Below, in pieces: positions 1-64,000 of a stretch of 64,000 bases of DNA. The stretch comes from a bacterium (GTDB taxonomy: Bacteria > UBA8248 > JACPRG01 > G963555815), in NCBI GenBank assembly GCA_965261595.1, contig CBDHDG010000004.1:96001-160000 (forward strand), in the 5' to 3' direction. The notes under the pieces were generated by a model. The model did not search any database, was not told the origin of the DNA, and saw only the letters and a program-made list of their open reading frames with translations. Numbering within the stretch: position 1 is the first letter of the stretch; every line of letters begins with the position of its first letter. Both the position numbers and the translations under genes were made by a program.

Positions 1-2158
1 GCTTCAGGGTCTCGGCCTGAGCTACGACTGGGGCCGCGAGCTGGCCACGTGTGAAGCGGATTATTACCGCTGGAACCAGTGGATCTTCCTGAAGATGTAC
101 GAGCGTGGCTTGGCCTACCGCCGGAAAACGTTTGTCAACTGGTGCGAAAAATGCCGCACGACGCTGGCCAACGAACAGGTTGTGGGGGGGCTCTGCTGGC
201 GGCACGAGACCCCTGTCCTTCAGAAGGAGATGGACGCCTGGTTCCTGCGGATCACCGACTATGCCGAAGAGCTCCTCGCCGGACTCGAACACCTCGAGGA
301 AGGGTGGCCCGCGCGCGTTCTCACCATGCAGCGAAACTGGATCGGCCGCAGCGAGGGCGCCCGGATCGACTTCCCCATCGTCGGGGAGGATGAGCGTCTG
401 TCGGTGTTCACCACGAGGCACGACACCGTCTACGGCGCCACGTTCATGGTTCTGGCCCCCGAGCACCCCCTGGTGAAACGTCTTTCGGCCGGATCCCCGC
501 AGGAGAATGCCGTGCGGGATTTCTGCGAGAGGGTCCGGAATCAAGACACCCTCGTCAGGACCGGCGCGGTGGAGGAAAAGCTGGGCGTCTTCACCGGCCG
601 GTTCGCCCTCAACCCGATGACGCGGGAGGAGATCCCGATCTGGACGGCCAACTTCGTCCTGATGGAGTACGGAACCGGGGCGGTCCAGGCGGTTCCCGCC
701 CACGATCAGCGGGACCTGGAATTCGCCCGAAAATACGGCCTGGACGTCCGGATCGTCGTGCGGCCTCCGGGGGGGGAGGGGGGGGGCGCCGGATCGCTGG
801 ATTCGGACGCCCTGACCGAGGCTTACGTCGAGGATGGGGTGAACGTGAACTCCGGCCCCTTCGACGGCCTGCCCACGCCCAAGGCCAAGGAGGCCATCGC
901 CGATTACCTAGAGCAAAAGGGATTCGGCGGGCGCAAGGTCAACTACCGGCTCCGGGACTGGGGGGTTTCCCGCCAACGGTATTGGGGGACGCCCATTCCG
1001 ATGATCCATTGCGGGGCGTGCGGCGTGTCTCCCGTTGCCGAGGAGGACCTGCCGGTCAAGCTGCCCGAGGACATCGAATTCCACGTCGACGGAACCTCGC
1101 CCCTGACCGCTTTGAAATCTTTCTACGAGGTCCCGTGTCCCAAATGCCGGGGGAGCGCCCGGCGGGACACCGATACGATGGACACCTTTTTCGATTCTTC
1201 CTGGTATTTCTGCCGATACACGAGCCCTCGGGAATCCGCCGGCCCGTTCAACCGGGCGGCCGGCCGGTACTGGATGCAGGTTGATCAGTACATCGGCGGG
1301 ATAGAGCACGCGGTCATGCACCTGCTCTACGCCCGATTCTTCAGCATGGTGTTGCGCGATTTGGGATGGCTGGACCGGGCCGAGCCCTTCCGGAATCTGC
1401 TGACACAGGGGATGGTCATCAAGGACGGCCGGAAGATGTCCAAGTCCTACGGCAACGTCGTGGACCCGGACGCCATCATCGAAAAAAACGGTGCGGACAC
1501 CGCCCGCCTGTTCATGCTGTTCGCCGCGCCGCCGGAGAAGGAGCTGGAATGGAGCGATTCGGGCGTGGAGGGATGCCACCGGTTCCTGAACCGCGTCTGG
1601 CGCCTGGTGAGCGCGCATGCGGAGAAGGTGCGGGATCTCGACGCCTCGCCCGGAGATTCGCTGACGCCGGCCGAGCGGGACGTTCGGAAGAAGGTCCACC
1701 AGACCATCCGCAAAGTGACTGAAGACATCGAGGAGCGGTTCCGGTTCAACACGGCCATCGCCGCCATCATGGAGCTGGTCAACACCCTCCAGGCGGCTTC
1801 GCCGGATAAGATGTCGGGGGCGGTCTTGAAAGAGGCCCTTCAGGCCGTCGTGGTCCTGCTCTATCCTTTCGCGCCGCATCTCGCGGAAGATCTCTGGAGG
1901 GAGCTGGGACGCGAGACGGATCTGGCGGAGCATTCTTGGCCGGGCTTCGACGCCGGGATTGCAGCCGAGGAGGTTTGGACCATCGTTGTTCAGGTGAACG
2001 GCAAAGTCCGGAGCCGGATTGACTTTCCCGCCTCGACCGATGAGGAGAAGATCCGCGCCCGGGCGCTCGATGATGAGCGGATACGGGGCTGGATTGACGG
2101 AAAAGAGGTCCGGCGGGTGATCGTCGTACCGGGGAAACTGGTCAATGTGGTTGTGTAA
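1..2158 (+). CDS. leuS: Leucine--tRNA ligase (5' truncated by window edge)
   Basis: Frame is open from base 2 ([17 protein letters not shown]...). Contains [37 protein letters not shown] and KMSKS motifs and C-terminal KLVNVV. Confidence 0.98.
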
Positions 2159-2681
2159 ATCGACATGCGCGCGGCTCGGGCTCCTCGCGGCCGGACTGGT
2201 TCTGTCGCTTTCGGCCTGCGGCTACCACCTTCAGGGAACGGGGGGGTCCTCCCTTCCTCCGAACATCAAGAAAATCCACGTCCCCATCTTCACCAACAAC
2301 ACCCTGGAGCAGGGGATCGAGGTCCGCGTCACCGACTCGGTGCGCAACGCTCTCCTCAACGACGGGCGCGTATCTCTGGCCAATGGAATCGCCGACGCCG
2401 ACGCCGTGCTGGAAGGGCGGATCATCCAATACCGCCTTCGCGCCATCGCGTTCAGCACGACCGACCGCGCACAGGAGTTTCGCCTTCGCCTGACGATGAA
2501 GGTCTCGTTGCGAGAGCTGGAAAGCAACAAAGTCATCTTCGACCAAACGATCGTCTCGGACCGGGAATACCGCGTCACCACGGACCTGAGCTCCAACGAG
2601 CGCGCGCAGACCCAGGCGTCGCAGCAGGCCTCCGAAGCCATCGCCCGCGAGCTGCAAAGCCTCCTGATCGAAGGCTTTTAG
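2145..2681 (+). CDS. lptE: LPS assembly lipoprotein LptE
   Basis: Lipobox LSACGYHL; conserved leuS-lptE-holA synteny. Confidence 0.9.
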
Positions 2682-2683
2682 GT

Positions 2684-3790
2684 TTGGCCGCTTCCCCCGA
2701 CGCTGTTTTCAGCGCGACCTTGAAGGCCCTTGCGTCGGGGTCGGTGGCGCCCGTTTACCTCCTGTACGGGGAAGAGGATTACTTGCAGGAAGAATTCCGG
2801 CGGCGGATTCTGAGGCTCCTTCCCGACCCGGCGGCGGCCGATTTCAGTTGCGAAAGGCTCGATGCCGAGACGTGCTCCCCCGAGGACGTCCGCAACGCTG
2901 TCGAGACCCTTCCTTTTCTGGGGGGGCGGAAGTTCGTCATCGTGAGGCGGGCGGAGCTCCTCGAGACCGGGGTCGAAGCGCTCGCGCCCTGCCTGGAAGA
3001 CCCGCCCGTGTCGGCCTGCCTGGTGCTTTTGGCCGGATCGCTGAAGGCGTCCGCCAAGCTTCTCAAGGCGGTCCGCAAACGCGGCGTCACCGTTCCCACC
3101 AACATATTGAAGGGCCGGTCTCTGATGACCGCGGTGAAAGGGATGGCGTCGCGCCGGGGCTTGAAGCTGGAGGGAGAGGCGCTTTCCCTGGTGGTGGAGA
3201 GAAGCGGCGGATCGCTTTGGCGCGTGGCCTCGGAGTTGGAGAAGCTCGCCCTGCATGTGGACGCGCAACCGCCGGCCGGAGAGAAGGCGGCGGAGATATC
3301 CCTGGAGGTGGTGATCGAGGTGGTGGACGATGGTCGGACGGAAAACCTGTTCGATCTCACCGACGCTTTGGGCGCGCGCGACGCCGCCAAGGCCCTCGAT
3401 GCGCTCCAGCGGCTTCTCCGGCGCCAGCACGCGGCGACCGTTCTGGTCTCGGTGATGGCCCGGCACCTCGTCCGGCTCCTGGAAGTGAGGGCGCTTCTCG
3501 ACGCGGGCGCCTCCGCCGCGTCCGTTCCCAAGCGGATGGGCGGAAGCCCGTACTATATCCGGAAGTTGACGGAGCAGGCGCAACGATTTTCCGACGCCGA
3601 GCTTCGAAGCGCCCTTGCGGGGTTGCAGCGCGCGGACATTCAACTCCGGGGAAGCGGTTATCCGGACAGAATTCTGCTGGAAAGACTCGTGATAGACCTA
3701 TGTCGATTGCGCAACGGAGGGGGGAGAGAAAAGGGCGGGCTTAGGAGGCGGCCGGTTTCTCGTGTTGGAGGGCGTGCACCCGCCGGCTGA
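2684..3790 (+). CDS. holA: DNA polymerase III subunit delta
   Basis: PVYLLYGEEDYL, TLPFLGGRK, ELEKLAL, NLFDLTDAL motifs. Start placed at TTG 2684 just after the lptE stop; the longer ORF-track N-terminus overlaps lptE and is spurious. Confidence 0.92.
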   Translation: MAASPDAVFSATLKALASGSVAPVYLLYGEEDYLQEEFRRRILRLLPDPAAADFSCERLDAETCSPEDVRNAVETLPFLGGRKFVIVRRAELLETGVEALAPCLEDPPVSACLVLLAGSLKASAKLLKAVRKRGVTVPTNILKGRSLMTAVKGMASRRGLKLEGEALSLVVERSGGSLWRVASELEKLALHVDAQPPAGEKAAEISLEVVIEVVDDGRTENLFDLTDALGARDAAKALDALQRLLRRQHAATVLVSVMARHLVRLLEVRALLDAGASAASVPKRMGGSPYYIRKLTEQAQRFSDAELRSALAGLQRADIQLRGSGYPDRILLERLVIDLCRLRNGGGREKGGLRRRPVSRVGGRAPAG

Positions 3791-4025
3791 GCCGGGAAAT
3801 CTTGCGCGAGGCGGTGCGCGAGTGAATGACGCCCTTGGACGAGGTCCGGTCGATGGTCCGGATGGCATGTTCCAGGGCTTCTTTCGAGGCCTGCGCGTCG
3901 CCCAGATCGAGGGCCGCGTGGACCCGCTTGACCGCCGTCCGGTATCGGGTCCGGACGGACTGATTCCGAATCCTGCGCTTTTCGTTTTGACGAGCGGCTT
4001 TTAAGACCGACTTGCTTCGGGGCAC
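3741..4025 (-). CDS. rpsT: 30S ribosomal protein S20
   Basis: KAARQNEKRRIRN...KGVIHSRTASRKISRL. Confidence 0.97.
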   Translation of the reverse strand: MPRSKSVLKAARQNEKRRIRNQSVRTRYRTAVKRVHAALDLGDAQASKEALEHAIRTIDRTSSKGVIHSRTASRKISRLSRRVHALQHEKPAAS

Positions 4026-4071
4026 TGAAAAATCTCCAAGACCAATATTCTAAAACCTCATACCAGCACCA

Positions 4072-4099
4072 AATATAGAGGTTTCGCGGCCGTTGTCAA
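4072..4099 (-). promoter_or_regulatory. Putative sigma70 promoter of rpsT
   Basis: Minus strand TTGACA-N16-TATATT, about 47 bp upstream of the rpsT start. Confidence 0.6.
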
Positions 4100-4197
4100 G
4101 GCTTGGACCCCTTGTGCTTTTCGCCGGGGGGGGCGCGATTTGGCGTTGATCCTACATTTCGGCGGGCCGGCGCGCGGGGCGTCCCGGGCGATCAGGA

Positions 4198-5868
4198 TTG
4201 GCTGCTCCGGCTGATATGTCCTCCGACCCCCATTCCGGCAATGCCGCTCCGGACGAGGCGCAAAAGCTGAATCGAGGCGCGCGGTTGGCCCGCTCCGCCG
4301 GCGTCGTCAGCGCGGCCACGCTGACGAGCCGGATCTTCGGGTTCATCCGGGACATGATTGTGGCCAACGCCTTCGGGGCCGGCTTCACCGCCGACGCCTT
4401 CTACGTAGCGTTCGGCATTCCGAACATCCTGCGCGTCTTCTTTGCGGAAGGGGCCCTGTCCGCGGCCTTCATCCCCGTATTCACCAAGGAGCGGGCGGCC
4501 GGGGGGGACGAGGCCGCGCGCCGCTTGAGCGGGGCCTTTTGGGTAACGCTTGCCTTGGTCCTGGCTGTCGTCACCGTCATTGGCATTCTGGCGGCCCCCT
4601 ACCTGGTGAAGGTCCTCGTGCCCGGGTTCGCCCAGAACGCCGCCAAGTATGCCCTGACGGTGCGCCTGACGCGGATCATGTTTCCGTTTCTCTTTTTCAT
4701 CGGCCTGGCGGCCATCGCCGCGGGCATTCTGAACACCCTCGGTCATTTTCTGACGCCCGCCCTGACGCCGGTTTTCTTCAATTTCAGCATGATCGCCTGC
4801 GCCTTGTGGCTGGCGCCCGTTCTGGAGCCCGCGGCGGCCGGATTGGCCTGGGGCGTGGTCATCGGCGGGGCGGTCCAGCTCATTGTTCTATTGAGACCCC
4901 TGCACAAGCGAAGGCAGCTTCCGAAGCTGCGCTGGGAGCCGGGGCATCCGGGCTCGCGGCGGATCGCGCGGCTGATGGTTCCGGCCATCTTCGGGTTTTC
5001 CATCGCCCAGATCAGCACCCTGGTGGACCGTATGCTGGCGTCTTTTCTGCCGGAGGGAAGCATCTCGTTTCTCTACTACGCGAACCGGCTTCTTCAATTC
5101 CCGTTGGGCATCTTCGGAATCGCTTTGAGCATTGCAATCTTCCCGGCCCTCGCCGCGCACGCCGCCAAGAAGGAGTCGGGTGAATTTTTGGAAATCCTGG
5201 GGGCCGGGCTGCGCCTGGTCCTGTTCGTCTGTCTGCCGTCCGCGGTGGGCTTGGCGATTCTGGCGAGTCCGATCATTCAGGTCTTGTTCGAGCGCGGCGC
5301 GTTTACCGCCGCGGACACCGCCATGACGGCCAAGGCCGCCCTTGCGTACGCCGCGGGGCTGGTGGCGTACGCGGGCGTGAAGATCGTCGTTTCGGCGTTC
5401 TATTCGCTGCAGGACACGCGCACGCCCGTGAAGATTGCCGCCCTGGTCCTCGCGGCCAACGTGGTCCTGAACGTGATCCTCATGGTCCCGTTGAAGCACG
5501 CGGGTCTCGCCCTGGCCGGGGCCCTTTGCGCGTTCCTGAACGTCGGATTGTTGCTGCGCGCCCTTCACCGCAGGCTGGGGGGCCTGGGAGGGCGCGCCAT
5601 CGCAAGGTCTTTCTATCGGATTCTGCCGCCCACCGCGCTGATGGCCGTTATTGTGTACGGTGCGAAACAGCAGCTCTACGCCCCGGCCGGGTCGGTCGCC
5701 GGGCGGGTTTCCGCCCTGGCGGCCTGCCTGTTGTTGGGGGCGGCGGTTTATCTCCTGGCGGCGAAGGTGACGGGCTGCCGGGAGCTTTCGCTTCTGCGCG
5801 AGAGCCTGAGAAGCCGTCAGGCGGGGGGGGGAGGGAAGGCCCTGCCGACCGACTCGACTCCGGAGTGA
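4198..5868 (+). CDS. murJ: Lipid II flippase MurJ (MviN)
   Basis: SRIFGFIRD, DAFYVAFGIPN, FAEGALSAAFIPVF, YYANRLLQFPLGIFG, FYSLQDTRTPVK; multiple TM helices. Start could be ATG 4216. Confidence 0.96.
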   Translation: MAAPADMSSDPHSGNAAPDEAQKLNRGARLARSAGVVSAATLTSRIFGFIRDMIVANAFGAGFTADAFYVAFGIPNILRVFFAEGALSAAFIPVFTKERAAGGDEAARRLSGAFWVTLALVLAVVTVIGILAAPYLVKVLVPGFAQNAAKYALTVRLTRIMFPFLFFIGLAAIAAGILNTLGHFLTPALTPVFFNFSMIACALWLAPVLEPAAAGLAWGVVIGGAVQLIVLLRPLHKRRQLPKLRWEPGHPGSRRIARLMVPAIFGFSIAQISTLVDRMLASFLPEGSISFLYYANRLLQFPLGIFGIALSIAIFPALAAHAAKKESGEFLEILGAGLRLVLFVCLPSAVGLAILASPIIQVLFERGAFTAADTAMTAKAALAYAAGLVAYAGVKIVVSAFYSLQDTRTPVKIAALVLAANVVLNVILMVPLKHAGLALAGALCAFLNVGLLLRALHRRLGGLGGRAIARSFYRILPPTALMAVIVYGAKQQLYAPAGSVAGRVSALAACLLLGAAVYLLAAKVTGCRELSLLRESLRSRQAGGGGKALPTDSTPE

Positions 5869-5897
5869 GACGAGGATCCTTGACGGGTGTGTGAGGC

Positions 5898-6833
5898 ATG
5901 ACCGATTTCGACTTTCCGCAGCGCTATCTGGATTACCTGGCTGCGGAGCGCAGGCTCTCGGAGAACACCCTTCAGGCGTACCGCCGGGATTTGAGGGGGT
6001 TTTTGGCCATGGCCGCCAGACCGCTCGACGGACTGACCCGGGAGGACATCATCGACTTCCTGGAGGCGCTTCGCTCGGCTGGGAATTCTCCCCGAACGAT
6101 CCGCAGAAAACTATCCACGATCCGGGGTTTTTGCCGCTTCCTGCATTCCGAGGGTGGAATGGCGGAAGATCCCTGCCTGGACATCGAGACCCCCGCGGCG
6201 GGCCGTCCCTTGCCGAAATTTCTTTCCGTCGCGGAGGTGGATCGGCTGCTGGCGCAGCCGGACCCCACGTCAATCCTGGGTTGCAGGGACGCGGCCATGC
6301 TGGAGACGCTTTATGCGACGGGCCTGCGCGTGTCCGAGCTCGTGGGCCTTCTCCTCTCCCGCGTGAACCTGGATGTCGGGTTTGTCACAACCCTGGGGAA
6401 GGGAAACAAGGAGCGCGTCGTCCCGTTGGGCGAGGAAGCCAACGAAAAGGTGAAGCGCTATATTGATTGGGCGAGAGAGCAACTCCTTCAAAGACGGACC
6501 CGGCCGCGGGGGAAGGGGGGAGGGAGAGGGGGGGGGAGAGAAATGTCCGAGCCTGAAGAGAAGATATTCCTGAACCGGAACGGTGTTCCGATATCCCGGG
6601 TGGGATTCTGGAAGGTTTTGAAAGGGTACGCCCTGAGGGCGGGCATCCAAAGCGATGTCAGCCCGCACATCCTGCGCCACTCCTTTGCGACCCACCTCGT
6701 GTCGCACGGGGCCGATCTCCGGTCGGTTCAGATGATGCTGGGACACGCGGACATATCCACCACCCAGATTTATACGCACGTCACGCGGGAAAGACTTAAA
6801 GTGATGATTAAAGAACATCATCCAAGAGGTTGA
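5898..6833 (+). CDS. xerD: Site-specific tyrosine recombinase XerD
   Basis: LYATGLRVSEL, GKGNKER, SPHILRHSFATHL, LGHADISTTQIYTHV, HHPRG C-terminus. Confidence 0.93.
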   Translation: MTDFDFPQRYLDYLAAERRLSENTLQAYRRDLRGFLAMAARPLDGLTREDIIDFLEALRSAGNSPRTIRRKLSTIRGFCRFLHSEGGMAEDPCLDIETPAAGRPLPKFLSVAEVDRLLAQPDPTSILGCRDAAMLETLYATGLRVSELVGLLLSRVNLDVGFVTTLGKGNKERVVPLGEEANEKVKRYIDWAREQLLQRRTRPRGKGGGRGGGREMSEPEEKIFLNRNGVPISRVGFWKVLKGYALRAGIQSDVSPHILRHSFATHLVSHGADLRSVQMMLGHADISTTQIYTHVTRERLKVMIKEHHPRG

Positions 6834-6982
6834 TAATGAATGGATTATATTAATTATTAATATATGATAACCCTCTGGGTCCTCAGGGGGCGCGTCACGG
6901 CGGATATCCGGTTTGCGAGGGTTGAATCTCTCTGATATGGTGAGCTTGTCCCCTGGGTTGATGGGGGCGCGGGAGGGATATA

Positions 6983-8011
6983 TTGGAGGAAACGGTCACC
7001 GGGAAAATCCGCCTGGTCGATCCCGCAAGGGTCAGGGATCTGTTCGGCATTCACGATGAGCACCTGCGGAAACTGGAGAAGATTTTCGAGGTGCGGCTCG
7101 TTGTGGAGGACGGAGAGATCGAGGTCCGGGGCGGGGCCGGCCCGGTTGCTTCGGTGGAGCGGCTTTTGTCGGCCCTTCAGGCCGTCATGAGCGAAGGCTA
7201 CGATCTCTCCTCTCAGGATTTTCAGGTGATCGCCCGAGCCTACCGACAAGACGACGAGCTCGATCTGAAGAACCTGTTCGCGTCGCAGATCCGGACGGAG
7301 GGAAAGCGCCGGTTCGTCATTCCCAAGACCGTGGTGCAGCGGAGATACGTCGAGGCCATTCGCCGGCGCGACGTGGTGGTGAGCATCGGCCCGGCGGGGA
7401 CGGGGAAGACCTACTTGGCCGTCGCCCTGGCCGTGGAGGGGCTCCTGCAAAAATCATACAGCCGGATCCTCCTGACCCGGCCGGCGGTCGAGGCGGGGGA
7501 GCGCTTGGGATTTCTCCCGGGCGACATCGCGGAGAAGATCCACCCCTTCCTGCGGCCCCTGTATGACGCGCTCAACGAAATGATGGACAGTGAAAGGGTC
7601 CAGCATCTCATCGAGCGGGGGACGATTGAGATCGCGCCGTTGGCCTACATGCGCGGGCGGACCCTCAATGACGCCTTCATCATTATGGACGAGGCCCAGA
7701 ATTCAACGCCCGAACAGATGAAGATGTTTTTGACACGGCTGGGATTCGGCTCCAAATCCGTGATCACGGGGGATATCACGCAGGTCGATCTCCCCGGGGA
7801 AAAGGGATCCGGACTCATTCAAATCCAAGAGGTCTTGAAGGGAGTCGATGACATCGAGTTTGTTTATTTCACCGAGAAAGACGTTGTCCGCCACCCCCTG
7901 GTCCAGGAAATCATCAAAGCCTACGAACAGTACGGGAAGCGGTCTTCCGGCGATCGCCGGCTGCTAATCGGGTTGACAGGGGACGAGAGCGATGGCCAAG
8001 GCCAACGGTGA
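6983..8011 (+). CDS. phoH: PhoH-like ATPase (PhoH/YbeZ)
   Basis: GPAGTGKTYLA, RPAVEAGERLGFLPGD, APLAYMRGRTL, DEAQN. Confidence 0.95.
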   Translation: MEETVTGKIRLVDPARVRDLFGIHDEHLRKLEKIFEVRLVVEDGEIEVRGGAGPVASVERLLSALQAVMSEGYDLSSQDFQVIARAYRQDDELDLKNLFASQIRTEGKRRFVIPKTVVQRRYVEAIRRRDVVVSIGPAGTGKTYLAVALAVEGLLQKSYSRILLTRPAVEAGERLGFLPGDIAEKIHPFLRPLYDALNEMMDSERVQHLIERGTIEIAPLAYMRGRTLNDAFIIMDEAQNSTPEQMKMFLTRLGFGSKSVITGDITQVDLPGEKGSGLIQIQEVLKGVDDIEFVYFTEKDVVRHPLVQEIIKAYEQYGKRSSGDRRLLIGLTGDESDGQGQR

Positions 8012-10433
8012 GTCCCTGAAGCGGTCGTTATCGACCCGAAAAACCCCACCCGGCATGAGCGACCCGGTGATTCAGTGGGGCGTCGCGATCGGGTTGCTCA
8101 TTGCTCTGACCTTCCTGCTCATCCCGCGCGGGACGCTCCCTTCCAAGCAGCTCGACGCCGGAGACATCGTCCCCCGGGATATCAAGGCGGCCAATGACAT
8201 TCTGGTGGAGGATGTCGAATCCACCGCCAAGATCAAGGAAAAGGCCGCCGAGACCGTCCGCGAGGTCTTCGACCTCGACCCGAAACTGTCCGAGGCGATC
8301 TCCAAGCGGGTCTTGACGGAATTCGAGAAAGTCCGGAAAGGCTACGAGACGCATGCCGCCGAAGCCGCGTCCCGGCGGCCCGCGAAGCGGAAAGGGCAAT
8401 CCGGAGCGGATGCCCGGTTCGAGGAGACGCAGGCCTTCAAGACCCTTGAAGCCGGTTTTTTCGCGGCGCTGAGAATCCAGTCGGCCCCCAATCTTCTGCG
8501 CGTCCTTCGCGAGAGGCGGTACGACCCGGCATTGGCCCGGGACGTGGTAGTCCTGTTGCGCAAGGCGATGGCGCCGGGCGTGGCCGGCAACAGAAAGATC
8601 CTGGACTCTCAATCGGGCAAGGGCATCTCCATTCAGGTGGTCGGGGGAAAGGGGCTCCGGGAGGAGGTCAAGGACCTTCAACGTTTTCAGGACCTCGAGT
8701 CGGCCGCCAAAGGCCTTCCGGCGCTGGCGGAGGAATCGGGGGTCGGAAAGAACGCGCGGGAGCGCCGAGCCCTCGCGGTCCTGGCCGCGAGCCTCCTCGA
8801 GCCCAACCTGACGGTGAACAAGCAGGCGACGGAAAGCCTCCGGACCAAGGCCCGCGAGGCGGCCAAGCCGGTCTTTTTCAACATCAAGAAGGGAGAGATG
8901 ATCGCCCGGGAGGGCGAGCGAATCTCTCCCCAGCAGGTGATCAAGCTCCAGGGCCTGACCGCCCGGCGGGAAAAGCGCGGATTTGCGGGGAACGTCCTGG
9001 GAATCGCCATGCTGATCGCCGTCGCCCTGGCCTTGGCCGCGATCTATCTTCATCGGTTCAAAGCGAAACTGATGCGGTCTCCGCAAAAGGTCGTCCTGAT
9101 GGTGGTCATTCTGCTGGGGACAATCATCATCATCCAGGTTTTTATGCAAGTGGGATTGATGTTCTCCGAGGCGATGGGCTACGGGGACGCCATCAGTTAT
9201 TACTACGCCATTCCCTTCGCCACGGGCGCGATGCTGGGGGCGATCCTCCTGGACCTGGAGGTTGCCCTGTTGTTCTCCGCCCTCACGGCTTTTCTCGCGG
9301 GGCTTGTTCTGCCGCAGACCTTCGGTCTGCCCTTGACCGCGCTGGTCGGGGGGGTGGTGGCGAGCTTCCGCGTCAACCACTACCGGCGGCGCTCGAGCAT
9401 TCTGCTGACGGCGCTCTTCGTCGGCCTGGCCAACGCGGCGGTGATTGTTCCCCTCCATTTGATCGAAGGCAGGCTGTTTTCGGCCGAGGGCGGGTTTGCG
9501 GTCCTGATGGGGATCGCGGGCGGGGCCGTCACGGGGATTGTCGTGTCGGCGATCCTGCCGCTCTTGGAATCGATGTTCAACATCGCCTCGGACATCAAGC
9601 TCCTCGAGTTGGGGGACCTGGACCATCCGCTGATGCGCCAGCTCGTGATGAGGGCCCCGGGGACCTATCACCACAGCATCATGGTCAGCAGTCTGGCGGA
9701 AGAAGCGGCGGAGAAGATCGGGGCGAACCCGCTCCTGGTTCGAGTGGGCGCCTATTACCACGACATTGGAAAGATTCGAAAACGCGAGTATTTCATCGAA
9801 AACCAGACGGGGCCCGAGAATAAACACGACCCCCTGGCCCCGCGGATGAGCGCGCTGATCCTGATTTCCCACGTCAAGGACGGCGTCCTGCTGGGCCGTA
9901 AGCACAAACTGCCCGAGCAGATCATCGACTTTATCCCCGAACACCACGGGACGAGCCTGATCAGTTACTTTTACAACAAGGCCAAGGAGAGGGAGGACGC
10001 CTCGCAACAGGCGGTCAATGAGGCCGACTTCCGTTATCCGGGTCCGAAACCCCAGAGCCGGGAGGCCGGAATCCTCTTGCTGGCTGATGCGGTGGAGGCC
10101 GCGTCGCGATCGTTGCAGGACCCGACGCCGGCTCGGATTCAGAACATGGTCCGAAGCAACGTGACCCGGATTTTCGCGGAAGCCCAGCTTGATGACTGCG
10201 AGTTGACCCTGCGGGGTTTGAATCTCATCTCCAACGCCTTCGTCCGGATCCTGACGGGAATCTTCCACCACCGCATCGGTTATCCCCAGGCGGAATCGCA
10301 GGGCCAGCTCGAGATGGAGGCATTTTTCGATGCCGATATCGCTGAAGAACAGCCAGCGGACGGCGGGGATCGACCGCGCGTGGATCGTGCGGCGAGCCCG
10401 GAGGTTGCTGAAGCTTCTGGGCTGTCCAACTGA
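7992..10433 (+). CDS. 7TM-HD phosphohydrolase (PgpH-like, putative cyclic-di-AMP phosphodiesterase)
   Basis: Large extracytoplasmic domain, 7 TM segments, APGTYHHS, YYHDIGK, HHGT, YPGPKPQS, ADAVEAA; phoH-HD-ybeY synteny. Confidence 0.9.
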   Translation: MAKANGESLKRSLSTRKTPPGMSDPVIQWGVAIGLLIALTFLLIPRGTLPSKQLDAGDIVPRDIKAANDILVEDVESTAKIKEKAAETVREVFDLDPKLSEAISKRVLTEFEKVRKGYETHAAEAASRRPAKRKGQSGADARFEETQAFKTLEAGFFAALRIQSAPNLLRVLRERRYDPALARDVVVLLRKAMAPGVAGNRKILDSQSGKGISIQVVGGKGLREEVKDLQRFQDLESAAKGLPALAEESGVGKNARERRALAVLAASLLEPNLTVNKQATESLRTKAREAAKPVFFNIKKGEMIAREGERISPQQVIKLQGLTARREKRGFAGNVLGIAMLIAVALALAAIYLHRFKAKLMRSPQKVVLMVVILLGTIIIIQVFMQVGLMFSEAMGYGDAISYYYAIPFATGAMLGAILLDLEVALLFSALTAFLAGLVLPQTFGLPLTALVGGVVASFRVNHYRRRSSILLTALFVGLANAAVIVPLHLIEGRLFSAEGGFAVLMGIAGGAVTGIVVSAILPLLESMFNIASDIKLLELGDLDHPLMRQLVMRAPGTYHHSIMVSSLAEEAAEKIGANPLLVRVGAYYHDIGKIRKREYFIENQTGPENKHDPLAPRMSALILISHVKDGVLLGRKHKLPEQIIDFIPEHHGTSLISYFYNKAKEREDASQQAVNEADFRYPGPKPQSREAGILLLADAVEAASRSLQDPTPARIQNMVRSNVTRIFAEAQLDDCELTLRGLNLISNAFVRILTGIFHHRIGYPQAESQGQLEMEAFFDADIAEEQPADGGDRPRVDRAASPEVAEASGLSN

Positions 10434-10839
10434 GGAGCTCAGCGTCCTTCTGGTCGATGACGGCGAGATGTCCCGCCTCAACCAACGCCACCGGGGAGAC
10501 GGCCGACCCACCGATGTGTTGGCCTTTCCCATGCGGGAGGGCGCATTCTCCGACCTTTCGACCGGGTTGCTCGGGGACGTCGTTATCTCGGTGGAGACCG
10601 CGAGGAGCCGGGTCCGGTCGGATCCATCGCCCGGGGGGGAGGGGGGGGCTCCGCAAGCGGTCTGTAAAGGGGACCCTTTGGGAAAGGAAGTTCTCCAGTT
10701 GCTCATCCACGGGACGCTTCACTTGGTCGGTCACAATCATCAGACGCCGGGACAGACGCGGAGGATGAGGGCCGAGGAGCGGCGGTTGATCGGGCCCCTG
10801 TGGCCCGAAGACCCCCCGCGCGGGAAGGAAACGGCTTGA
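10330..10839 (+). CDS. ybeY: Endoribonuclease YbeY
   Basis: PTDVLAF, LGDVVIS, IHGTLHLVGHNH (H3xH5xH zinc motif). Confidence 0.92.
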   Translation: MPISLKNSQRTAGIDRAWIVRRARRLLKLLGCPTEELSVLLVDDGEMSRLNQRHRGDGRPTDVLAFPMREGAFSDLSTGLLGDVVISVETARSRVRSDPSPGGEGGAPQAVCKGDPLGKEVLQLLIHGTLHLVGHNHQTPGQTRRMRAEERRLIGPLWPEDPPRGKETA

Positions 10840-11330
10840 AAAATCTGTGGGCGCCCTGGCGGATGGCCTATGTCAAGGAGCATGATTTCGAGGACGGGTG
10901 TTTTTTGTGCCGCGATCTGGCCGATGGGTCCCAGGACACGGAAAACTACGTCCTCATCCGCTCGGCGCTCGCTTTCGTCATCATGAACGTCTTCCCGTAC
11001 AGCAACGGCCACTTGATGGTTTCACCCCGCCGTCACACAGGGGATTTCACGGGCCTGACCGAAGCGGAATCGGCGGAGCTCACCCGCCTCACCCAGCAGT
11101 GTATCCGGGTCCTGGATGAGACGCTGAAACCGCATGGTTACAACGTCGGGTTGAACCTGGGGGAGGCCGCGGGCGCGGGTGTCGCCGACCACCTGCACAT
11201 TCATGTCGTCCCGCGCTGGACGAACGACACGAACTTCATGCCGGTCCTCGCCGACGTGAAGCTGATTCCCGAGCATCTGACCGACACGTATCGGGTGTTG
11301 AGAGAGTCCTTCGAGAGGGCCGGGGAGTAG
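10836..11330 (+). CDS. HIT family hydrolase (Ap4A hydrolase/FHIT-like)
   Basis: LWAPWRMAY, CFLC, FPYSNGHLMV, HLHIHVVPRW; TTG start overlapping the ybeY stop. Confidence 0.9.
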   Translation: MKNLWAPWRMAYVKEHDFEDGCFLCRDLADGSQDTENYVLIRSALAFVIMNVFPYSNGHLMVSPRRHTGDFTGLTEAESAELTRLTQQCIRVLDETLKPHGYNVGLNLGEAAGAGVADHLHIHVVPRWTNDTNFMPVLADVKLIPEHLTDTYRVLRESFERAGE

Positions 11331-11332
11331 GC

Positions 11333-11692
11333 ATGGGCGCCTTGCGTTTCATCATCGCCCTGGCGTTTGTGGTCTTGCTGGTTACGTTCGGCATCAATAA
11401 CATGGAACCGGTTTCCGTGCGATTCTACGGCGTTCCGAGCCGGAGTTATCCGCTCTTCTTTCTCCTCCTGGGCGCTTTCTTATTGGGCGCCCTGGCGATC
11501 TGGCTGTTCAGCGTCTCGGAGAAGTTTCGCCTTCAGTGGCGGCTGCGCCGGGAACAATCCCAGCTTCGCTCGCTACAAGGCCGTGTGCGGGAGATGGAGG
11601 AGAGGAGCCTTGTCCCCGTGCCGGTGGAAGATGAAGATGTCCAAGAGCCTCGGGAAAACCTCCCGGCGGAAGTCCCCCCGGCCGTCCCTTGA
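11333..11692 (+). CDS. LapA/DUF1049 family membrane protein
   Basis: Two TM helices around FGINNMEPVSVRF followed by a coiled coil; RBS GGAG upstream. Confidence 0.7.
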   Translation: MGALRFIIALAFVVLLVTFGINNMEPVSVRFYGVPSRSYPLFFLLLGAFLLGALAIWLFSVSEKFRLQWRLRREQSQLRSLQGRVREMEERSLVPVPVEDEDVQEPRENLPAEVPPAVP

Positions 11693-11699
11693 TCCTGTT

Positions 11700-14405
11700 T
11701 TGGCCGATTCCTTCTCCCTTCCCGCGGGCGGAAAGACCGCTCCGCCGGCCCCTTCCCGGACGCGCCGCGAAGGCCCCGCCTTGACGCCGATGATGCGCCA
11801 GTATCGCTCCCTCAAAGGTGAGAATCCGGACGCCGTTTTGTTCTTCCGGATGGGGGACTTCTTCGAGATGTTCTACGAAGACGCGGAGCGGGCCGCGCCC
11901 GTCCTCGATCTCGCCCTGACGTCCCGGCACGACGACGCCCAGGGAAAGGTGCCGATGTGCGGATTTCCCCACCACGCCGTCGAGGGGTACGTAGCCCGGC
12001 TGGTCAAGGCGGGATTTCGCGTGGCCGTCTGCGAGCAGGTGGAAGACCCGAAAAAGGCCAAAGGCCTCGTCCGGCGTGAAGTGGTCCAGGTGGTTTCTCC
12101 CGGGACCGCGACGCAGCCGCAGGTCCTCGAGTCCAAGAGCGGAAACTTTCTTGCCGCCCTGTTCCGCGGCGACCGGGCCATCGGCCTCGCCTTTGCGGAC
12201 CTGTCCACGGGGGAGTTCCGGGCGCTTCAGCTGGAAGGCGAAGAGCGGCATGCCGCCCTGTCCGATGAATGGGCCGATCTGGACCCCAAGGAGGTTTTGT
12301 TGCCGGAAGGGGAGGCGGGCGGTCCCGATTCCCCCCCGCTGTTTCCGGATTCGCAGGAGGCCGGGAGCGCTTTAATCAGCGTGCGGCCTTCGTGGACCTT
12401 CGATCCGGAGGAAGGAGAGCGGGCCCTGCGGTCGGGATTCGGCCTCGGCTCCCTCGAGGGGCTGGGACTGAGCGACATGCCCCTGGGCGTCGGCGCGGCC
12501 GGGGCGCTCTATCACTACCTGCGCGAGACCCAGGGAGATCGGCTCGGACACTTACGGCCGCCGCGGGCCGAATTCCGCGGGGAAAGAATGCTCCTGGACG
12601 CCGCCACGCAGCGAAATCTGGAAATCCTGCGCTCCGGCCCCGAGGGGGAGCGGACCGGGACGCTCCTTGAGATCATGGACCGGACGATGACTCCGATGGG
12701 CGGCCGAAAGCTCAGGGACTGGCTCCTGCATCCGCTCATTCGAATCGAGGAGGTCCAAGCCCGCCTGGAAGCCGTTCGGGCGTTCAAGGAGACCGGCGTC
12801 GGCCTCGAAGCGCTGCGCGGCGCCCTTGAACGAATCGGAGACCTGGAAAGACTACTGGCGCGGCTTCACCTGGGGGCGGGCAACGCGCGCGACCTCCTCC
12901 ATTTGGGGCGGTCACTCGACGCGCTGCCGCTCGTCCGGGAGGCCCTGGCGGACCTCGAGGCGGAAATCATCCGGGATCACCTCGGGGATTGGGACGATCT
13001 CTCCGACGTGGGCGCGGGAATCGACGCCGCCATCGCCGAGGAGCCGCCTCTGTCCCTGCGGGAGGGTGGCCTTATCCGGCATGGGTTCCATCCCGGTCTC
13101 GACCGCCTGACGGAGTTGAGCAAGGGGGCGAAGTCCTGGCTTCGGTCTTATGAAAAACAAGAACGAGAACGGACGGGGATCAAGAATCTCAAGATCGTCT
13201 ACAACAGGGTCTTCGGCTATTGCATCGAAGTGAGCAAGCGCTCGGAGGCGGATGTCCCCGCCGATTACACCCGGCGGCAGACGCTGACGAATGCCGAGCG
13301 GTATGTCACGCCCGCGCTGAAGAAGACCGAGGAAGAAGTCCTTGAGGCCGAAGCCCGCTCCCGGGATTTGGAGTACGAGGTGTTCCAGGAGGTCCGCGGG
13401 GCGGTTCTGGCCGAAACGGAGAGGATTCAAAAGGCGGCGGAGCGGATCGCGGAGCTCGACGTCCTCTCCGGCTTCGCGGAGACGGCCATCCGGAACGACT
13501 ACGTCGAGCCGGAGGTGGATACATCCGGGGCCGTTGAGATTCGGGAGGGACGGCATCCGGTTCTCGAACGCTCGCCCGCGGCGGTCGAGGAGCGGTTCGT
13601 CCCGAACGATACGGACCTGAGCGCATCCGAGCGGCAGGTTCTGGTGGTGACCGGACCCAACATGGCGGGCAAATCCACCTACATCCGTCAAGTGGCGCTG
13701 ATCGTCCTTCTGGCCCAGGCGGGAAGCTTCGTTCCGGCCGCCTCCGCCCGTGTCGGCCTCGTCGACCGGATCTTTACGCGGGTCGGGGCGCACGACCGGC
13801 TGCAACGGGGGCAGAGCACGTTCATGGTGGAGATGGTGGAAACGGCCTACATCCTGCACCACGCCGGCCCCCGGAGTCTGGTCATCCTGGACGAGATCGG
13901 GCGCGGCACTTCGACCTTCGACGGGATCAGCATCGCTTGGGCGGTGGCCGAGCACCTTCACGGCGCCGGGGACAGCGGGCCGCGGACGTTGTTCGCCACC
14001 CATTATCACGAGCTGGCCGAGCTGACCAACCGGCTCCCCCGGATGAAGAACCTGACCATGCTGTCGCGGGAATACGAGGGGAGCGTGGTTTTTCTCCGTC
14101 AAGTGGTCGAGGGGGCTTCGGACCGAAGTTTCGGCATTCACGTGGCGCGCCTGGCGGGGTTTCCCGCGGAGACCTTGGAGCGGGCGGCCCAAATCCTTGC
14201 GACCTTCGAGGGCCGGGAAAAGGAGCGCGCGCCGAAGACGCCGCCGCCCGCGGACGCTCCTCAACTGGGCCTTTTTCGGCCGGAGGATTCCGACTGTTTG
14301 CAAACGCTGAAAGAGGCGGACCCGAATCAGATGACGCCCATCGAGGCGTTGAATTTTCTGCACCGGCTGAAGCGGAACGTCATGGGAGATGACGACCCCT
14401 CGTAA
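11700..14405 (+). CDS. mutS: DNA mismatch repair protein MutS
   Basis: TPMMRQY, FFRMGDFFEMF, GPNMAGKST, DEIGRGTST, FATHYHEL, SFGIHVARLAG. Start uncertain (TTG 11700, TTG 11781 or ATG 11790). Confidence 0.96.
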   Translation: MADSFSLPAGGKTAPPAPSRTRREGPALTPMMRQYRSLKGENPDAVLFFRMGDFFEMFYEDAERAAPVLDLALTSRHDDAQGKVPMCGFPHHAVEGYVARLVKAGFRVAVCEQVEDPKKAKGLVRREVVQVVSPGTATQPQVLESKSGNFLAALFRGDRAIGLAFADLSTGEFRALQLEGEERHAALSDEWADLDPKEVLLPEGEAGGPDSPPLFPDSQEAGSALISVRPSWTFDPEEGERALRSGFGLGSLEGLGLSDMPLGVGAAGALYHYLRETQGDRLGHLRPPRAEFRGERMLLDAATQRNLEILRSGPEGERTGTLLEIMDRTMTPMGGRKLRDWLLHPLIRIEEVQARLEAVRAFKETGVGLEALRGALERIGDLERLLARLHLGAGNARDLLHLGRSLDALPLVREALADLEAEIIRDHLGDWDDLSDVGAGIDAAIAEEPPLSLREGGLIRHGFHPGLDRLTELSKGAKSWLRSYEKQERERTGIKNLKIVYNRVFGYCIEVSKRSEADVPADYTRRQTLTNAERYVTPALKKTEEEVLEAEARSRDLEYEVFQEVRGAVLAETERIQKAAERIAELDVLSGFAETAIRNDYVEPEVDTSGAVEIREGRHPVLERSPAAVEERFVPNDTDLSASERQVLVVTGPNMAGKSTYIRQVALIVLLAQAGSFVPAASARVGLVDRIFTRVGAHDRLQRGQSTFMVEMVETAYILHHAGPRSLVILDEIGRGTSTFDGISIAWAVAEHLHGAGDSGPRTLFATHYHELAELTNRLPRMKNLTMLSREYEGSVVFLRQVVEGASDRSFGIHVARLAGFPAETLERAAQILATFEGREKERAPKTPPPADAPQLGLFRPEDSDCLQTLKEADPNQMTPIEALNFLHRLKRNVMGDDDPS

Positions 14406-14561
14406 TTTAGCCTTGCCCGCGGGGCCTGCATTCCCTAACATACCGTAAATCAAAGGTAAGGTGGTTTTAAATCCGGGAAGCCCCGGGCGTGTTTGTGAAA
14501 AGGTTTTTGTGAAGAGGAGGCCTTTCCGGTTTCCCGCGTAAAACGATTCACGAAAGATGGG

Positions 14562-14722
14562 TATTGGCCGGGCCGCCTTGCGGAATCTTGATCGCGCTTG
14601 AAAATTGACAGTAGAAGGACCGTCTTCTCGGGACCGCCTCCCGCTTGCGCTATTGGCCGGGCCGCCTTGCGGAATCTTGATCGCGCTTGAAAATTGACAG
14701 TAGAAGGACCGTCTTCTCGGGA
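14562..14722. repeat. Exact 72-bp direct repeat (14562-14633 and 14651-14722, 17-bp spacer)
   Basis: Both copies read TATTGGCCGGGCCGCCTTGCGGAATCTTGATCGCGCTTGAAAATTGACAGTAGAAGGACCGTCTTCTCGGGA. Confidence 0.95.
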
Positions 14723-14738
14723 ATGGCCGGGACGCTTC

Positions 14739-16964
14739 ATGCAAACAAAATCGACCGGAAAGAACGAACGCACGAAGACGAGGGTCCGGCGGATCATTCT
14801 GGGGATGGTGTGCGTTATCATCATGCTCGCCATCACCGGAATTTATTTCGAGTTTAATCCCACCCACCTGGTCGCCAACAACGTCATCGTTTACGCCCTG
14901 GTCAACGTCAACATCATTTTGTTGCTGGCGGTGATCCTCCTGGTGATGCGAAACCTCTTGAATCTTTACGCCGAGCGGCGTCAGGGGACTATCGGCGCCA
15001 AGTTCCGAAGCAAGTTGGTCACGGCCTTCGTGGGATTGGCGCTTGTGCCCTCCATTCTGCTCTTTGTCGTTGCCAACGGATTGATCAACCGGAGCATCGA
15101 GAGCTGGTTCAGCGCCCAGGTGGAAAGAACGCTGAGGGATTCCCAGGACGTGGTGCGGCGGATCACGGAGGAGACGGAAAGTCGATTGTCCACTTTGGCG
15201 ACGACCCTGGCCGGGAAGATTAATATCGCCGACTTCGCCCGCCCCGCCTCGCGGGCGGAATTGCAATCGGCCTTGGGGGTGATGCGGCGCGAGCATCAGA
15301 TCGACGGGCTGCAAATCATTTCCGCCGACCAAAAATCCTTCCTCAACGCCCGGAACAAGGACGCGCCGGCCGGCCTGCTTCTGATGGGCCTCGCGCCTGA
15401 GCGGATCGACAAGGTTTTGAGCGGAAAGAATGTGATCGAAAGGAAGCGCCTCGAATCGGGAAGGATCGTGCGTGCGGTCACTGCGCTGGAGGCCGGATCG
15501 GGGAAGAAACGGACGCTGGGCCTGTTGGTCCTGTCGCGTTTCATTCCTTTGAACCTGACGAAAAAGATGGAAAAGGTTGTGGGAACGTACCGCGAGTACA
15601 AGCAACTCGAGATGTTCGAGGACCCGCTCAAGCTGAGCTACCTCATCACGTTTTTGCTGATTACGCTGTTGATCATCTTCTCGGCCATCTGGTTCGGGTT
15701 CTATCTGGCCCGCGGGATCACCGAGCCCATCCAGGCCCTGGTGGAAGGCACCCGCTCGGTGGCCGAAGGCAATCTCAATACGCACGTGAAGCGGGGCGGC
15801 GACGACGAGATCGGCTATCTGGTGGACGCGTTCAACGCCATGACCTCCGATCTCAAGCGGGGAAAGGAATGGCTCGAGCGAAGCAACGACGAATTGGTAA
15901 GCCGGCGGGTGTACATGGAACGGGTCCTGGAGCGGATCGGGGCCGGCGTGGTGTCTCTGGACCGGCGCGGACGCGTGACCACCATCAACCGGTCGGCGGA
16001 GCGGGTGCTGGGCGTCAAGGGGGTGAACGCGCTGGGCTCTCACTACCGGCAGGTGTTCACGGCGCCGCTGATCGAGCCCGCCCGGGAGATCTTCCGTGAG
16101 ATTCTCCAGGCCGGCCGCGATCGCCTGGACGCCCAGCGGTCCGTCACAGTCAGCGGCCGGCTCCTGACGTTGCTGATCAGCGTCAGCGTTTTGACCGACC
16201 GCGACGGAAAAGAGCTGGGCATGGTTTTGGTGTTCGAAGACCTGACGGAGCTGCTCAAGGCGCAGAAGCTCGCCGCGTGGCGGGAAGTCGCACAGGGGAT
16301 CGCTCATGAAATCAAGAACCCCCTGACGCCCATTCAGCTTTCGACGCAGCGGCTGAGAAAAAAATATCAGGAATCCTCCCCGGACTTCGACGTGATTTTC
16401 CAGGAGTGCACGACAGTCATCATCAATCAGGTGAAGGGGCTCATGGAGTTGGTCAATGAATTTTCCCGGTTCGCCCGCATGCCCGAGCCCCAGCCCCGCT
16501 TCTGCAACCTGAACACCTTGATCCGGGAAACCGTGGCGTTGTACAAGGGACACCCGAAGGGGCTCGGGATCGAGACCGACTTCGATGAGCGGCTGGGGCA
16601 GGTCCATGTCGATGAAGAGCAGATGAAGCGCGTCTTCATCAATCTGATCGACAACGCGATTGACGCCGCGCGGCGGGGGGGGCATCTTGTCATCCGGACC
16701 TCGCGGGACGATTTTCAGGGAATGTTGAAGATCGAATTCAGTGACGACGGGTCGGGAATCTCGGCGGCGGACCGCAGCCAGTTGTTTCTGCCCTATTTCA
16801 CGACGAAGCGGCGCGGGACCGGCCTCGGTCTGGCTATCGTCCATCGGATCATCGCCGATCACGACGGCGCCATCGAGGTCCGGGAGAAATCGCCGCACGG
16901 GGCGACGTTCGAGATCCGACTTCCCTTGAATGGCGAGACCGCGCGGTCCCGGTTGGCGGTCTAG
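14739..16964 (+). CDS. ntrY: NtrY-type sensor histidine kinase (TM-periplasmic-HAMP-PAS-HisKA-HATPase)
   Basis: GAKFRSKLV...SIESWF N-terminus, HAMP (ITEPIQAL...DDEIGYLVDAFNAM), AWREVAQGIAHEIKNPLTPIQLS, NLIDNA, GTGLGL. Confidence 0.88.
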   Translation: MQTKSTGKNERTKTRVRRIILGMVCVIIMLAITGIYFEFNPTHLVANNVIVYALVNVNIILLLAVILLVMRNLLNLYAERRQGTIGAKFRSKLVTAFVGLALVPSILLFVVANGLINRSIESWFSAQVERTLRDSQDVVRRITEETESRLSTLATTLAGKINIADFARPASRAELQSALGVMRREHQIDGLQIISADQKSFLNARNKDAPAGLLLMGLAPERIDKVLSGKNVIERKRLESGRIVRAVTALEAGSGKKRTLGLLVLSRFIPLNLTKKMEKVVGTYREYKQLEMFEDPLKLSYLITFLLITLLIIFSAIWFGFYLARGITEPIQALVEGTRSVAEGNLNTHVKRGGDDEIGYLVDAFNAMTSDLKRGKEWLERSNDELVSRRVYMERVLERIGAGVVSLDRRGRVTTINRSAERVLGVKGVNALGSHYRQVFTAPLIEPAREIFREILQAGRDRLDAQRSVTVSGRLLTLLISVSVLTDRDGKELGMVLVFEDLTELLKAQKLAAWREVAQGIAHEIKNPLTPIQLSTQRLRKKYQESSPDFDVIFQECTTVIINQVKGLMELVNEFSRFARMPEPQPRFCNLNTLIRETVALYKGHPKGLGIETDFDERLGQVHVDEEQMKRVFINLIDNAIDAARRGGHLVIRTSRDDFQGMLKIEFSDDGSGISAADRSQLFLPYFTTKRRGTGLGLAIVHRIIADHDGAIEVREKSPHGATFEIRLPLNGETARSRLAV

Positions 16965-17189
16965 CCTCAGGGCTGAAACACCATGGGAGGCTTGGCGATT
17001 TCAGTCCTTGCGGCGAGGGCCGAGGGTCGGTTGACCCTGCGCCCGCCCTGGCTGAGGCCCAACCGGCTGGAGCGAAGGGGGGTTTCCTCCGCACGGTGAG
17101 GGTGTTGGATAATCGCGGATTTCTCCCTGCGGATCGCGTCGCGGGGTTTCTCAATTTCCGCTTCAAGGCTTGATTGAGGGAAGAGCGCA

Positions 17190-19382
17190 TTGAGTCGGGG
17201 TCATATCCTGATCGTAGACGACGAAGAGAGCATCCGGTTGTCCCTGGAGGGGATCCTCAAAGACGAGGGGTACACCATCTCTCAGGCGTCCGACGGGGAC
17301 GAGGCCCTGGCGCTTCTGGACCGGGTGGTCCCGGATGTGGTCCTTCTCGATGTCTGGCTTCCCGGGCTGAACGGCATTCAGGCCCTCCAGGCGGTGAGGA
17401 AGCGGCAGGCGGACCTGGAGGTCATCATGATGTCCGGTCATGCCAACATCGAAACCGCGGTCAAGGCGACAAAGCTGGGGGCGTTCGACTTCATTGAAAA
17501 ACCCTTGTCGCTGGACCAGGTGGTTCACACCGTCGAGCTGGCCTTGCGCCAGCATCGGCTGTTCCGGGAAAATTCGGGGATCCGGAGCCGCCTGGATCAG
17601 TCCTCGGAATTGATCGGCCGAAGCCGGGCCTTGTTCAAGCTTTGGCAGACGATAGAATCCTGCGCCTCCGGTGAAGGCGTTGTCTTGATTTACGGGGAGC
17701 CCGGGACCGGAAAGGAATTGGTCGCCCGATTGATTCAGGAGCGCAGGTCGGGCGTCGGCCAACCCTTCCTGCGTGTGGACTGCGGCGACGGGACTTCCGA
17801 TCCGCTGTCTCTCAAGCAGCGAACCTTCGGATCGGAAGGGCCTTCCGGCGAGGTCCAGGCCGGGGCGCTGGAAGCGGCCGGGGAGGGGGCGGTTTATCTT
17901 CATGGGGCGGAGAGGATGAATTCGGAGGTCGCCCTCTTGTTGGCCGAGGCGCTCGAATCCGGTGAATTTCGCCGCGAGGGCGGACGTCGTCCGCTTCCCA
18001 TGAAGGCCGGGATCATATTCTCCACAACCGCCGATCTTCAAATAACGCCCATCAAAGAATTATTCGATCGGGAAATCGGAGCCCTGATCTCCCACGAGCC
18101 CGTCCGCGTCCCGCCCCTGCGCGAGCGCTGGGAGGACATCCCGAGTCTCTGCGAGCACTTTCTATCGCAATATTGCAGCCATCACGGCCTGCGACGTCCG
18201 GTCATCGCCGAAGAGGCGATGGAAGCCATCGAGAAGCACGCCTGGCCGGACAACATCAAAGGGCTCATGAACACCATCGAATGGCTCATCGCCCAGGAGA
18301 CCGGAGAGGTTGTTGAAGTGGAGGACCTTCCCGGGGTGGTGCGGGGGATTACGGAAAAGGAGGCGGAAGACAGGCCGACGGTTCAGGTCCGGGAGCGGCG
18401 GAAAGGGGCCAAGGGCGCCCTGATCGAGCGTCTGAAGGAAAACAACGGAAACCTCCGCAAGACGGCTTCCGAATTGGGAATCTCCGAAGGCGATCTGCGC
18501 GCTGGAATCGACGATGACCGCCCGGGGGCCTCTTCGGGGCGGGCGGGCGCGGGCGTGGCCCAGCGGACCCTGGGAAAAAGCGTGTTGTTGAGCGGCCAGG
18601 GGCTCCATTCAGGACTGAAAACCGGCCTGATCCTCTCCCCCCTTCCGCCCGACAGCGGGATCCGGTTCGGAAGCATCACAACCGAGGAGACCGTTCCGGC
18701 CCATCTGGACAACGTGGTCTCCACGGACTTCGCCACCACCCTTCAGCGGGGAAACGTCAAGGTCCGGACCATCGAGCACCTCATGTCCACCCTGCACGCC
18801 TACGGTGTCCACAATCTCTTGATCAAGGTCGAGAACGAGATCCCCATCATGGACGGATCGGCGGTGGAATTCTGCCGGCTCATCGACGAGGCGGGCGTTA
18901 TCGAGCAGGAGGCGTCCCTCGATCCGTTGAAAATTCAATCGACCGTTGAAGTGGTTTCGGAACGCGCCGGACAGGAGCCCGCGGTGCTGAAGATCGAGCC
19001 TCACACGGAATTCATCATCGAATTCCAATTCCTCCTGCCGAAGCCCATCGGGATGCAGAAGTTCTCCTACACCCTGGACGGACCCGAATCCTTCCGGGAC
19101 GCCATCGCCCCGGCCCGGACGTTCGGCGAGATCAAAGAGGTTGAGCGGCAGGGCAAACGCGGGCTGATCGGGGGCGGAAGACTGGACAATGTGATTCTCC
19201 TGGACGCGGGAAGGGTGATCAACACGGAGCTCCGCTTTCCCGACGAGTTTGTCCGGCACAAAATCCTCGACGTTATCGGCGATCTCTACCTCCTGGGCCG
19301 GCCCCTGAGGGGGAAGGTGACCGCCCGGATGAGCGGTCACACCGAAAACATCAAACTTCTCCGCAAGATTCAGACCGCGTGA
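17190..19382 (+). CDS. lpxC: Fusion: NtrX-like response regulator (REC + degenerate sigma54-type AAA+ + Fis HTH) joined to UDP-3-O-acyl-GlcNAc deacetylase LpxC
   Basis: N-part: ILIVDDE, LLDVWLP, FIEKP, GEPGTGKE, VPPLRERWEDIP, WPDNIKGL, NNGNLRKTASELGIS. C-part from about 18560: QRTLGK..GQGLHSG, TIEHLMS, EIPIMDGSA, IAPARTFG, RHKILDVIGD, SGHTEN. One uninterrupted 730-aa frame. Confidence 0.9.
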   Translation: MSRGHILIVDDEESIRLSLEGILKDEGYTISQASDGDEALALLDRVVPDVVLLDVWLPGLNGIQALQAVRKRQADLEVIMMSGHANIETAVKATKLGAFDFIEKPLSLDQVVHTVELALRQHRLFRENSGIRSRLDQSSELIGRSRALFKLWQTIESCASGEGVVLIYGEPGTGKELVARLIQERRSGVGQPFLRVDCGDGTSDPLSLKQRTFGSEGPSGEVQAGALEAAGEGAVYLHGAERMNSEVALLLAEALESGEFRREGGRRPLPMKAGIIFSTTADLQITPIKELFDREIGALISHEPVRVPPLRERWEDIPSLCEHFLSQYCSHHGLRRPVIAEEAMEAIEKHAWPDNIKGLMNTIEWLIAQETGEVVEVEDLPGVVRGITEKEAEDRPTVQVRERRKGAKGALIERLKENNGNLRKTASELGISEGDLRAGIDDDRPGASSGRAGAGVAQRTLGKSVLLSGQGLHSGLKTGLILSPLPPDSGIRFGSITTEETVPAHLDNVVSTDFATTLQRGNVKVRTIEHLMSTLHAYGVHNLLIKVENEIPIMDGSAVEFCRLIDEAGVIEQEASLDPLKIQSTVEVVSERAGQEPAVLKIEPHTEFIIEFQFLLPKPIGMQKFSYTLDGPESFRDAIAPARTFGEIKEVERQGKRGLIGGGRLDNVILLDAGRVINTELRFPDEFVRHKILDVIGDLYLLGRPLRGKVTARMSGHTENIKLLRKIQTA

Positions 19383-20461
19383 CCCGACCTGAAAATCCGA
19401 ATCGGCCCGAATCCGGCCTGACCTACCGTGGGGCGGGCGTCGATATCGAGGCCGCCGACGCGCTGGTTCCGCGTTTGCGGGAGTTGGCCGAATCCACCCG
19501 CCGCCCGGAGGTGGAGGGAGCGATCGGAGGGTTCGGCGGCGGATTCCGGATCCCGCCGGGGCGCCGGGCGCCTGTCCTCATCGCTGGCATGGACGGCGTG
19601 GGCACAAAGCTCGATCTCCTGATCCGCACGGGGGGACACGCCGCCGCGGGGCGGGATCTGGTCGCCATGTGTGTGAACGATGTTCTGGCACACGGGGCCG
19701 AACCCCTTTTTTTCCTCGATTACATCGCGGCCGGAAGGTTGGACGCCGGCGTGGCGGCGGAAGTGGTGACCGGCGTCGCCGAGGCCTGCGTGGAATGCGG
19801 CTGTGCGCTTCTGGGCGGAGAAACGGCTGAGATGCCGGGCTTTTACGCCGGAGCGCGGTATGACCTGGCCGGCTGCGCCGTCGGCATCGTGGAACGGGAT
19901 CAGGTCATCGACGGGAAAAAGATTCGCCCGGGCGACGTCCTGTTGGGACTCGCTTCGAACGGTCCGCACAACAATGGTTTCTCCTTGATTCGGCGCATCC
20001 TGGAAGAGAAATCCCTGTCGCTGGACGCCCTGCTTCCCGGCCCGGGGGGGGGGGAGGAGGAGGTGCGAACCTTGGCAGAGGCCTTGCTGGCCCCGACGCG
20101 GCTTTACGTCCGGCCCGTCCTGGACGCCCTTCGGGAAATTCCCGTTACGGGCATCGCCCATATCACGGGCGGGGGGATTGCCGGAAACCTGGCGCGCGTC
20201 CTGCCGGAGAACTGTCGGGCCGTCGTCAGAAACGGCGATTGGCCCGTGCCGTCCGTCTTCGGCTACCTCCAATCGGCCGGCGACATCGACGCCCGGGAGA
20301 TGGAGACCGTGTTCAACATGGGGATCGGTCTCATCGTTGTGGTTTCCGCCTCCAACGGGGAGCGGATGATGAAAAAGCTGCGTCAATCCAGTGAGGAAGT
20401 CTACGCGATTGGACGCATCGAGGAAGGACGCGCGACCGGGAAGCGCGTGGTTCTGGAATAG
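19379..20461 (+). CDS. purM: Phosphoribosylformylglycinamidine cyclo-ligase
   Basis: TYRGAGVDI, DGVGTKL, DLVAMCVND, GGETAEMPG, AHITGGG, FNMGIG. Confidence 0.97.
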   Translation: MTRPENPNRPESGLTYRGAGVDIEAADALVPRLRELAESTRRPEVEGAIGGFGGGFRIPPGRRAPVLIAGMDGVGTKLDLLIRTGGHAAAGRDLVAMCVNDVLAHGAEPLFFLDYIAAGRLDAGVAAEVVTGVAEACVECGCALLGGETAEMPGFYAGARYDLAGCAVGIVERDQVIDGKKIRPGDVLLGLASNGPHNNGFSLIRRILEEKSLSLDALLPGPGGGEEEVRTLAEALLAPTRLYVRPVLDALREIPVTGIAHITGGGIAGNLARVLPENCRAVVRNGDWPVPSVFGYLQSAGDIDAREMETVFNMGIGLIVVVSASNGERMMKKLRQSSEEVYAIGRIEEGRATGKRVVLE

Positions 20462-20480
20462 GGGGGGAAGGGGGGAGGAG

Positions 20481-21074
20481 ATGCGAATCGCGGTATTCGC
20501 CTCCGGCCGCGGCTCCAACCTGCGGGCCCTGATGGAAGCGGCCGGCACGGGCTACCTGAAAGCCGAGATCGCGGTTGTTTTGAGCGACGTCCAGAGCGCT
20601 CGGGCGCTGGAGCGGGCGTCTCAGCAGGGCCTGTCCGCCCGGTTTCTGGAGCCCGAGGCGTTCGAAGTAGCGGCCTTGGAGATTTTGAGAAACGCGGCCG
20701 CGGACCTGATATGTCTGGCCGGCTTCATGCGCATCCTGAGCGGCGATTTCATCCAGCGGTGCGGCGTCCCGATCCTGAACGTTCACCCATCGCTTCTGCC
20801 GGCCTTCCCCGGCCTGCGTCCCCAGAGGCAGGCGCTGGAGCATGGGGCGCGCGTTTCAGGAGCCACGGTCCATTTGGTGGATGAGCGGGTCGACCATGGT
20901 CCCGTCATCGCGCAGACGCCGGTTCCCGTTTTCCAGGATGATGACGAAGGGAGTCTCTCGGAACGTATTCTTCGGCAAGAGCACCGCATCTATCCGATGG
21001 CCGTGCGGTGGTTCGCCGAAGGCCGCGTCTCGGTCGAAGGACGGCGCGTGCGGATAGCGGCCGCTCCCGCGTAA
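20481..21074 (+). CDS. purN: Phosphoribosylglycinamide formyltransferase
   Basis: MRIAVFASGRGSNL, LAGFMRIL, NVHPSLLPAFPG, GATVHLV, VDHGPVI. Confidence 0.97.
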   Translation: MRIAVFASGRGSNLRALMEAAGTGYLKAEIAVVLSDVQSARALERASQQGLSARFLEPEAFEVAALEILRNAAADLICLAGFMRILSGDFIQRCGVPILNVHPSLLPAFPGLRPQRQALEHGARVSGATVHLVDERVDHGPVIAQTPVPVFQDDDEGSLSERILRQEHRIYPMAVRWFAEGRVSVEGRRVRIAAAPA

Positions 21075-21418
21075 AGGATCGCCTCTTCACGCCGTAATGC
21101 GGACCGGGATGCGGGGGTTCTCAGCGCATGAATCAGAGACGACCCGCCGGGTTGGCGGCCCGGCGGCTATTGTTCCCTTGTATTATCAATGACCTATCTG
21201 CGGATCGCGTGAAAGGGCCGATACAGAGCCCGGCCCCTACATGTCCATTGAGGAATCTTGTGTAACGGGCGGGGCGCGAGTCGGTCGACTCCCGTACACG
21301 CCCCAGAAGTGTCGGCGAATCCTCCGGACTTTTCGTCGAGCCGCTCCGGGTAGGAAATTATTTATGCCATCCTCAATAGGCGTTTCGGGGGGAAGCGCTC
21401 CGGGCGGGAGCCCGCTTC

Positions 21419-22372
21419 CTACTCCAATGAGTCCGTGATGATGGGGAAAGCCTCCGCGGCCAACTCCGCGTCCGCCACGGCGTGTTGGAGGATCACCGCG
21501 ACGACCCGTTTGTCCTCGGGAATCGCGTAGATTTCCGTGTTCAGCCGCTGGCCGCCCAACTCGAAATCAAGGATTCGGCCCTCACGCTCCACGCCCTGGA
21601 TGTTTCGTTTGACGGGGCCCCCGCTTCCTTTCAGGAACTTGGCCTCCTGGGATGTAAACTCGGTCTTAAAGCTCTCCATCAGCAGCTTGCGAACCTCCCC
21701 GACAGTCGTGGGCGAGGGGTAAAGCTGGATCATGGCGAAGAGGGATTCTTCATCTTCCAGGCTGATGGTGGCAATGCCCGACTCTTTTTCACTGGAGACC
21801 TTCATGGAGCGGGGATGGCGAAATGAGATCCCATAACCCGCGAATCGCAGGATTTTTTTCCGTTCGGAAGCGGACCGGGCGCGTGAGCCCTTTGGGAAAA
21901 ACACGGCGAGCAGCCGGCCCAGAAATCCCGGACCCGAAGGGGCGGCGAGCGCCTTCAGTCCGTCGAGGCCGGCCTGGAAAATGTCGTTGGCCAGCAGGTC
22001 GCGGACCGCCTTTTCGTCCGCTTGCGCGACATCGAACTCCGCGGTCCACTCGGCCAGCGTGCAGTCTCCGTCGGAGATGTGATCGAGCCGCAGGGTCGCG
22101 GAGTGATTTTCAATGGGCAGCGGGGATTCGAGAATCTCGGTGGTGAAGGAGCGTTCTGCGTCCGCGTGCGCGGTGAGCTTCTCGCGCAAGGCGGCTTCGT
22201 TCCACAAGGTGAGCACGCGCACCGAGCCCATCTCGTTTCCGGAGGAGCCGTCCGCCAATACGCATTCCTCCACCGCCGGGTGCCAATCCGCAATCTCGCC
22301 GAAGTTCCGGACCCTCGCCCAAACCTGCTCAACCGGCTCGTCGATCACCGCGCTGATCTGGACCTTCGTCAT
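21419..22372 (-). CDS. SRPBCC/polyketide-cyclase-like domain fused to a C-terminal PsbP/Mog1-like domain
   Basis: N-part VEQVWARVRNF..DWHPAV...GSVRVL...EWTAEF is SRPBCC-like. C-part GISFRHPRSM...EAFPIITDSL resembles the PsbP-like fold (weaker call). Confidence 0.65.
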   Translation of the reverse strand: MTKVQISAVIDEPVEQVWARVRNFGEIADWHPAVEECVLADGSSGNEMGSVRVLTLWNEAALREKLTAHADAERSFTTEILESPLPIENHSATLRLDHISDGDCTLAEWTAEFDVAQADEKAVRDLLANDIFQAGLDGLKALAAPSGPGFLGRLLAVFFPKGSRARSASERKKILRFAGYGISFRHPRSMKVSSEKESGIATISLEDEESLFAMIQLYPSPTTVGEVRKLLMESFKTEFTSQEAKFLKGSGGPVKRNIQGVEREGRILDFELGGQRLNTEIYAIPEDKRVVAVILQHAVADAELAAEAFPIITDSLE

Positions 22373-22455
22373 TCCCGTTCTCCTTAATCCTCACCCCCCC
22401 CTCCCCCCCCCGCGGGTGGAAGCTTGAGCGCCGGACGCCTCCGGTCCGGCCGGGG

Positions 22456-23927
22456 TCACCGCCCGGTTCGGCCGAACGTCATCCCGGCCGCCTGGAAGTT
22501 ATTCACAATCCCGCCCTGAAACTCGACCTTGAGATCGTAGGCGGATTCACCGCTCCACCCCCCCAGGTAAATGGACCGGCCCCGCACTTCCCAATTCCCG
22601 GTGTCGTGTTGCTCGCCGACGGAAGAAGCGTATGACCCGGATCGAGCCGACAGACTCGATGTGTACCGGGACCGGAAAGTCATATCGGCGGACAGATTAA
22701 GGAGCATTTCCCTGGAGCTGCTTCCCGATCCGCCCGTTTTTGCGTAGATCCCTCTCCACTGACCCACCAAGGCTCGCTCCAGCCGGCGGTTGCGCGCCGG
22801 GACGCGGGTCTGGAGAGAGGCGAAAACCGATTCGAGGCGGGGCCGGTAATGCGCCCAGCGATCGCCCATGATCAGCGCGATCAGCGGAAAACTGTAAGGG
22901 GGCTTGACCACCGCGTCGATCCACCCGCGGATGGGCCGTCCGTCGGCGGGCTGGCGCCCGCTGAGGGTCACCGTGAGCCGTCCCCCCCCCCCCCGCCTCC
23001 GCCGGCCGGATGAATGGACGGGCTCCCGTCCGGCCGAAGATGCGGCGCCTGTTTCAGGAGATCCTGAATCGCGCTTTGCGCCATCCGAGCCAGGCCGAGC
23101 CGCAGGTCGGAGCGCTGGACGCGCTGCCGGCTGAGGACGATCCGGGCCTCCAGAATTCCGCCGGGCTTCAGGCCCGGATTGAGAACGATTCCCTGGAAAT
23201 CCCGGGTGTTCATCTCTTGCGCCGACCAGCCCTGCGGAAGCCGGAAGGAGAGGGTTCCATCCGCGCTTTTGAAAATCTCCCCTCCCGGAGCTTGTCTTTT
23301 TCCAGGAACCCTTGCGGTCTTCGGCAATGACGTCGGGCCGCCGGAAGCGCCCTCCTGTTTTTCATCGCTGGGAGGGGAAGGAGAAACATTCCGCGTTCCG
23401 CCGGGAAGGGATGAGGCCGCCCCCGAACGCCCGGAGGGTTTCTGGACGGAGCGTTGAAGGTCAGCGGATGAACGACCCCCGGGAGCGCCCGTCTGTTGCG
23501 AAGAACCGGATGCTTTCGGGGCCTCCGCTTTTCGGAGGCGCGGGCTTCCTCCTACGCGGGAAAGAACGATTGGGTCATCATGGGGGGTTTCCCAGAGGAG
23601 GAGACGATCCCCCCGCAAGGAGAACCGGAACCTTTCGGGGCTGTCGTCCGGAATCCGGATGATGAGAACGTCTCCCCGGATGACATACCTTCCGAAGTCG
23701 CCGTCGTAGCGCAGGGTCCCGTCCGGATTGATCCGGAGATCCATCACATCTCCCTCGTCGAGTCGCCCACGCCATGTCCCTGAGAGGTCCTGGCCGAAAG
23801 CGCCTTCCGACCCCATGAACGCGGCCACGCCCAGGATGAGGAGGAAGAAACGGCCCCAGCGAATGCCTCCCTGGGTTTTGAGCGGATGGCGGAAGAGACG
23901 CATCTTTCCCCCCTTATGCGAAATCAT
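22456..23927 (-). pseudogene. Exported multi-domain protein (lipocalin-like / PsbP-like / lipocalin-like) split by a frameshift at a G13 tract
   Basis: ORF 22968-23927 has a signal peptide and LSGTWRG. ORF 22456-22971 continues in another frame (RLTVTLSG...LVGQWRG). The switch lies in the C run at 22982-22994. Confidence 0.65.
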
Positions 23928-24462
23928 GGATTTCGAGCCGGGATTTTGTCATCTTCGGGCTTCGCCCTCCGTCGGATCGGGGGTGGGATGGACCGTGAAT
24001 TTTTGCGGCCCGCCCCTAGCCGATTTTACGGATGATTGCCATAGCCGTGTCGTGAAGCATCTTGGACACGTTCGAAATCGTCTGCAAGATCCGCTGCGAT
24101 TTCTGGAGCATGTTCTGAAGGTCGATGTTGGCGAGCTGGGCATCGTTGCCAACGCTCGACAGCTGCCGCCGCATATCCTCGATAGTTGCTTCCATGTGCG
24201 CCTTGGTCATCGTCTTCCAACTCCGCCGGATCAAGGCGTTCTTGCCCTTCTCGAACCTGCGTCGCAGAAGGATTGACCGAACCCGTACGCCGCCGCCTCG
24301 AAGCTTCGCGGCCTTCGCGCGCAACCGCGCCATGTGATTCCTGAGCGCCTTCTTCTGTTCATTGTAAAAGCGCACCTTGTCGGCGTGGAAAGCGAGTCCC
24401 CCGCTCTAGGGTTTTGTTGGACACTCGATTGATCCATGATTCATGGAGAAAGGGGTGTCGCG

Positions 24463-24849
24463 ATGAACGAACAAAAGCAAGAGGGGGCTTTGGCGGAGGG
24501 CGCCCGCAGGGCGAACGGAGCCAAGGCCCCAGGGCATCGCAGTGAGCGGGGTCGGTTCTCCTGCCAGCGCAAGCGGGAGGCGGTCCTGCGTCTTTTGCGG
24601 GGCGAGAGCCTGGAGACGCTCTGCCGCGAGTTGGGCACGACAGCGGTTCGGCTTTCCGCCTGGCGCGAGGCGTTCCTTCGCGGGGGCGAGGCGGCGCTAA
24701 AAGCCCGCCCGGCGGATGAGCGGGACGAGGAGAACGCCCGGCTCAAGGCCAAGGTGGGCGAACTCACGATGGAGGGCGAGGTCCTGCGGGAGAAGATCGA
24801 CCGCCTGGAGGCCGGCCGCCCTTTAGCCGGCAGGAGGTGGAGGCGATGA
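24463..24849 (+). CDS. IS3-family transposase OrfA (HTH + leucine zipper)
   Basis: RFSCQRKREAVLRLL..LSAWREAF...ENARLKAKVGELTME. Confidence 0.88.
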   Translation: MNEQKQEGALAEGARRANGAKAPGHRSERGRFSCQRKREAVLRLLRGESLETLCRELGTTAVRLSAWREAFLRGGEAALKARPADERDEENARLKAKVGELTMEGEVLREKIDRLEAGRPLAGRRWRR

Positions 24850-25754
24850 GTCAGGCCCGCTTCACCTCCACGGGCAGAGCCTACGGCCTGAAGCGGGTGT
24901 GCGCCCTTTGGGGCTTGGCGCGCTCCACGGTCTACGCGCAACGGCGGCGAGAGGCGGTCCCCGTTCATGAACGCCCCACGCCCAATAAGCGCGGCCCTGT
25001 GGGCCCGTGCACCGATGCGGAACTCCTCGGCCACATCCGGCAGGTCCTGGAGGACTCTCCCTTCCATGGCGAGGGCTACCGCAAGGTGTGGGCGAGGCTG
25101 CGCTTCGCGGGCATCCGCACCAGCAAGGAGCGGGTGCGTCGCCTGATGCGGGAGGCGGGGCTTCAGGCCCCCCACCGGGTGGGCAAACCCCGAGGTCCCA
25201 AGGCCCACAACGGGACCATCCGCACCGAGCGGCCCGACCGAATGTGGGGCACGGACATGACGACGACGGTGACCACCGAGGAGGGGGTGGCCTCGGTGGT
25301 CGTGGCGGTGGATCACTGCTCGGTGGACTGCGTGGGGATCCATGCGGCCAAGAGCGGCAACCGCTTCGAGGCCCTGGAGCCGATCCGGCAGGGGGTCGCC
25401 GAGCGCTTCGCCGGCTTGGAGGCGGACGTCGCCGAGGGGCTTAAAGTTCGTCACGACCACGGCCCCGCCTATCTGTCCGATGACTTTCAGCGGGAGATCG
25501 CCTACCTGGGCATGACCAGTTCGCCCAGCTTCGTGCGGGCGCCCGAGGGAAATGGCTACTGTGAGTGGTTTATCCGCATCTTGAAGGAGAATCTCCTGTG
25601 GGTGCGCTCTTTCGCCACCGTAGAGGAACTGCGGTGGGCGCTGCTTGAGTTCAAGAACCTGTACAACCATCATTGGATTCTCGAGGGCTACGGCTACCGA
25701 ACGCCGGCCCAGGCAAGGCAGGAAAAACTCGCTCAAGTTGCGGAGGCCGCATGA
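24846..25754 (+). CDS. IS3-family transposase OrfB (DDE integrase core)
   Basis: GYRKVWARL, WGTD, RHDHG, PEGNGYCE, YNHHW; ATGA overlap with orfA. Confidence 0.9.
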   Translation: MSQARFTSTGRAYGLKRVCALWGLARSTVYAQRRREAVPVHERPTPNKRGPVGPCTDAELLGHIRQVLEDSPFHGEGYRKVWARLRFAGIRTSKERVRRLMREAGLQAPHRVGKPRGPKAHNGTIRTERPDRMWGTDMTTTVTTEEGVASVVVAVDHCSVDCVGIHAAKSGNRFEALEPIRQGVAERFAGLEADVAEGLKVRHDHGPAYLSDDFQREIAYLGMTSSPSFVRAPEGNGYCEWFIRILKENLLWVRSFATVEELRWALLEFKNLYNHHWILEGYGYRTPAQARQEKLAQVAEAA

Positions 25755-26863
25755 GGTCGAATACCCTCACCCGAGTGTCCAATAACCCAGGGGCGGTCCA
25801 CGAGGTCTTTCTTCTGTTCGAGGATGCTCTCCCGCAGCACCCACAGGATAAGGGCATGTACGTTCCGCGCCGTGCGCTTGGAGAAGTGGCTTTGCGAGAA
25901 CCCTTGCCATCCGGCTTTGGCCGCCATCGTCCTTCCGGCCTTCAGGTCTCGCAGCACCCTCCTCAACGCGGCCTTCTCTCTCGCGGACACGCTTCGGGGC
26001 AACTTCCGCGCCGCCGCCGCCCGGACCATGAGCCGGATGTCAAACTTCCGCCCGCCCGCCGGGGGCTTCCCGACACGGGGCTTTTTGACAGTGGGCAGGT
26101 TAGGGTGCGGAACAGGGATCGGCCCAGCGGGAGAAGGAGTGACCGGCGCATCGGGGAACCCACGGCCGGGCTTTATCTTGGCAGGGGGCTTCTTGTAGCG
26201 ATATAGGGTGAGCTAGATGCCTGTCCTTCGGCTGACGAGCCTGCCGGCGCCCGGGTTCTGCCGTGCCACGGTGTTGTGCTTGCTTCGCCACCTGGTCGAG
26301 ACTTTCCGGCCCTCGATGTAAGGGGACAAACCCGTCCCCGAAGAATTCTCTCGGCGTTGGACACGCTGAGGTTGAGGACGGGGGGGACGGTGACCTTATG
26401 CGGCGGCGGGGGCGGCTTCGGTGGCTTCTTGATCTTGGGCGGGGGCGGGTGGAACCTGGCCAAGAGGAGGCCCGCGCTCTTTTCGGCCGCGATGACCGTG
26501 GTCTGCCCGAACACCGTGACGGGATAGCTTCCCGCAAGAATAAACGGCGTCAACATCAGCAAGAAGCGGGCAAAGAAGCGGCTAACCTTCTCGTGTGAGA
26601 TAGTCATGAATACCTCTTCCTATCGTTTCCCGGTCCATGATTCTCCGAAGGGGAGAAGAGATGTCTTCCCGCCGGCACGAAAGCTCCCCTTGCCTGGACA
26701 GGCTCTCTCTGGCTTATGTTCCGCATAAATTAAACCTTGAACTGTAGCAACCTACCACATACGGACTCAGGGCGCCCTTTGGGTGCGTGCGGTCTCATCT
26801 TGAGGCCGCCCCCAATCGGGAGTTCGCATTGAGGTCTATTTTGGGATTACTACAATACGAGAC

Positions 26864-27798
26864 TCAGTAGGCCATGCGCCGCGGACCCGGCGTGGTGAAA
26901 TAGAGCCCCGTCTCCTTGTCGATGTAAATCGGCGGGAGCTCACTCGTGTTTTCGAAATACCGGTAAACGGATTCGAGGCTTTGCCAGAACGCGGCGAGAT
27001 CCTTGCGCTTTTCTTCCAGGCCCCGGCGGATCGGTTTGTTGGCCGGATCGCTGAACCGGAAGGGAAAGATGTGCACCTGAGTCCCTCCCACCTTGCGGGC
27101 GTCGGTCAGGACGAAGACCTCTTCGATGCTTCGGTCGCCGATGGGGATGCACCCGATGGTGCCTTTTTCCCGTGAATGAATATTTCGTTGCCGAGCGGAT
27201 TGACCCGTCCATCGCCCCAAAGGGACGGCATCCCTCTGATCAGAGACCGGTCTATCCGCCCATTGTTTCTCCGCCACCAGCGAAGCGCCGCCCGCTCCCC
27301 ATTTCGGGTGATTGTCCCCAGGCGTCTGCCGAGAATCGCGTCGGACGGATTGGGGTAGCTGACGGCCAACGAAAGGTGATAGCTGCTCCAGGGGTTGTGA
27401 TAGAGGATCTTGTAGACGCCCTCGGGAACCCGGCCGTCCCCCATCCTCCTCTTCGGTCCGGTGTCTTGGGACGCCTGATTTGGCCCCCGCCTGTAATTCA
27501 GGGGGAGGTTGAAGGCCCGATAGGTCTTCACACGGGTGAAGGGGCCCGAGGAGCCGTTTCTCGCCCAGAGATCGAGAGACTCTTCCAGTTTGAAGACGCG
27601 AAGAAAAACGTCGCCGGGCGGGTAGGTCAAACCCCGGCTCTCGAACAGAGGCCGCAGGCGCGCCCGGATTCGCCTTTCCGTCCTGCTCACCGCGCTGAGG
27701 ATCTGGGGGGTCTCCCGGGCCTCCGCCACGGGATCGAGGTTGAACAAAGGGATCGCCAGGACGATTACGATGGCGGCATGGGTGCGCATGGATTTCAT
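26864..27798 (-). pseudogene. L,D-transpeptidase/carboxypeptidase (YkuD fold, YafK/DpaA-like) with a frameshift in the catalytic motif
   Basis: VFLRVFKLE, GPKRRMGDGRVPEGVY, SYPNPSD, IFIHG continue in another frame as GTIGCIPI..VHIFPFRF..FWQSL. The shift is at the T5 run at 27164-27168. Confidence 0.8.
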
Positions 27799-28120
27799 CT
27801 GAAGAGGACATCCCTTATCTTTGGCGCCGCCGACGCCGTGGTTTCGAGCCGACCTCGGTCGGAAAATTCGCGCGTTCCCCCGACGCGGCGGGAAATAAGC
27901 GCTGAAAATCTGATTGTAAGAGGAAACGCGGGTTGGGGCCATTGAAATCCGAAACGCGGCCGGACCATCAGGTTAAAATTTTCTTAGAATCGAGGGGAGG
28001 ATGGCGCGGTCCGGATTTGCGGTTTAAATAGCGATTGGCTGTCGGTCGATTCCGTCAAACTCCGCCTTGTCGGGGGGTCGTTGGAAGGATGGATTCCAGG
28101 CTGGTCTCGGGGAGAACCGG

Positions 28121-28819
28121 ATGTTACTTCCTCTTAAAGATGATAGTCCGACCCGGATCACGCCTTACGTCACGTATGTTTTCATCGGGTTGAATCTCCT
28201 GGGCTTTTTTATGGAGCTTCAGGCCCCCAGTGCTTTGGCGCAACGGAAGCTGGTTTTGGCGATGGGCGCCATTCCTGCTCGGTTTCTCCACGATGTCGTG
28301 TTTCGGGATTATTTTCTTCCCGTCTGGCTGACGCTTTTCACTTCCCTGTTTTTGCACGCGGGATGGCTCCACCTCGGCTCGAACATGCTCTACCTGTGGA
28401 TATTCGGGAACAACGTGGAAGAATATCTGGGGCATGGGAGGTTCATCATCTTCTATCTTCTGTCCGGCGCGGCGGCGACCTGGGGCCACATTCTGGTGAA
28501 TCCATCCTCCGTGACGCCCCTGATCGGCGCCAGCGGGGCCATCGCGGGCGTGTTGGGCGCTTATATCGTGCTCTATCCCCGGCACCAGGTGCGGTGCCTG
28601 TTGTTCATCTTCATTATTGTCCAGGTCATCAAGCTTCCCGCGGTCTGGGTCTTGGGATTCTGGTTTGTGATTCAACTGTTTCAGGGTACGATGTCATTGG
28701 GAGCGGCGACCTCCGGCAGCGTCGCCTGGTTCGCCCACATCGGCGGCTTCGGCGCCGGCCTGTTGCTGATTCAGATGGCGAGGAAGTTCGGTTGGAACGA
28801 ATACAGAAACTGGTCGTAA
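28121..28819 (+). CDS. Rhomboid family intramembrane serine protease
   Basis: FLHAGWLHLGSNM, GNNVE, GASGAIAG, VAWFAHIGGF. Confidence 0.95.
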   Translation: MLLPLKDDSPTRITPYVTYVFIGLNLLGFFMELQAPSALAQRKLVLAMGAIPARFLHDVVFRDYFLPVWLTLFTSLFLHAGWLHLGSNMLYLWIFGNNVEEYLGHGRFIIFYLLSGAAATWGHILVNPSSVTPLIGASGAIAGVLGAYIVLYPRHQVRCLLFIFIIVQVIKLPAVWVLGFWFVIQLFQGTMSLGAATSGSVAWFAHIGGFGAGLLLIQMARKFGWNEYRNWS

Positions 28820-29499
28820 CGCTGGGAGCCGCCGCGTGGCTCGCCGCCGGCCCGGTTGTCTCCGCTCAGGCTCAGAGCCGGGCGCTGGACGCCGTCGTGG
28901 ACGGCGTTCAGGACCGCTACCAGAAGACCCACTTCTTCCAGGCCCGGTTTCAACAAACGTCCACCTTGGCCTCATTGGACGAGAAACAGGAATCTCGCGG
29001 CCGGGTCTTTATCCGCAAGCCGGGAATGATGAGATGGGTCTATGAATCCCCAGAGAAGCAGCTTCTCGTGAGCGACGGCCTGAATTACTGGGTCTACACG
29101 CCGCGGCAAAAACAGGTCATTATGACCCGTTTCGGCGACGCATTTCGATCAAAGACGCCGCTCGCTTTTCTGGCCGGCAATGGAAAGATTCGAGATGAGT
29201 TCAACATCCGGTTCGCGAAGAAACCGCCGAAAGCCGGGGACGGACTGTCCGCCGTTCATCGTCTGGTTCTCACGCCCAAGGCGGCGCATCCCGGTTTGAA
29301 GGAAATCCTGCTGGAGGTTCGCAAGGAGGATTTTCTGATTGTCCGCAGCGCCTTGATCGACCCGTTCGGAAATATCACGGACATCCGCTTCAAGGAGATC
29401 CGCGTGGATAAGATCCCTCCCCTGGAGCTATTCACCTTTCAGATTCCCCCGGGCGTCGAGGTCGTCAGACCGCCCCGCCTGCCGGGGAGTTCCCAGTGA
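28792..29499 (+). CDS. lolA: Outer-membrane lipoprotein carrier LolA family protein
   Basis: Signal peptide, FQARFQQ, KPGMMRWVYESPEKQLLVSDG, FTFQIPPGVEV; TTG start inferred. Confidence 0.88.
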   Translation: MERIQKLVVTLGAAAWLAAGPVVSAQAQSRALDAVVDGVQDRYQKTHFFQARFQQTSTLASLDEKQESRGRVFIRKPGMMRWVYESPEKQLLVSDGLNYWVYTPRQKQVIMTRFGDAFRSKTPLAFLAGNGKIRDEFNIRFAKKPPKAGDGLSAVHRLVLTPKAAHPGLKEILLEVRKEDFLIVRSALIDPFGNITDIRFKEIRVDKIPPLELFTFQIPPGVEVVRPPRLPGSSQ

Positions 29500-29524
29500 T
29501 TCGAGCTGATTTGAGGATCCGCCA

Positions 29525-30673
29525 TTGATCGCGACCATCGTTATTGCCATCTTGATTTTGGGCGTTCTGGTCTTGGTCCACGAGCTGGGCCATTTCCTGG
29601 CCGCCAAGCAGTTCGGCATCGGTGTCGAGAAATTCTCCCTGGGATTCGGCCGGAAGCTCATCGGCATAAAGCGCGGCGAAACCGAGTACATGATTTCTCT
29701 CATTCCGTTGGGCGGGTACGTCAAGCTCATGGGTCAGGAAGTGAGCGACTTTCCCGTGAAGAAGCAAGATGGGGATGACGGCGGAGAGACCGACGATGGG
29801 GAGCTCCTTGAGCCGGAGGTTCCGCCCGAGAAGTCCTTCTCCCTTCGCCCCGTCTACCAGCGGCTGTGGGTGGTTCTCGCGGGTCCGGTCTTCAACCTGA
29901 TATTCGCCGTCCTGGTCTTTTGGGGGGTCAGCCTGGCCGGGACGCCGTTTATCGCCCCGTCCATCGCGAAAGTTTTTCCCGGCAAGCCCGCGCATCTCGC
30001 GGGCATGAAGACCGGCGATGAAGTCCTCGCCATCAATGGAAAGCGCGTCAAGCGGTGGGACGATCTCGTGAAGGCCGTGCGCGAATACGGAGAAGGGGCT
30101 CTGGTTTTCAGGATTCGCCGAGGCGACCGGGAGCTGAATCTGAGCATCCGTCCGGAGGTGGTGTCCGGGCGGGGCCTGACGGGAAAGCCTTTTAAACGGA
30201 AAATGATCGGTGTTCAGACCGAGGGCGTCCTCCGGCTCGGCGATTATCCCGAGGGGAAGTCTCCGGACCCCATCACAGCCATGGGCCGGGCGCTGGGGCA
30301 TGTATGGGGGATCATTGCCCAGACCGGACAGGCCGTAGGCTTGATCGTGCGCGGCGTCGTGCCCGTGCGGGAGGCCCTCGGCGGCCCCATCATGATCGGG
30401 GAGCGGGCCGGCTGGCACTGCCAGGCGGGGGGAGTGAACTGCCTCTTTTTCGCCTCTTTCCTGAGCATCAACCTGGCGATCCTCAATCTTCTACCCATCC
30501 CCGTACTGGACGGGGGACACATTTTCTTCTACCTTATAGAGGGGGTCCGGCGGAAGCCGTTGAATCTGAGAACCCGAGAGATCGCTCAACAGGTGGGGTT
30601 CTTCTTTATCATCCTGCTGATGGCCTTCGCTTTTTACAACGACATCATGCGCTTCATGGCGCCCACACCGTGA
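29525..30673 (+). CDS. rseP: Site-2 zinc metalloprotease RseP
   Basis: VHELGH, IPLGGYV, AGPVFN, one PDZ domain, NLLPIPVLDGGH. Confidence 0.95.
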   Translation: MIATIVIAILILGVLVLVHELGHFLAAKQFGIGVEKFSLGFGRKLIGIKRGETEYMISLIPLGGYVKLMGQEVSDFPVKKQDGDDGGETDDGELLEPEVPPEKSFSLRPVYQRLWVVLAGPVFNLIFAVLVFWGVSLAGTPFIAPSIAKVFPGKPAHLAGMKTGDEVLAINGKRVKRWDDLVKAVREYGEGALVFRIRRGDRELNLSIRPEVVSGRGLTGKPFKRKMIGVQTEGVLRLGDYPEGKSPDPITAMGRALGHVWGIIAQTGQAVGLIVRGVVPVREALGGPIMIGERAGWHCQAGGVNCLFFASFLSINLAILNLLPIPVLDGGHIFFYLIEGVRRKPLNLRTREIAQQVGFFFIILLMAFAFYNDIMRFMAPTP

Positions 30674-30680
30674 GGACGTT

Positions 30681-31868
30681 GTGACGGGGATTATGGAAAA
30701 AAGTCGCACGACCAAACCGATCTTCGTGGGGAGCGTCCAGGTGGGCGGCGGCGCCCCGGTGATCGTGCAGTCCATGTGCGACACGGACACGCGTGACACC
30801 CTGGGCACCATGCGCCAGATCAACGCCCTGGAGGAGGTCGGCTGCGAGATGGCCCGCGTTGCCGTTCCGGACCTGGACGCGGCCCGGTGCATCCGGACCC
30901 TGAAGGCGGGGACCGGCATCCCGCTCATCGCGGACATACACTTCGATTACCGCTTGGCCCTTGAAGCCCTGAAGGGGGGGATCGATTGCCTTCGGATCAA
31001 CCCGGGCAACATCCGTGCCATGGGAGGAGGGGAGCACAAGGTCGAGGAGCTGGCCCGGGCCTGCAATGACCTGGGGACGCCCATCCGGGTCGGCGTCAAC
31101 GCCGGCTCGTTGGAAGTCGAGCTCGTGGACAAGTACGGCGGTCCGACGGCCGAGGCGATGGTGGAGAGCGCGCTGCGCCACGTCGAGCTATTGGAAAGAT
31201 ACAACTTCGACATGATCAAGATCTCCCTGAAGGCGTCCGACGTTTGGCGAACTGTCGAGGCGTACCGGCTCATCGCCGCCAAGGTGGATTATCCCCTTCA
31301 CCTGGGCGTGACCGAGGCGGGCGCCCACGTCACGGGGGCGATCAAAACCACCGCCGCCTTCACGATCCTTTTGACCGAGGGAATCGGCGACACCCTTCGC
31401 GTTTCGCTGGCCGCCAGCCCCCTGGAGGAGGTCAAGGTCGGCTACGAGATCCTCAAATCGCTCGAGCTGCGCCATCACGGCGTCAACGTTGTGGCGTGTC
31501 CCACCTGCGGGCGGATTCAGATTGACGTGGAGGACCTCGCCAACCGGCTGGAGAAGGGCCTGGCCCACATCAAGTTCCCCATTAGCGTGGCGGTGATGGG
31601 GTGCGAGGTGAACGGCCCCGGAGAAGCCAAGGACGCGGATATCGGCATCGCCGGAGGCAAGGGCGAGGGGATGATCTTCAAGAGGGGAAAAAAGTTTCGT
31701 AAAGTCAAAGAGGCCGATTTCTACGACGTGGTTGTCGAAGAAGTCGAGCAGATGGCCGCTGAAGGCCAACTCGCCGCCCAGCAGGAGTCAGGGGAAACGG
31801 ATGAAGCGCCTCCGTGGGAGCCTCCGCTCCCCGAGGGGATTAAAGTCCGGCTTCCCGTTGTTCCGTAG
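30681..31868 (+). CDS. ispG: HMBPP synthase (flavodoxin/ferredoxin)
   Basis: VQSMC, IADIHF, RINPGNI, RVGVNAGSL, CPTCGR, VMGCEVNGPGEA. Confidence 0.97.
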   Translation: MTGIMEKSRTTKPIFVGSVQVGGGAPVIVQSMCDTDTRDTLGTMRQINALEEVGCEMARVAVPDLDAARCIRTLKAGTGIPLIADIHFDYRLALEALKGGIDCLRINPGNIRAMGGGEHKVEELARACNDLGTPIRVGVNAGSLEVELVDKYGGPTAEAMVESALRHVELLERYNFDMIKISLKASDVWRTVEAYRLIAAKVDYPLHLGVTEAGAHVTGAIKTTAAFTILLTEGIGDTLRVSLAASPLEEVKVGYEILKSLELRHHGVNVVACPTCGRIQIDVEDLANRLEKGLAHIKFPISVAVMGCEVNGPGEAKDADIGIAGGKGEGMIFKRGKKFRKVKEADFYDVVVEEVEQMAAEGQLAAQQESGETDEAPPWEPPLPEGIKVRLPVVP

Positions 31869-32103
31869 ACCGTCGGCGAAGCGCGTATGCGCTTCATGTC
31901 TCGAATGCATTCCGTAGACCACCTCCAATCCGTTGACGGGCCGCTCTCTCAGGTCCCCTTTCACGAAAGCGGTGTAACCGGGAGCTGATGTTCCCGCCGG
32001 ACATTGCTCTCATGGGTTTCTCAACGGCATGCCCTGTATTCGACAGCGAAGCGGATAGGGCTGTGCGAAATTCACGATTCACCCGCCCGACCCGGAGCCC
32101 CGC

Positions 32104-33900
32104 GTGCGTTACTCCCGCATGTTTCTTCCCACCCTGAAAGAAGACCCCGCCGAAGCCGAGGTGGTGAGCCACACGCTGATGGTGCGGGCGGGCCTGATCC
32201 GGCGCGTGGCGGCCGGGGTGTACAACCTCCTTCCCCTGGGCCTCCGCGTTCAGCGGAAGGTCGAGCGGATCGTCCGGGAGGAAATGACCCGGGCAGGCGC
32301 CCAGGAGGTCCTGCTGCCCGTCCTGCTCCCGGCCGAGCTTTGGCGGGAGACCGGCCGGTGGGAGGCGTACGGCAAGGAGTTGATGCGCATCAAGGATCGC
32401 CATGACCGCGAGTTTTGTCTGGGCCCCACGCACGAGGAGATCATCACCGACATGGTCCGGCGCGACGTCCGGTCCTATCGGGACCTGCCCCTCAACCTCT
32501 ATCAGATTCAAACCAAGTTCCGGGACGAGATCCGTCCTCGGTTCGGCGTGATGCGGGGGCGGGAATTCACGATGAAGGACGCCTACAGCTTCGACCGGGA
32601 TGAGGCGGGAGCGGAGGAGAGCTACCGGGCCATGTTCGACGCGTACCAGCGGATTTTCACCCGGTGCGGCTTGAGCTTCTCGGCGGTGGAGGCGGATTCG
32701 GGGCTGATCGGGGGGTCGTTTTCGCACGAGTTCATGGTCCACGCCGAAACGGGTGAAGAGGCCGTCACCGTCTGCGACGCCTGCGGATACGCCGCGAACG
32801 CCGAGCGGACGCCGCTGGATGAAGAGGCCGGCGGGGTTTCACCCGACGCGCCGTCTCAAGAGGGGGAGAGGGGGGGAGGCGAAGGCGACGCGCTTGCGGA
32901 GATCGAGCCTCGCAAGGTCCACACCCCCGACGTGACGACGGCCGACGACGTGGCGCGGTTTTTCGGCCGCGGCCTTGACCGGCTTGCGAAAACACTCGTT
33001 TATGAAGCCGACGGCGCACCGCTCGCCGTGATGATACGCGGAGACTTTCAGGTCAATGAGACCAAGCTGAGCCGCCACCTCGGGGCCGCCGAGCTCGTCC
33101 TTGCGGGAGAAGAGGCGACTGTTCGGGTGACGGGGGCGCCGGTGGGATTCGCCGGACCCCTCGGGTTGAAGGAAGAAGTTCCCATTCTTTGCGATTTCAG
33201 CATCAAGGGACAAGAGGACCTTGTCGTCGGCGCCAATGAAAACGACCACCACTTTGAAGGCGTGCGGCCGGGGCGTGATTTCGAGGTGAAGGAATATGCC
33301 GACCTGCGCCAAGCCCAGGAAGGGGATCCTTGTCCCCGATGCCGCGCGCCGTTGCGCATCCTGCGGGGAATCGAAGTGGGGCACGTTTTCAAGCTGGGGA
33401 CCAAGTACAGCGAGGCCATGGACGCGACGTTTCTGGATGAAAAAGGGGAGGCGCGGCCGCCCATCATGGGCTGCTACGGAATCGGCATCGGGCGGACCGT
33501 GGCCGCCGCGATTGAGCAGAATCACGATGAAAACGGAATCATCTGGCCCGGCCCCATCGCCCCCTTCCACGTCATCCTGATCCCGATCAGCGTCAAAGAC
33601 GAATCGGCCGCGAGGGCGGTGGAAGGAATCTACGCCGCATTGTGCGAAGCTTCCGTCGAAGTTCTGTTGGACGACCGGGACGAACGGCCCGGCGTGAAAT
33701 TCAAGGACGCGGACCTGATGGGCGTCCCCTTTCAGTTGATTATCGGTCCCAAGGGGCTGGCCGAAGGCAAGGTCGAGCTGAAAATCCGAAGGGGGGGCGC
33801 GAAAGAGTTCATCGAGTTAGACCGGGCGGCGGAGACGGTTCGCCTGCGGGTGGCTGAGGCCCTTACCCCGGCGGGCGCTGAGGAAGGGGCTATTTCATAG
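32104..33900 (+). CDS. proS: Proline--tRNA ligase (bacterial type with editing insertion)
   Basis: LGPTHEE, QTKFRDEIRPRFG, GIEVGHVFKLG, MGCYGIG, DDRDERPGVKFKDADL. Confidence 0.97.
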   Translation: MRYSRMFLPTLKEDPAEAEVVSHTLMVRAGLIRRVAAGVYNLLPLGLRVQRKVERIVREEMTRAGAQEVLLPVLLPAELWRETGRWEAYGKELMRIKDRHDREFCLGPTHEEIITDMVRRDVRSYRDLPLNLYQIQTKFRDEIRPRFGVMRGREFTMKDAYSFDRDEAGAEESYRAMFDAYQRIFTRCGLSFSAVEADSGLIGGSFSHEFMVHAETGEEAVTVCDACGYAANAERTPLDEEAGGVSPDAPSQEGERGGGEGDALAEIEPRKVHTPDVTTADDVARFFGRGLDRLAKTLVYEADGAPLAVMIRGDFQVNETKLSRHLGAAELVLAGEEATVRVTGAPVGFAGPLGLKEEVPILCDFSIKGQEDLVVGANENDHHFEGVRPGRDFEVKEYADLRQAQEGDPCPRCRAPLRILRGIEVGHVFKLGTKYSEAMDATFLDEKGEARPPIMGCYGIGIGRTVAAAIEQNHDENGIIWPGPIAPFHVILIPISVKDESAARAVEGIYAALCEASVEVLLDDRDERPGVKFKDADLMGVPFQLIIGPKGLAEGKVELKIRRGGAKEFIELDRAAETVRLRVAEALTPAGAEEGAIS

Positions 33901-33999
33901 GCGCGTCCGGTCTTTTTTCCGTCGAGTCCCCGTTTAAATTTCCTTTGAATTTCTACGCCGGCGGTGCTACATTAAGCCTAACTTTGGTATCTTGTGCCG

Positions 34000-34031
34000 G
34001 AGTGGGTCGATGTCGCCCACTCTTTTTTTTT
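34000..34031 (+). terminator. Terminator-like hairpin in the rimP-nusA-infB leader
   Basis: GAGTGGGT-CGATGTC-GCCCACTC followed by T9. Position and GTGGG/CCCAC stem match the hairpin commonly seen upstream of rimP. Confidence 0.8.
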
Positions 34032-34116
34032 GACCTGACCCTCGTCGATGCGGGCTGGGGAAGTCCCGGCCCTGTAAGAAAGTGGACCCTGCCGGGGCGG
34101 GAACGGGGGAGTTCGA

Positions 34117-34590
34117 TTGCTTGCCGGGGAAATGAGAGGCCGGCTCTGGCCCGTCGTGGAACCCATCGTGGAAGAAGAGGGGTTGGAGCTGGTCGAGGTG
34201 GAGTTTATTCACCACAGCGGCTCTTGGGTCTTGCGGATTTACATGGACAGACCCGGCGGGGTGCGGATCGAGGATTGCGCGCGCGTCAGCCGCAGATTGA
34301 ATCCGGTGCTCGACGTGGAAGACCTGATCCCCCACAACTATACGTTGGAGGTGTCGTCTCCCGGCGTTCCGAGGCCGATTCGAAAAGCGCGCGACTTCGA
34401 GCGCCTGTCCGGAGAACGGGCCCGAATCGAGATGGCCCTTCCGATGGATGGCCGAAAGCGGTTCACGGGAGAGTTGGCGGGTGTAAGCGGCGGTTCGGAA
34501 CCCGCCGTGGCCTTGGCGTTGGATGACGGAGAAGTGGTTCATCTTCCCCTGACCCGGATCAAGCGGGCGCACCAGGAAATCGAGATTTAG
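34117..34590 (+). CDS. rimP: Ribosome maturation factor RimP
   Basis: GLELVEVE, LRIYMDRPGGV.IEDC, YTLEVSSPG; first gene of the nusA operon. Confidence 0.95.
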   Translation: MLAGEMRGRLWPVVEPIVEEEGLELVEVEFIHHSGSWVLRIYMDRPGGVRIEDCARVSRRLNPVLDVEDLIPHNYTLEVSSPGVPRPIRKARDFERLSGERARIEMALPMDGRKRFTGELAGVSGGSEPAVALALDDGEVVHLPLTRIKRAHQEIEI

Positions 34591-34646
34591 GCGGTGGTTG
34601 CGCGATGCCCTGAGGCATCCGAAAGCCTTTGCAGGAGAGAAACACC

Positions 34647-36233
34647 GTGAACCAGGAGCTCATGCTCGTATTGGGTCAAATCCAGCGCGAAAAAGGCATC
34701 GACCAGGAGGTGCTCATCGAAGCCATCAAATCCGCCGTCGTGTCGGCTTCCCGCAAATGCTACGGTCCGACGGCCGAGATCGACGCCACCTTCGATTCGG
34801 AGACCGGCTCGATGGACGTGTTTTGTCATAAAACAGTCGTCGACGAGGTGATCGACCCGGACTTGGAAATCTCTCCGGAAGAAGCCGGCGACTACCTTGA
34901 AACCCCCGCGCTCGGGGATGTGGTCGATATCCCGATTCCCTATGCGAGCTTCGGCCGTATCGCCGCCCAGACGGCCAAGCAGGTTATTTTGCAGCGCGTC
35001 CGCGAGGGCGAGCGGGAAATGATCTACGAGGAGTACAAGGACCGTGAGGGAGAGTTGATCAACGGGACCGTCTCCCGTGTTGAAAAGGGGACGATCTACG
35101 TGGACATGGGAAAGGGGGAGGGCGTGCTTCCCCGGAGGGAGCAGGTGTTCCGCGAGGTTTACCGGCGGAGCGATCGGATCCGGACGTACCTGTTGGAAGT
35201 CCGCCAGGCGACCCGAGGCCCGCAGATCATTCTCTCCCGCACCCACCCCGGTCTGGTCCTGCGGCTATTCGAAATCGAAGTCCCCGAAATTTATGAAGGG
35301 ATTGTGGAAATCAAGATCGCGGTCCGAGAGCCCAGCGGCCGGACGAAGCTCGCGGTGGTCTCCCATGACCGGGACGTAGACCCGGTTGGGGCCTGTGTCG
35401 GCATGAGGGGTTCCCGCGTCCAGGCCATCGTGCAGGAGCTTCGGGGGGAGAAGATCGACATCATCCTCTGGTCGGAGGATATCCAAACCCTCGCTGCCAG
35501 CTCTTTGAGCCCCGCGAAGATTTCACGAATTATCCTGGAAGAGGCTGATAACACGATGACCGTCGTAGCGCCGGACGATCAATTGTCGCTGGCCATCGGC
35601 AAGGGAGGCCAAAACGTCCGGCTGGCCGCGAAGCTGCTCAAGCGGCGAATCGACATCAAAGGCGAGACCGAATACCAGGCCGAGCAACTGGAAAGGGCGG
35701 ATTTGCTTCTCTCCGGGGGCCGGTCGACCACCCCGTTGACGGAATTAGAGGGTCTCGGGCCTCGAACGGCCAGTCTTCTCGAAGAGCATGGAATCAAGAA
35801 TATCGAGCAGCTCAAGGAGGCTTCGCCGGAGACGATGGTCGAGATTCCGGGAATCGGCCAAAAAATCGCGGAGGCCCTCATCGCCCGCGCACATGCGTAC
35901 ATCGAGGAGCACGCCCCGCCCGAGCCGGAAGAGCCGGAGGCTGGAGAGGATGAGGCCGCCGAAGAGGCGTCCGTCGATGAGCAGGCGACACCGGAGGACC
36001 TTGCGCCGGAAACCGGGGAAGGGAATGCGGAGGCCTCGAGCGAGGTTTTGCCGTCTGAGACCGAGAATCCGGCATCCGGAGAGGAAGAAGAGAAGCCCGG
36101 ACAACCGGTGCCCGCGTCGGCCGCGCCTGAAGCTTCGGCCGGGGATGCCGAGGCTGAAGTCGCCCCGGAAGACGCTTCCCAGGGAGAAGATCAACCGGCG
36201 CAACCCGACTCGGAGGCGAAAGAAGAGGCGTAA
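34647..36233 (+). CDS. nusA: Transcription factor NusA with long acidic C-terminal tail
   Basis: FGRIAAQTAKQVI, EVPEIYEG, DPVGACVGMRGSRV, AIGKGGQNVRLA; GTG start after AGGAG. Confidence 0.97.
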   Translation: MNQELMLVLGQIQREKGIDQEVLIEAIKSAVVSASRKCYGPTAEIDATFDSETGSMDVFCHKTVVDEVIDPDLEISPEEAGDYLETPALGDVVDIPIPYASFGRIAAQTAKQVILQRVREGEREMIYEEYKDREGELINGTVSRVEKGTIYVDMGKGEGVLPRREQVFREVYRRSDRIRTYLLEVRQATRGPQIILSRTHPGLVLRLFEIEVPEIYEGIVEIKIAVREPSGRTKLAVVSHDRDVDPVGACVGMRGSRVQAIVQELRGEKIDIILWSEDIQTLAASSLSPAKISRIILEEADNTMTVVAPDDQLSLAIGKGGQNVRLAAKLLKRRIDIKGETEYQAEQLERADLLLSGGRSTTPLTELEGLGPRTASLLEEHGIKNIEQLKEASPETMVEIPGIGQKIAEALIARAHAYIEEHAPPEPEEPEAGEDEAAEEASVDEQATPEDLAPETGEGNAEASSEVLPSETENPASGEEEEKPGQPVPASAAPEASAGDAEAEVAPEDASQGEDQPAQPDSEAKEEA

Positions 36234-36301
36234 TCAGTCTCAAGGGTTCGGAACACGTTTTTTTTCAGGAGGTTATCAGGACGGGCCAACGGTCCCGCCT
36301 G

Positions 36302-36310
36302 TGATATAAT
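36302..36310 (+). promoter_or_regulatory. Extended -10 element upstream of infB
   Basis: TGATATAAT (TGn-TATAAT) in the nusA-infB gap. Confidence 0.5.
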
Positions 36311-36341
36311 TCGGAGCGAGAAGCCGAAGATCCCGGAGTCG

Positions 36342-38822
36342 ATGGAGCGTTTGATGGCTGGAATCAAGATTTATGAATTGGCCCGAGAGATCGGGATGCC
36401 GAGTAAGGATTTGGCGGCCTGGGCGCGGGAAGCGGGTTTCTCCGTCAAGACGCACATGAGCTCGGTGGATGAAAAGACCGAGAAAGAGATTCGTGCGGGT
36501 TTGAAAAAAGCCGGGCTTGTCACCGGACCCAAAGCGGGCGCGGCTAAGAAGACTCCGACAAAAAAGCCGAAATCGACAAAGAAGGCCGATCAAAAGAAGC
36601 CCGCCGGCGCGGCCAAGACCCAAGCGAAGACCCCCGCCAAAAAAACCAAGACCAAAGTCAAACCGGCGGATGAAAAGGTCGAAGCCGGCGGCGAGGACGG
36701 GATCGACGAGCTGGAGGCGTTGGAACGCCAGTTGGAGACCTTGGCTGAGCAGGAAGCGGCGCAGGCCCCGCCGAAGGTCGAAACTCCCCTTGAGGAGGCT
36801 TCGTCCAAGCCTCCCCAGCCCGAGGAGCCCGCCGTCGAGGAGCCGGCGGCGGAGCCTGTGATCGCCGAGGTGGCGCCCGTGGTTGCCGAGGCGGAACCCG
36901 AGGTTGTCGAAGAGGCGCCCGTGGTTCTCGAGGCCGAGGCCGAGGCTGAGCCAGAGCCAGAGCCAGAGCCTCCCGCCCCGGTCGAGGAGGAAGCCCCTCC
37001 GGCGCCCCCCGAATCCCCGGCGGGGGAGACCCCTTCACCCGAGGATTCCCCGGAAGCGTCCCCCGTCGAAGCGACAAAGATTAGTCTCCCTGAAGCTCGG
37101 ACCGTCAAGGAGCTTGCCGATCTGCTCGGTAAAACGACCGGCGACCTCCTGATGAAGTTGATGGGCAAGGGGCTCGTCTCCAATGTGAACACATTGGTGG
37201 ACAACCAGACGGCGATGGAATTGGCTCGGGAGTTTGGTTTTGACCCGGAGCTCGCCGAAGCGGAGGTTGACGCCGACATTGAAGAGGACGAAGAGGAGAA
37301 AGAAGAAGACCTCGTTCCGCGTCCCCCGGTCGTCACCGTTATGGGCCACGTCGATCACGGAAAGACTTCCCTGCTCGACGCGATTCGGCAAACCAACGTG
37401 ACGCAAAGCGAAGCCGGAAACATCACCCAGCACATCGGGGCCTATCACGTAACCGTGGACAAAGGAACCATCGTCTTTCTCGATACGCCGGGCCACGAGG
37501 CGTTCTCCGCCATGCGAGCCCGAGGCGCCGAGGTGACCGATATCGTAGTTCTCACCGTCGCGGCCAATGATGGCGTGATGCCTCAAACCCGTGAAGCTGT
37601 TGACCACGCCAAGGCGGCGGGCGTTCCGATTGTTGTCGCCGTCAACAAGATCGACCTCGACAACGCTGACCCGGAGAAGGTCCGGCGGGAGTTGAGCGAG
37701 CTTGGCTTGGCGCCGGAAGAATGGGGCGGTGACACGATTTACGTGAATGTGTCGGCCAAGCAGCGGACGAACATCAGCGGCCTGCTGGAGATGCTCATTC
37801 TTCAGGCGGAGATCATGGAGCTGAAGGCGAATCCCAACCGGAGGGCGAAATGCATCGTCCTGGAAGCCGAGTTGGACCGGGGCCGCGGCCCGGTGGCCAG
37901 GATTCTGGTGCAGCAGGGCTCCCTCAAGCTGGGCGACCCCTTCGTTACCGGCCTGCATCATGGGCGCGTCCGGGCGCTGGTCAACGATGAAGGCCAGAAG
38001 GTGAAGTCCGCCGGCCCCTCCATGCCGGTGGAGGTCTTGGGGTTGTCCGGCCTCCCGCAGGCCGGGGACAGCTTCACGGTCGTGGAGAACGAGCGCCAAG
38101 CCCGCCAGCTCGCCAGCCAGCGGATGCAGCGCCGGCGCCAGGAAGACCGGGGCGCGACGGTTCGGGTCACCCTGGAAGACATCTACCGGGGGGTCCAGGA
38201 GGGTGTGGTCAAGGAGCTTCCCATTGTGCTGAAGGCCGATGCCCAGGGGTCCATCGGGGCCCTTCAAGACGCCCTCGCGGGCCTGGGGGGGGGCGAGGTA
38301 CGCGTGCGCGTGATCCACAGCGCGGTTGGCGGGATCACCGAGTCGGATGTCATGTTGGCCGCGGCCTCCAACGCCCTCATCGTCGGGTTCCACGTCCGTC
38401 CCACCCCGCAGGCGGCCGTGTCCGCCGAACGGGAAAAAATAGAGATCAGGCTCTACAACATCATCTATGAGGCCATCCAGGAGGTTAAGGATGCCCTGAG
38501 CGGACTGCTTGATCCGACCATCAAGGAGACCGTTCTTGGCCGGGTCGAGGTTCGGGAGGTGTTCCACATCCCGCGCGTCGGCTCGGTGGCGGGTTGTTAC
38601 GTGACCGACGGGACCGTTCAGCGCAATGTGTTGGCGCGAATCATCCGTGATAACGTCGTGGTCTATGAAGGGAAGGTCGGTTCTTTGCGCCGCTTCAAAG
38701 AAGATGTGGCCGAAGTCAACAACGGCTACGAATGCGGCATCGGGATCGAAAACTTCCAAGATGTCAAGCAGGGCGACATCATCGAGCCTTATGCCGTGGA
38801 GGAATTGGCACGGACCCTGTAG
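36342..38822 (+). CDS. infB: Translation initiation factor IF-2
   Basis: [47 protein letters not shown]. Confidence 0.98.
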
Positions 38823-38827
38823 ATCAT

Positions 38828-39109
38828 ATGGTGATCGGCGTGTGCACCATCGAGTTGAGGATTCACGGGGGCCGGTCGCTGAAAGAGAAAAGACGGGTGC
38901 TTCGAAGCGTGAAGGATCGGATCCGCAACCGGTTCAACGTTTCTATTGCCGAGGTGGGTTACCAGGACAAATGGCAGCGGGCGCTTCTTGGATTCGTCGC
39001 TGTCAGCAACGACCGGAACCACGTCACCGGCTTACTGGAATCGGTCGTCTCCGCGGTCGAGTCCATGGGGGTGGCGGAGATTGTCGATGACGAGATCGAG
39101 ATCCTCTGA
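38828..39109 (+). CDS. DUF503 (YlxP-like) protein
   Basis: SLKEKRRVL...RFNVSIAEV..QDKWQR; lies between infB and rbfA. Confidence 0.9.
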   Translation: MVIGVCTIELRIHGGRSLKEKRRVLRSVKDRIRNRFNVSIAEVGYQDKWQRALLGFVAVSNDRNHVTGLLESVVSAVESMGVAEIVDDEIEIL

Positions 39110-39463
39110 ATGCTGAACCGACGCCCTTTCCGACGCACGGACCGCGTGGCCGACCTGATACGCCGGGAGCTCGCCAATCTGGTTCAGACGGGCCTGAAGG
39201 ATCCCCGGATCGGTTTCGTTTCCATCACGGGGGTGGAGGTCAGTCCGGACCTGAAGCAGGCGAAGGTCTACGTCAGTGTTTATGGCCCCCCCGAGGAGGA
39301 GGCGTCCTCCCTCGAGGGTCTACGGAGCGCGACCGGCTATGTGCGGTCGGTATTGAAGCGCTCGCTTCACTTGAAGCGGATTCCCGAACTGGTTTTTACC
39401 CTGGATGATTCCATCGCACAAGGCGCCCGAATCAATGCCGCTATTGCAAGCCTCAAAGATTAA
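39110..39463 (+). CDS. rbfA: Ribosome-binding factor A
   Basis: RTDRVADLIRREL, KDPRIG, VSPDL..AKVYVS, PELVFTLDDS. Confidence 0.96.
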   Translation: MLNRRPFRRTDRVADLIRRELANLVQTGLKDPRIGFVSITGVEVSPDLKQAKVYVSVYGPPEEEASSLEGLRSATGYVRSVLKRSLHLKRIPELVFTLDDSIAQGARINAAIASLKD

Positions 39464-40406
39464 GAACGCCGCGGCCAGCCGCGTTCAGGGATTCCTGAAT
39501 ATTGACAAGGCGGCGGGGCCCACGTCCCATGACATCGTAGCCCGGCTGCGAAAGGTCCTTCCGGGGGTCCGCGTGGGTCATGGGGGAACCCTCGACCCGG
39601 CGGCGGAGGGGGTCCTGCCCATCTTCCTGGGCGCGGCCACCAAATATTTCGATTTCCTGCTCGAATCCCGGAAGACGTATCTCGCCACCGTCCGCCTCGG
39701 GATCATCACGTCCACCCAGGACCGCGACGGAGAGGTGATCGAGGAGCGGCCGGTGGGAGACCTGGACCGTGATGCCTTCTTCGCTCTCCTGAAGAAGTTT
39801 GAAGGGGAGATCGAACAGGTGCCGCCCATGTTCTCGGCGCGCCGGCATCAGGGAAAGCGGCTCTACGAGCTGGCCCGCGCCGGCATCGAAGTGGAACGGA
39901 AGCCCCATAAGGGCAAGGTCTATTGGATCCGGATCTTGTCGGTTGAGGAACCCGAGGTCACCTTCGAGGTCCAGTGCGGCAGCGGCACCTACGTCCGAAC
40001 CCTCTGCCATGACATCGGTCTGGCCTGGGGGACCGGGGGACATCTCTGCCGGCTGACCCGCAAGGCGGTGGGGGCTTTCGCGGTGGAGGACGCCGTCTCG
40101 CTGGAGATCGCCGAAGAACGAATTCGCGAGGGACGGCTGAGCGATGTCCTGAAGTCCGTGGAGGAAGGGTTGTCCTTCCTTCCCGGTGTCAACCTGATGC
40201 GGTCGCCGACCGGAGGCTTGCGGCGGGGCCTGTGGATCCTGGAGGGAATTTTCATCCGAAACATCCCGGAGTGCCCTCCGGGAAATCACGTTCGACTGGT
40301 CGACAACTCCGGCCGGACGCTGGGCATCGCCCGTGTCGTGCCCGGCGAGCCGGTGCGGCTCCAAGTCCGCAAGGTGATCGATCCGCCCGCGGAATTCTCC
40401 GCGTGA
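39435..40406 (+). CDS. truB: tRNA pseudouridine(55) synthase TruB
   Basis: IDKAAGPTSHD, GHGGTLDP, QVPPMFSA, CGSGTYVRTL; start uncertain. Confidence 0.95.
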   Translation: MPLLQASKIKNAAASRVQGFLNIDKAAGPTSHDIVARLRKVLPGVRVGHGGTLDPAAEGVLPIFLGAATKYFDFLLESRKTYLATVRLGIITSTQDRDGEVIEERPVGDLDRDAFFALLKKFEGEIEQVPPMFSARRHQGKRLYELARAGIEVERKPHKGKVYWIRILSVEEPEVTFEVQCGSGTYVRTLCHDIGLAWGTGGHLCRLTRKAVGAFAVEDAVSLEIAEERIREGRLSDVLKSVEEGLSFLPGVNLMRSPTGGLRRGLWILEGIFIRNIPECPPGNHVRLVDNSGRTLGIARVVPGEPVRLQVRKVIDPPAEFSA

Positions 40407-40440
40407 ATCCGCGGCGCTCACGCGTTGAAGGAAAATCCAG

Positions 40441-40707
40441 ATGATTACGAAGGAGCAGAAAGAAGGGCTGATCGAGGAATATCGGCATCACGACAGCGAC
40501 ACGGGGTCGCCCGAAGTCCAGATTGCGATCCTGAGCAACCGAATCGGTTACCTGACCGAGCATATGAAAGTTCACAAAAAAGATTTCAACACCCGTCGGG
40601 GTCTGTTGAAGCTCGTCGGCCAACGAAGGCGGCTTCTTGATTATCTCAAGGAGAAAAACATCGACCGGTACCGCACCGTCATCCAAAGACTCAATATTCG
40701 TCGGTGA
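40441..40707 (+). CDS. rpsO: 30S ribosomal protein S15
   Basis: [35 protein letters not shown]. Confidence 0.98.
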
Positions 40708-40728
40708 CCGGAAGAGAGGAGTAACTGA

Positions 40729-42822
40729 ATGCATCACAAGTTAGAACTGGAAATTGCCGGAAGAACCCTGACCATCGAAACCGGGGAAATGGCGAAGCAG
40801 GCGGACGGCGCGGTCGTCGTCAGCTACGGGGAATCGATGATCCTCGCGGCCGTTGTCGCCGATGGCGTCCGGCCGGGACTCGATTTTTTCCCCCTCACCG
40901 TGGATTACCGCGAGAAATTCTTCTCGGCGGGCAAGATTCCCGGCGGGTTTTTCAAGCGGGAGGGGCGCCCGACGGAAAAAGAGATCCTCACGTGCCGCCT
41001 GATCGACCGGCCCGTCCGGCCCCTGTTTCCCGATGGGTTCAAAGAAGATACGCAGATCATCGTCGGCACCTTGTCGCACGACGCGACGAACGACCCCGAT
41101 ATTCTGGCCCTGATCGGCGCGTCCGCGGCGTTGAGCATTTCCGACATCCCGTTCCACGGCCCCATCGGCACGGTTCGGATCGGACGGCTGGACGGCCGGC
41201 TGATCATCAATCCCACCTACGAGGAGTTGGAGGGTGGAGACCTGAACGTGGTCCTGGCCGGGACGGCGGACTCTATCGTTATGGTCGAAGGAGGGGCGGA
41301 CGGGGTCTCCGAAGAGGTGATGGTCGAAGCCTTTGAAGAAGGTCACCCGGTCATCCGGGACATCGTCGCTTTGCAGGTGGAGCTCCAGTCCCTGGCGGGC
41401 CGCCCGGACCGGGCCTTCGAGGTCCCGGTGAAGGATGAGGAGCTCGTGCGTCAGTTGCGCGAGCGCCTCGGAAACCGTCTGCGCGAAACCACGCTCATCC
41501 CGGAAAAGCACAAACGTGAGGAGACCCTGCATGCTCTCCGGGATGAAATGGTCGAAGCGCTCGGCGGAGAGGATCAGGACGTCCGGAAGCGGGTGGGCGG
41601 CGAGTTTCACGATCTGGAGTCCGAGGAAGTTCGCCGCTCGATCATTGAGAACGGGGTCCGAACCGACGGCCGGGATCTGTCCACGGTCCGTCCCATCTCG
41701 GGCCGGGTGAAGGTGATGCCGCGCACGCACGGCTCCTGCCTGTTCACGCGCGGCGAGACGCAGGCCCTGGTGGTCGCGACGCTGGGCACCGGGGACGACG
41801 AACAGCCCTTGGACAACCTCGAGGGCCGGGGCCGCAAGTCGTTCATGCTTCATTACAACTTCCCGGCCTTCTGCACGGGCGAAACCAAGCCCATCCGGGG
41901 ACCCGCCCGCAGGGAGATTGGGCACGGCGCTCTGGCCGAGCGGGCCGTGCGGCCCGTCCTGCCCGACCACGAATCCTTTCCCTACACGATTCGGATTGTC
42001 TCGGACATCCTGGAGTCGAACGGCTCTTCCTCTATGGCGACGGTGTGCGGAAGCAGCCTCTCGCTGATGGACGCGGGCGTGCCCATCCTCGCGCCCGTGG
42101 CCGGGATCGCCATGGGTCTCATCATGGAGGGAGACCGCCCGTACATCCTGACGGACATTTTAGGGCTGGAAGACCACTTGGGCGATATGGATTTCAAGGT
42201 CGCCGGCACCCGGGAAGGGATCACCGCGATCCAGATGGACATCAAGATCGAGGGTCTGTCGATGGACATCATGAAAACCGCCCTCGCCCGGGCCAAGGAG
42301 GCGAGGCTGCACGTCCTCGACCGGATGGAGACCATCCTTTCCGAGCGCCGTGCGGAGCTCTCTCCCTATGCGCCGCGCATCTTTACGGTCAAAGTTCGGC
42401 CGGAGAAGGTGCGTGATGTCATCGGCCCCGGCGGCAAGGTCGTGCGGGGGATCATCGAGAAGACCGGCGTCACCATCGACATCGAAGACGACGGCACCAT
42501 CCTGGTCGCCTCGATTGATGAGCCTTCGGCCAGGGCGGCCATCGCCATGATCGACGACCTGACGCAAGAGGCCGAAATCGGAAAGATTTACCGCGGCATC
42601 GTGAAGAAGATCATGGACTTCGGCGCGTTCGTCGAAATTTTCCCGGGCACCGACGGGTTGGTCCACATCTCCCAGCTCGACCACACCCGGGTCAAGACCG
42701 TGACGGATATCGTCAAGGAAGGGGACGAGGTCATGGTCAAGGTGCTGGAAATCGACGGCCAGGGAAGAATCCGCCTGAGTCGGAAGGAAGCCTTGAAGAA
42801 GACCGAATCGAACGGGTCGTAA
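40729..42822 (+). CDS. pnp: Polyribonucleotide nucleotidyltransferase (PNPase)
   Basis: DFFPLTVDY, FTRGETQ, ESNGSSSMA, DMDFKVAG, KH and S1 domains. Confidence 0.98.
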   Translation: MHHKLELEIAGRTLTIETGEMAKQADGAVVVSYGESMILAAVVADGVRPGLDFFPLTVDYREKFFSAGKIPGGFFKREGRPTEKEILTCRLIDRPVRPLFPDGFKEDTQIIVGTLSHDATNDPDILALIGASAALSISDIPFHGPIGTVRIGRLDGRLIINPTYEELEGGDLNVVLAGTADSIVMVEGGADGVSEEVMVEAFEEGHPVIRDIVALQVELQSLAGRPDRAFEVPVKDEELVRQLRERLGNRLRETTLIPEKHKREETLHALRDEMVEALGGEDQDVRKRVGGEFHDLESEEVRRSIIENGVRTDGRDLSTVRPISGRVKVMPRTHGSCLFTRGETQALVVATLGTGDDEQPLDNLEGRGRKSFMLHYNFPAFCTGETKPIRGPARREIGHGALAERAVRPVLPDHESFPYTIRIVSDILESNGSSSMATVCGSSLSLMDAGVPILAPVAGIAMGLIMEGDRPYILTDILGLEDHLGDMDFKVAGTREGITAIQMDIKIEGLSMDIMKTALARAKEARLHVLDRMETILSERRAELSPYAPRIFTVKVRPEKVRDVIGPGGKVVRGIIEKTGVTIDIEDDGTILVASIDEPSARAAIAMIDDLTQEAEIGKIYRGIVKKIMDFGAFVEIFPGTDGLVHISQLDHTRVKTVTDIVKEGDEVMVKVLEIDGQGRIRLSRKEALKKTESNGS

Positions 42823-42862
42823 TACGCGCGCGAGGAAAGACCGGTCGCTGTCGCGACGAAGG

Positions 42863-42899
42863 AAAGTGGACCGGGCTTGTCCCATGTCCACTTTTTTTT
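42863..42899 (+). terminator. Rho-independent terminator after pnp
   Basis: AAAGTGGAC...GTCCAC followed by T8. Confidence 0.8.
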
Positions 42900-43128
42900 C
42901 GCCCCCCTGTCGGGTTGCCGCCGCGCTGGAGACCAGAAGGCCGGTCCGGCGCCTTCGCACGAGAACTTCCGCGCCCTCCCGGTTGTCATAATCCGAGAGC
43001 GATCCCGTCCCGGGACGGGTCCGGGGCGGGCTGTCCATCGGCCCTTGAAAGTCCGGCTTGATGGGTTTGATAATGACGGTGTGGGGAAGCGGATGTGGAA
43101 GACGCGATTCGGGAGGGCCGGAAGGCCG

Positions 43129-44330
43129 ATGATTGATCCGCAAACCCTGATTTCTTCCGGGCGTCGCGATCGCGGACGCCCCCCGGCGCGCCGATCGGGA
43201 TTGTTCGCCCCGGCGCTGGCGGCGTTTCTGGCGCTGGCCGTGTGGGTGGGCGCGGCGGCGCCGGCCCGAAGCGACGAGTCTCCTTTGCTGCTCATGTTCA
43301 AAGGGCAGGCCCTCAATAATCAAGGGCGCTACGAAGAGGCGGGAAAAATCCTCCGGCGCGCCGTGACGCTCAGCCCCGCTGAGACCTTCGGACGGAACCA
43401 GCTTGGTCTTTCGATGGCCAAGTTGGACCAGCGGGCGGAGGCTGTCGCGCAATTCCGGCAAGTCCTGCGGCTGGACCCGGATAACTTTTTCGCGCGCGCC
43501 TGGCTCGGGGTGCTCAAGCAAAACCCCATCGACCGGCTCCTCCCCTCCAAGCCGAAGGCCCTATCGCTGCAGGAGCGCTTGGCGCTGAGCGAGGAGAAGC
43601 GCATGCTCTCGCGTCTTTCGGGAGGAGGAGGATTGAACCTGCGCATCGGACGGGTCGTCATCGATCCCGGCCACGGAGGCTGGGATTCAGGGGCCAAAGG
43701 CCCGACCGGATACATGGAAAAGCAGGCCACCCTCGATATCTCCAGGACCTTGAACCGCTTGCTGACGCGGCGGGGCGGGGGCGGGGGAGGGAAGGTGAAG
43801 TCGTTTCTGACCCGGTGCGGGGATTATTACCTTCCGCTAGCCGAGCGGACGACCATCCCAACCAATACCGCGCGGACATCTTCGTCAGTATCCACATCAA
43901 CTCCAACAACAACCGCGGGGCCAACGGAACGCAAACGTTCTTTTCCTCTGAAAAGGCCTCCAGCAAAGAGGCCGCCCGCGTGGCGAGCCGGGAGAACGCG
44001 GTGGCGCGTGAAGAAGGGGTGTTTCCCGCCAGACCCGGTTTTGTGGACATCGAAGACATCCTCTTCCGGTTCGAGCGAAAGCTCTACTGGTCGGACAGCG
44101 AGAGGCTGGCCTCACGGTTTCAACGCGGCACGGGCGGCGCCCTGGGCCTGAAAAACCGGGGGATCGCGTCGGCCAATTTCTTCGTCCTGCGAAACGCGCG
44201 GATGCCCGCGGTGCTGGTCGAAGTGGCGTTCATCTCAAACCCGCGGGAAGAAGCCCTGCTGAAGACCCGGTCGTTTCGCACGAAGGTGGCCGAGACGATC
44301 TTCACGCAAATCATGAGCTACCGGCGATGA
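43129..44330 (+). pseudogene. Exported TPR + N-acetylmuramoyl-L-alanine amidase (Amidase_3), frameshifted near 43857
   Basis: Signal peptide, TPRs, VVIDPGHGG.D.GA, EK..TL in one frame; ADIFVSIHIN, FFVLR..RMPAVLVEVAFISN in the next. Confidence 0.85.
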
Positions 44331-45199
44331 GACCTTCCGCGCGAAAATCGGTCATTTGGCTGGGGTGGATCCTGCTCGCCGTCGCGTCCGCGTGGGCTTT
44401 TCCCCCCGAGGCGTCTCCGCAAACGCAAGGGCTGGTTTTCGAGGCGGTTCGTGAACGTGAGAAAGGAAACCTGGATCAGGCCCTCGACCTGTTTCGGCGC
44501 GCCGTCGCCGCCAATCCCAGGCACCGGTTCAGCACGTTCGCCCGAAACCAGATGGCGCTCATCCTGGCGAAACAGGGGAAGATCCCCGAGGCCCTGCGCG
44601 TGTTCGAGGAAGTCCAGGGGATCGATTCGAAGAACACGTTCGCGCGGCTTTGGGCGGGCATCCTCCGGCTGAAGCGGGGAGAGATGGACCGGGCCTTCGC
44701 GGCATTTCAGAAAGTCGCCCGCATCGATCCGCAAAACGCGGACGCCTACTACTACATGGGCGCCATCTACAGCTTTCGGCGCAACCGCCGGACGGCCATC
44801 GAGTTTTTGAAAAAGGCGCGCGACGCGAACTCCGATGAGGCCGACACCCATTTTCGGCTGGCCCAGGCCTTTCACAACGCCGATATGGTGGAAAACGCCC
44901 TGCTTGAGTATCAGAGGACCCTGGACCTCAACCCCCGATACACGAAGGCGATGAATTCGATGGGCTGGATATACTACAATCGAAATCAATTCGATCGGGC
45001 CGTCGGGCTCTGGGGAAAGGCCCTGCGCCTGAACCCCAAAGACCGGGAGGCCCGGTTCAACCTGGCCAAGGCGTACAATGATGCTGCTTGGAGGCGCCAC
45101 CAGGCCGGAAAGCGAGACGAAGCCCGGCGGTTTTGGAGAAAGACGTTGGGTGTTCATCCCCGAAACAAGGCCGCCAAATGGAACCTGAAAAACCTCTAG
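44327..45199 (+). CDS. Exported tetratricopeptide-repeat protein
   Basis: Signal peptide plus about 6-7 TPR motifs (e.g. ADAYYYMGAIY, EARFNLAKAY). Confidence 0.85.
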   Translation: MRPSARKSVIWLGWILLAVASAWAFPPEASPQTQGLVFEAVREREKGNLDQALDLFRRAVAANPRHRFSTFARNQMALILAKQGKIPEALRVFEEVQGIDSKNTFARLWAGILRLKRGEMDRAFAAFQKVARIDPQNADAYYYMGAIYSFRRNRRTAIEFLKKARDANSDEADTHFRLAQAFHNADMVENALLEYQRTLDLNPRYTKAMNSMGWIYYNRNQFDRAVGLWGKALRLNPKDREARFNLAKAYNDAAWRRHQAGKRDEARRFWRKTLGVHPRNKAAKWNLKNL

Positions 45200-45281
45200 A
45201 CGGCCCGGGGCCGCCTCGGCGGAGTCATTCGGGTCACCCGGCATTCAGCGGAAGAATCAAAATCGGAAGAGGAGGCGAGGA

Positions 45282-46305
45282 ATGAAGCCAAGATGGATTT
45301 CCCGGATGATCAGCGCGCCTTTGGGGGTCATGCTTTTTCTCGCGGGGCCGGCCTGGGCGCAACCCGACTGGGTGAAACAGGAGCGCCAATCCACCCTTCG
45401 CCGGGCCGAGCCGATCCGCGTCGGGGGCAGACAGCGCGGCCGCTCCATCGTGGACTGGCAACAGGGCTACATCCAGGTCACGACGCGGGCCACCGCCGAC
45501 CCGAAGATGTGCGTCAACATCTTCCAGTGCGCAGTCTCGCCGATCGGGCCGCGCGGACGCTGGCCTATGTCGAGCTTACCCGGATTATCAAGGGCGTGAG
45601 CGTGACCGCCTCGACCATCCTCCGGGATGAATTGGTCAAGGTGTCGGCGGCCCGGACGTTTGTGCGGGGTTTCATTCGGGGCGCCCGGCAGATCGGCGAG
45701 ACGCGGTTCAGAGAGATTCAGGGGACGAAACACGTCGAGGCCGAGGTGAGCATGGGCGTTCTGATCAATGGGGGCCTGACGCGCGGGATCCTGAAGCTCG
45801 AGTATAAGAAGCCGCCGATTCCGCCCCAACAAACCTACCGGCCCAAGACCTTCACCGTGAAGCTGGCGCCGCCTCCGCCCCGCCGGTCCGGCCGCCTTCG
45901 CAGGCGCCCGCGCCGAAGAAGGAGAGCGCCGCGTCTCCACCCGTCGCGCCCGGGGCCGTCTACACCGGGGTGATCATCGACGCCTCCGGCCTGGGGGCGC
46001 GGCCCGCCCTGGTCGCGAAGCTGCGGACACCGGACCTGAAGGTGTTTTAGGGGACGCACCTGGTCCCCCGTGAGCTGGCCATGAACTTCGGACTGGCCGG
46101 ATACGCGGGGACCGCGAAACAGGCCCGAGCCACGCACAAGTCGCGGATCGGCGAAAGTCCGCTCATCGTCAAAGGGCTGAGAGCGCACGGCACGAGGAAA
46201 GCCGACATCGTGTTGAGCGAAGAGGATAGTCAAAGGGTCGTCCTGGCGGATCTCAAAGGAAAATTCCTCCAGAAGGCCAAGGTCGTCATTGTGATCGACA
46301 AGTAG
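45282..46305 (+). pseudogene. Exported LPP20-like protein with two frameshifts and an in-frame TAG
   Basis: VDWQQGYIQVT / RAARTLAY..L...IKGVSV...VRGFIRGA / YTGVIIDASGLG..PAL...PLIVKG...ADIVLS..D...KVVIVID lie in three frames. Shifts near 45537 and 45880; TAG at 46048-46050. Confidence 0.7.
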
Positions 46306-46312
46306 GGGAGCC

Positions 46313-47464
46313 ATGAGACACTCGATCCGCGGGGCGCGCCGCGCTTTCCCGCACCGGATCCTGACACTCCTCGCCGTCGCGGCGGGCTTGCTGCTGGGGC
46401 TGAGCGGGATCGTTTCCGCCCAGGGCGGCAAGACCCTCTCCGTTCGGGCGGAGGGGTTCGGAACCATCATCGACGGCGATGTGGCGCAGGCGAAAAGCCG
46501 CGCGGAAGCGGACGCCCGCGTTTGCGCCCTGGAGAAGGCCGTCGGGGTCTACGTAGAGGCGGAGACCCTCGTCCAGAACGAGATCCTTCTCGACACGGCC
46601 GTACGCGACAAGACGGCCGGGTTCATCCAGAACTACCGCGTGCTCTCGGAAGGGAAGGCCAACGCGGGGACGTACCGGGTCGAGATCGAAGCCTGGATTG
46701 TCCCGAAGGCATTCCAGGGAAAACTGAAGCGTTTGCTCAGCAACGCCTCGGTCATCGTCCGGATCCCCGAGCGGCTCTGCGGCGAGCGGGTGGATGGCCC
46801 GACCATTGAAAATGAGGTCATCTCCGCTTTGACCGACCAGGGGTTCCGGGTCCTGGATCCCGAACAGGCCCGGAAAATCAAGCGCCGGGACGTTGCGCTC
46901 CTGACGCAAAAGCGGGACCGGAGCGCCCTGACCCGGACGGCCCTGAGGTTTCTATCCAACATCATCGTGGGCGGAGTCATCGAGGCGAAGCACGGTCAGA
47001 AGAACTTCGGTATTTACACCGCCCGCATGACCGGAAACATCCGAGTGGTGGAGGCCGACACGGCCAACATCCTGGCCAATAAGCGGATTCCCCGGAAGGT
47101 CCGGGGCGCGGCGGGTCTGAACTGCCGGGACGCGGCGGGCAAGGCCATCGACATGTTGGCCCCCGAACTGACGAAGTTCGTGACCGAGGCCTTGAGCGCG
47201 CACCCGAAGCAGAACCGCCGAAAAATCACCGTTGAAGCGCACGGACTCAAGACCGCCGGCGATTTTCAACGACTCCAGTTTCTCTTGAAGGAGATGGCCT
47301 GGGTCACGAACGTCCAGCCCCAGAGCTACACGAGGCGGACCGGCCGACTGACGCTTTCCTATCCCGAAAAGGTCGTCTATCTCGCGACCAGCCTGAACCG
47401 TCGCGCGGAGTATGAAGTGGCGTCGTTCGATTACAGCACGATCCTGTTGAAGACGAAGCCGTGA
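46313..47464 (+). CDS. Exported protein with FlgT-N-like domain
   Basis: Signal peptide; VRAEGFG.IIDGDVAQAK..AE.DA...ALEKAVGVYV.AETLVQN...GFIQNYRVLSE pattern. Confidence 0.65.
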   Translation: MRHSIRGARRAFPHRILTLLAVAAGLLLGLSGIVSAQGGKTLSVRAEGFGTIIDGDVAQAKSRAEADARVCALEKAVGVYVEAETLVQNEILLDTAVRDKTAGFIQNYRVLSEGKANAGTYRVEIEAWIVPKAFQGKLKRLLSNASVIVRIPERLCGERVDGPTIENEVISALTDQGFRVLDPEQARKIKRRDVALLTQKRDRSALTRTALRFLSNIIVGGVIEAKHGQKNFGIYTARMTGNIRVVEADTANILANKRIPRKVRGAAGLNCRDAAGKAIDMLAPELTKFVTEALSAHPKQNRRKITVEAHGLKTAGDFQRLQFLLKEMAWVTNVQPQSYTRRTGRLTLSYPEKVVYLATSLNRRAEYEVASFDYSTILLKTKP

Positions 47465-49063
47465 GCGCCTTCCGCCCGTTCCGCCGGCCCGCGGCGCCGG
47501 CCGCCGCCGTCCTCTTGGCCGCGGTCCTCTTTCTGGCCGCCGCCCCGCCCGTCCGGTCTCAGGGGATCACCGAGTCGTCGGGAATCGAAGCCCTCCGCGA
47601 GGCCCGGGAGTTCGTCGAGAGCGGACGGTTCCTCGAGGCCGCCGGGTTCCTGCAAGAGCTGGCCGAGTTGACGCCCTCGGACGAAATCAGGGCCCGCGCG
47701 CGGAAACTCGCCGGAGACGTCCTGAGCTACTGGCTTGAGAAGAGCAGGGCGGACCTGTCGGCTTACCTGGAGGCCCTCAAGGGGCCCCTGGATGGCACCG
47801 GGCGCTCGGCCGCGCTCTTCAACGTCGGGATGCTCTATTACGAGGAGCGGGATTTCGCCGATGCCGCGCAGGCCATGGAGACGTACCTCCGCGAGTTCCC
47901 GGCCGGCCTGCGGGCGCCCACGGCCCGGTTCATCCTTGAGCTGGCGAAAGGGAAGGCCGGAGAAAAAGAGGCCCCGCCGCCCGAAGTCGAGCGTGAGAAG
48001 CCCTCCGTCGCCCTGGAGACGGATCCGGAGATCCGTGTGAGGGTCTTGAAGGGAACGCGTAGCGCGGAGCTGGCCTCGGACAAGCCGATGAAGATTCGGA
48101 TTCTCAAACAGGCGAGCGAATTCCGCCTCGGGGCCGCTGTCCGTGTGGAGGTCCGCTCGGGCCGCCTTCACGTTCTGGGCCGGGCGGTCGGGGGCGACGC
48201 CGCGGAGATCCGCCCGACGCAAGGGACGATCAGGCTCAACGGAAGGGCGTATCGGGGCCGGTTGACGGTACGCGTTGAAGACGGGCGTCTCCTCGTCGTG
48301 AACACGCTCAAGCTGGAGAATTATCTCCGGGCGGTCGTCCCGAAGGAGATGATCGCGAGTTGGCCCATCGAGGCGCTCAAGGCCCAGGCGGTCGCGGCCC
48401 GGACGTACGCCCTCTACCAGCGCCGCAAACGCATGGATTACCTCTACGACGTGGACGCGACGATCCTCTCGCAGGTTTACGGCGGGGAAAAGACCGAGCG
48501 GCCGAAGACCGACCGGGCCGTCTCCGAGACCCGGGGAAAGGTCCTCCTGAAAGGAGGCCGTCTCGTCCTGGCCTATTTCCACGCCAACAGCGGGGGTTTC
48601 ACCGAGGATTCGGGAAACGTGTGGCGGGTCAGCTTTCCGTACCTGCAATCCAAGGCGGACCCCTACAGCCGCCGGAAGAAGAGCGCCTGGGCGTACGGTC
48701 TGTCGCTGGCCGAGCTCTCCCGCCGCCTGAAGAGGCGGGGCATCCGGGTGGGACGGGTATCCCGGGTCATCCCGCTGGAGCGGACCGCCTCGGGACGCAT
48801 CAAGGCGTTTCGCGTGGTGGGCAGCCGGGGAAGCCGGAAGCTTTCGGGCAACACGTTCCGCATCGGCGTCGGGTCCACCCGGATGCGGAGCACCCTCGTC
48901 CAGTTCCGGGGGGGGGGATAGCCGTTTGAAAATGGAAGGCCGGGGTCTCGGCCACGGCGTCGGGATGAGTCAGTGGGGCGCCAACGAGATGGCCCGGCGC
49001 GGGATGAGTCATCGGAAGATCCTGTCCTTTTATTATCCGGGAACGCGGTTGACGGGCCGTTGA
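47461..49063 (+). pseudogene. TPR + SpoIID/LytB lytic transglycosylase, frameshifted at a G10 tract (48908-48917)
   Basis: YRGRL, LENYLRAVVPKEM, EALKAQAVAARTYA, SQVYGG, FHANSGG. The terminal GHGVGMSQWGA...ILSFYYPG motif is in a different frame ending at TGA 49063. Confidence 0.88.
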
Positions 49064-49134
49064 GCGGAACGGCTCACCGAGAAGAGATGGTTCAACACCA
49101 AAATAATCTGGTTCCCTTCAGGGAGGTGACAACC

Positions 49135-50610
49135 ATGCGGCGCCTCAGCCAAACTTTGTTCTTCGGCCTCGCGGTCCTGTTTCTTCTCGCGCCTGTTTCG
49201 GCGCGCGCCCAGTGGGGAGCGGGGCAATGCCTGGTGCCAGGTCTCAGCCCCTCCGCTGTGATCGCGTCGTGCGAGGACGCCCTCAACATCGACCCGACGC
49301 ATCCCGAGGTTCTCTATAAGATCGGCTGGGCGTTGTCCGAAATGGGGGATCACCTTGAGGCCGTCTTGTCCTACCGGGAGGCGATCCGGAACCAGCCGAA
49401 CTACCCCCAGGCTTACTTCGGCCTGGGGAAGTCGCTGGAAAAGCTCGATCGTTTCGATGAAGCCATCGCCGCTTACCGGAAGGCCCTCCGGCCGAATCCG
49501 GAGAACGCCGCCGCGGAGAAGCTGGACACCGCCGCGAAGAAGCGGATCGATTCGCTCTCGGCGGGGATGCAAAGCCCGAAAAAGGAAGAGCCGCCTCGCG
49601 CCCTGGCGGCCAAAAAAACAGATCGAAAGACTGAGAAGCGGCGGAAAAAGGCCGCGCCCCTCGCCAAACGCAAGGTCGAGCGGAAAGAAGGATCCGTTTC
49701 GAAGCGCCCCAAGGCGGGAGAAAACCGTCCGGAGAAGCGGGCGCGGCTCGACGCCCCGAAATCACCGAAAAAGAGGACAGGGAAGGGGGGTGAGGAAGGG
49801 AAATTTCGCTTCGCGAAGGGGAAGGTCAACAAATACGCCGTCATCATCGGCAACCGGAATTACAACAAAAATTCCAAGGACATCCCCAACGTGAAGTTCG
49901 CCCATAACGACGCCGACGCCGTTTACGCCTACGTGAGGCGGGCGCTGGGTTACCGGGAAGGAAACATCATCCGTCTCCGGGACGCGACGCAGGCCCAGCT
50001 TGTCAGCACGTTCGGGACAAAGGCTGATCACCGGGGGAAGCTGAACAACTGGGTGCGGCCCGGAAAGTCGGACGTCTTCATTTTCTACTCGGGTCACGGG
50101 GTTCCGGGTCTTTCCGACGGACGCAGTTACCTGCTCCCCGTGGACGCCGATCCGGCGACGCCTCAACTGAACGGCTACCCCCTGGCAACGCTTTATGCCA
50201 ACCTCGGCAAGCTGCAGGCGCGGAGCATCACTGTGATGCTCGACGCCTGCTTCTCGGGAGGCTCGGCCGGCGGCGTAGTGGTCCGGAGCACGTCTTCGAT
50301 CGGCGTTGTTCCGAGAAAGCCCCCCCGGACGCCCGCCGGGGCCGTTGTTCCGACCGCCGCCGGAACGGACCAGGTGGCCTCTTGGGACCATGAAGCCCGG
50401 TTGGGACTTTTCACCCGTTACGTTCTTGAGGGACTCGCCGGGGCCGCCGATCGGGATGAGTTCGGCGACGGCAACGGAAAGGTGACGCTGGCCGAGCTGG
50501 GGAATTTCCTCAAGGACGAGATGACCTACCAGGCCCGGCGCCGGTTCGGCCGGCGGCAGACGCCCGAATTGAAGGGAAACCCCGGACGGGTGTTGAGTAC
50601 GGTGCGGTAG
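49135..50610 (+). CDS. Exported TPR + caspase-like (peptidase C14) protein
   Basis: RBS GGAGG, signal peptide, TPRs, Lys-rich linker, YAVIIGN, FIFYSGHG (His) and LDACFSG (Cys), GLFTRY, QTP. Confidence 0.88.
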   Translation: MRRLSQTLFFGLAVLFLLAPVSARAQWGAGQCLVPGLSPSAVIASCEDALNIDPTHPEVLYKIGWALSEMGDHLEAVLSYREAIRNQPNYPQAYFGLGKSLEKLDRFDEAIAAYRKALRPNPENAAAEKLDTAAKKRIDSLSAGMQSPKKEEPPRALAAKKTDRKTEKRRKKAAPLAKRKVERKEGSVSKRPKAGENRPEKRARLDAPKSPKKRTGKGGEEGKFRFAKGKVNKYAVIIGNRNYNKNSKDIPNVKFAHNDADAVYAYVRRALGYREGNIIRLRDATQAQLVSTFGTKADHRGKLNNWVRPGKSDVFIFYSGHGVPGLSDGRSYLLPVDADPATPQLNGYPLATLYANLGKLQARSITVMLDACFSGGSAGGVVVRSTSSIGVVPRKPPRTPAGAVVPTAAGTDQVASWDHEARLGLFTRYVLEGLAGAADRDEFGDGNGKVTLAELGNFLKDEMTYQARRRFGRRQTPELKGNPGRVLSTVR

Positions 50611-50700
50611 GCCTCAGGCGCTTATCGGGTGAAACATGCACCGACAAAGAGCGGGGGAAAGAGGGGAGGGGGGGCTGTCCTGCGACAGCGCGCTCTTCGC

Positions 50701-51670
50701 TCAGAGCCACTTCTTTCGCTTGAAGAAAAAAATCGATCCGAGCGTCACCGCCCCCATCAACCCCAGGGCGTAAAAGTATCCATATCGGTACCCGAGCTCC
50801 GGGATCCATTCAAAGTTCATCCCGTAGATCCCCACAACCAGTGTGAGGGGCATCATGATCGTCGCGATGATGGTCAGGACCTTCATGACCTCGTTCATGC
50901 GATTCGACATGGTGGAGAGGTAGCTGTCGGTCAGGCTCGATAAGGTGTCACGGTAGCTTTCCGCCAGATAGGAAGTCCGGACGAGGTGGTCGTAAATATC
51001 GCGGTATTCGACCGTCAGGTTCTCGGGGATGAGGGGATGGTCGGTGTGGCCTAAACGATAGAGGATTTCCTGCTGGGGCTGTGCCAGGCGGCGAAGCCGC
51101 GCGACGGCGCGTTTGAGGTTGAAGATCCGCCGCAGGGAGTTTTCGCCCGGTTGATCGAACACCTCATTCTCCAGTTCATCGATCCGGTGGTCGAACTGAT
51201 CCAGAATGGGCGTGTAATTGTCCACAAGGCCGTTGAGCAGGCTGTGCATCACCGCCGCGGGACCGCGCTTCGAGCATCCGCGTTCCCATCTCGAACCGCC
51301 GGGCCGTGTTCTCCACCGTCTGAAGCGGTTTCCCGTGGTAGCTGATGACGAAATTCTTTCCCAGGAACAGGCCGAGCTGGGTCGTCCTGAAATCCTCATC
51401 GGAGGCGTCGAAATCCACCGCATGGGCGACGACGAAGATGTGGTCTTTGTATTCATCCATCTTCGGCACCAGGCTTTCCCGCTTGGCGTTCTCCAACTCG
51501 AGGGGATGGTAATTCAGAAATTCTCCCACCCGGTCCAGGATCTCTTCGTTCCCCGTCGTCAGGTCCACCCAGATCGAGACATCTTGCCTCTCCGTATACC
51601 GGATGAGGTCCTGGACCCGGTCCACCTGGACGCCGGGCTCCTCGGGATCAAAGACATAGATGCTGGGCAC
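50701..51670 (-). pseudogene. corA: CorA magnesium/cobalt transporter, frameshifted near 51270
   Basis: WVDL, HPLELEN, PKMDEY, LFLGKNFVISYH in one frame; MNEVMKVLT, GIYGMNF..IPEL, KKWL in another. Confidence 0.88.
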
Positions 51671-51854
51671 AATCCTTCTCCAACGCGATGGATCGGTGGA
51701 TGAAACGCTGCCCGGCCGGGGGAGGAGGGGAGGGAGGGAGGCCGAAATTGTCGCCGACCTCCCCGCATTCCGTATCTTAAGGACCCTCTCCCCCGCTCTA
51801 GGGTTTTGTTGGACACTCGATTGATCCATGATTCATGGAGAAAGGGGTGTCGCG

Positions 51855-52241
51855 ATGAACGAACAAAAGCAAGAGGGGGCTTTGGCGGAGGGCGCCCGTA
51901 GGGCGAACGGAGCCAAGGCCCCAGGGCATCGCAGTGAGCGGGGTCGGTTCTCCTGCCAGCGCAAGCGGGAGGCGGTCCTGCGTCTTTTGCGGGGCGAGAG
52001 CCTGGAGACGCTCTGCCGCGAGTTGGGCACGACAGCGGCTCGGCTTTCCGCCTGGCGCGAGGCGTTCCTTCGCGGGGGCGAGGCGGCGCTCAAAGCCCGC
52101 CCGGCGGATGAGCGGGACGAGGAGAACGCCCGGCTCAAGGCCAAGGTGGGCGAACTCACGATGGAGGGCGAGGTCCTGCGGGAGAAGATCGACCGCCTGG
52201 AGGCCGGCCGCCCTTTAGCCGGCAGGAGGTGGAGGCGATGA
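51855..52241 (+). CDS. IS3-family transposase OrfA
   Basis: Same protein as copy 1 except TAVRL to TAARL. Confidence 0.88.
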   Translation: MNEQKQEGALAEGARRANGAKAPGHRSERGRFSCQRKREAVLRLLRGESLETLCRELGTTAARLSAWREAFLRGGEAALKARPADERDEENARLKAKVGELTMEGEVLREKIDRLEAGRPLAGRRWRR

Positions 52242-53146
52242 GTCAGGCCCGCTTCACCTCCACGGGCAGAGCCTACGGCCTGAAGCGGGTGTGCGCCCTT
52301 TGGGGCTTGGCGCGCTCCACGGTCTACGCGCAACGGCGGCGAGAGGCGGTCCCCGTTCATGAACGCCCCACGCCCAATAAGCGCGGCCCTGTGGGCCCGT
52401 GCACCGATGCGGAACTCCTCGGCCACATCCGGCAGGTCCTGGAGGACTCTCCCTTCCATGGCGAGGGCTACCGCAAGGTGTGGGCGAGGCTGCGCTTCGC
52501 GGGCATCCGCACCAGCAAGGAGCGGATGCGTCGCCTGATGTGGGAGGCGGGGCTTCAGGCCCCCCACCGGGTGGGCAAACCCCGAGGTCCCAAGGCCCAC
52601 AACGGGACCATCCGCACCGAGCGGCCCGACCGAATGTGGGGCACGGACATGACGACGACGGTGACCACCGAGGAGGGGGTGGCCTCGGTGTTCGTGCCGG
52701 TGGATCACTGCTCGGTGGACTGCGTGGGGATCCATGCGGCCAAGAGCGGCAACCGCTTCGAGGCCCTGGAGCCGATCCGGCAGGGGGTCGCCGAGCGCTT
52801 CGCCGGCTTGGAGGCGGACGTCGCCGAGGGGCTTAAAGTTCGTCACGACCACGGCCCCGCCTATCTGTCCGATGACTTTCAGCGGGAGATCGCCTACCTG
52901 GGCATGACCAGTTCGCCCAGCTTCGTGCGGGCGCCCGAGGGAAATGGCTACTGTGAGTGGTTCATCCGCATCTTGAAGGAGAATCTCCTGTGGGTGCGCT
53001 CTTTCGCCACCGTAGAGGAACTGCGGTGGGCGCTGCTTGAGTTCAAGAACCTGTACAACCATCATTGGATTCTCGAGGGCTACGGCTACCGAACGCCGGC
53101 CCAGGCAAGGCAGGAAAAACTCGCTCAAGTTGCGGAGGCCGCATGA
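52238..53146 (+). CDS. IS3-family transposase OrfB
   Basis: Same DDE protein as copy 1 with four amino-acid differences visible in the ORF track. Confidence 0.9.
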   Translation: MSQARFTSTGRAYGLKRVCALWGLARSTVYAQRRREAVPVHERPTPNKRGPVGPCTDAELLGHIRQVLEDSPFHGEGYRKVWARLRFAGIRTSKERMRRLMWEAGLQAPHRVGKPRGPKAHNGTIRTERPDRMWGTDMTTTVTTEEGVASVFVPVDHCSVDCVGIHAAKSGNRFEALEPIRQGVAERFAGLEADVAEGLKVRHDHGPAYLSDDFQREIAYLGMTSSPSFVRAPEGNGYCEWFIRILKENLLWVRSFATVEELRWALLEFKNLYNHHWILEGYGYRTPAQARQEKLAQVAEAA

Positions 53147-53355
53147 GGTCGAATACCCTCACCCGAGTGTCCAATAACCCAGGGGCGGTCCACCTCCCCG
53201 CCGAATGGCAAGCCCAAAACAATCGGCGCGGGCGGACCCCTTTCCCATTTCAGTGGTATATAATCCGGCGTTGGCTGTCCGCGGATAGATTGGCGGCGTC
53301 TTCTGAGGGTTGCGGATGATGCCGGTCCGGGCGACCCCCGGCCGATGCGCCGCGT

Positions 53356-54033
53356 TTGGGAAATCCATTGATCGATTTGCATACGCATTCATTCTTGAGC
53401 GACGGCTCGCTCATCCCCTCGGAGCTTCTCCGGCGGGCCGAGCACAAGGGGATCGAGGCCCTCGCCATTACGGACCATGTTGACGCCTCGAACGTTGATT
53501 TCGTGGTTCCCCGTCTGGTCGAGGTCTGCCGGGCCTGCGCCCGCCACATGGAGATCCGGCCGATTCCGGGGGCGGAGATCACCCACGCTCCGCCCGAAAC
53601 CATCCCCGGACTGGCGGAACAGGCCCGGGCGCTGGGCGCGGCCATCGTCATCGTCCACGGGGAGACCCCGGCGGAGCCCGTAAAGCCGGGGACCAACCGG
53701 GCGGCGCTGGACGCCCCCATCAATTTTCTGGCCCACCCGGGCCTCATCACGCCCGCTGAGGTCCAGCTGGCGAAAGAGCGGGGGATCGCCCTCGAAATTA
53801 CGGCCCGAAAAGGACACAACATCGCGAACGGACACGTTGCCCGTCTGGCGCTGGCGGTGGGCGCGGAGCTTGTTCTGAACACGGACGCCCATGACCCGGG
53901 CGACCTGATCGGCGACGAGATGGCGCGGACGATCCTCCTGGGCGCCGGGATTCCCGAGGATCGGCTGGACTCGATCTTCACGAAGATGCAGATACTCGCA
54001 AACGAGGCCGGCGCCGGCTTGGGCCCGGCTTAA
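53356..54033 (+). CDS. PHP-domain phosphoesterase (histidinol-phosphatase-like)
   Basis: IDLHTHSFLSDG, AITDH, GAEITH, VHGET, LAHPG, NTDAH; TATAAT at 53259-53264 upstream. Confidence 0.9.
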   Translation: MGNPLIDLHTHSFLSDGSLIPSELLRRAEHKGIEALAITDHVDASNVDFVVPRLVEVCRACARHMEIRPIPGAEITHAPPETIPGLAEQARALGAAIVIVHGETPAEPVKPGTNRAALDAPINFLAHPGLITPAEVQLAKERGIALEITARKGHNIANGHVARLALAVGAELVLNTDAHDPGDLIGDEMARTILLGAGIPEDRLDSIFTKMQILANEAGAGLGPA

Positions 54034-54049
54034 CGAGGGAAAAGGTTCT

Positions 54050-54721
54050 ATGGCCAGGGGTGCGGGAAAAATAGATCGCCGCAAGCTGAGGGCGCCCGAC
54101 GAGTTCACCACCCGGTCGGCCCAGGTTATCCAGTACGTCCAGGCCCACCGGAAAAAGGTCTCCTTCATCGCGGGAGGCGTCCTCCTCGTCATCATCGCGA
54201 TCTTCGCCTATCGCATGTATCAAGACGGGCAGGAGGCCCGGGCCTCCTCTTTGGTTTCCATGGCCATGGAAGGCTTCGGAAAAGACCCGAAAAACGGCGC
54301 GCCGTTCGAGCGGATCGCCCGGGACTATCCCGGCACGAAAGGCGGGCGTCTCGCCGCGTTGTACCTGGCCCATTCCCTGTACAGGCAAGGCCGAAACGAA
54401 GAAGCCGCGAAGGCTTATCAGAAGCTCGCCGAGGATTCCGCGGCCCCGGAGCTGCTTCGCACCGAGGCCATCCTCGGCCGGGGATACGCGCTTGTTACGC
54501 TCAAGCGGTGCGAAGAAGCGGAGAGCGCGTTCAAACAGACGCCGGCAAAGGCGAGTTTCGCCCAACAGCAGGCGCAGTTAGCCATCGGGCAATGCTACGA
54601 GCTCAAGGGAGACTCCCGCGAGGCCCTCAAGCATTTTCAGGAGTTCGCCGGACGGTTTCCTGAATCTCCGTTTTTGACCGAAATGCTTCGGCAGAAAATC
54701 GGTATGGCCGAAAAGAAATAA
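54050..54721 (+). CDS. Membrane-anchored TPR protein (YfgM-like)
   Basis: LRAPDEF, single TM helix, DYPGTKGG..AALYLA, TPR helices. Confidence 0.75.
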   Translation: MARGAGKIDRRKLRAPDEFTTRSAQVIQYVQAHRKKVSFIAGGVLLVIIAIFAYRMYQDGQEARASSLVSMAMEGFGKDPKNGAPFERIARDYPGTKGGRLAALYLAHSLYRQGRNEEAAKAYQKLAEDSAAPELLRTEAILGRGYALVTLKRCEEAESAFKQTPAKASFAQQQAQLAIGQCYELKGDSREALKHFQEFAGRFPESPFLTEMLRQKIGMAEKK

Positions 54722-54898
54722 TCCTGATAATTAGTGTATTTCCAAAGTGTCATTCGTGTTTATTAATGTTACACATCAGTGGTATAGTCCTCCACTAAAG
54801 CCGTATGGCGCGGGTCGGTTGACCCTCCGCCTCCGCTCGATCATCGCACGGAATCGAAGAAAACCAGTGCAAATCATCCCCAAACCAGAGGAAATCAG

Positions 54899-55117
54899 AT
54901 GGTTGAAGAGAAGCTCCAGATTGGAAACCACCAGATCAAGATCGCCGTCGATGATTCCAAGCCGGGCGTTTTTACGTGGGATTTGAGCATCATGAAGCTC
55001 GACGGCCGAAAAATGTTCTCGAAGGATTTCCATTCCGCCCAGCCGTTTTCGACGATGGGAGAGTGTGTCGAGAACGCGAAGTACGTCGCCACCAACTGGA
55101 TTGAGAGGAATCCGTAG
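54899..55117 (+). CDS. Small hypothetical protein (72 aa)
   Basis: GAGG upstream of ATG, protein-like composition, fills the gap between an AT-rich patch and the IS256 element. Confidence 0.55.
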   Translation: MVEEKLQIGNHQIKIAVDDSKPGVFTWDLSIMKLDGRKMFSKDFHSAQPFSTMGECVENAKYVATNWIERNP

Positions 55118-55135
55118 GCCAAGAGACCGGAGATT

Positions 55136-56578
55136 GAGGGTGTCCCGAATTCAGTTGAAGGTTTGAGGCGGCGGTCCGTGTGTGGTTCACCTTATGCGAC
55201 CTCCTCTCGGGTGTCAAAGCGGGGCTCGTCCAGAACGGCCTTCAGGATCCACAGGTCCCGGTAGCCGTCCAGGCGACGGAAGTTCTTCTCGGTGGCGAGG
55301 AAGGCGGAAGCGGCCCACCTTTTCACCATCGCCCCGTCCCGCCAGCGGCCGACGCGCCGGGTGCGCATCCGCACCCCCGAACAGGGACTCTCGATCAGGT
55401 TCGTGCTCACCAGGCAGCGCCGAAGGCCGGGCGGAAGAGCCAAGCGGTTGACGGTGAAGATCTCCTCCAGACCCTCCAAAAGGCTGGCGGCCGCGTCCGG
55501 ATGCTCGATCTGAAGCCACCGGGCCTGCTTGCGCAGACGGGCAATCCCCTCCTTCGGCGCCAGCCGCCAGGCCGCCTTCATCGTCGCCTTCACCGGATCC
55601 TTCAACTCCTCGGGCAGGTGGTCCATCACGTTCTTCACCTTGTGGTTGCGGCACCGCTGCACCGGATTGTCGTCCCCGTACACCCGGTCAATCGCCGCAC
55701 GAAGCGCCCTCGAGCCGTCGATGACAAAAAGCCGACGCCGCCCGGGCCGCACGCCGCGCTCCACCAACTCCTCAAGAAGCGCCGTCACGACCGTGGCGTT
55801 CTCGGTGGCGCCCGACCTCAGGCCCAGAACGTGCTTTTGGCCCCGTGTGTCCACCCCAACGGCCACGATGACGTGATGCGCGCCGAAGCGCAGACCGTCC
55901 AGGTAGAGGATGAGGAGGTCGATGTCGTCAAAACGCCGCTCACAAAGACGCCGCAGCTTCGCCTCGGCCGCCTCGATGCTCTCCCGGCTCACGGCCGACT
56001 TCGACACCCCCACCGTCTCGGCCAGCTCGGGAAGAACGGCCGCGTAGTTCCGCGTCGAGACCCCTCGCATCAGCAAATCCAGCATCCGCTCCCCCAGCCC
56101 GGGGTCGGCCTGCATGGCCGCATACGCCGGCACCTCCACCTCCCCGCCCCGACCCTGGCCCCGGCGGCGAAGCCGCGGCTTTCTCACCTTCAGCTTGCGC
56201 CCCTTCAGGGTCACCCGGCCCCCCTGGCTGCCGTGCCGGCGGACCTCGCCACCCCGCTTGCCTGGATGCGGCGCGCCCGTCAAGCCCTTGGCCGACAGCA
56301 AAAGCACGGCCTCCAGGCCCGCCCGGCCCATGACGTCCATCAGGTCCTCCACCGCCAGTTGGGACTGCTCCACCAGCGACACCAGAGGAAAAAACGCCTG
56401 CCCGTGCTCCGCCACAAAGGCGGCCAACCTTTGGGTCTCTTTCTTCTCGATGATCTGGTAAGCTTCACTCATGGCGGTTCCTCCTCTTTGAATGTTTGCC
56501 AACCCGATTCTAACCGAGTCGGCAGGAGTGAACCGCCACCTCTTTTTCTCAACCTTCAACTATGAATGGGACAGGCTC
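55136..56578 (-). mobile_element. IS256-family insertion sequence (1443 bp, 8-bp TSD CGGAGATT)
   Basis: IRs GAGGGTGTCCCGAATTCAGTTGAAGGTTTGAG and (reverse complement) GAGCCTGTCCCATTCATAGTTGAAGGTTGAG. CGGAGATT at 55128-55135 and 56579-56586. Confidence 0.95.
55192..56472 (-). CDS. IS256 (mutator-type) transposase
   Basis: GVSTR, SKSAVSR, LYLDG, FVIDG, QRCRNHK, STNLIES; start MSEAY after GAGGAGG. Confidence 0.93.
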   Translation of the reverse strand: MSEAYQIIEKKETQRLAAFVAEHGQAFFPLVSLVEQSQLAVEDLMDVMGRAGLEAVLLLSAKGLTGAPHPGKRGGEVRRHGSQGGRVTLKGRKLKVRKPRLRRRGQGRGGEVEVPAYAAMQADPGLGERMLDLLMRGVSTRNYAAVLPELAETVGVSKSAVSRESIEAAEAKLRRLCERRFDDIDLLILYLDGLRFGAHHVIVAVGVDTRGQKHVLGLRSGATENATVVTALLEELVERGVRPGRRRLFVIDGSRALRAAIDRVYGDDNPVQRCRNHKVKNVMDHLPEELKDPVKATMKAAWRLAPKEGIARLRKQARWLQIEHPDAAASLLEGLEEIFTVNRLALPPGLRRCLVSTNLIESPCSGVRMRTRRVGRWRDGAMVKRWAASAFLATEKNFRRLDGYRDLWILKAVLDEPRFDTREEVA

Positions 56579-56601
56579 CGGAGATTTGTCGCAGAAATTA
56601 T

Positions 56602-56629
56602 ACTTATGATAAGGTATATTATGTTAACC
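56602..56629 (+). other. dif-like XerC/XerD recombination site
   Basis: ACTTATGATAA-GGTATA-TTATGTTAACC: 11-6-11 architecture, right arm 9/11 identical to the E. coli XerD arm TTATGTTAAAT, in an AT-rich intergenic patch. Confidence 0.85.
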
Positions 56630-56699
56630 TATAGGTGTGATTAGAATTGATGTGTTACATTCAAGGATAATATATATCTAATTCTATTATTGGATGTTA

Positions 56700-57488
56700 T
56701 TAGATAATATCAACGAATTCACGAACACAATTTACATCCACCTGGTTCTCGGTGCGCCCTTCCCGCTTGATCCCTGTCCCGATGATCGCCCCGTCGGCCG
56801 AGGAGAGCAACGCTTCGGCGTTGGCGGGCGTGACTCCGCTCCCAATCAGGACAGGCAGAGCTGGGGCCTTCTCTTTGACCAGGGCCAAATCTGTGGTCGA
56901 GACAGCCGTCCCGGTTTCGCCTCCCGAGACGATGAGGGCGTCGGCAAAGCCGCGCGACGCCGCGTCCGAGGCCTCGTTTGCAAGGCTCGATGTCCCGATG
57001 GGCGAGGAATGCTTGACGGCCACGTCGGCGAAGATGGCGAGGTTCGGCAGATAACGCCTGCGCTCGCGCTGGACCTCATAGGCCGTGGCCTGGATCAGCC
57101 CCTGGTCGGTGAGCCTCGCGCCCACGAAGACGTTGATCCGGATGAATGCCGCCTCGGCGGCGTATGCGACGGCGAGAGCGGCCCGGGCGTCGTTCCGGAG
57201 GACGTTGATGCCAAGGGGAAGAGTGACCGCCCCGCGAATGCGCCGTCCGGCCTCCGTCATCGCCGCAACGGTTGCGGCCGGGACCCGGCCTGGAAAATAC
57301 GGCACGTCATTGAAATTCTCGATGATGAGGCCGTGCATTCCGCCCTCTGAAATTGCTTTTGCGTCGGCGAGGGCGATCTCCAGCGTCTCTTCCCAGTCCC
57401 CTTGAAATTGGGGACTTCCGGGCAGGGGGCCCAGATGAACCATCCCGATGAGGGGCCGGTTGGCGTGAAAGAGCGCTTTCAGGTCCAA
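56700..57488 (-). CDS. BtpA/SgcQ family TIM-barrel protein
   Basis: IGMVHLGPLPGSP, IENFNDVPY, GINVLRND, ADVAVKH, IVSGGETG, IGSGVT. Confidence 0.92.
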   Translation of the reverse strand: MDLKALFHANRPLIGMVHLGPLPGSPQFQGDWEETLEIALADAKAISEGGMHGLIIENFNDVPYFPGRVPAATVAAMTEAGRRIRGAVTLPLGINVLRNDARAALAVAYAAEAAFIRINVFVGARLTDQGLIQATAYEVQRERRRYLPNLAIFADVAVKHSSPIGTSSLANEASDAASRGFADALIVSGGETGTAVSTTDLALVKEKAPALPVLIGSGVTPANAEALLSSADGAIIGTGIKREGRTENQVDVNCVREFVDII

Positions 57489-57634
57489 GGTTCATCCTCA
57501 CGGGGAAGATCGGGATGGGTAGGCCGGGCATCCTGCCCGGCCGGAAAGCCGTGCAGCCCGCCCAAGCGCCGTGCTGAATCGAAATGCGGCGGCGGAGACG
57601 GCCCCCCTTTCTCCCCCCTCCCCTGCCCTCCCTG

Positions 57635-58390
57635 TCAGTCCTCGATAAACGCCACCAGCCGGCACATGGCGCCTTCGCCGCCATCGAACCGCCAGGGGAA
57701 GCAGCCCACCTTGCAGCGCCGGTTCAACACCTCGTCGATGTTTCCGCCCATGTTCTCGACGTGGACGCACCCCGCCGCGAAGGGGGTTTTGTGCATGACG
57801 TACCAGTTGTCGCGGGGAAACACCTCTTCGAGCTTCTTGCCCACTTTGTCCTCGTACTCGGCGGCAAGATGGGGGACGCGCTCGGCGATGTGGGTGTTCA
57901 TGGGATGATCCCCGGACCCGCAATCGAAGGCCGTCCAGCGGATCTCCATATCCACCAGCCATTCGGCCAGCTCGGTGTGCCCGCCCGGGTGTTTGCACAT
58001 GTACTTGAAGTCGTCGGGCTTGTCACCGCCCACGTAGTGGTGATGGTAGCCGGTGTGGTAGATGAGGATGTCGCCCTTCTTGATCTCCACCCCCTGGCTG
58101 GTGAGCATCTCGGGCGTGATCAGCCCCCATTCCTCGACTTCGCCGCTGATGTCCACGATGGCCGCGTCGCCGTAGAGCCAGTTGACGTCGTAATCGCCGA
58201 TGCTCCGGCCGCCCGGAATGGCGTGCATCTGCGAGTCCAGGTGCGTGCCGATGTGGAGCGTGGTTTCGATGGCCTGGGCGTTGATCCCGGACGAGCTGAT
58301 GGTCTGCCAGTAATAGATCTTCGGCGGGACGTATCCGACCCAGGCCGGCGTGTGCATGTTCCAGGGGTGGCTGAGATCGACCAGACGCAT
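57635..58390 (-). CDS. Cyclase family metallohydrolase (kynurenine formamidase-like)
   Basis: VDLSHP, HIGTHLDSQMH (HxGTHxDxxxH), HVENMGG, CRLVAF. Confidence 0.88.
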   Translation of the reverse strand: MRLVDLSHPWNMHTPAWVGYVPPKIYYWQTISSSGINAQAIETTLHIGTHLDSQMHAIPGGRSIGDYDVNWLYGDAAIVDISGEVEEWGLITPEMLTSQGVEIKKGDILIYHTGYHHHYVGGDKPDDFKYMCKHPGGHTELAEWLVDMEIRWTAFDCGSGDHPMNTHIAERVPHLAAEYEDKVGKKLEEVFPRDNWYVMHKTPFAAGCVHVENMGGNIDEVLNRRCKVGCFPWRFDGGEGAMCRLVAFIED

Positions 58391-58610
58391 GTTCTTTTCT
58401 CCTTAACAGGCAAAAATGGGCCAGACGCTCGACCCAGGATAACCAGGACGGATGCAATCCGGAATGATAGCCGCCCTTGCCCGCCAATTCAAATGCAACG
58501 CGCCTTCCGCGGTTCGCCTTGGCGGGCCGGCGCCGCGGGCGATTCCCCTGATTATGGTAATCTGAATGGGGCGGGAAATCGCTTTCAGCTTTTGAGGAGA
58601 AGGGTTCAAC

Positions 58611-59822
58611 ATGCCGAAGACTGAGCGCCGCGAGGCGAAGCCGCCCGAGCTTTCCCCGGACGTGGCGAAAATCACGGACGAGGCCGTCGAGATTCGCAGG
58701 GACCTCCACGCCCATCCCGAGCTCGGCTTCCAGGAGGAGCGCACCGCCTCGGTCGTCGCCGACCGGCTGAACGCCATCGGTCTCCAGGTCGCCACCGGCG
58801 TCGCCAAGACGGGCGTCGTCGGCCTGCTCCGGGGAGGCCGGCCCGGCAAGACCGTCATGGTCCGCGCCGACATGGACGCCCTCCCCATCCAGGAGGCGAA
58901 CGACGTCCCGTATCGCTCGCAAAACGACGGGGCCATGCACGCCTGCGGCCATGACGGCCACACCGCCATGGCCCTGATGGCCGCCCGGGTCCTCAAGGAC
59001 CGGGGGGATCGGCTGCGGGGAAACGTGAAGTTCATCTTCCAGCCCGCCGAGGAGGGGCCCGGGGGAGCGGCCCCGATGATTGAGGCGGGCGCCCTGAAGG
59101 ACCCCGACGTGGACGCGGCCATCGGAATCCACCTCTGGAACGACCTGCCGGTGGGGCGCATCGGCGTCCAGTCGGGAGCGATCATGGCGAGCATGGACGC
59201 CCTGGAGATCACCATCCGGGGAAAGGGGTCGCACGCCGCGAAGCCCAACGACGGCGTGGACCCGATCGTCGCGTCGGCGCACGTCATCACCGCCCTCCAG
59301 ACCCTCATCAGCCGGGAGCGGAATCCCCTGGACCCCGCCATCCTGACCATCGGCTCGATCCACGGGGGAACGACATTCAACGTCATTCCGGATGAGGTGA
59401 AGCTCCTCGGGACGGTCCGGACCCTCTCGGACGAGCTTTGGGAGGCGATGCCCGGCCGCGTGAAGCGGATGGCCGATGGCGTTGCCGCGGGGTTCGGCGC
59501 GACGGCCGAGGTGGATTACCGGAAGATGTACCCGGTGACACGGAACGATCCCGCCCTCGCCGACCGGGTGGAGGCGCTGGCGCAGGACCTCGTCGGCCCC
59601 GAGTCCGTCATCCGGCACCAGACGACCCTGGGGGGCGAGGACATGTCCTTCTTCCTCCGCGAAGTGCCGGGGTGCTTCTTCTTCATCGGCTCGGCCAACG
59701 CCGAGCGGGGCCTCGACCATCCCCACCATAACCCCCGGTTCGATTTCGACGAGGACGCGCTGGGGATCGGGATCGAGATGCTCGTGCGGTCGGTGGAGTC
59801 GCTGCTTTCAACCGGGGATTGA
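58611..59822 (+). CDS. M20D family amidohydrolase
   Basis: RRDLHAHPELGFQE, RADMDALP, MHACGHDGH, FQPAEEG, GEDMS, HHNPRF. Confidence 0.93.
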   Translation: MPKTERREAKPPELSPDVAKITDEAVEIRRDLHAHPELGFQEERTASVVADRLNAIGLQVATGVAKTGVVGLLRGGRPGKTVMVRADMDALPIQEANDVPYRSQNDGAMHACGHDGHTAMALMAARVLKDRGDRLRGNVKFIFQPAEEGPGGAAPMIEAGALKDPDVDAAIGIHLWNDLPVGRIGVQSGAIMASMDALEITIRGKGSHAAKPNDGVDPIVASAHVITALQTLISRERNPLDPAILTIGSIHGGTTFNVIPDEVKLLGTVRTLSDELWEAMPGRVKRMADGVAAGFGATAEVDYRKMYPVTRNDPALADRVEALAQDLVGPESVIRHQTTLGGEDMSFFLREVPGCFFFIGSANAERGLDHPHHNPRFDFDEDALGIGIEMLVRSVESLLSTGD

Positions 59823-59863
59823 GCGGCGGGGTTGCGCCTGGGGGGGGGAAGGGTTGAAATCCT

Positions 59864-60886
59864 TCAGGGAATCAACACCGGCCGGCCGACATACTCCCCC
59901 TTTGCCATTCGTTCGAGGACCGACTCCGCCTCCTCCAGGGGATAGGTTTCCGAGTAGATCGGTTTGATCTTGCCGCTCTCGACCAGCCCGACCACGTCAC
60001 GCAGGTCCTGTTTCGAGCAGTTTCTCGATCCCATAACGGTCAGCTCGCGGCGCATGATGAGAAGCGGATCGGTCTCGAACGTCCGTCCCGTGTGGGACCC
60101 GATGATGGCCATGCGGCCCCGGATGGCCAGCGACCGGATGGTGTCGGCCAGCGTGGCCGTTCCGACCAGCTCGATGACCACATCGACGCCGCGGCCGTCC
60201 GTCCAGTCCAGAACGGCCTCCAGCAACGAGTCCGCCAGGGGGTCCACGGCCCTTTCGGCCCCCATTTCCAGGATTCCCGCGAGCTTTTCGCCGGAAACGT
60301 CCGCTCCCATCACCCGCCCGCCGGCGAGGCGGGCCAACTGAACGGCGTGCAGCCCGACGCCGCCGCCCGCGCCGGTGATCAGGACCGTTTCCCCGGGCCG
60401 GACGCCCGCCCGCTTCACGATCCCGTGGTAGGGGGTCCCGATAGCGTTGGCCAGAACGGACCCCGCCTCGAAGGAGATCGACTCGCCGATGCGGACGAGG
60501 TTCGCCGCGGGAGATTTCATCAACTCCGCGTACCCGCCGTCGAACTGCGCGCCGAGGTAGCCGTAAAAGTTCTCGCATACCGTCTCCGCGCCGCTTCGGC
60601 AGGGACGGCAGCGGCCGCACGTGAAATAAAGCGTGGACGCCACCCGGTCGCCCACTTCGAGGTCTCCGGCCCCGTCGCCCAGGGCGGCGATCTCGCCCGC
60701 GACTTCATGGCCCAGGATCAAGGGAAGCTTTGTCTCTTCGACGAGACCTTTGCGGATGGTGAGGTCGAACTGATCGACCGCGCACGCCCGGACCCGGACG
60801 ACCGCTTCTCCGTAACCCGGGTCCGGGTCGGGGACGTTCTCCGCTTTCAGATGACCCGAGAACTCATGAAGGACCATCGCACGCAT
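59864..60886 (-). CDS. Zinc-dependent alcohol dehydrogenase (MDR family)
   Basis: ILGHEVAG, CGRCRPC..G....C, GAGGGVG; start MRAMVL after GGAGG. Confidence 0.92.
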   Translation of the reverse strand: MRAMVLHEFSGHLKAENVPDPDPGYGEAVVRVRACAVDQFDLTIRKGLVEETKLPLILGHEVAGEIAALGDGAGDLEVGDRVASTLYFTCGRCRPCRSGAETVCENFYGYLGAQFDGGYAELMKSPAANLVRIGESISFEAGSVLANAIGTPYHGIVKRAGVRPGETVLITGAGGGVGLHAVQLARLAGGRVMGADVSGEKLAGILEMGAERAVDPLADSLLEAVLDWTDGRGVDVVIELVGTATLADTIRSLAIRGRMAIIGSHTGRTFETDPLLIMRRELTVMGSRNCSKQDLRDVVGLVESGKIKPIYSETYPLEEAESVLERMAKGEYVGRPVLIP

Positions 60887-61117
60887 TGGATGTTGCCTCC
60901 TTACGAAATCCAAGCAAGAAATCCGGCTGGAGGAATCGGACGATCAGCGCATGAAACGTCCTCGCGGCTTGGCCGGAAAATGTTTCGATGGGCGTCCACA
61001 CCCCTGGAAGGGTTTCTCGATGATGTTGTCCCCCCCTCTTCCCCCCCAATATGACCTTTGTGGAAATCCGGCACAAGCGCGAGGTTTTCCGGGCGATTGG
61101 GGTTCCCGGAACGGACC

Positions 61118-61146
61118 TTGACTTCATACACGGTGTTTGTTATCTT
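61118..61146 (+). promoter_or_regulatory. Putative sigma70 promoter for the coxM-like operon
   Basis: TTGACT-N17-TATCTT with a TG extension. Confidence 0.5.
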
Positions 61147-61276
61147 TAATTTCCGGCTTCGGCGAAAAAAGTGGTCCTGTTCGTCCCTGCCGATTTGCGT
61201 TTATTTCCACATTGTTTCATGACCACCATGGTGGAGGTCATGAGCCGCGTTTCCTTGATGAAGAGCGGATTGAGCG

Positions 61277-62140
61277 ATGAAGAATTTTGATTACACGGCG
61301 CCTCGGAGCTTGGAGGAGGCGTTGGAGGTGATGAAGGACGCTGGAGAGGGCTGGCACGTTCTTTCCGGCGGCACGAACCTGGTGGTGGAGATACGGGACC
61401 GGAAGAAGCTTCCGGAAGTGGTGGTGGACGTGAGTTACATCGACTCCCTTCGCTACATTCGCGAGGAGGGGGGCAAGATCAAGCTGGGCGCACGTGCGAG
61501 CGTCGAGGACCTGCTCCGCTCGGACTTGATCGGTGAGAAGGCGGGGCTTCTTCGTGAGTGTGCGTTGAGCTTTGCGGGTCCACCGATCCGGAACCGCGCG
61601 ACGGTTGCGGGGAACCTGATGGACGGCTCGCCTGCGGCGGATTGCATTCCGCCGCTTCAGGCGCTGGACGCGGTGGCGGTTCTTCAGAGCGCATCGGGTG
61701 AGCGCCGTGTGGCGGTGAACGAATTTGTGACGGGGGTGCGGCAGACGGTACGTCGTCCGGACGAGTTGTTGACGGAGATCGAGTTCGAGGGTTTGGGCTC
61801 GGGCTCGGGTTACGGGTACTACAAGCTTGGCCGCCGCAAGGCGATGGCGATCTCCGTGGTGAGCGCGGCGGTGGTTCTCCGGATGTCGAACGGGAGTTGC
61901 GAGGGCGCGGCGATATCTCTTGGTGCGGTGGCGCCGGTTCCGATACGGATATCTGCGGCGGAGGGATTGCTGACCGGTTCCGGTCCTCCGGAGGAATCGG
62001 TGATAGAGGAGTGCGGCCGTTTGGCGTCTGGAGCGGCGACGCCGATCGACGACATTCGGGCGTCGGCGGAGTACCGTACGCTGATGTGCGACGTGCTGAC
62101 GAAGCGTCTGATTCGCCGGGCCTCGGGCCAAGAGGCCTGA
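61277..62140 (+). CDS. Xanthine/CO dehydrogenase family FAD-binding (medium) subunit
   Basis: FDYTAPRSLEEA, LSGGTNL, IRNRATVAGNL..GSPAAD, PIDDIRASAEYR. Confidence 0.92.
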   Translation: MKNFDYTAPRSLEEALEVMKDAGEGWHVLSGGTNLVVEIRDRKKLPEVVVDVSYIDSLRYIREEGGKIKLGARASVEDLLRSDLIGEKAGLLRECALSFAGPPIRNRATVAGNLMDGSPAADCIPPLQALDAVAVLQSASGERRVAVNEFVTGVRQTVRRPDELLTEIEFEGLGSGSGYGYYKLGRRKAMAISVVSAAVVLRMSNGSCEGAAISLGAVAPVPIRISAAEGLLTGSGPPEESVIEECGRLASGAATPIDDIRASAEYRTLMCDVLTKRLIRRASGQEA

Positions 62141-62184
62141 CCCGCATTTTTTGTGCAAAGCGCCAGCCCGAAAGAAAAGGGATC

Positions 62185-62658
62185 ATGGACAAAGAGCGGA
62201 CGGTGAAATTCACGTTGAACGGCGAGGAGATGGAGCGTAGTTTTCCGACGAACCTGTCTCTTCTGAACGCGCTTCGTTACGAGCTGGGCGCGACGGAGGT
62301 GAAGAACGGTTGCGAGAAGGGGGACTGCGGGGCTTGCGTGGTGGTGGTGGACGGCCAGGCGGAGAACACGTGCTGCATGCTCGCGGTCCAGGCGGACGGG
62401 AAGGCCCTGCGCACGGTGAAGGGGATGGGGAGCGTGGATTCCCTTCATCCGCTTCAGGAGGCGTTCATCGAGTTGGGCGCGATCCAGTGCGGATTTTGCA
62501 CGCCCGGGATGCTTTGCGCGGCGGAGGCTTTTTTGGAGGAATACCCGAAGCCTACGCGCCAGGAGATCAAGGTGGGGATCTCGGGCAACCTGTGCCGGTG
62601 CACCGGATACGTGAAGATCATCGACGCCATCGAGGCCGTCGCGGAAGGAAAGTATTGA
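62185..62658 (+). CDS. Xanthine/CO dehydrogenase family [2Fe-2S] (small) subunit
   Basis: GCEKGDCGAC, QCGFCTPG, GNLCRCTGY. Confidence 0.95.
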   Translation: MDKERTVKFTLNGEEMERSFPTNLSLLNALRYELGATEVKNGCEKGDCGACVVVVDGQAENTCCMLAVQADGKALRTVKGMGSVDSLHPLQEAFIELGAIQCGFCTPGMLCAAEAFLEEYPKPTRQEIKVGISGNLCRCTGYVKIIDAIEAVAEGKY

Positions 62659-62858
62659 CGGCGGCGCCGTATAGAGATATGAAGATTTAATCGAACGCCC
62701 GCGCTTTTCAGCGACCGGGCGTTTGCTTCGTCAAGGGACGATCCGGGGCCATTCCGGCTGAGCGGGCCCGCAACGGGTTGTTCAATTCAAGCCCGGTCCG
62801 AAACGCGGCCGCCGCGGTGGCCGCGAAAGACCGCCATCATCAACGAGGATCCCCTCGA

Positions 62859-63746
62859 ATGTTCGACTCTATCGAGCACCTTCAGGAAGAGCTCCGAAAA
62901 CAAAACTACATCGCCGATCGGACGCTTGCGACGACGCTGTATCTTTCCACAGAGATGAAGAAGCCCATCTTTCTGGAGGGCGAGGCGGGCGTCGGGAAGA
63001 CCGACGTAGCCAAGGTGCTTGCCCAGATCACCGGCTCCAAGCTGATCCGGCTTCAGTGCTACGAAGGGCTGGACGTCAACACCTCTTTGTACGAATGGAA
63101 CTATGCCAAGCAGCTTCTTCGAATCAAGATGGAAGAGGGCGCGAAGGGCGCGCGCGAAGCCCTGGAAGAAACCATTTTCAGCCCGGAGTTTCTTATCGCC
63201 CGGCCGTTGTTGGAGGCCATCCAGGATGGCAATGAGAAGTCGCCGGTTCTGCTCATCGACGAGGTCGACCGAAGCGACGAGGAATTCGAGGCCTTCCTTC
63301 TCGAGGTCCTGGCGGATTTCCAGATCTCCATCCCCGAGATCGGAACCATCACCGCCAAGCACAAGCCGTACGTGATCCTCACCTCGAACCGGACGCGGGA
63401 CGTACACGACGCCCTGAAGCGGCGCTGCCTGTATCTGTGGATTGATTATCCGACCTTCGAGAAAGAGCTCGAGATCGTGACCGTCAAGATGCCGGGCATC
63501 GGAGAATCGTTGGCCCGGCAGATCTGCAACTTTATGCAGGGATTCCGCGAGGTTGATTTTTACAAGAAACCCGGCATCGCCGAAACCCTGGATTGGGCCA
63601 CCGCCCTGGTGACCCTGCATAGGAAGGACCTCGACAGCGACGCGGTCAACGACACCCTGGGTGCCATCTTCAAGTACCAGGAAGATGTGATCCGGGCGAA
63701 GGATGAGGCCGTTCCGATGCTCATGAGCCGGTACGCGGGAGAATAG
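62859..63746 (+). CDS. MoxR-type AAA+ ATPase, CoxD-like
   Basis: LEGEAGVGKT, IRLQCYEGLD, YEWNY, LLIDEVDRSDEEFEAFLLE, TSNRTR, LKRRC. Confidence 0.92.
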   Translation: MFDSIEHLQEELRKQNYIADRTLATTLYLSTEMKKPIFLEGEAGVGKTDVAKVLAQITGSKLIRLQCYEGLDVNTSLYEWNYAKQLLRIKMEEGAKGAREALEETIFSPEFLIARPLLEAIQDGNEKSPVLLIDEVDRSDEEFEAFLLEVLADFQISIPEIGTITAKHKPYVILTSNRTRDVHDALKRRCLYLWIDYPTFEKELEIVTVKMPGIGESLARQICNFMQGFREVDFYKKPGIAETLDWATALVTLHRKDLDSDAVNDTLGAIFKYQEDVIRAKDEAVPMLMSRYAGE

Positions 63747-63750
63747 CGCC

Positions 63751-64000
63751 GTGCTGGAAGGCCAGACGACCCCCGCAACCGACGAAAGACAGAAAACCCC
63801 GATCCCCCGGGGGGCAAGCCGCCGGGATTTTACGCAGGACATGCTCGGGTTCTGCCGGGCGTTGCGGGAGAAAAAGGTCAAGGTCACCACCGGGCGGATC
63901 CTCGACCTGTACAACAGCCTTCAGATCATCGACGTGACCCAGAAAGACGATTTCCGCACGGCCGCCCGCTCCAATCTGGTCTCGAACTACGATGAGCTGA
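63751..64000 (+). CDS. CoxE-like VWA protein (3' truncated by window edge)
   Basis: Open frame from GTG 63751 (FCRALREKKVKVTTGRILD...FRTAARSNLV), directly after the CoxD-like gene. Confidence 0.65.
   Translation, partial: MLEGQTTPATDERQKTPIPRGASRRDFTQDMLGFCRALREKKVKVTTGRILDLYNSLQIIDVTQKDDFRTAARSNLVSNYDEL

Follow-up and report, generated by a model that had tools for sequence, protein, structure and literature searches.

Lipid A synthesis is committed, and most tightly controlled, at the step catalyzed by LpxC, the UDP-3-O-acyl-GlcNAc deacetylase, which is also an antibiotic target. Stand-alone LpxC is known to be controlled by FtsH/LapB proteolysis in E. coli, and LpxC-FabZ fusions are known as well. 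The FtsH degron of E. coli LpxC was reportedly placed, by Fuhrer in 2006, at the C-terminal end of the protein. Enzymes also serve as the output domains of response regulators, as in the methylesterase CheB, the diguanylate cyclases PleD and WspR, and the HD-GYP protein RpfG.

A link between NtrYX-type systems and lpxC has already been published, at the level of transcription, in the available parts of three sources (PMC3333781, PMC7240162, PMC12444477). NtrYX is tied functionally to lpxC and to the cell envelope both in C. crescentus and in R. sphaeroides (PMC7240162, PMC12444477), and in the latter the loss of ntrYX increases lpxC mRNA 8.8-fold and raises the amount of LPS (PMC7240162). In D. 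vulgaris, lpxC is given as the only DAP-chip target of the regulator DVU2934, and in S. fumaroxidans lpxC adjoins an operon orthologous to that of DVU2934 (PMC3333781, in part). The NtrYX-family phenotypes reported in the accessible portion of a 2025 review are many and pleiotropic; the same portion describes the control of LpxC by proteolysis, partner proteins and transcription, and nowhere does the review use the terms "fused", "fusion" or "response regulator" (PMC12444477). Brucella NtrX, in the available part of its description, is a repressor and an atypical enhancer-binding protein, one without GAFTGA (PMC6158489).

Here, we describe a gene in which an NtrX-like response regulator and LpxC form a single protein. 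It lies in a 64-kb stretch of bacterial DNA, the window, which was analyzed as a whole. The features of the locus are:

14739..16964, + strand: ntrY, membrane sensor histidine kinase (NtrY_N, HAMP, PAS, HisKA and HATPase_c in Pfam)
17190..19382, + strand: fused gene ntrX-lpxC, a single 730-aa frame with a TTG start and its stop at 19380-19382
17205..17534, + strand: receiver (REC) domain, residues 6-115 (Pfam Response_reg, 106.5 bits)
17349-17351, + strand: codon of the acceptor Asp54 in the receiver of ntrX-lpxC
17610..18368, + strand: degenerate AAA+ domain of the sigma-54-activator type with lid, residues 141-393 (Pfam Sigma54_activat and AAA_lid_14)
18399..18509, + strand: Fis-type HTH remnant, residues 404-440 (predicted helices, no HTH_8 match)
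18510..18560, + strand: Gly/Ala/Ser/Arg-rich linker, residues 441-457 (pLDDT <50 at 443-453)
18561..19370, + strand: LpxC domain, residues 458-727 (Pfam, TIGR00325)

An earlier note on this DNA had claimed one 730-aa frame at 17190-19382, and both the open reading frame list and a reading of the DNA bear this out. The DNA as read contains neither a stop codon nor a change of frame between the HTH region and the N-terminus of LpxC, the GC content is even across this junction (0.617 before and 0.609 after, with 0.628 for the whole window), and in an alignment the N-terminus of the protein lines up with the Met start of its relatives. All of the motifs that the note had named were found: D10/D11, the acceptor D54, K104-P105, E529-H530, H690-K691-D694 and H717. 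The note knew of no characterized receiver-LpxC fusion, and none was found in the literature either.

The combination of receiver and LpxC occurs in a large family with long and short forms, the long form having the receiver-AAA+-LpxC architecture of the window protein and the short form, of about 430-460 aa, lacking the AAA+ domain. The collected sequences comprise 56 long and 94 receiver-LpxC proteins; the best 150 representatives at 50% identity include 14 long and 20 receiver-LpxC ones. The ESM Atlas cluster of the fusion has 381 members, with Nitrospinota as the commonest phylum. The receiver-LpxC fusion is thus a large, widespread and uncharacterized family rather than a one-off. Its members are found mostly in uncultured diderm phyla.

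That the fusion contains a full LpxC with catalytic and zinc motifs, as had been claimed, is confirmed by Pfam, NCBIfam and a reading of the motifs. The Pfam LpxC profile (PF03331) matches with 273 bits (cut-off 27) over positions 1-266 of 268, the NCBIfam equivalog lpxC (TIGR00325) scores 239 bits against a cut-off of 187.25, and PDB LpxC chains match the domain at E of about 1e-50. Residues E529, H530, T644, H690, K691, D694, D698 and H717 are kept in 52/52 long forms and F645 in 51/52, and these nine catalytic, zinc or substrate positions are each kept in 86-87 of the 87 short forms. Invariant in both sets (52/52 and 87/87) are H530, H690, D694, E529 and H717, among which we take the zinc ligands (His, His, Asp) and the catalytic Glu/His to lie, from the roles assigned in the E. 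coli and A. aeolicus enzymes. The LpxC part is therefore predicted to be competent as an enzyme, with the fold, catalytic residues and pathway step of stand-alone LpxC. What it lacks is the C-terminal extension: only 3 residues of the window protein lie beyond its Pfam match, compared with approximately 19-25 in the aligned PDB chains, which are 295-305 aa long. In a tree, a branch with an SH-aLRT of 100 separates the fused LpxC domains from 27 stand-alone LpxCs drawn from loci. No second lpxC is present within the 64-kb window.

The gene upstream encodes a kinase of the NtrY type, in agreement with the earlier reading. Its frame opens at TTG 14694, ATG 14739 being the likelier start; NtrY_N matches with 46.9 bits (cut-off 23.2) over profile positions 10-291 of 291, and the gene product shares 31-41% identity, along most of its length, with the products of ntrY genes in 22 other loci. 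An ntrY gene lies directly upstream in both of the long-form loci in which the neighborhood is visible, the window and L001 (n=2); in the one short-form locus (L002), no kinase is found within 10 kb. The likeness to the alphaproteobacterial NtrY/NtrX pair extends to the regulator, in that residues 5-435 have Brucella NtrX (5m7n) as their best PDB match (E 3.8e-73). The NCBIfam NtrX equivalog (NF051870) is likewise the best-scoring regulator family, at 303.2 bits, although this is half of its cut-off of 600. GAFTGA is absent from both the fusion and NtrX as described in the part of PMC6158489 available. Unlike NtrX, the fusion carries a whole C-terminal LpxC, has lost the Walker B Asp-Glu pair, and has an HTH below detection.

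Of 19 evaluable unfused loci, 10 have lpxC on the same strand as ntrY-ntrX and no more than 2 kb upstream of it. This proportion is to be read with the retrieval in mind, since the loci were collected with a receiver pattern as well as an LpxC pattern, and those that contain both genes could be picked in either of two ways. A DUF4390 gene sits between lpxC and ntrY-ntrX in 8 of these 10. These lpxC-DUF4390(PlrP)-ntrY-ntrX operons share with the fusion the kinase family and the partnership with lpxC; they differ in that lpxC is a separate gene and DUF4390 is usual, whereas in the window lpxC is fused and DUF4390 is absent among the 119 ORFs of at least 150 aa. The D. vulgaris genes DVU2931-DVU2934, which act on lpxC, are likened to the fusion by their published description, as partly available, and not by the sequence of DVU2934. 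In the published NtrYX cases, as far as the accessible text goes, control of lpxC is transcriptional, and indirect in R. sphaeroides; the fusion joins LpxC to the regulator in the protein itself.

The receiver of the window protein has a complete pocket (D10, D11, D54, S82 and K104), in one chain with the catalytic domain. In the alignment, D10, D11, D54 and K104 are kept in 52/53 long forms; of the short forms, 86/87 keep the acceptor Asp and all 87 keep K104 and P105. The active sites of receiver and LpxC are thus both under strong constraint. The region between them differs. The AAA+-like region of the earlier note is indeed matched by Sigma54_activat (residues 141-287, 68.6 bits, profile positions 1-149 of 168) and AAA_lid_14 (residues 311-393, 67.9 bits), but it has neither the GAFTGA loop nor the Walker B Asp-Glu pair, both of which are missing from 53 of 53 aligned long forms, with His-Gly at the Walker B site of the window protein. 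Walker A is retained in the window protein, and its Lys in 50/53 long forms. Among unfused NtrC-family controls, GAFTGA is found in 36/86 exactly and in 49/86 by a looser pattern, and the Walker B pair in 71/86. The six aligned regulators of lpxC-linked operons have the Walker B pair in 6/6, GAFTGA in 3/6 and a Pfam HTH_8 match in 5/6; their Sigma54_activat scores are 206-252 bits vs 31-141 in the long forms. Judged from these motifs, the AAA+ domain of ntrX-lpxC is no longer able to contact sigma-54 and is very probably unable to hydrolyze ATP.

The Fis-type HTH that had been claimed is similarly reduced. HTH_8 (PF02954) gives no Pfam match in the window protein at E<=0.01, and yet AlphaFold2 predicts three short helices, at 404-417, 422-429 and 433-440 (pLDDT 52-86 for the block). 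In the alignment, the last of these helices has become acidic relative to its counterpart in the closest relatives. HTH_8 is detected in 13/52 long forms, and the other 39, the window protein included, have no match. The transcription-factor part of the long forms has thus decayed. The closest relatives (63-68% identity) still match HTH_8, and part of the family may therefore still bind DNA. The linker that follows, residues 441-457, is not conserved among relatives. The AlphaFold2 model of the window protein has a pTM of 0.49, and so no defined packing of receiver against LpxC is predicted.

The simplest objection is that ntrX and lpxC are in truth separate genes, joined through an error of assembly or sequencing, or because a stop codon was recently lost. 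Other genes in the window do look frameshifted, Amidase_3 and CorA each being split over two ORFs, and the LpxC part has a 94% identical counterpart in a protein of 279 aa, which is encoded on a contig of 1464 bases. However, the shorter matches come mostly from contigs of 1-3 kb, several being named "partial" by their source, and the alignment has no conserved Met or Val start at the junction. The fusion itself recurs in many independent assemblies, at 36-96% identity, and the junction is marked there by a short linker at the same place. Because of this recurrence we regard an artefact as extremely improbable, and ntrX-lpxC is a genuine, conserved response regulator with an enzyme as its output. 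An unlikely, though more substantial, alternative is that the chain holds two independent functions, an NtrX-like, sigma-54-independent DNA-binding regulator and an ordinary LpxC, and that fusion fixes only their co-expression or stoichiometry. The best PDB match is itself a repressor without GAFTGA (PMC6158489, as partly available), other bacteria have NtrYX-type regulators that affect the transcription of lpxC (PMC3333781, PMC7240162, PMC12444477, in the parts available), a three-helix fold is still predicted in the window protein, and the 13 long forms with HTH_8 include its closest relatives. Yet HTH_8 goes unmatched in three quarters of the long forms, the last helix is acidic in the window protein, and an operon would suffice for co-expression, as in the 10 unfused loci. 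The short forms also argue against it: none of the 87 has a DNA-binding domain or any other output domain, and 86 of them nevertheless keep the acceptor Asp. With the short form consisting of receiver and LpxC only, LpxC is the sole possible output in cis, and the conserved phospho-acceptor can act only via LpxC or via partner proteins.

The direction of communication could also be reversed, with LpxC as the input: the enzyme domain would inform the regulator of the level of substrate or product, or of its own occupancy, and the regulator would adjust transcription or signaling. The earlier note had offered this coupling of LpxC to transcription as an alternative, and with Walker A kept in 50/53 long forms a nucleotide-dependent switch is conceivable. 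Communication of this kind is conceivable too, but for the window protein it is the weaker branch because the transcription-factor part has decayed; that output is absent altogether from the short forms, the receiver is the input in known response regulators, and the invariant catalytic residues suit a working enzyme. We therefore consider LpxC as input quite improbable. The reading that we favor, as the earlier note had proposed, is phosphorelay control of LpxC. By comparison it is the best supported, because the fusion is conserved, the receiver and LpxC sites are constrained, and the short form has LpxC alone as its output; we infer that NtrY donates the phosphoryl group, and likewise whether and in which direction LpxC is affected, and by what mechanism.

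In the favored scheme, the NtrY kinase encoded upstream would sense an envelope or periplasmic signal and phosphorylate Asp54 of the receiver, whose phosphorylation state would in turn set the cell's amount of LpxC activity at the level of the protein. That NtrY phosphorylates the receiver and that phosphorylation thereby sets the activity, assembly or stability of LpxC is, in our judgment, somewhat better than an even prospect. The likeliest route would be that phosphorylation shifts the dimer or oligomer state via the receiver and its long alpha-5 helix, leading to altered access to the LpxC active site or altered protein stability. The AAA+ and HTH remnant would most likely be a nucleotide-binding or oligomerization scaffold between receiver and enzyme. 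In many lineages the AAA+ domain has been lost entirely, and receiver-linker-LpxC remains. In the short-form model, alpha-5 extends to residue 144 and is followed by a disordered linker; short-form linkers, of 18-57 aa, are unconserved, and the linkers modeled in a short form and in the window protein have pLDDT <50, as expected of flexible segments. CheB, PleD/WspR and RpfG similarly combine an intact phospho-acceptor receiver, a flexible linker and a catalytic domain in one chain, and by analogy phosphorylation-dependent activity would be expected of the fusion as well. These are enzymes of signaling and chemotaxis, whereas the output of the fusion is an enzyme of lipid A biosynthesis, and, unlike them, the long fusion has a decayed AAA+/HTH module between receiver and enzyme. 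More tentatively, NtrY and NtrX~LpxC may act as a phospho-switch placed directly on the enzyme that catalyzes the committed step of the lipid A pathway. The kinase, reading the state of the envelope from the membrane, would toggle LpxC within seconds through altered assembly of the catalytically dead AAA+ scaffold in the long form or of a receiver dimer in the short form, and the switch would take the place of FtsH/LapB proteolysis in Nitrospinota, Tectomicrobia, Thermodesulfobacteriota, Binatia and relatives.

The permanent joining of a receiver to LpxC suggests that outer-membrane synthesis answers to a membrane sensor through the enzyme itself. Direct signaling to the enzyme would add a further principle to the control of LpxC, and the short form, with two domains in about 450 aa, would suit biochemistry. 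Control of this kind would also give the NtrYX family a defined output. If the direct phospho-switch is true, the fusion would be a Rosetta stone, showing that LpxC control has long been among the core tasks of the NtrYX family.

A single uninterrupted reading frame of 730 amino acids, opening with a TTG start codon, occupies 17190..19382 (+) and joins a receiver and an AAA+-like region to LpxC, as the earlier note had read it. Inspection of the DNA at 18300-18700 revealed neither a stop codon nor a change of frame between the HTH region and the N-terminus of LpxC, and the GC content is level across the junction. The receiver and LpxC motifs named in that note are all present in the fused protein, and the frame preceding it does encode the NtrY-type kinase placed there.

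Domains of the kinase and of the fused protein (Pfam)
14694/14739..16964 (+), kinase frame before the fusion: NtrY_N, HAMP, PAS, HisKA, HATPase_c
Fused protein, residues 6-115: receiver (Response_reg), 106.5 bits
Fused protein, residues 141-287: Sigma54_activat, 68.6 bits, profile positions 1-149 of 168 only
Fused protein, residues 311-393: AAA_lid_14
Fused protein, residues 458-727: LpxC, 273 bits, profile positions 1-266 of 268

The C-terminal part exceeds the NCBIfam lpxC equivalog cut-off (239 versus 187.25), and among regulator families the N-terminal part scores highest with NtrX (303 bits; cut-off 600). In terms of family membership the protein is an LpxC with a receiver and an NtrY partner; it is neither a sigma-54 activator nor an NtrX equivalog. 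The GTG at 18555 was rejected as a conserved internal start because relatives carry no conserved start residue at that position.

The fusion is real, and it recurs among relatives. In a search with the LpxC part, the best 120 proteins of 401-1278 aa all couple LpxC to Response_reg and/or the Sigma54/AAA lid domains. Domain mapping of the best 150 matches from a phmmer run against 1.84 billion cluster representatives (50% identity) identified 14 representatives of the long REC-AAA-LpxC architecture and 20 with a receiver and LpxC only, the short form. The 270 proteins collected include 56 REC-AAA-LpxC and 94 REC-LpxC proteins; identity of the relatives to the fused protein runs from 96% (P0004, a database protein) down to 36%, and their source names include Nitrospinota, Candidatus Tectomicrobia, Thermodesulfobacteriota and Candidatus Binatia. 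The ESM Atlas cluster containing the fused protein has 381 members, with Nitrospinota the commonest phylum. Fusion proteins P0005 and P0014 are encoded on contigs of 2.35 Mb and 2.15 Mb, respectively. An artefact that joins truly separate ntrX and lpxC genes can, for practical purposes, be ruled out. Shorter matches to the LpxC part decide nothing about split genes, because most come from 1-3 kb contigs; several carry the label "partial" from their source. A small number of genuine stand-alone LpxCs share this sequence type, among them P0353, a 275-aa protein on a 7.8-kb contig.

Residues and motifs were counted in 53 long forms (52 database proteins of more than 680 aa and L001, a locus from our genome scan), in short forms, in unfused NtrC-family controls and in regulators from lpxC-linked operons.

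Conserved residues and motifs (numbering of the 730-aa fused protein)
LpxC E529, H530, T644, H690, K691, D694, D698, H717: long forms 52/52; short forms 86-87/87
LpxC F645: long forms 51/52; short forms 87/87
Acceptor Asp54: long forms 52/53; short forms 86/87; unfused controls 85/86; operon regulators 6/6
GAFTGA: long forms 0/53; unfused controls 36/86 exact, 49/86 loose; operon regulators 3/6
Walker B Asp-Glu: long forms 0/53; unfused controls 71/86; operon regulators 6/6
Walker A Lys: long forms 50/53; unfused controls 84/86; operon regulators 6/6

Residues D10, D11 and K104 parallel Asp54 in the long forms (52/53), and K104 and P105 are present in all 87 short forms. The fused protein of the window has His-Gly at the Walker B Asp-Glu site. 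Sigma54_activat scores range from 31 to 141 bits in the 52 long forms; those of the six operon regulators lie at 206-252 bits. At E<=0.01, HTH_8, the Pfam Fis-type HTH, is found in 13 of the 52 long forms, ten of which reach the 22-bit cut-off. At this threshold the Fis-type HTH proposed by the earlier note has no match in the fused protein or in its 96% relative, although AlphaFold2 predicts three short helices at residues 404-440; the domain is present in the next relatives of this pair (63-68% identity). Together, these counts and scores indicate firm conservation of the receiver and the enzyme, alongside gradual loss of the sigma-54 motor and of the DNA-binding end. The main rival explanation holds that the fusion serves only to couple expression, with a regulator part that continues to bind DNA; this is more plausible where HTH_8 is retained, as in some relatives, than in the fused protein of the window.

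The short forms bear most directly on function. LpxC is their only output domain, and the retention of the acceptor Asp in 86 of 87 argues that phosphorylation must matter for LpxC or its partners. In the long form this receiver and enzyme recur, separated by a decayed NtrX body, and the gene lies behind that of an NtrY kinase. From this anatomy, NtrY and the fused protein most likely constitute a two-component system with LpxC itself as the output. The dead AAA+ domain would most likely serve as a scaffold, and the dimerisation helix of the receiver is the likely moving part. Phosphorylation might raise or lower LpxC activity, by changing how accessible the active site is, how the protein assembles or how fast it is turned over.

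The AlphaFold2 model of the fused protein has four confident domains (mean pLDDT 89.0, pTM 0.49) with low-confidence connections at 129-138, 391-406 and 443-453, and predicts no fixed domain arrangement. In the model of a 447-aa short form, L002 (pLDDT 88.3, pTM 0.72), helix alpha-5 of the receiver reaches residue 144 and is followed by disorder at 146-165. Linkers of the short forms span 18-57 aa with a median of 50; twelve that were inspected appear to be of low complexity. A complex prediction for the receiver (1-125) and the LpxC domain (455-730), cut from alignment A2, gave a score of 0.00 and a mark of 0.32, which speaks neither for nor against binding.

An LpxC tree made by a quick method from 87 rows (L013 was left out for an internal stop, and L017 is not in it) has long and short forms interspersed, with starred branches forcing at least 7-8 changes; a single clean origin for each form is therefore not supported. 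Within the fused group the tree also places five database proteins that appear to be unfused; some of them are probably fragments. By BLAST, 51 of 87 short-form receivers score higher against long-form than against unfused NtrC-type receivers (median difference 1 bit), as do 19 of 52 long-form receivers (median difference -2 bits).

The genome scan was run with a single pattern for the receiver and another for LpxC, and matched at least 587 stretches, mostly ordinary lpxC genes, from which 80 loci were kept. Among the matches listed there is one further long-form locus, L001 from a Thermodesulfobacteriota MAG, again with ntrY directly upstream, and one short-form locus, L002, where no kinase gene lies within 10 kb of the short form. 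At L002 (8334-12238, on chromosome CP070817.1) the short form is flanked on one side by genes for a sigma-70-family factor and hsp20, and on the other by a gene of the Asp/Glu racemase family. Together with the window, the matches listed give 21 evaluable NtrY loci (L019 and L030, which have no upstream flank, were set aside). Two are the fusions of the window and L001; in ten, lpxC is a gene of its own on the same strand, no more than 2 kb upstream (L011, L012, L013, L017, L022, L026, L038, L041, L072, L076), and nine have no such gene (L003, L005, L006, L028, L046, L052, L054, L064, L077), counts in which loci with both receiver and lpxC genes had two chances of retrieval, one per scan pattern. 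Among the matches listed, eight of the ten lpxC-linked loci have a DUF4390 gene between lpxC and ntrY.

Several of these loci have features of their own. The lpxC segment upstream of ntrY in L013 (6267-6926) has an internal stop, and at L017 (5661-6787) only the C-terminal part of lpxC upstream of ntrY (profile positions 112-266) was found in one ORF; both genes look damaged. The regulator genes of L011, L041 and L072 (about 9500-11350), three of the six unfused lpxC-linked regulators, have no clean GAFTGA and keep the Walker B Asp-Glu, and may be partway through the decay that the fusions show. L038 (9875-15246) has the order lpxC-DUF4390-ntrY-waaA, with a Kdo transferase gene (Glycos_transf_N) at the usual place of the response regulator, and so ties a second lipid A gene to an NtrY-type kinase. 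The order at L077 (4151-14564), fmt, rsmB, DUF4390, ntrY, ntrX, trkA, trkH, is that of the Bordetella plrSR-type arrangement as given in PMC13001219.

The window is ordinary chromosome, with leuS, lptE, holA, murJ, a xer-type recombinase gene, phoH, ybeY and mutS before the ntrY/fusion pair and purM, purN, then lolA, rseP, ispG, proS, nusA, infB and pnp after it; the 64-kb window contains no second lpxC and no DUF4390 gene. The GTG start of purM shares four bases (19379-19382) with the stop codon of the fused gene, which suggests that ntrX-lpxC is co-transcribed with purM-purN. A perfect 72-nt direct repeat (14562-14633 and 14651-14722, 17 nt between copies) ends 17 nt ahead of the ntrY ATG at 14739; it has no further copy in the window and no Rfam match, and could be a duplicated promoter/operator region or an assembly duplication. 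The Rfam scan of 14300-19600 yielded no match, and a promoter and terminator scan found nothing exceeding shuffle expectation. Elsewhere, a 1405-nt element encoding an HTH_21/rve (IS3-type) transposase occurs twice (24397-25801 and 51789-53193, 99.4% identical), with a Mutator-family transposase gene nearby (55195-56559, minus strand). An Amidase_3 gene (42877-44327, plus strand) and a CorA gene (50704-51829, minus strand) each seem split over two overlapping ORFs; these frameshifts are pseudogenes or sequencing errors.

Earlier studies connect NtrYX-type regulators with lpxC at the level of transcription. In Desulfovibrio vulgaris, lpxC was the sole DAP-chip target of DVU2934, and the operon of S. 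fumaroxidans orthologous to that of DVU2934 has lpxC immediately upstream (Rajeev et al. 2011, PMC3333781). In R. sphaeroides, lpxC mRNA was up 8.8-fold and LPS increased in an ntrYX mutant, with no NtrX site at lpxC (Lemmer et al. 2020, PMC7240162). According to PMC6158489, NtrX of Brucella acts as a repressor and is an atypical enhancer-binding protein; DUF4390 (PlrP) has been proposed as a periplasmic third component in a subset of NtrYX systems (PMC13001219). A 2025 review of lipid A regulation counts NtrYX among the transcriptional regulators of lpxC, and the words "fused", "fusion" and "response regulator" are absent from its available text (PMC12444477). We found no description of a receiver-LpxC or NtrX-LpxC fusion in the literature; Galperin's census of bacterial response regulators may list the architecture.

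Each component of this system (NtrY kinase, NtrX-like regulator, LpxC) is already known, and so is the principle: in CheB, PleD and RpfG a receiver controls an enzyme to which it is joined in one chain, as it would in the fused protein. What is new is the output, a committed biosynthetic enzyme of the outer membrane. Also new is the appearance of one regulatory partnership in three states: transcriptional control of lpxC, a shared operon and a fused protein.
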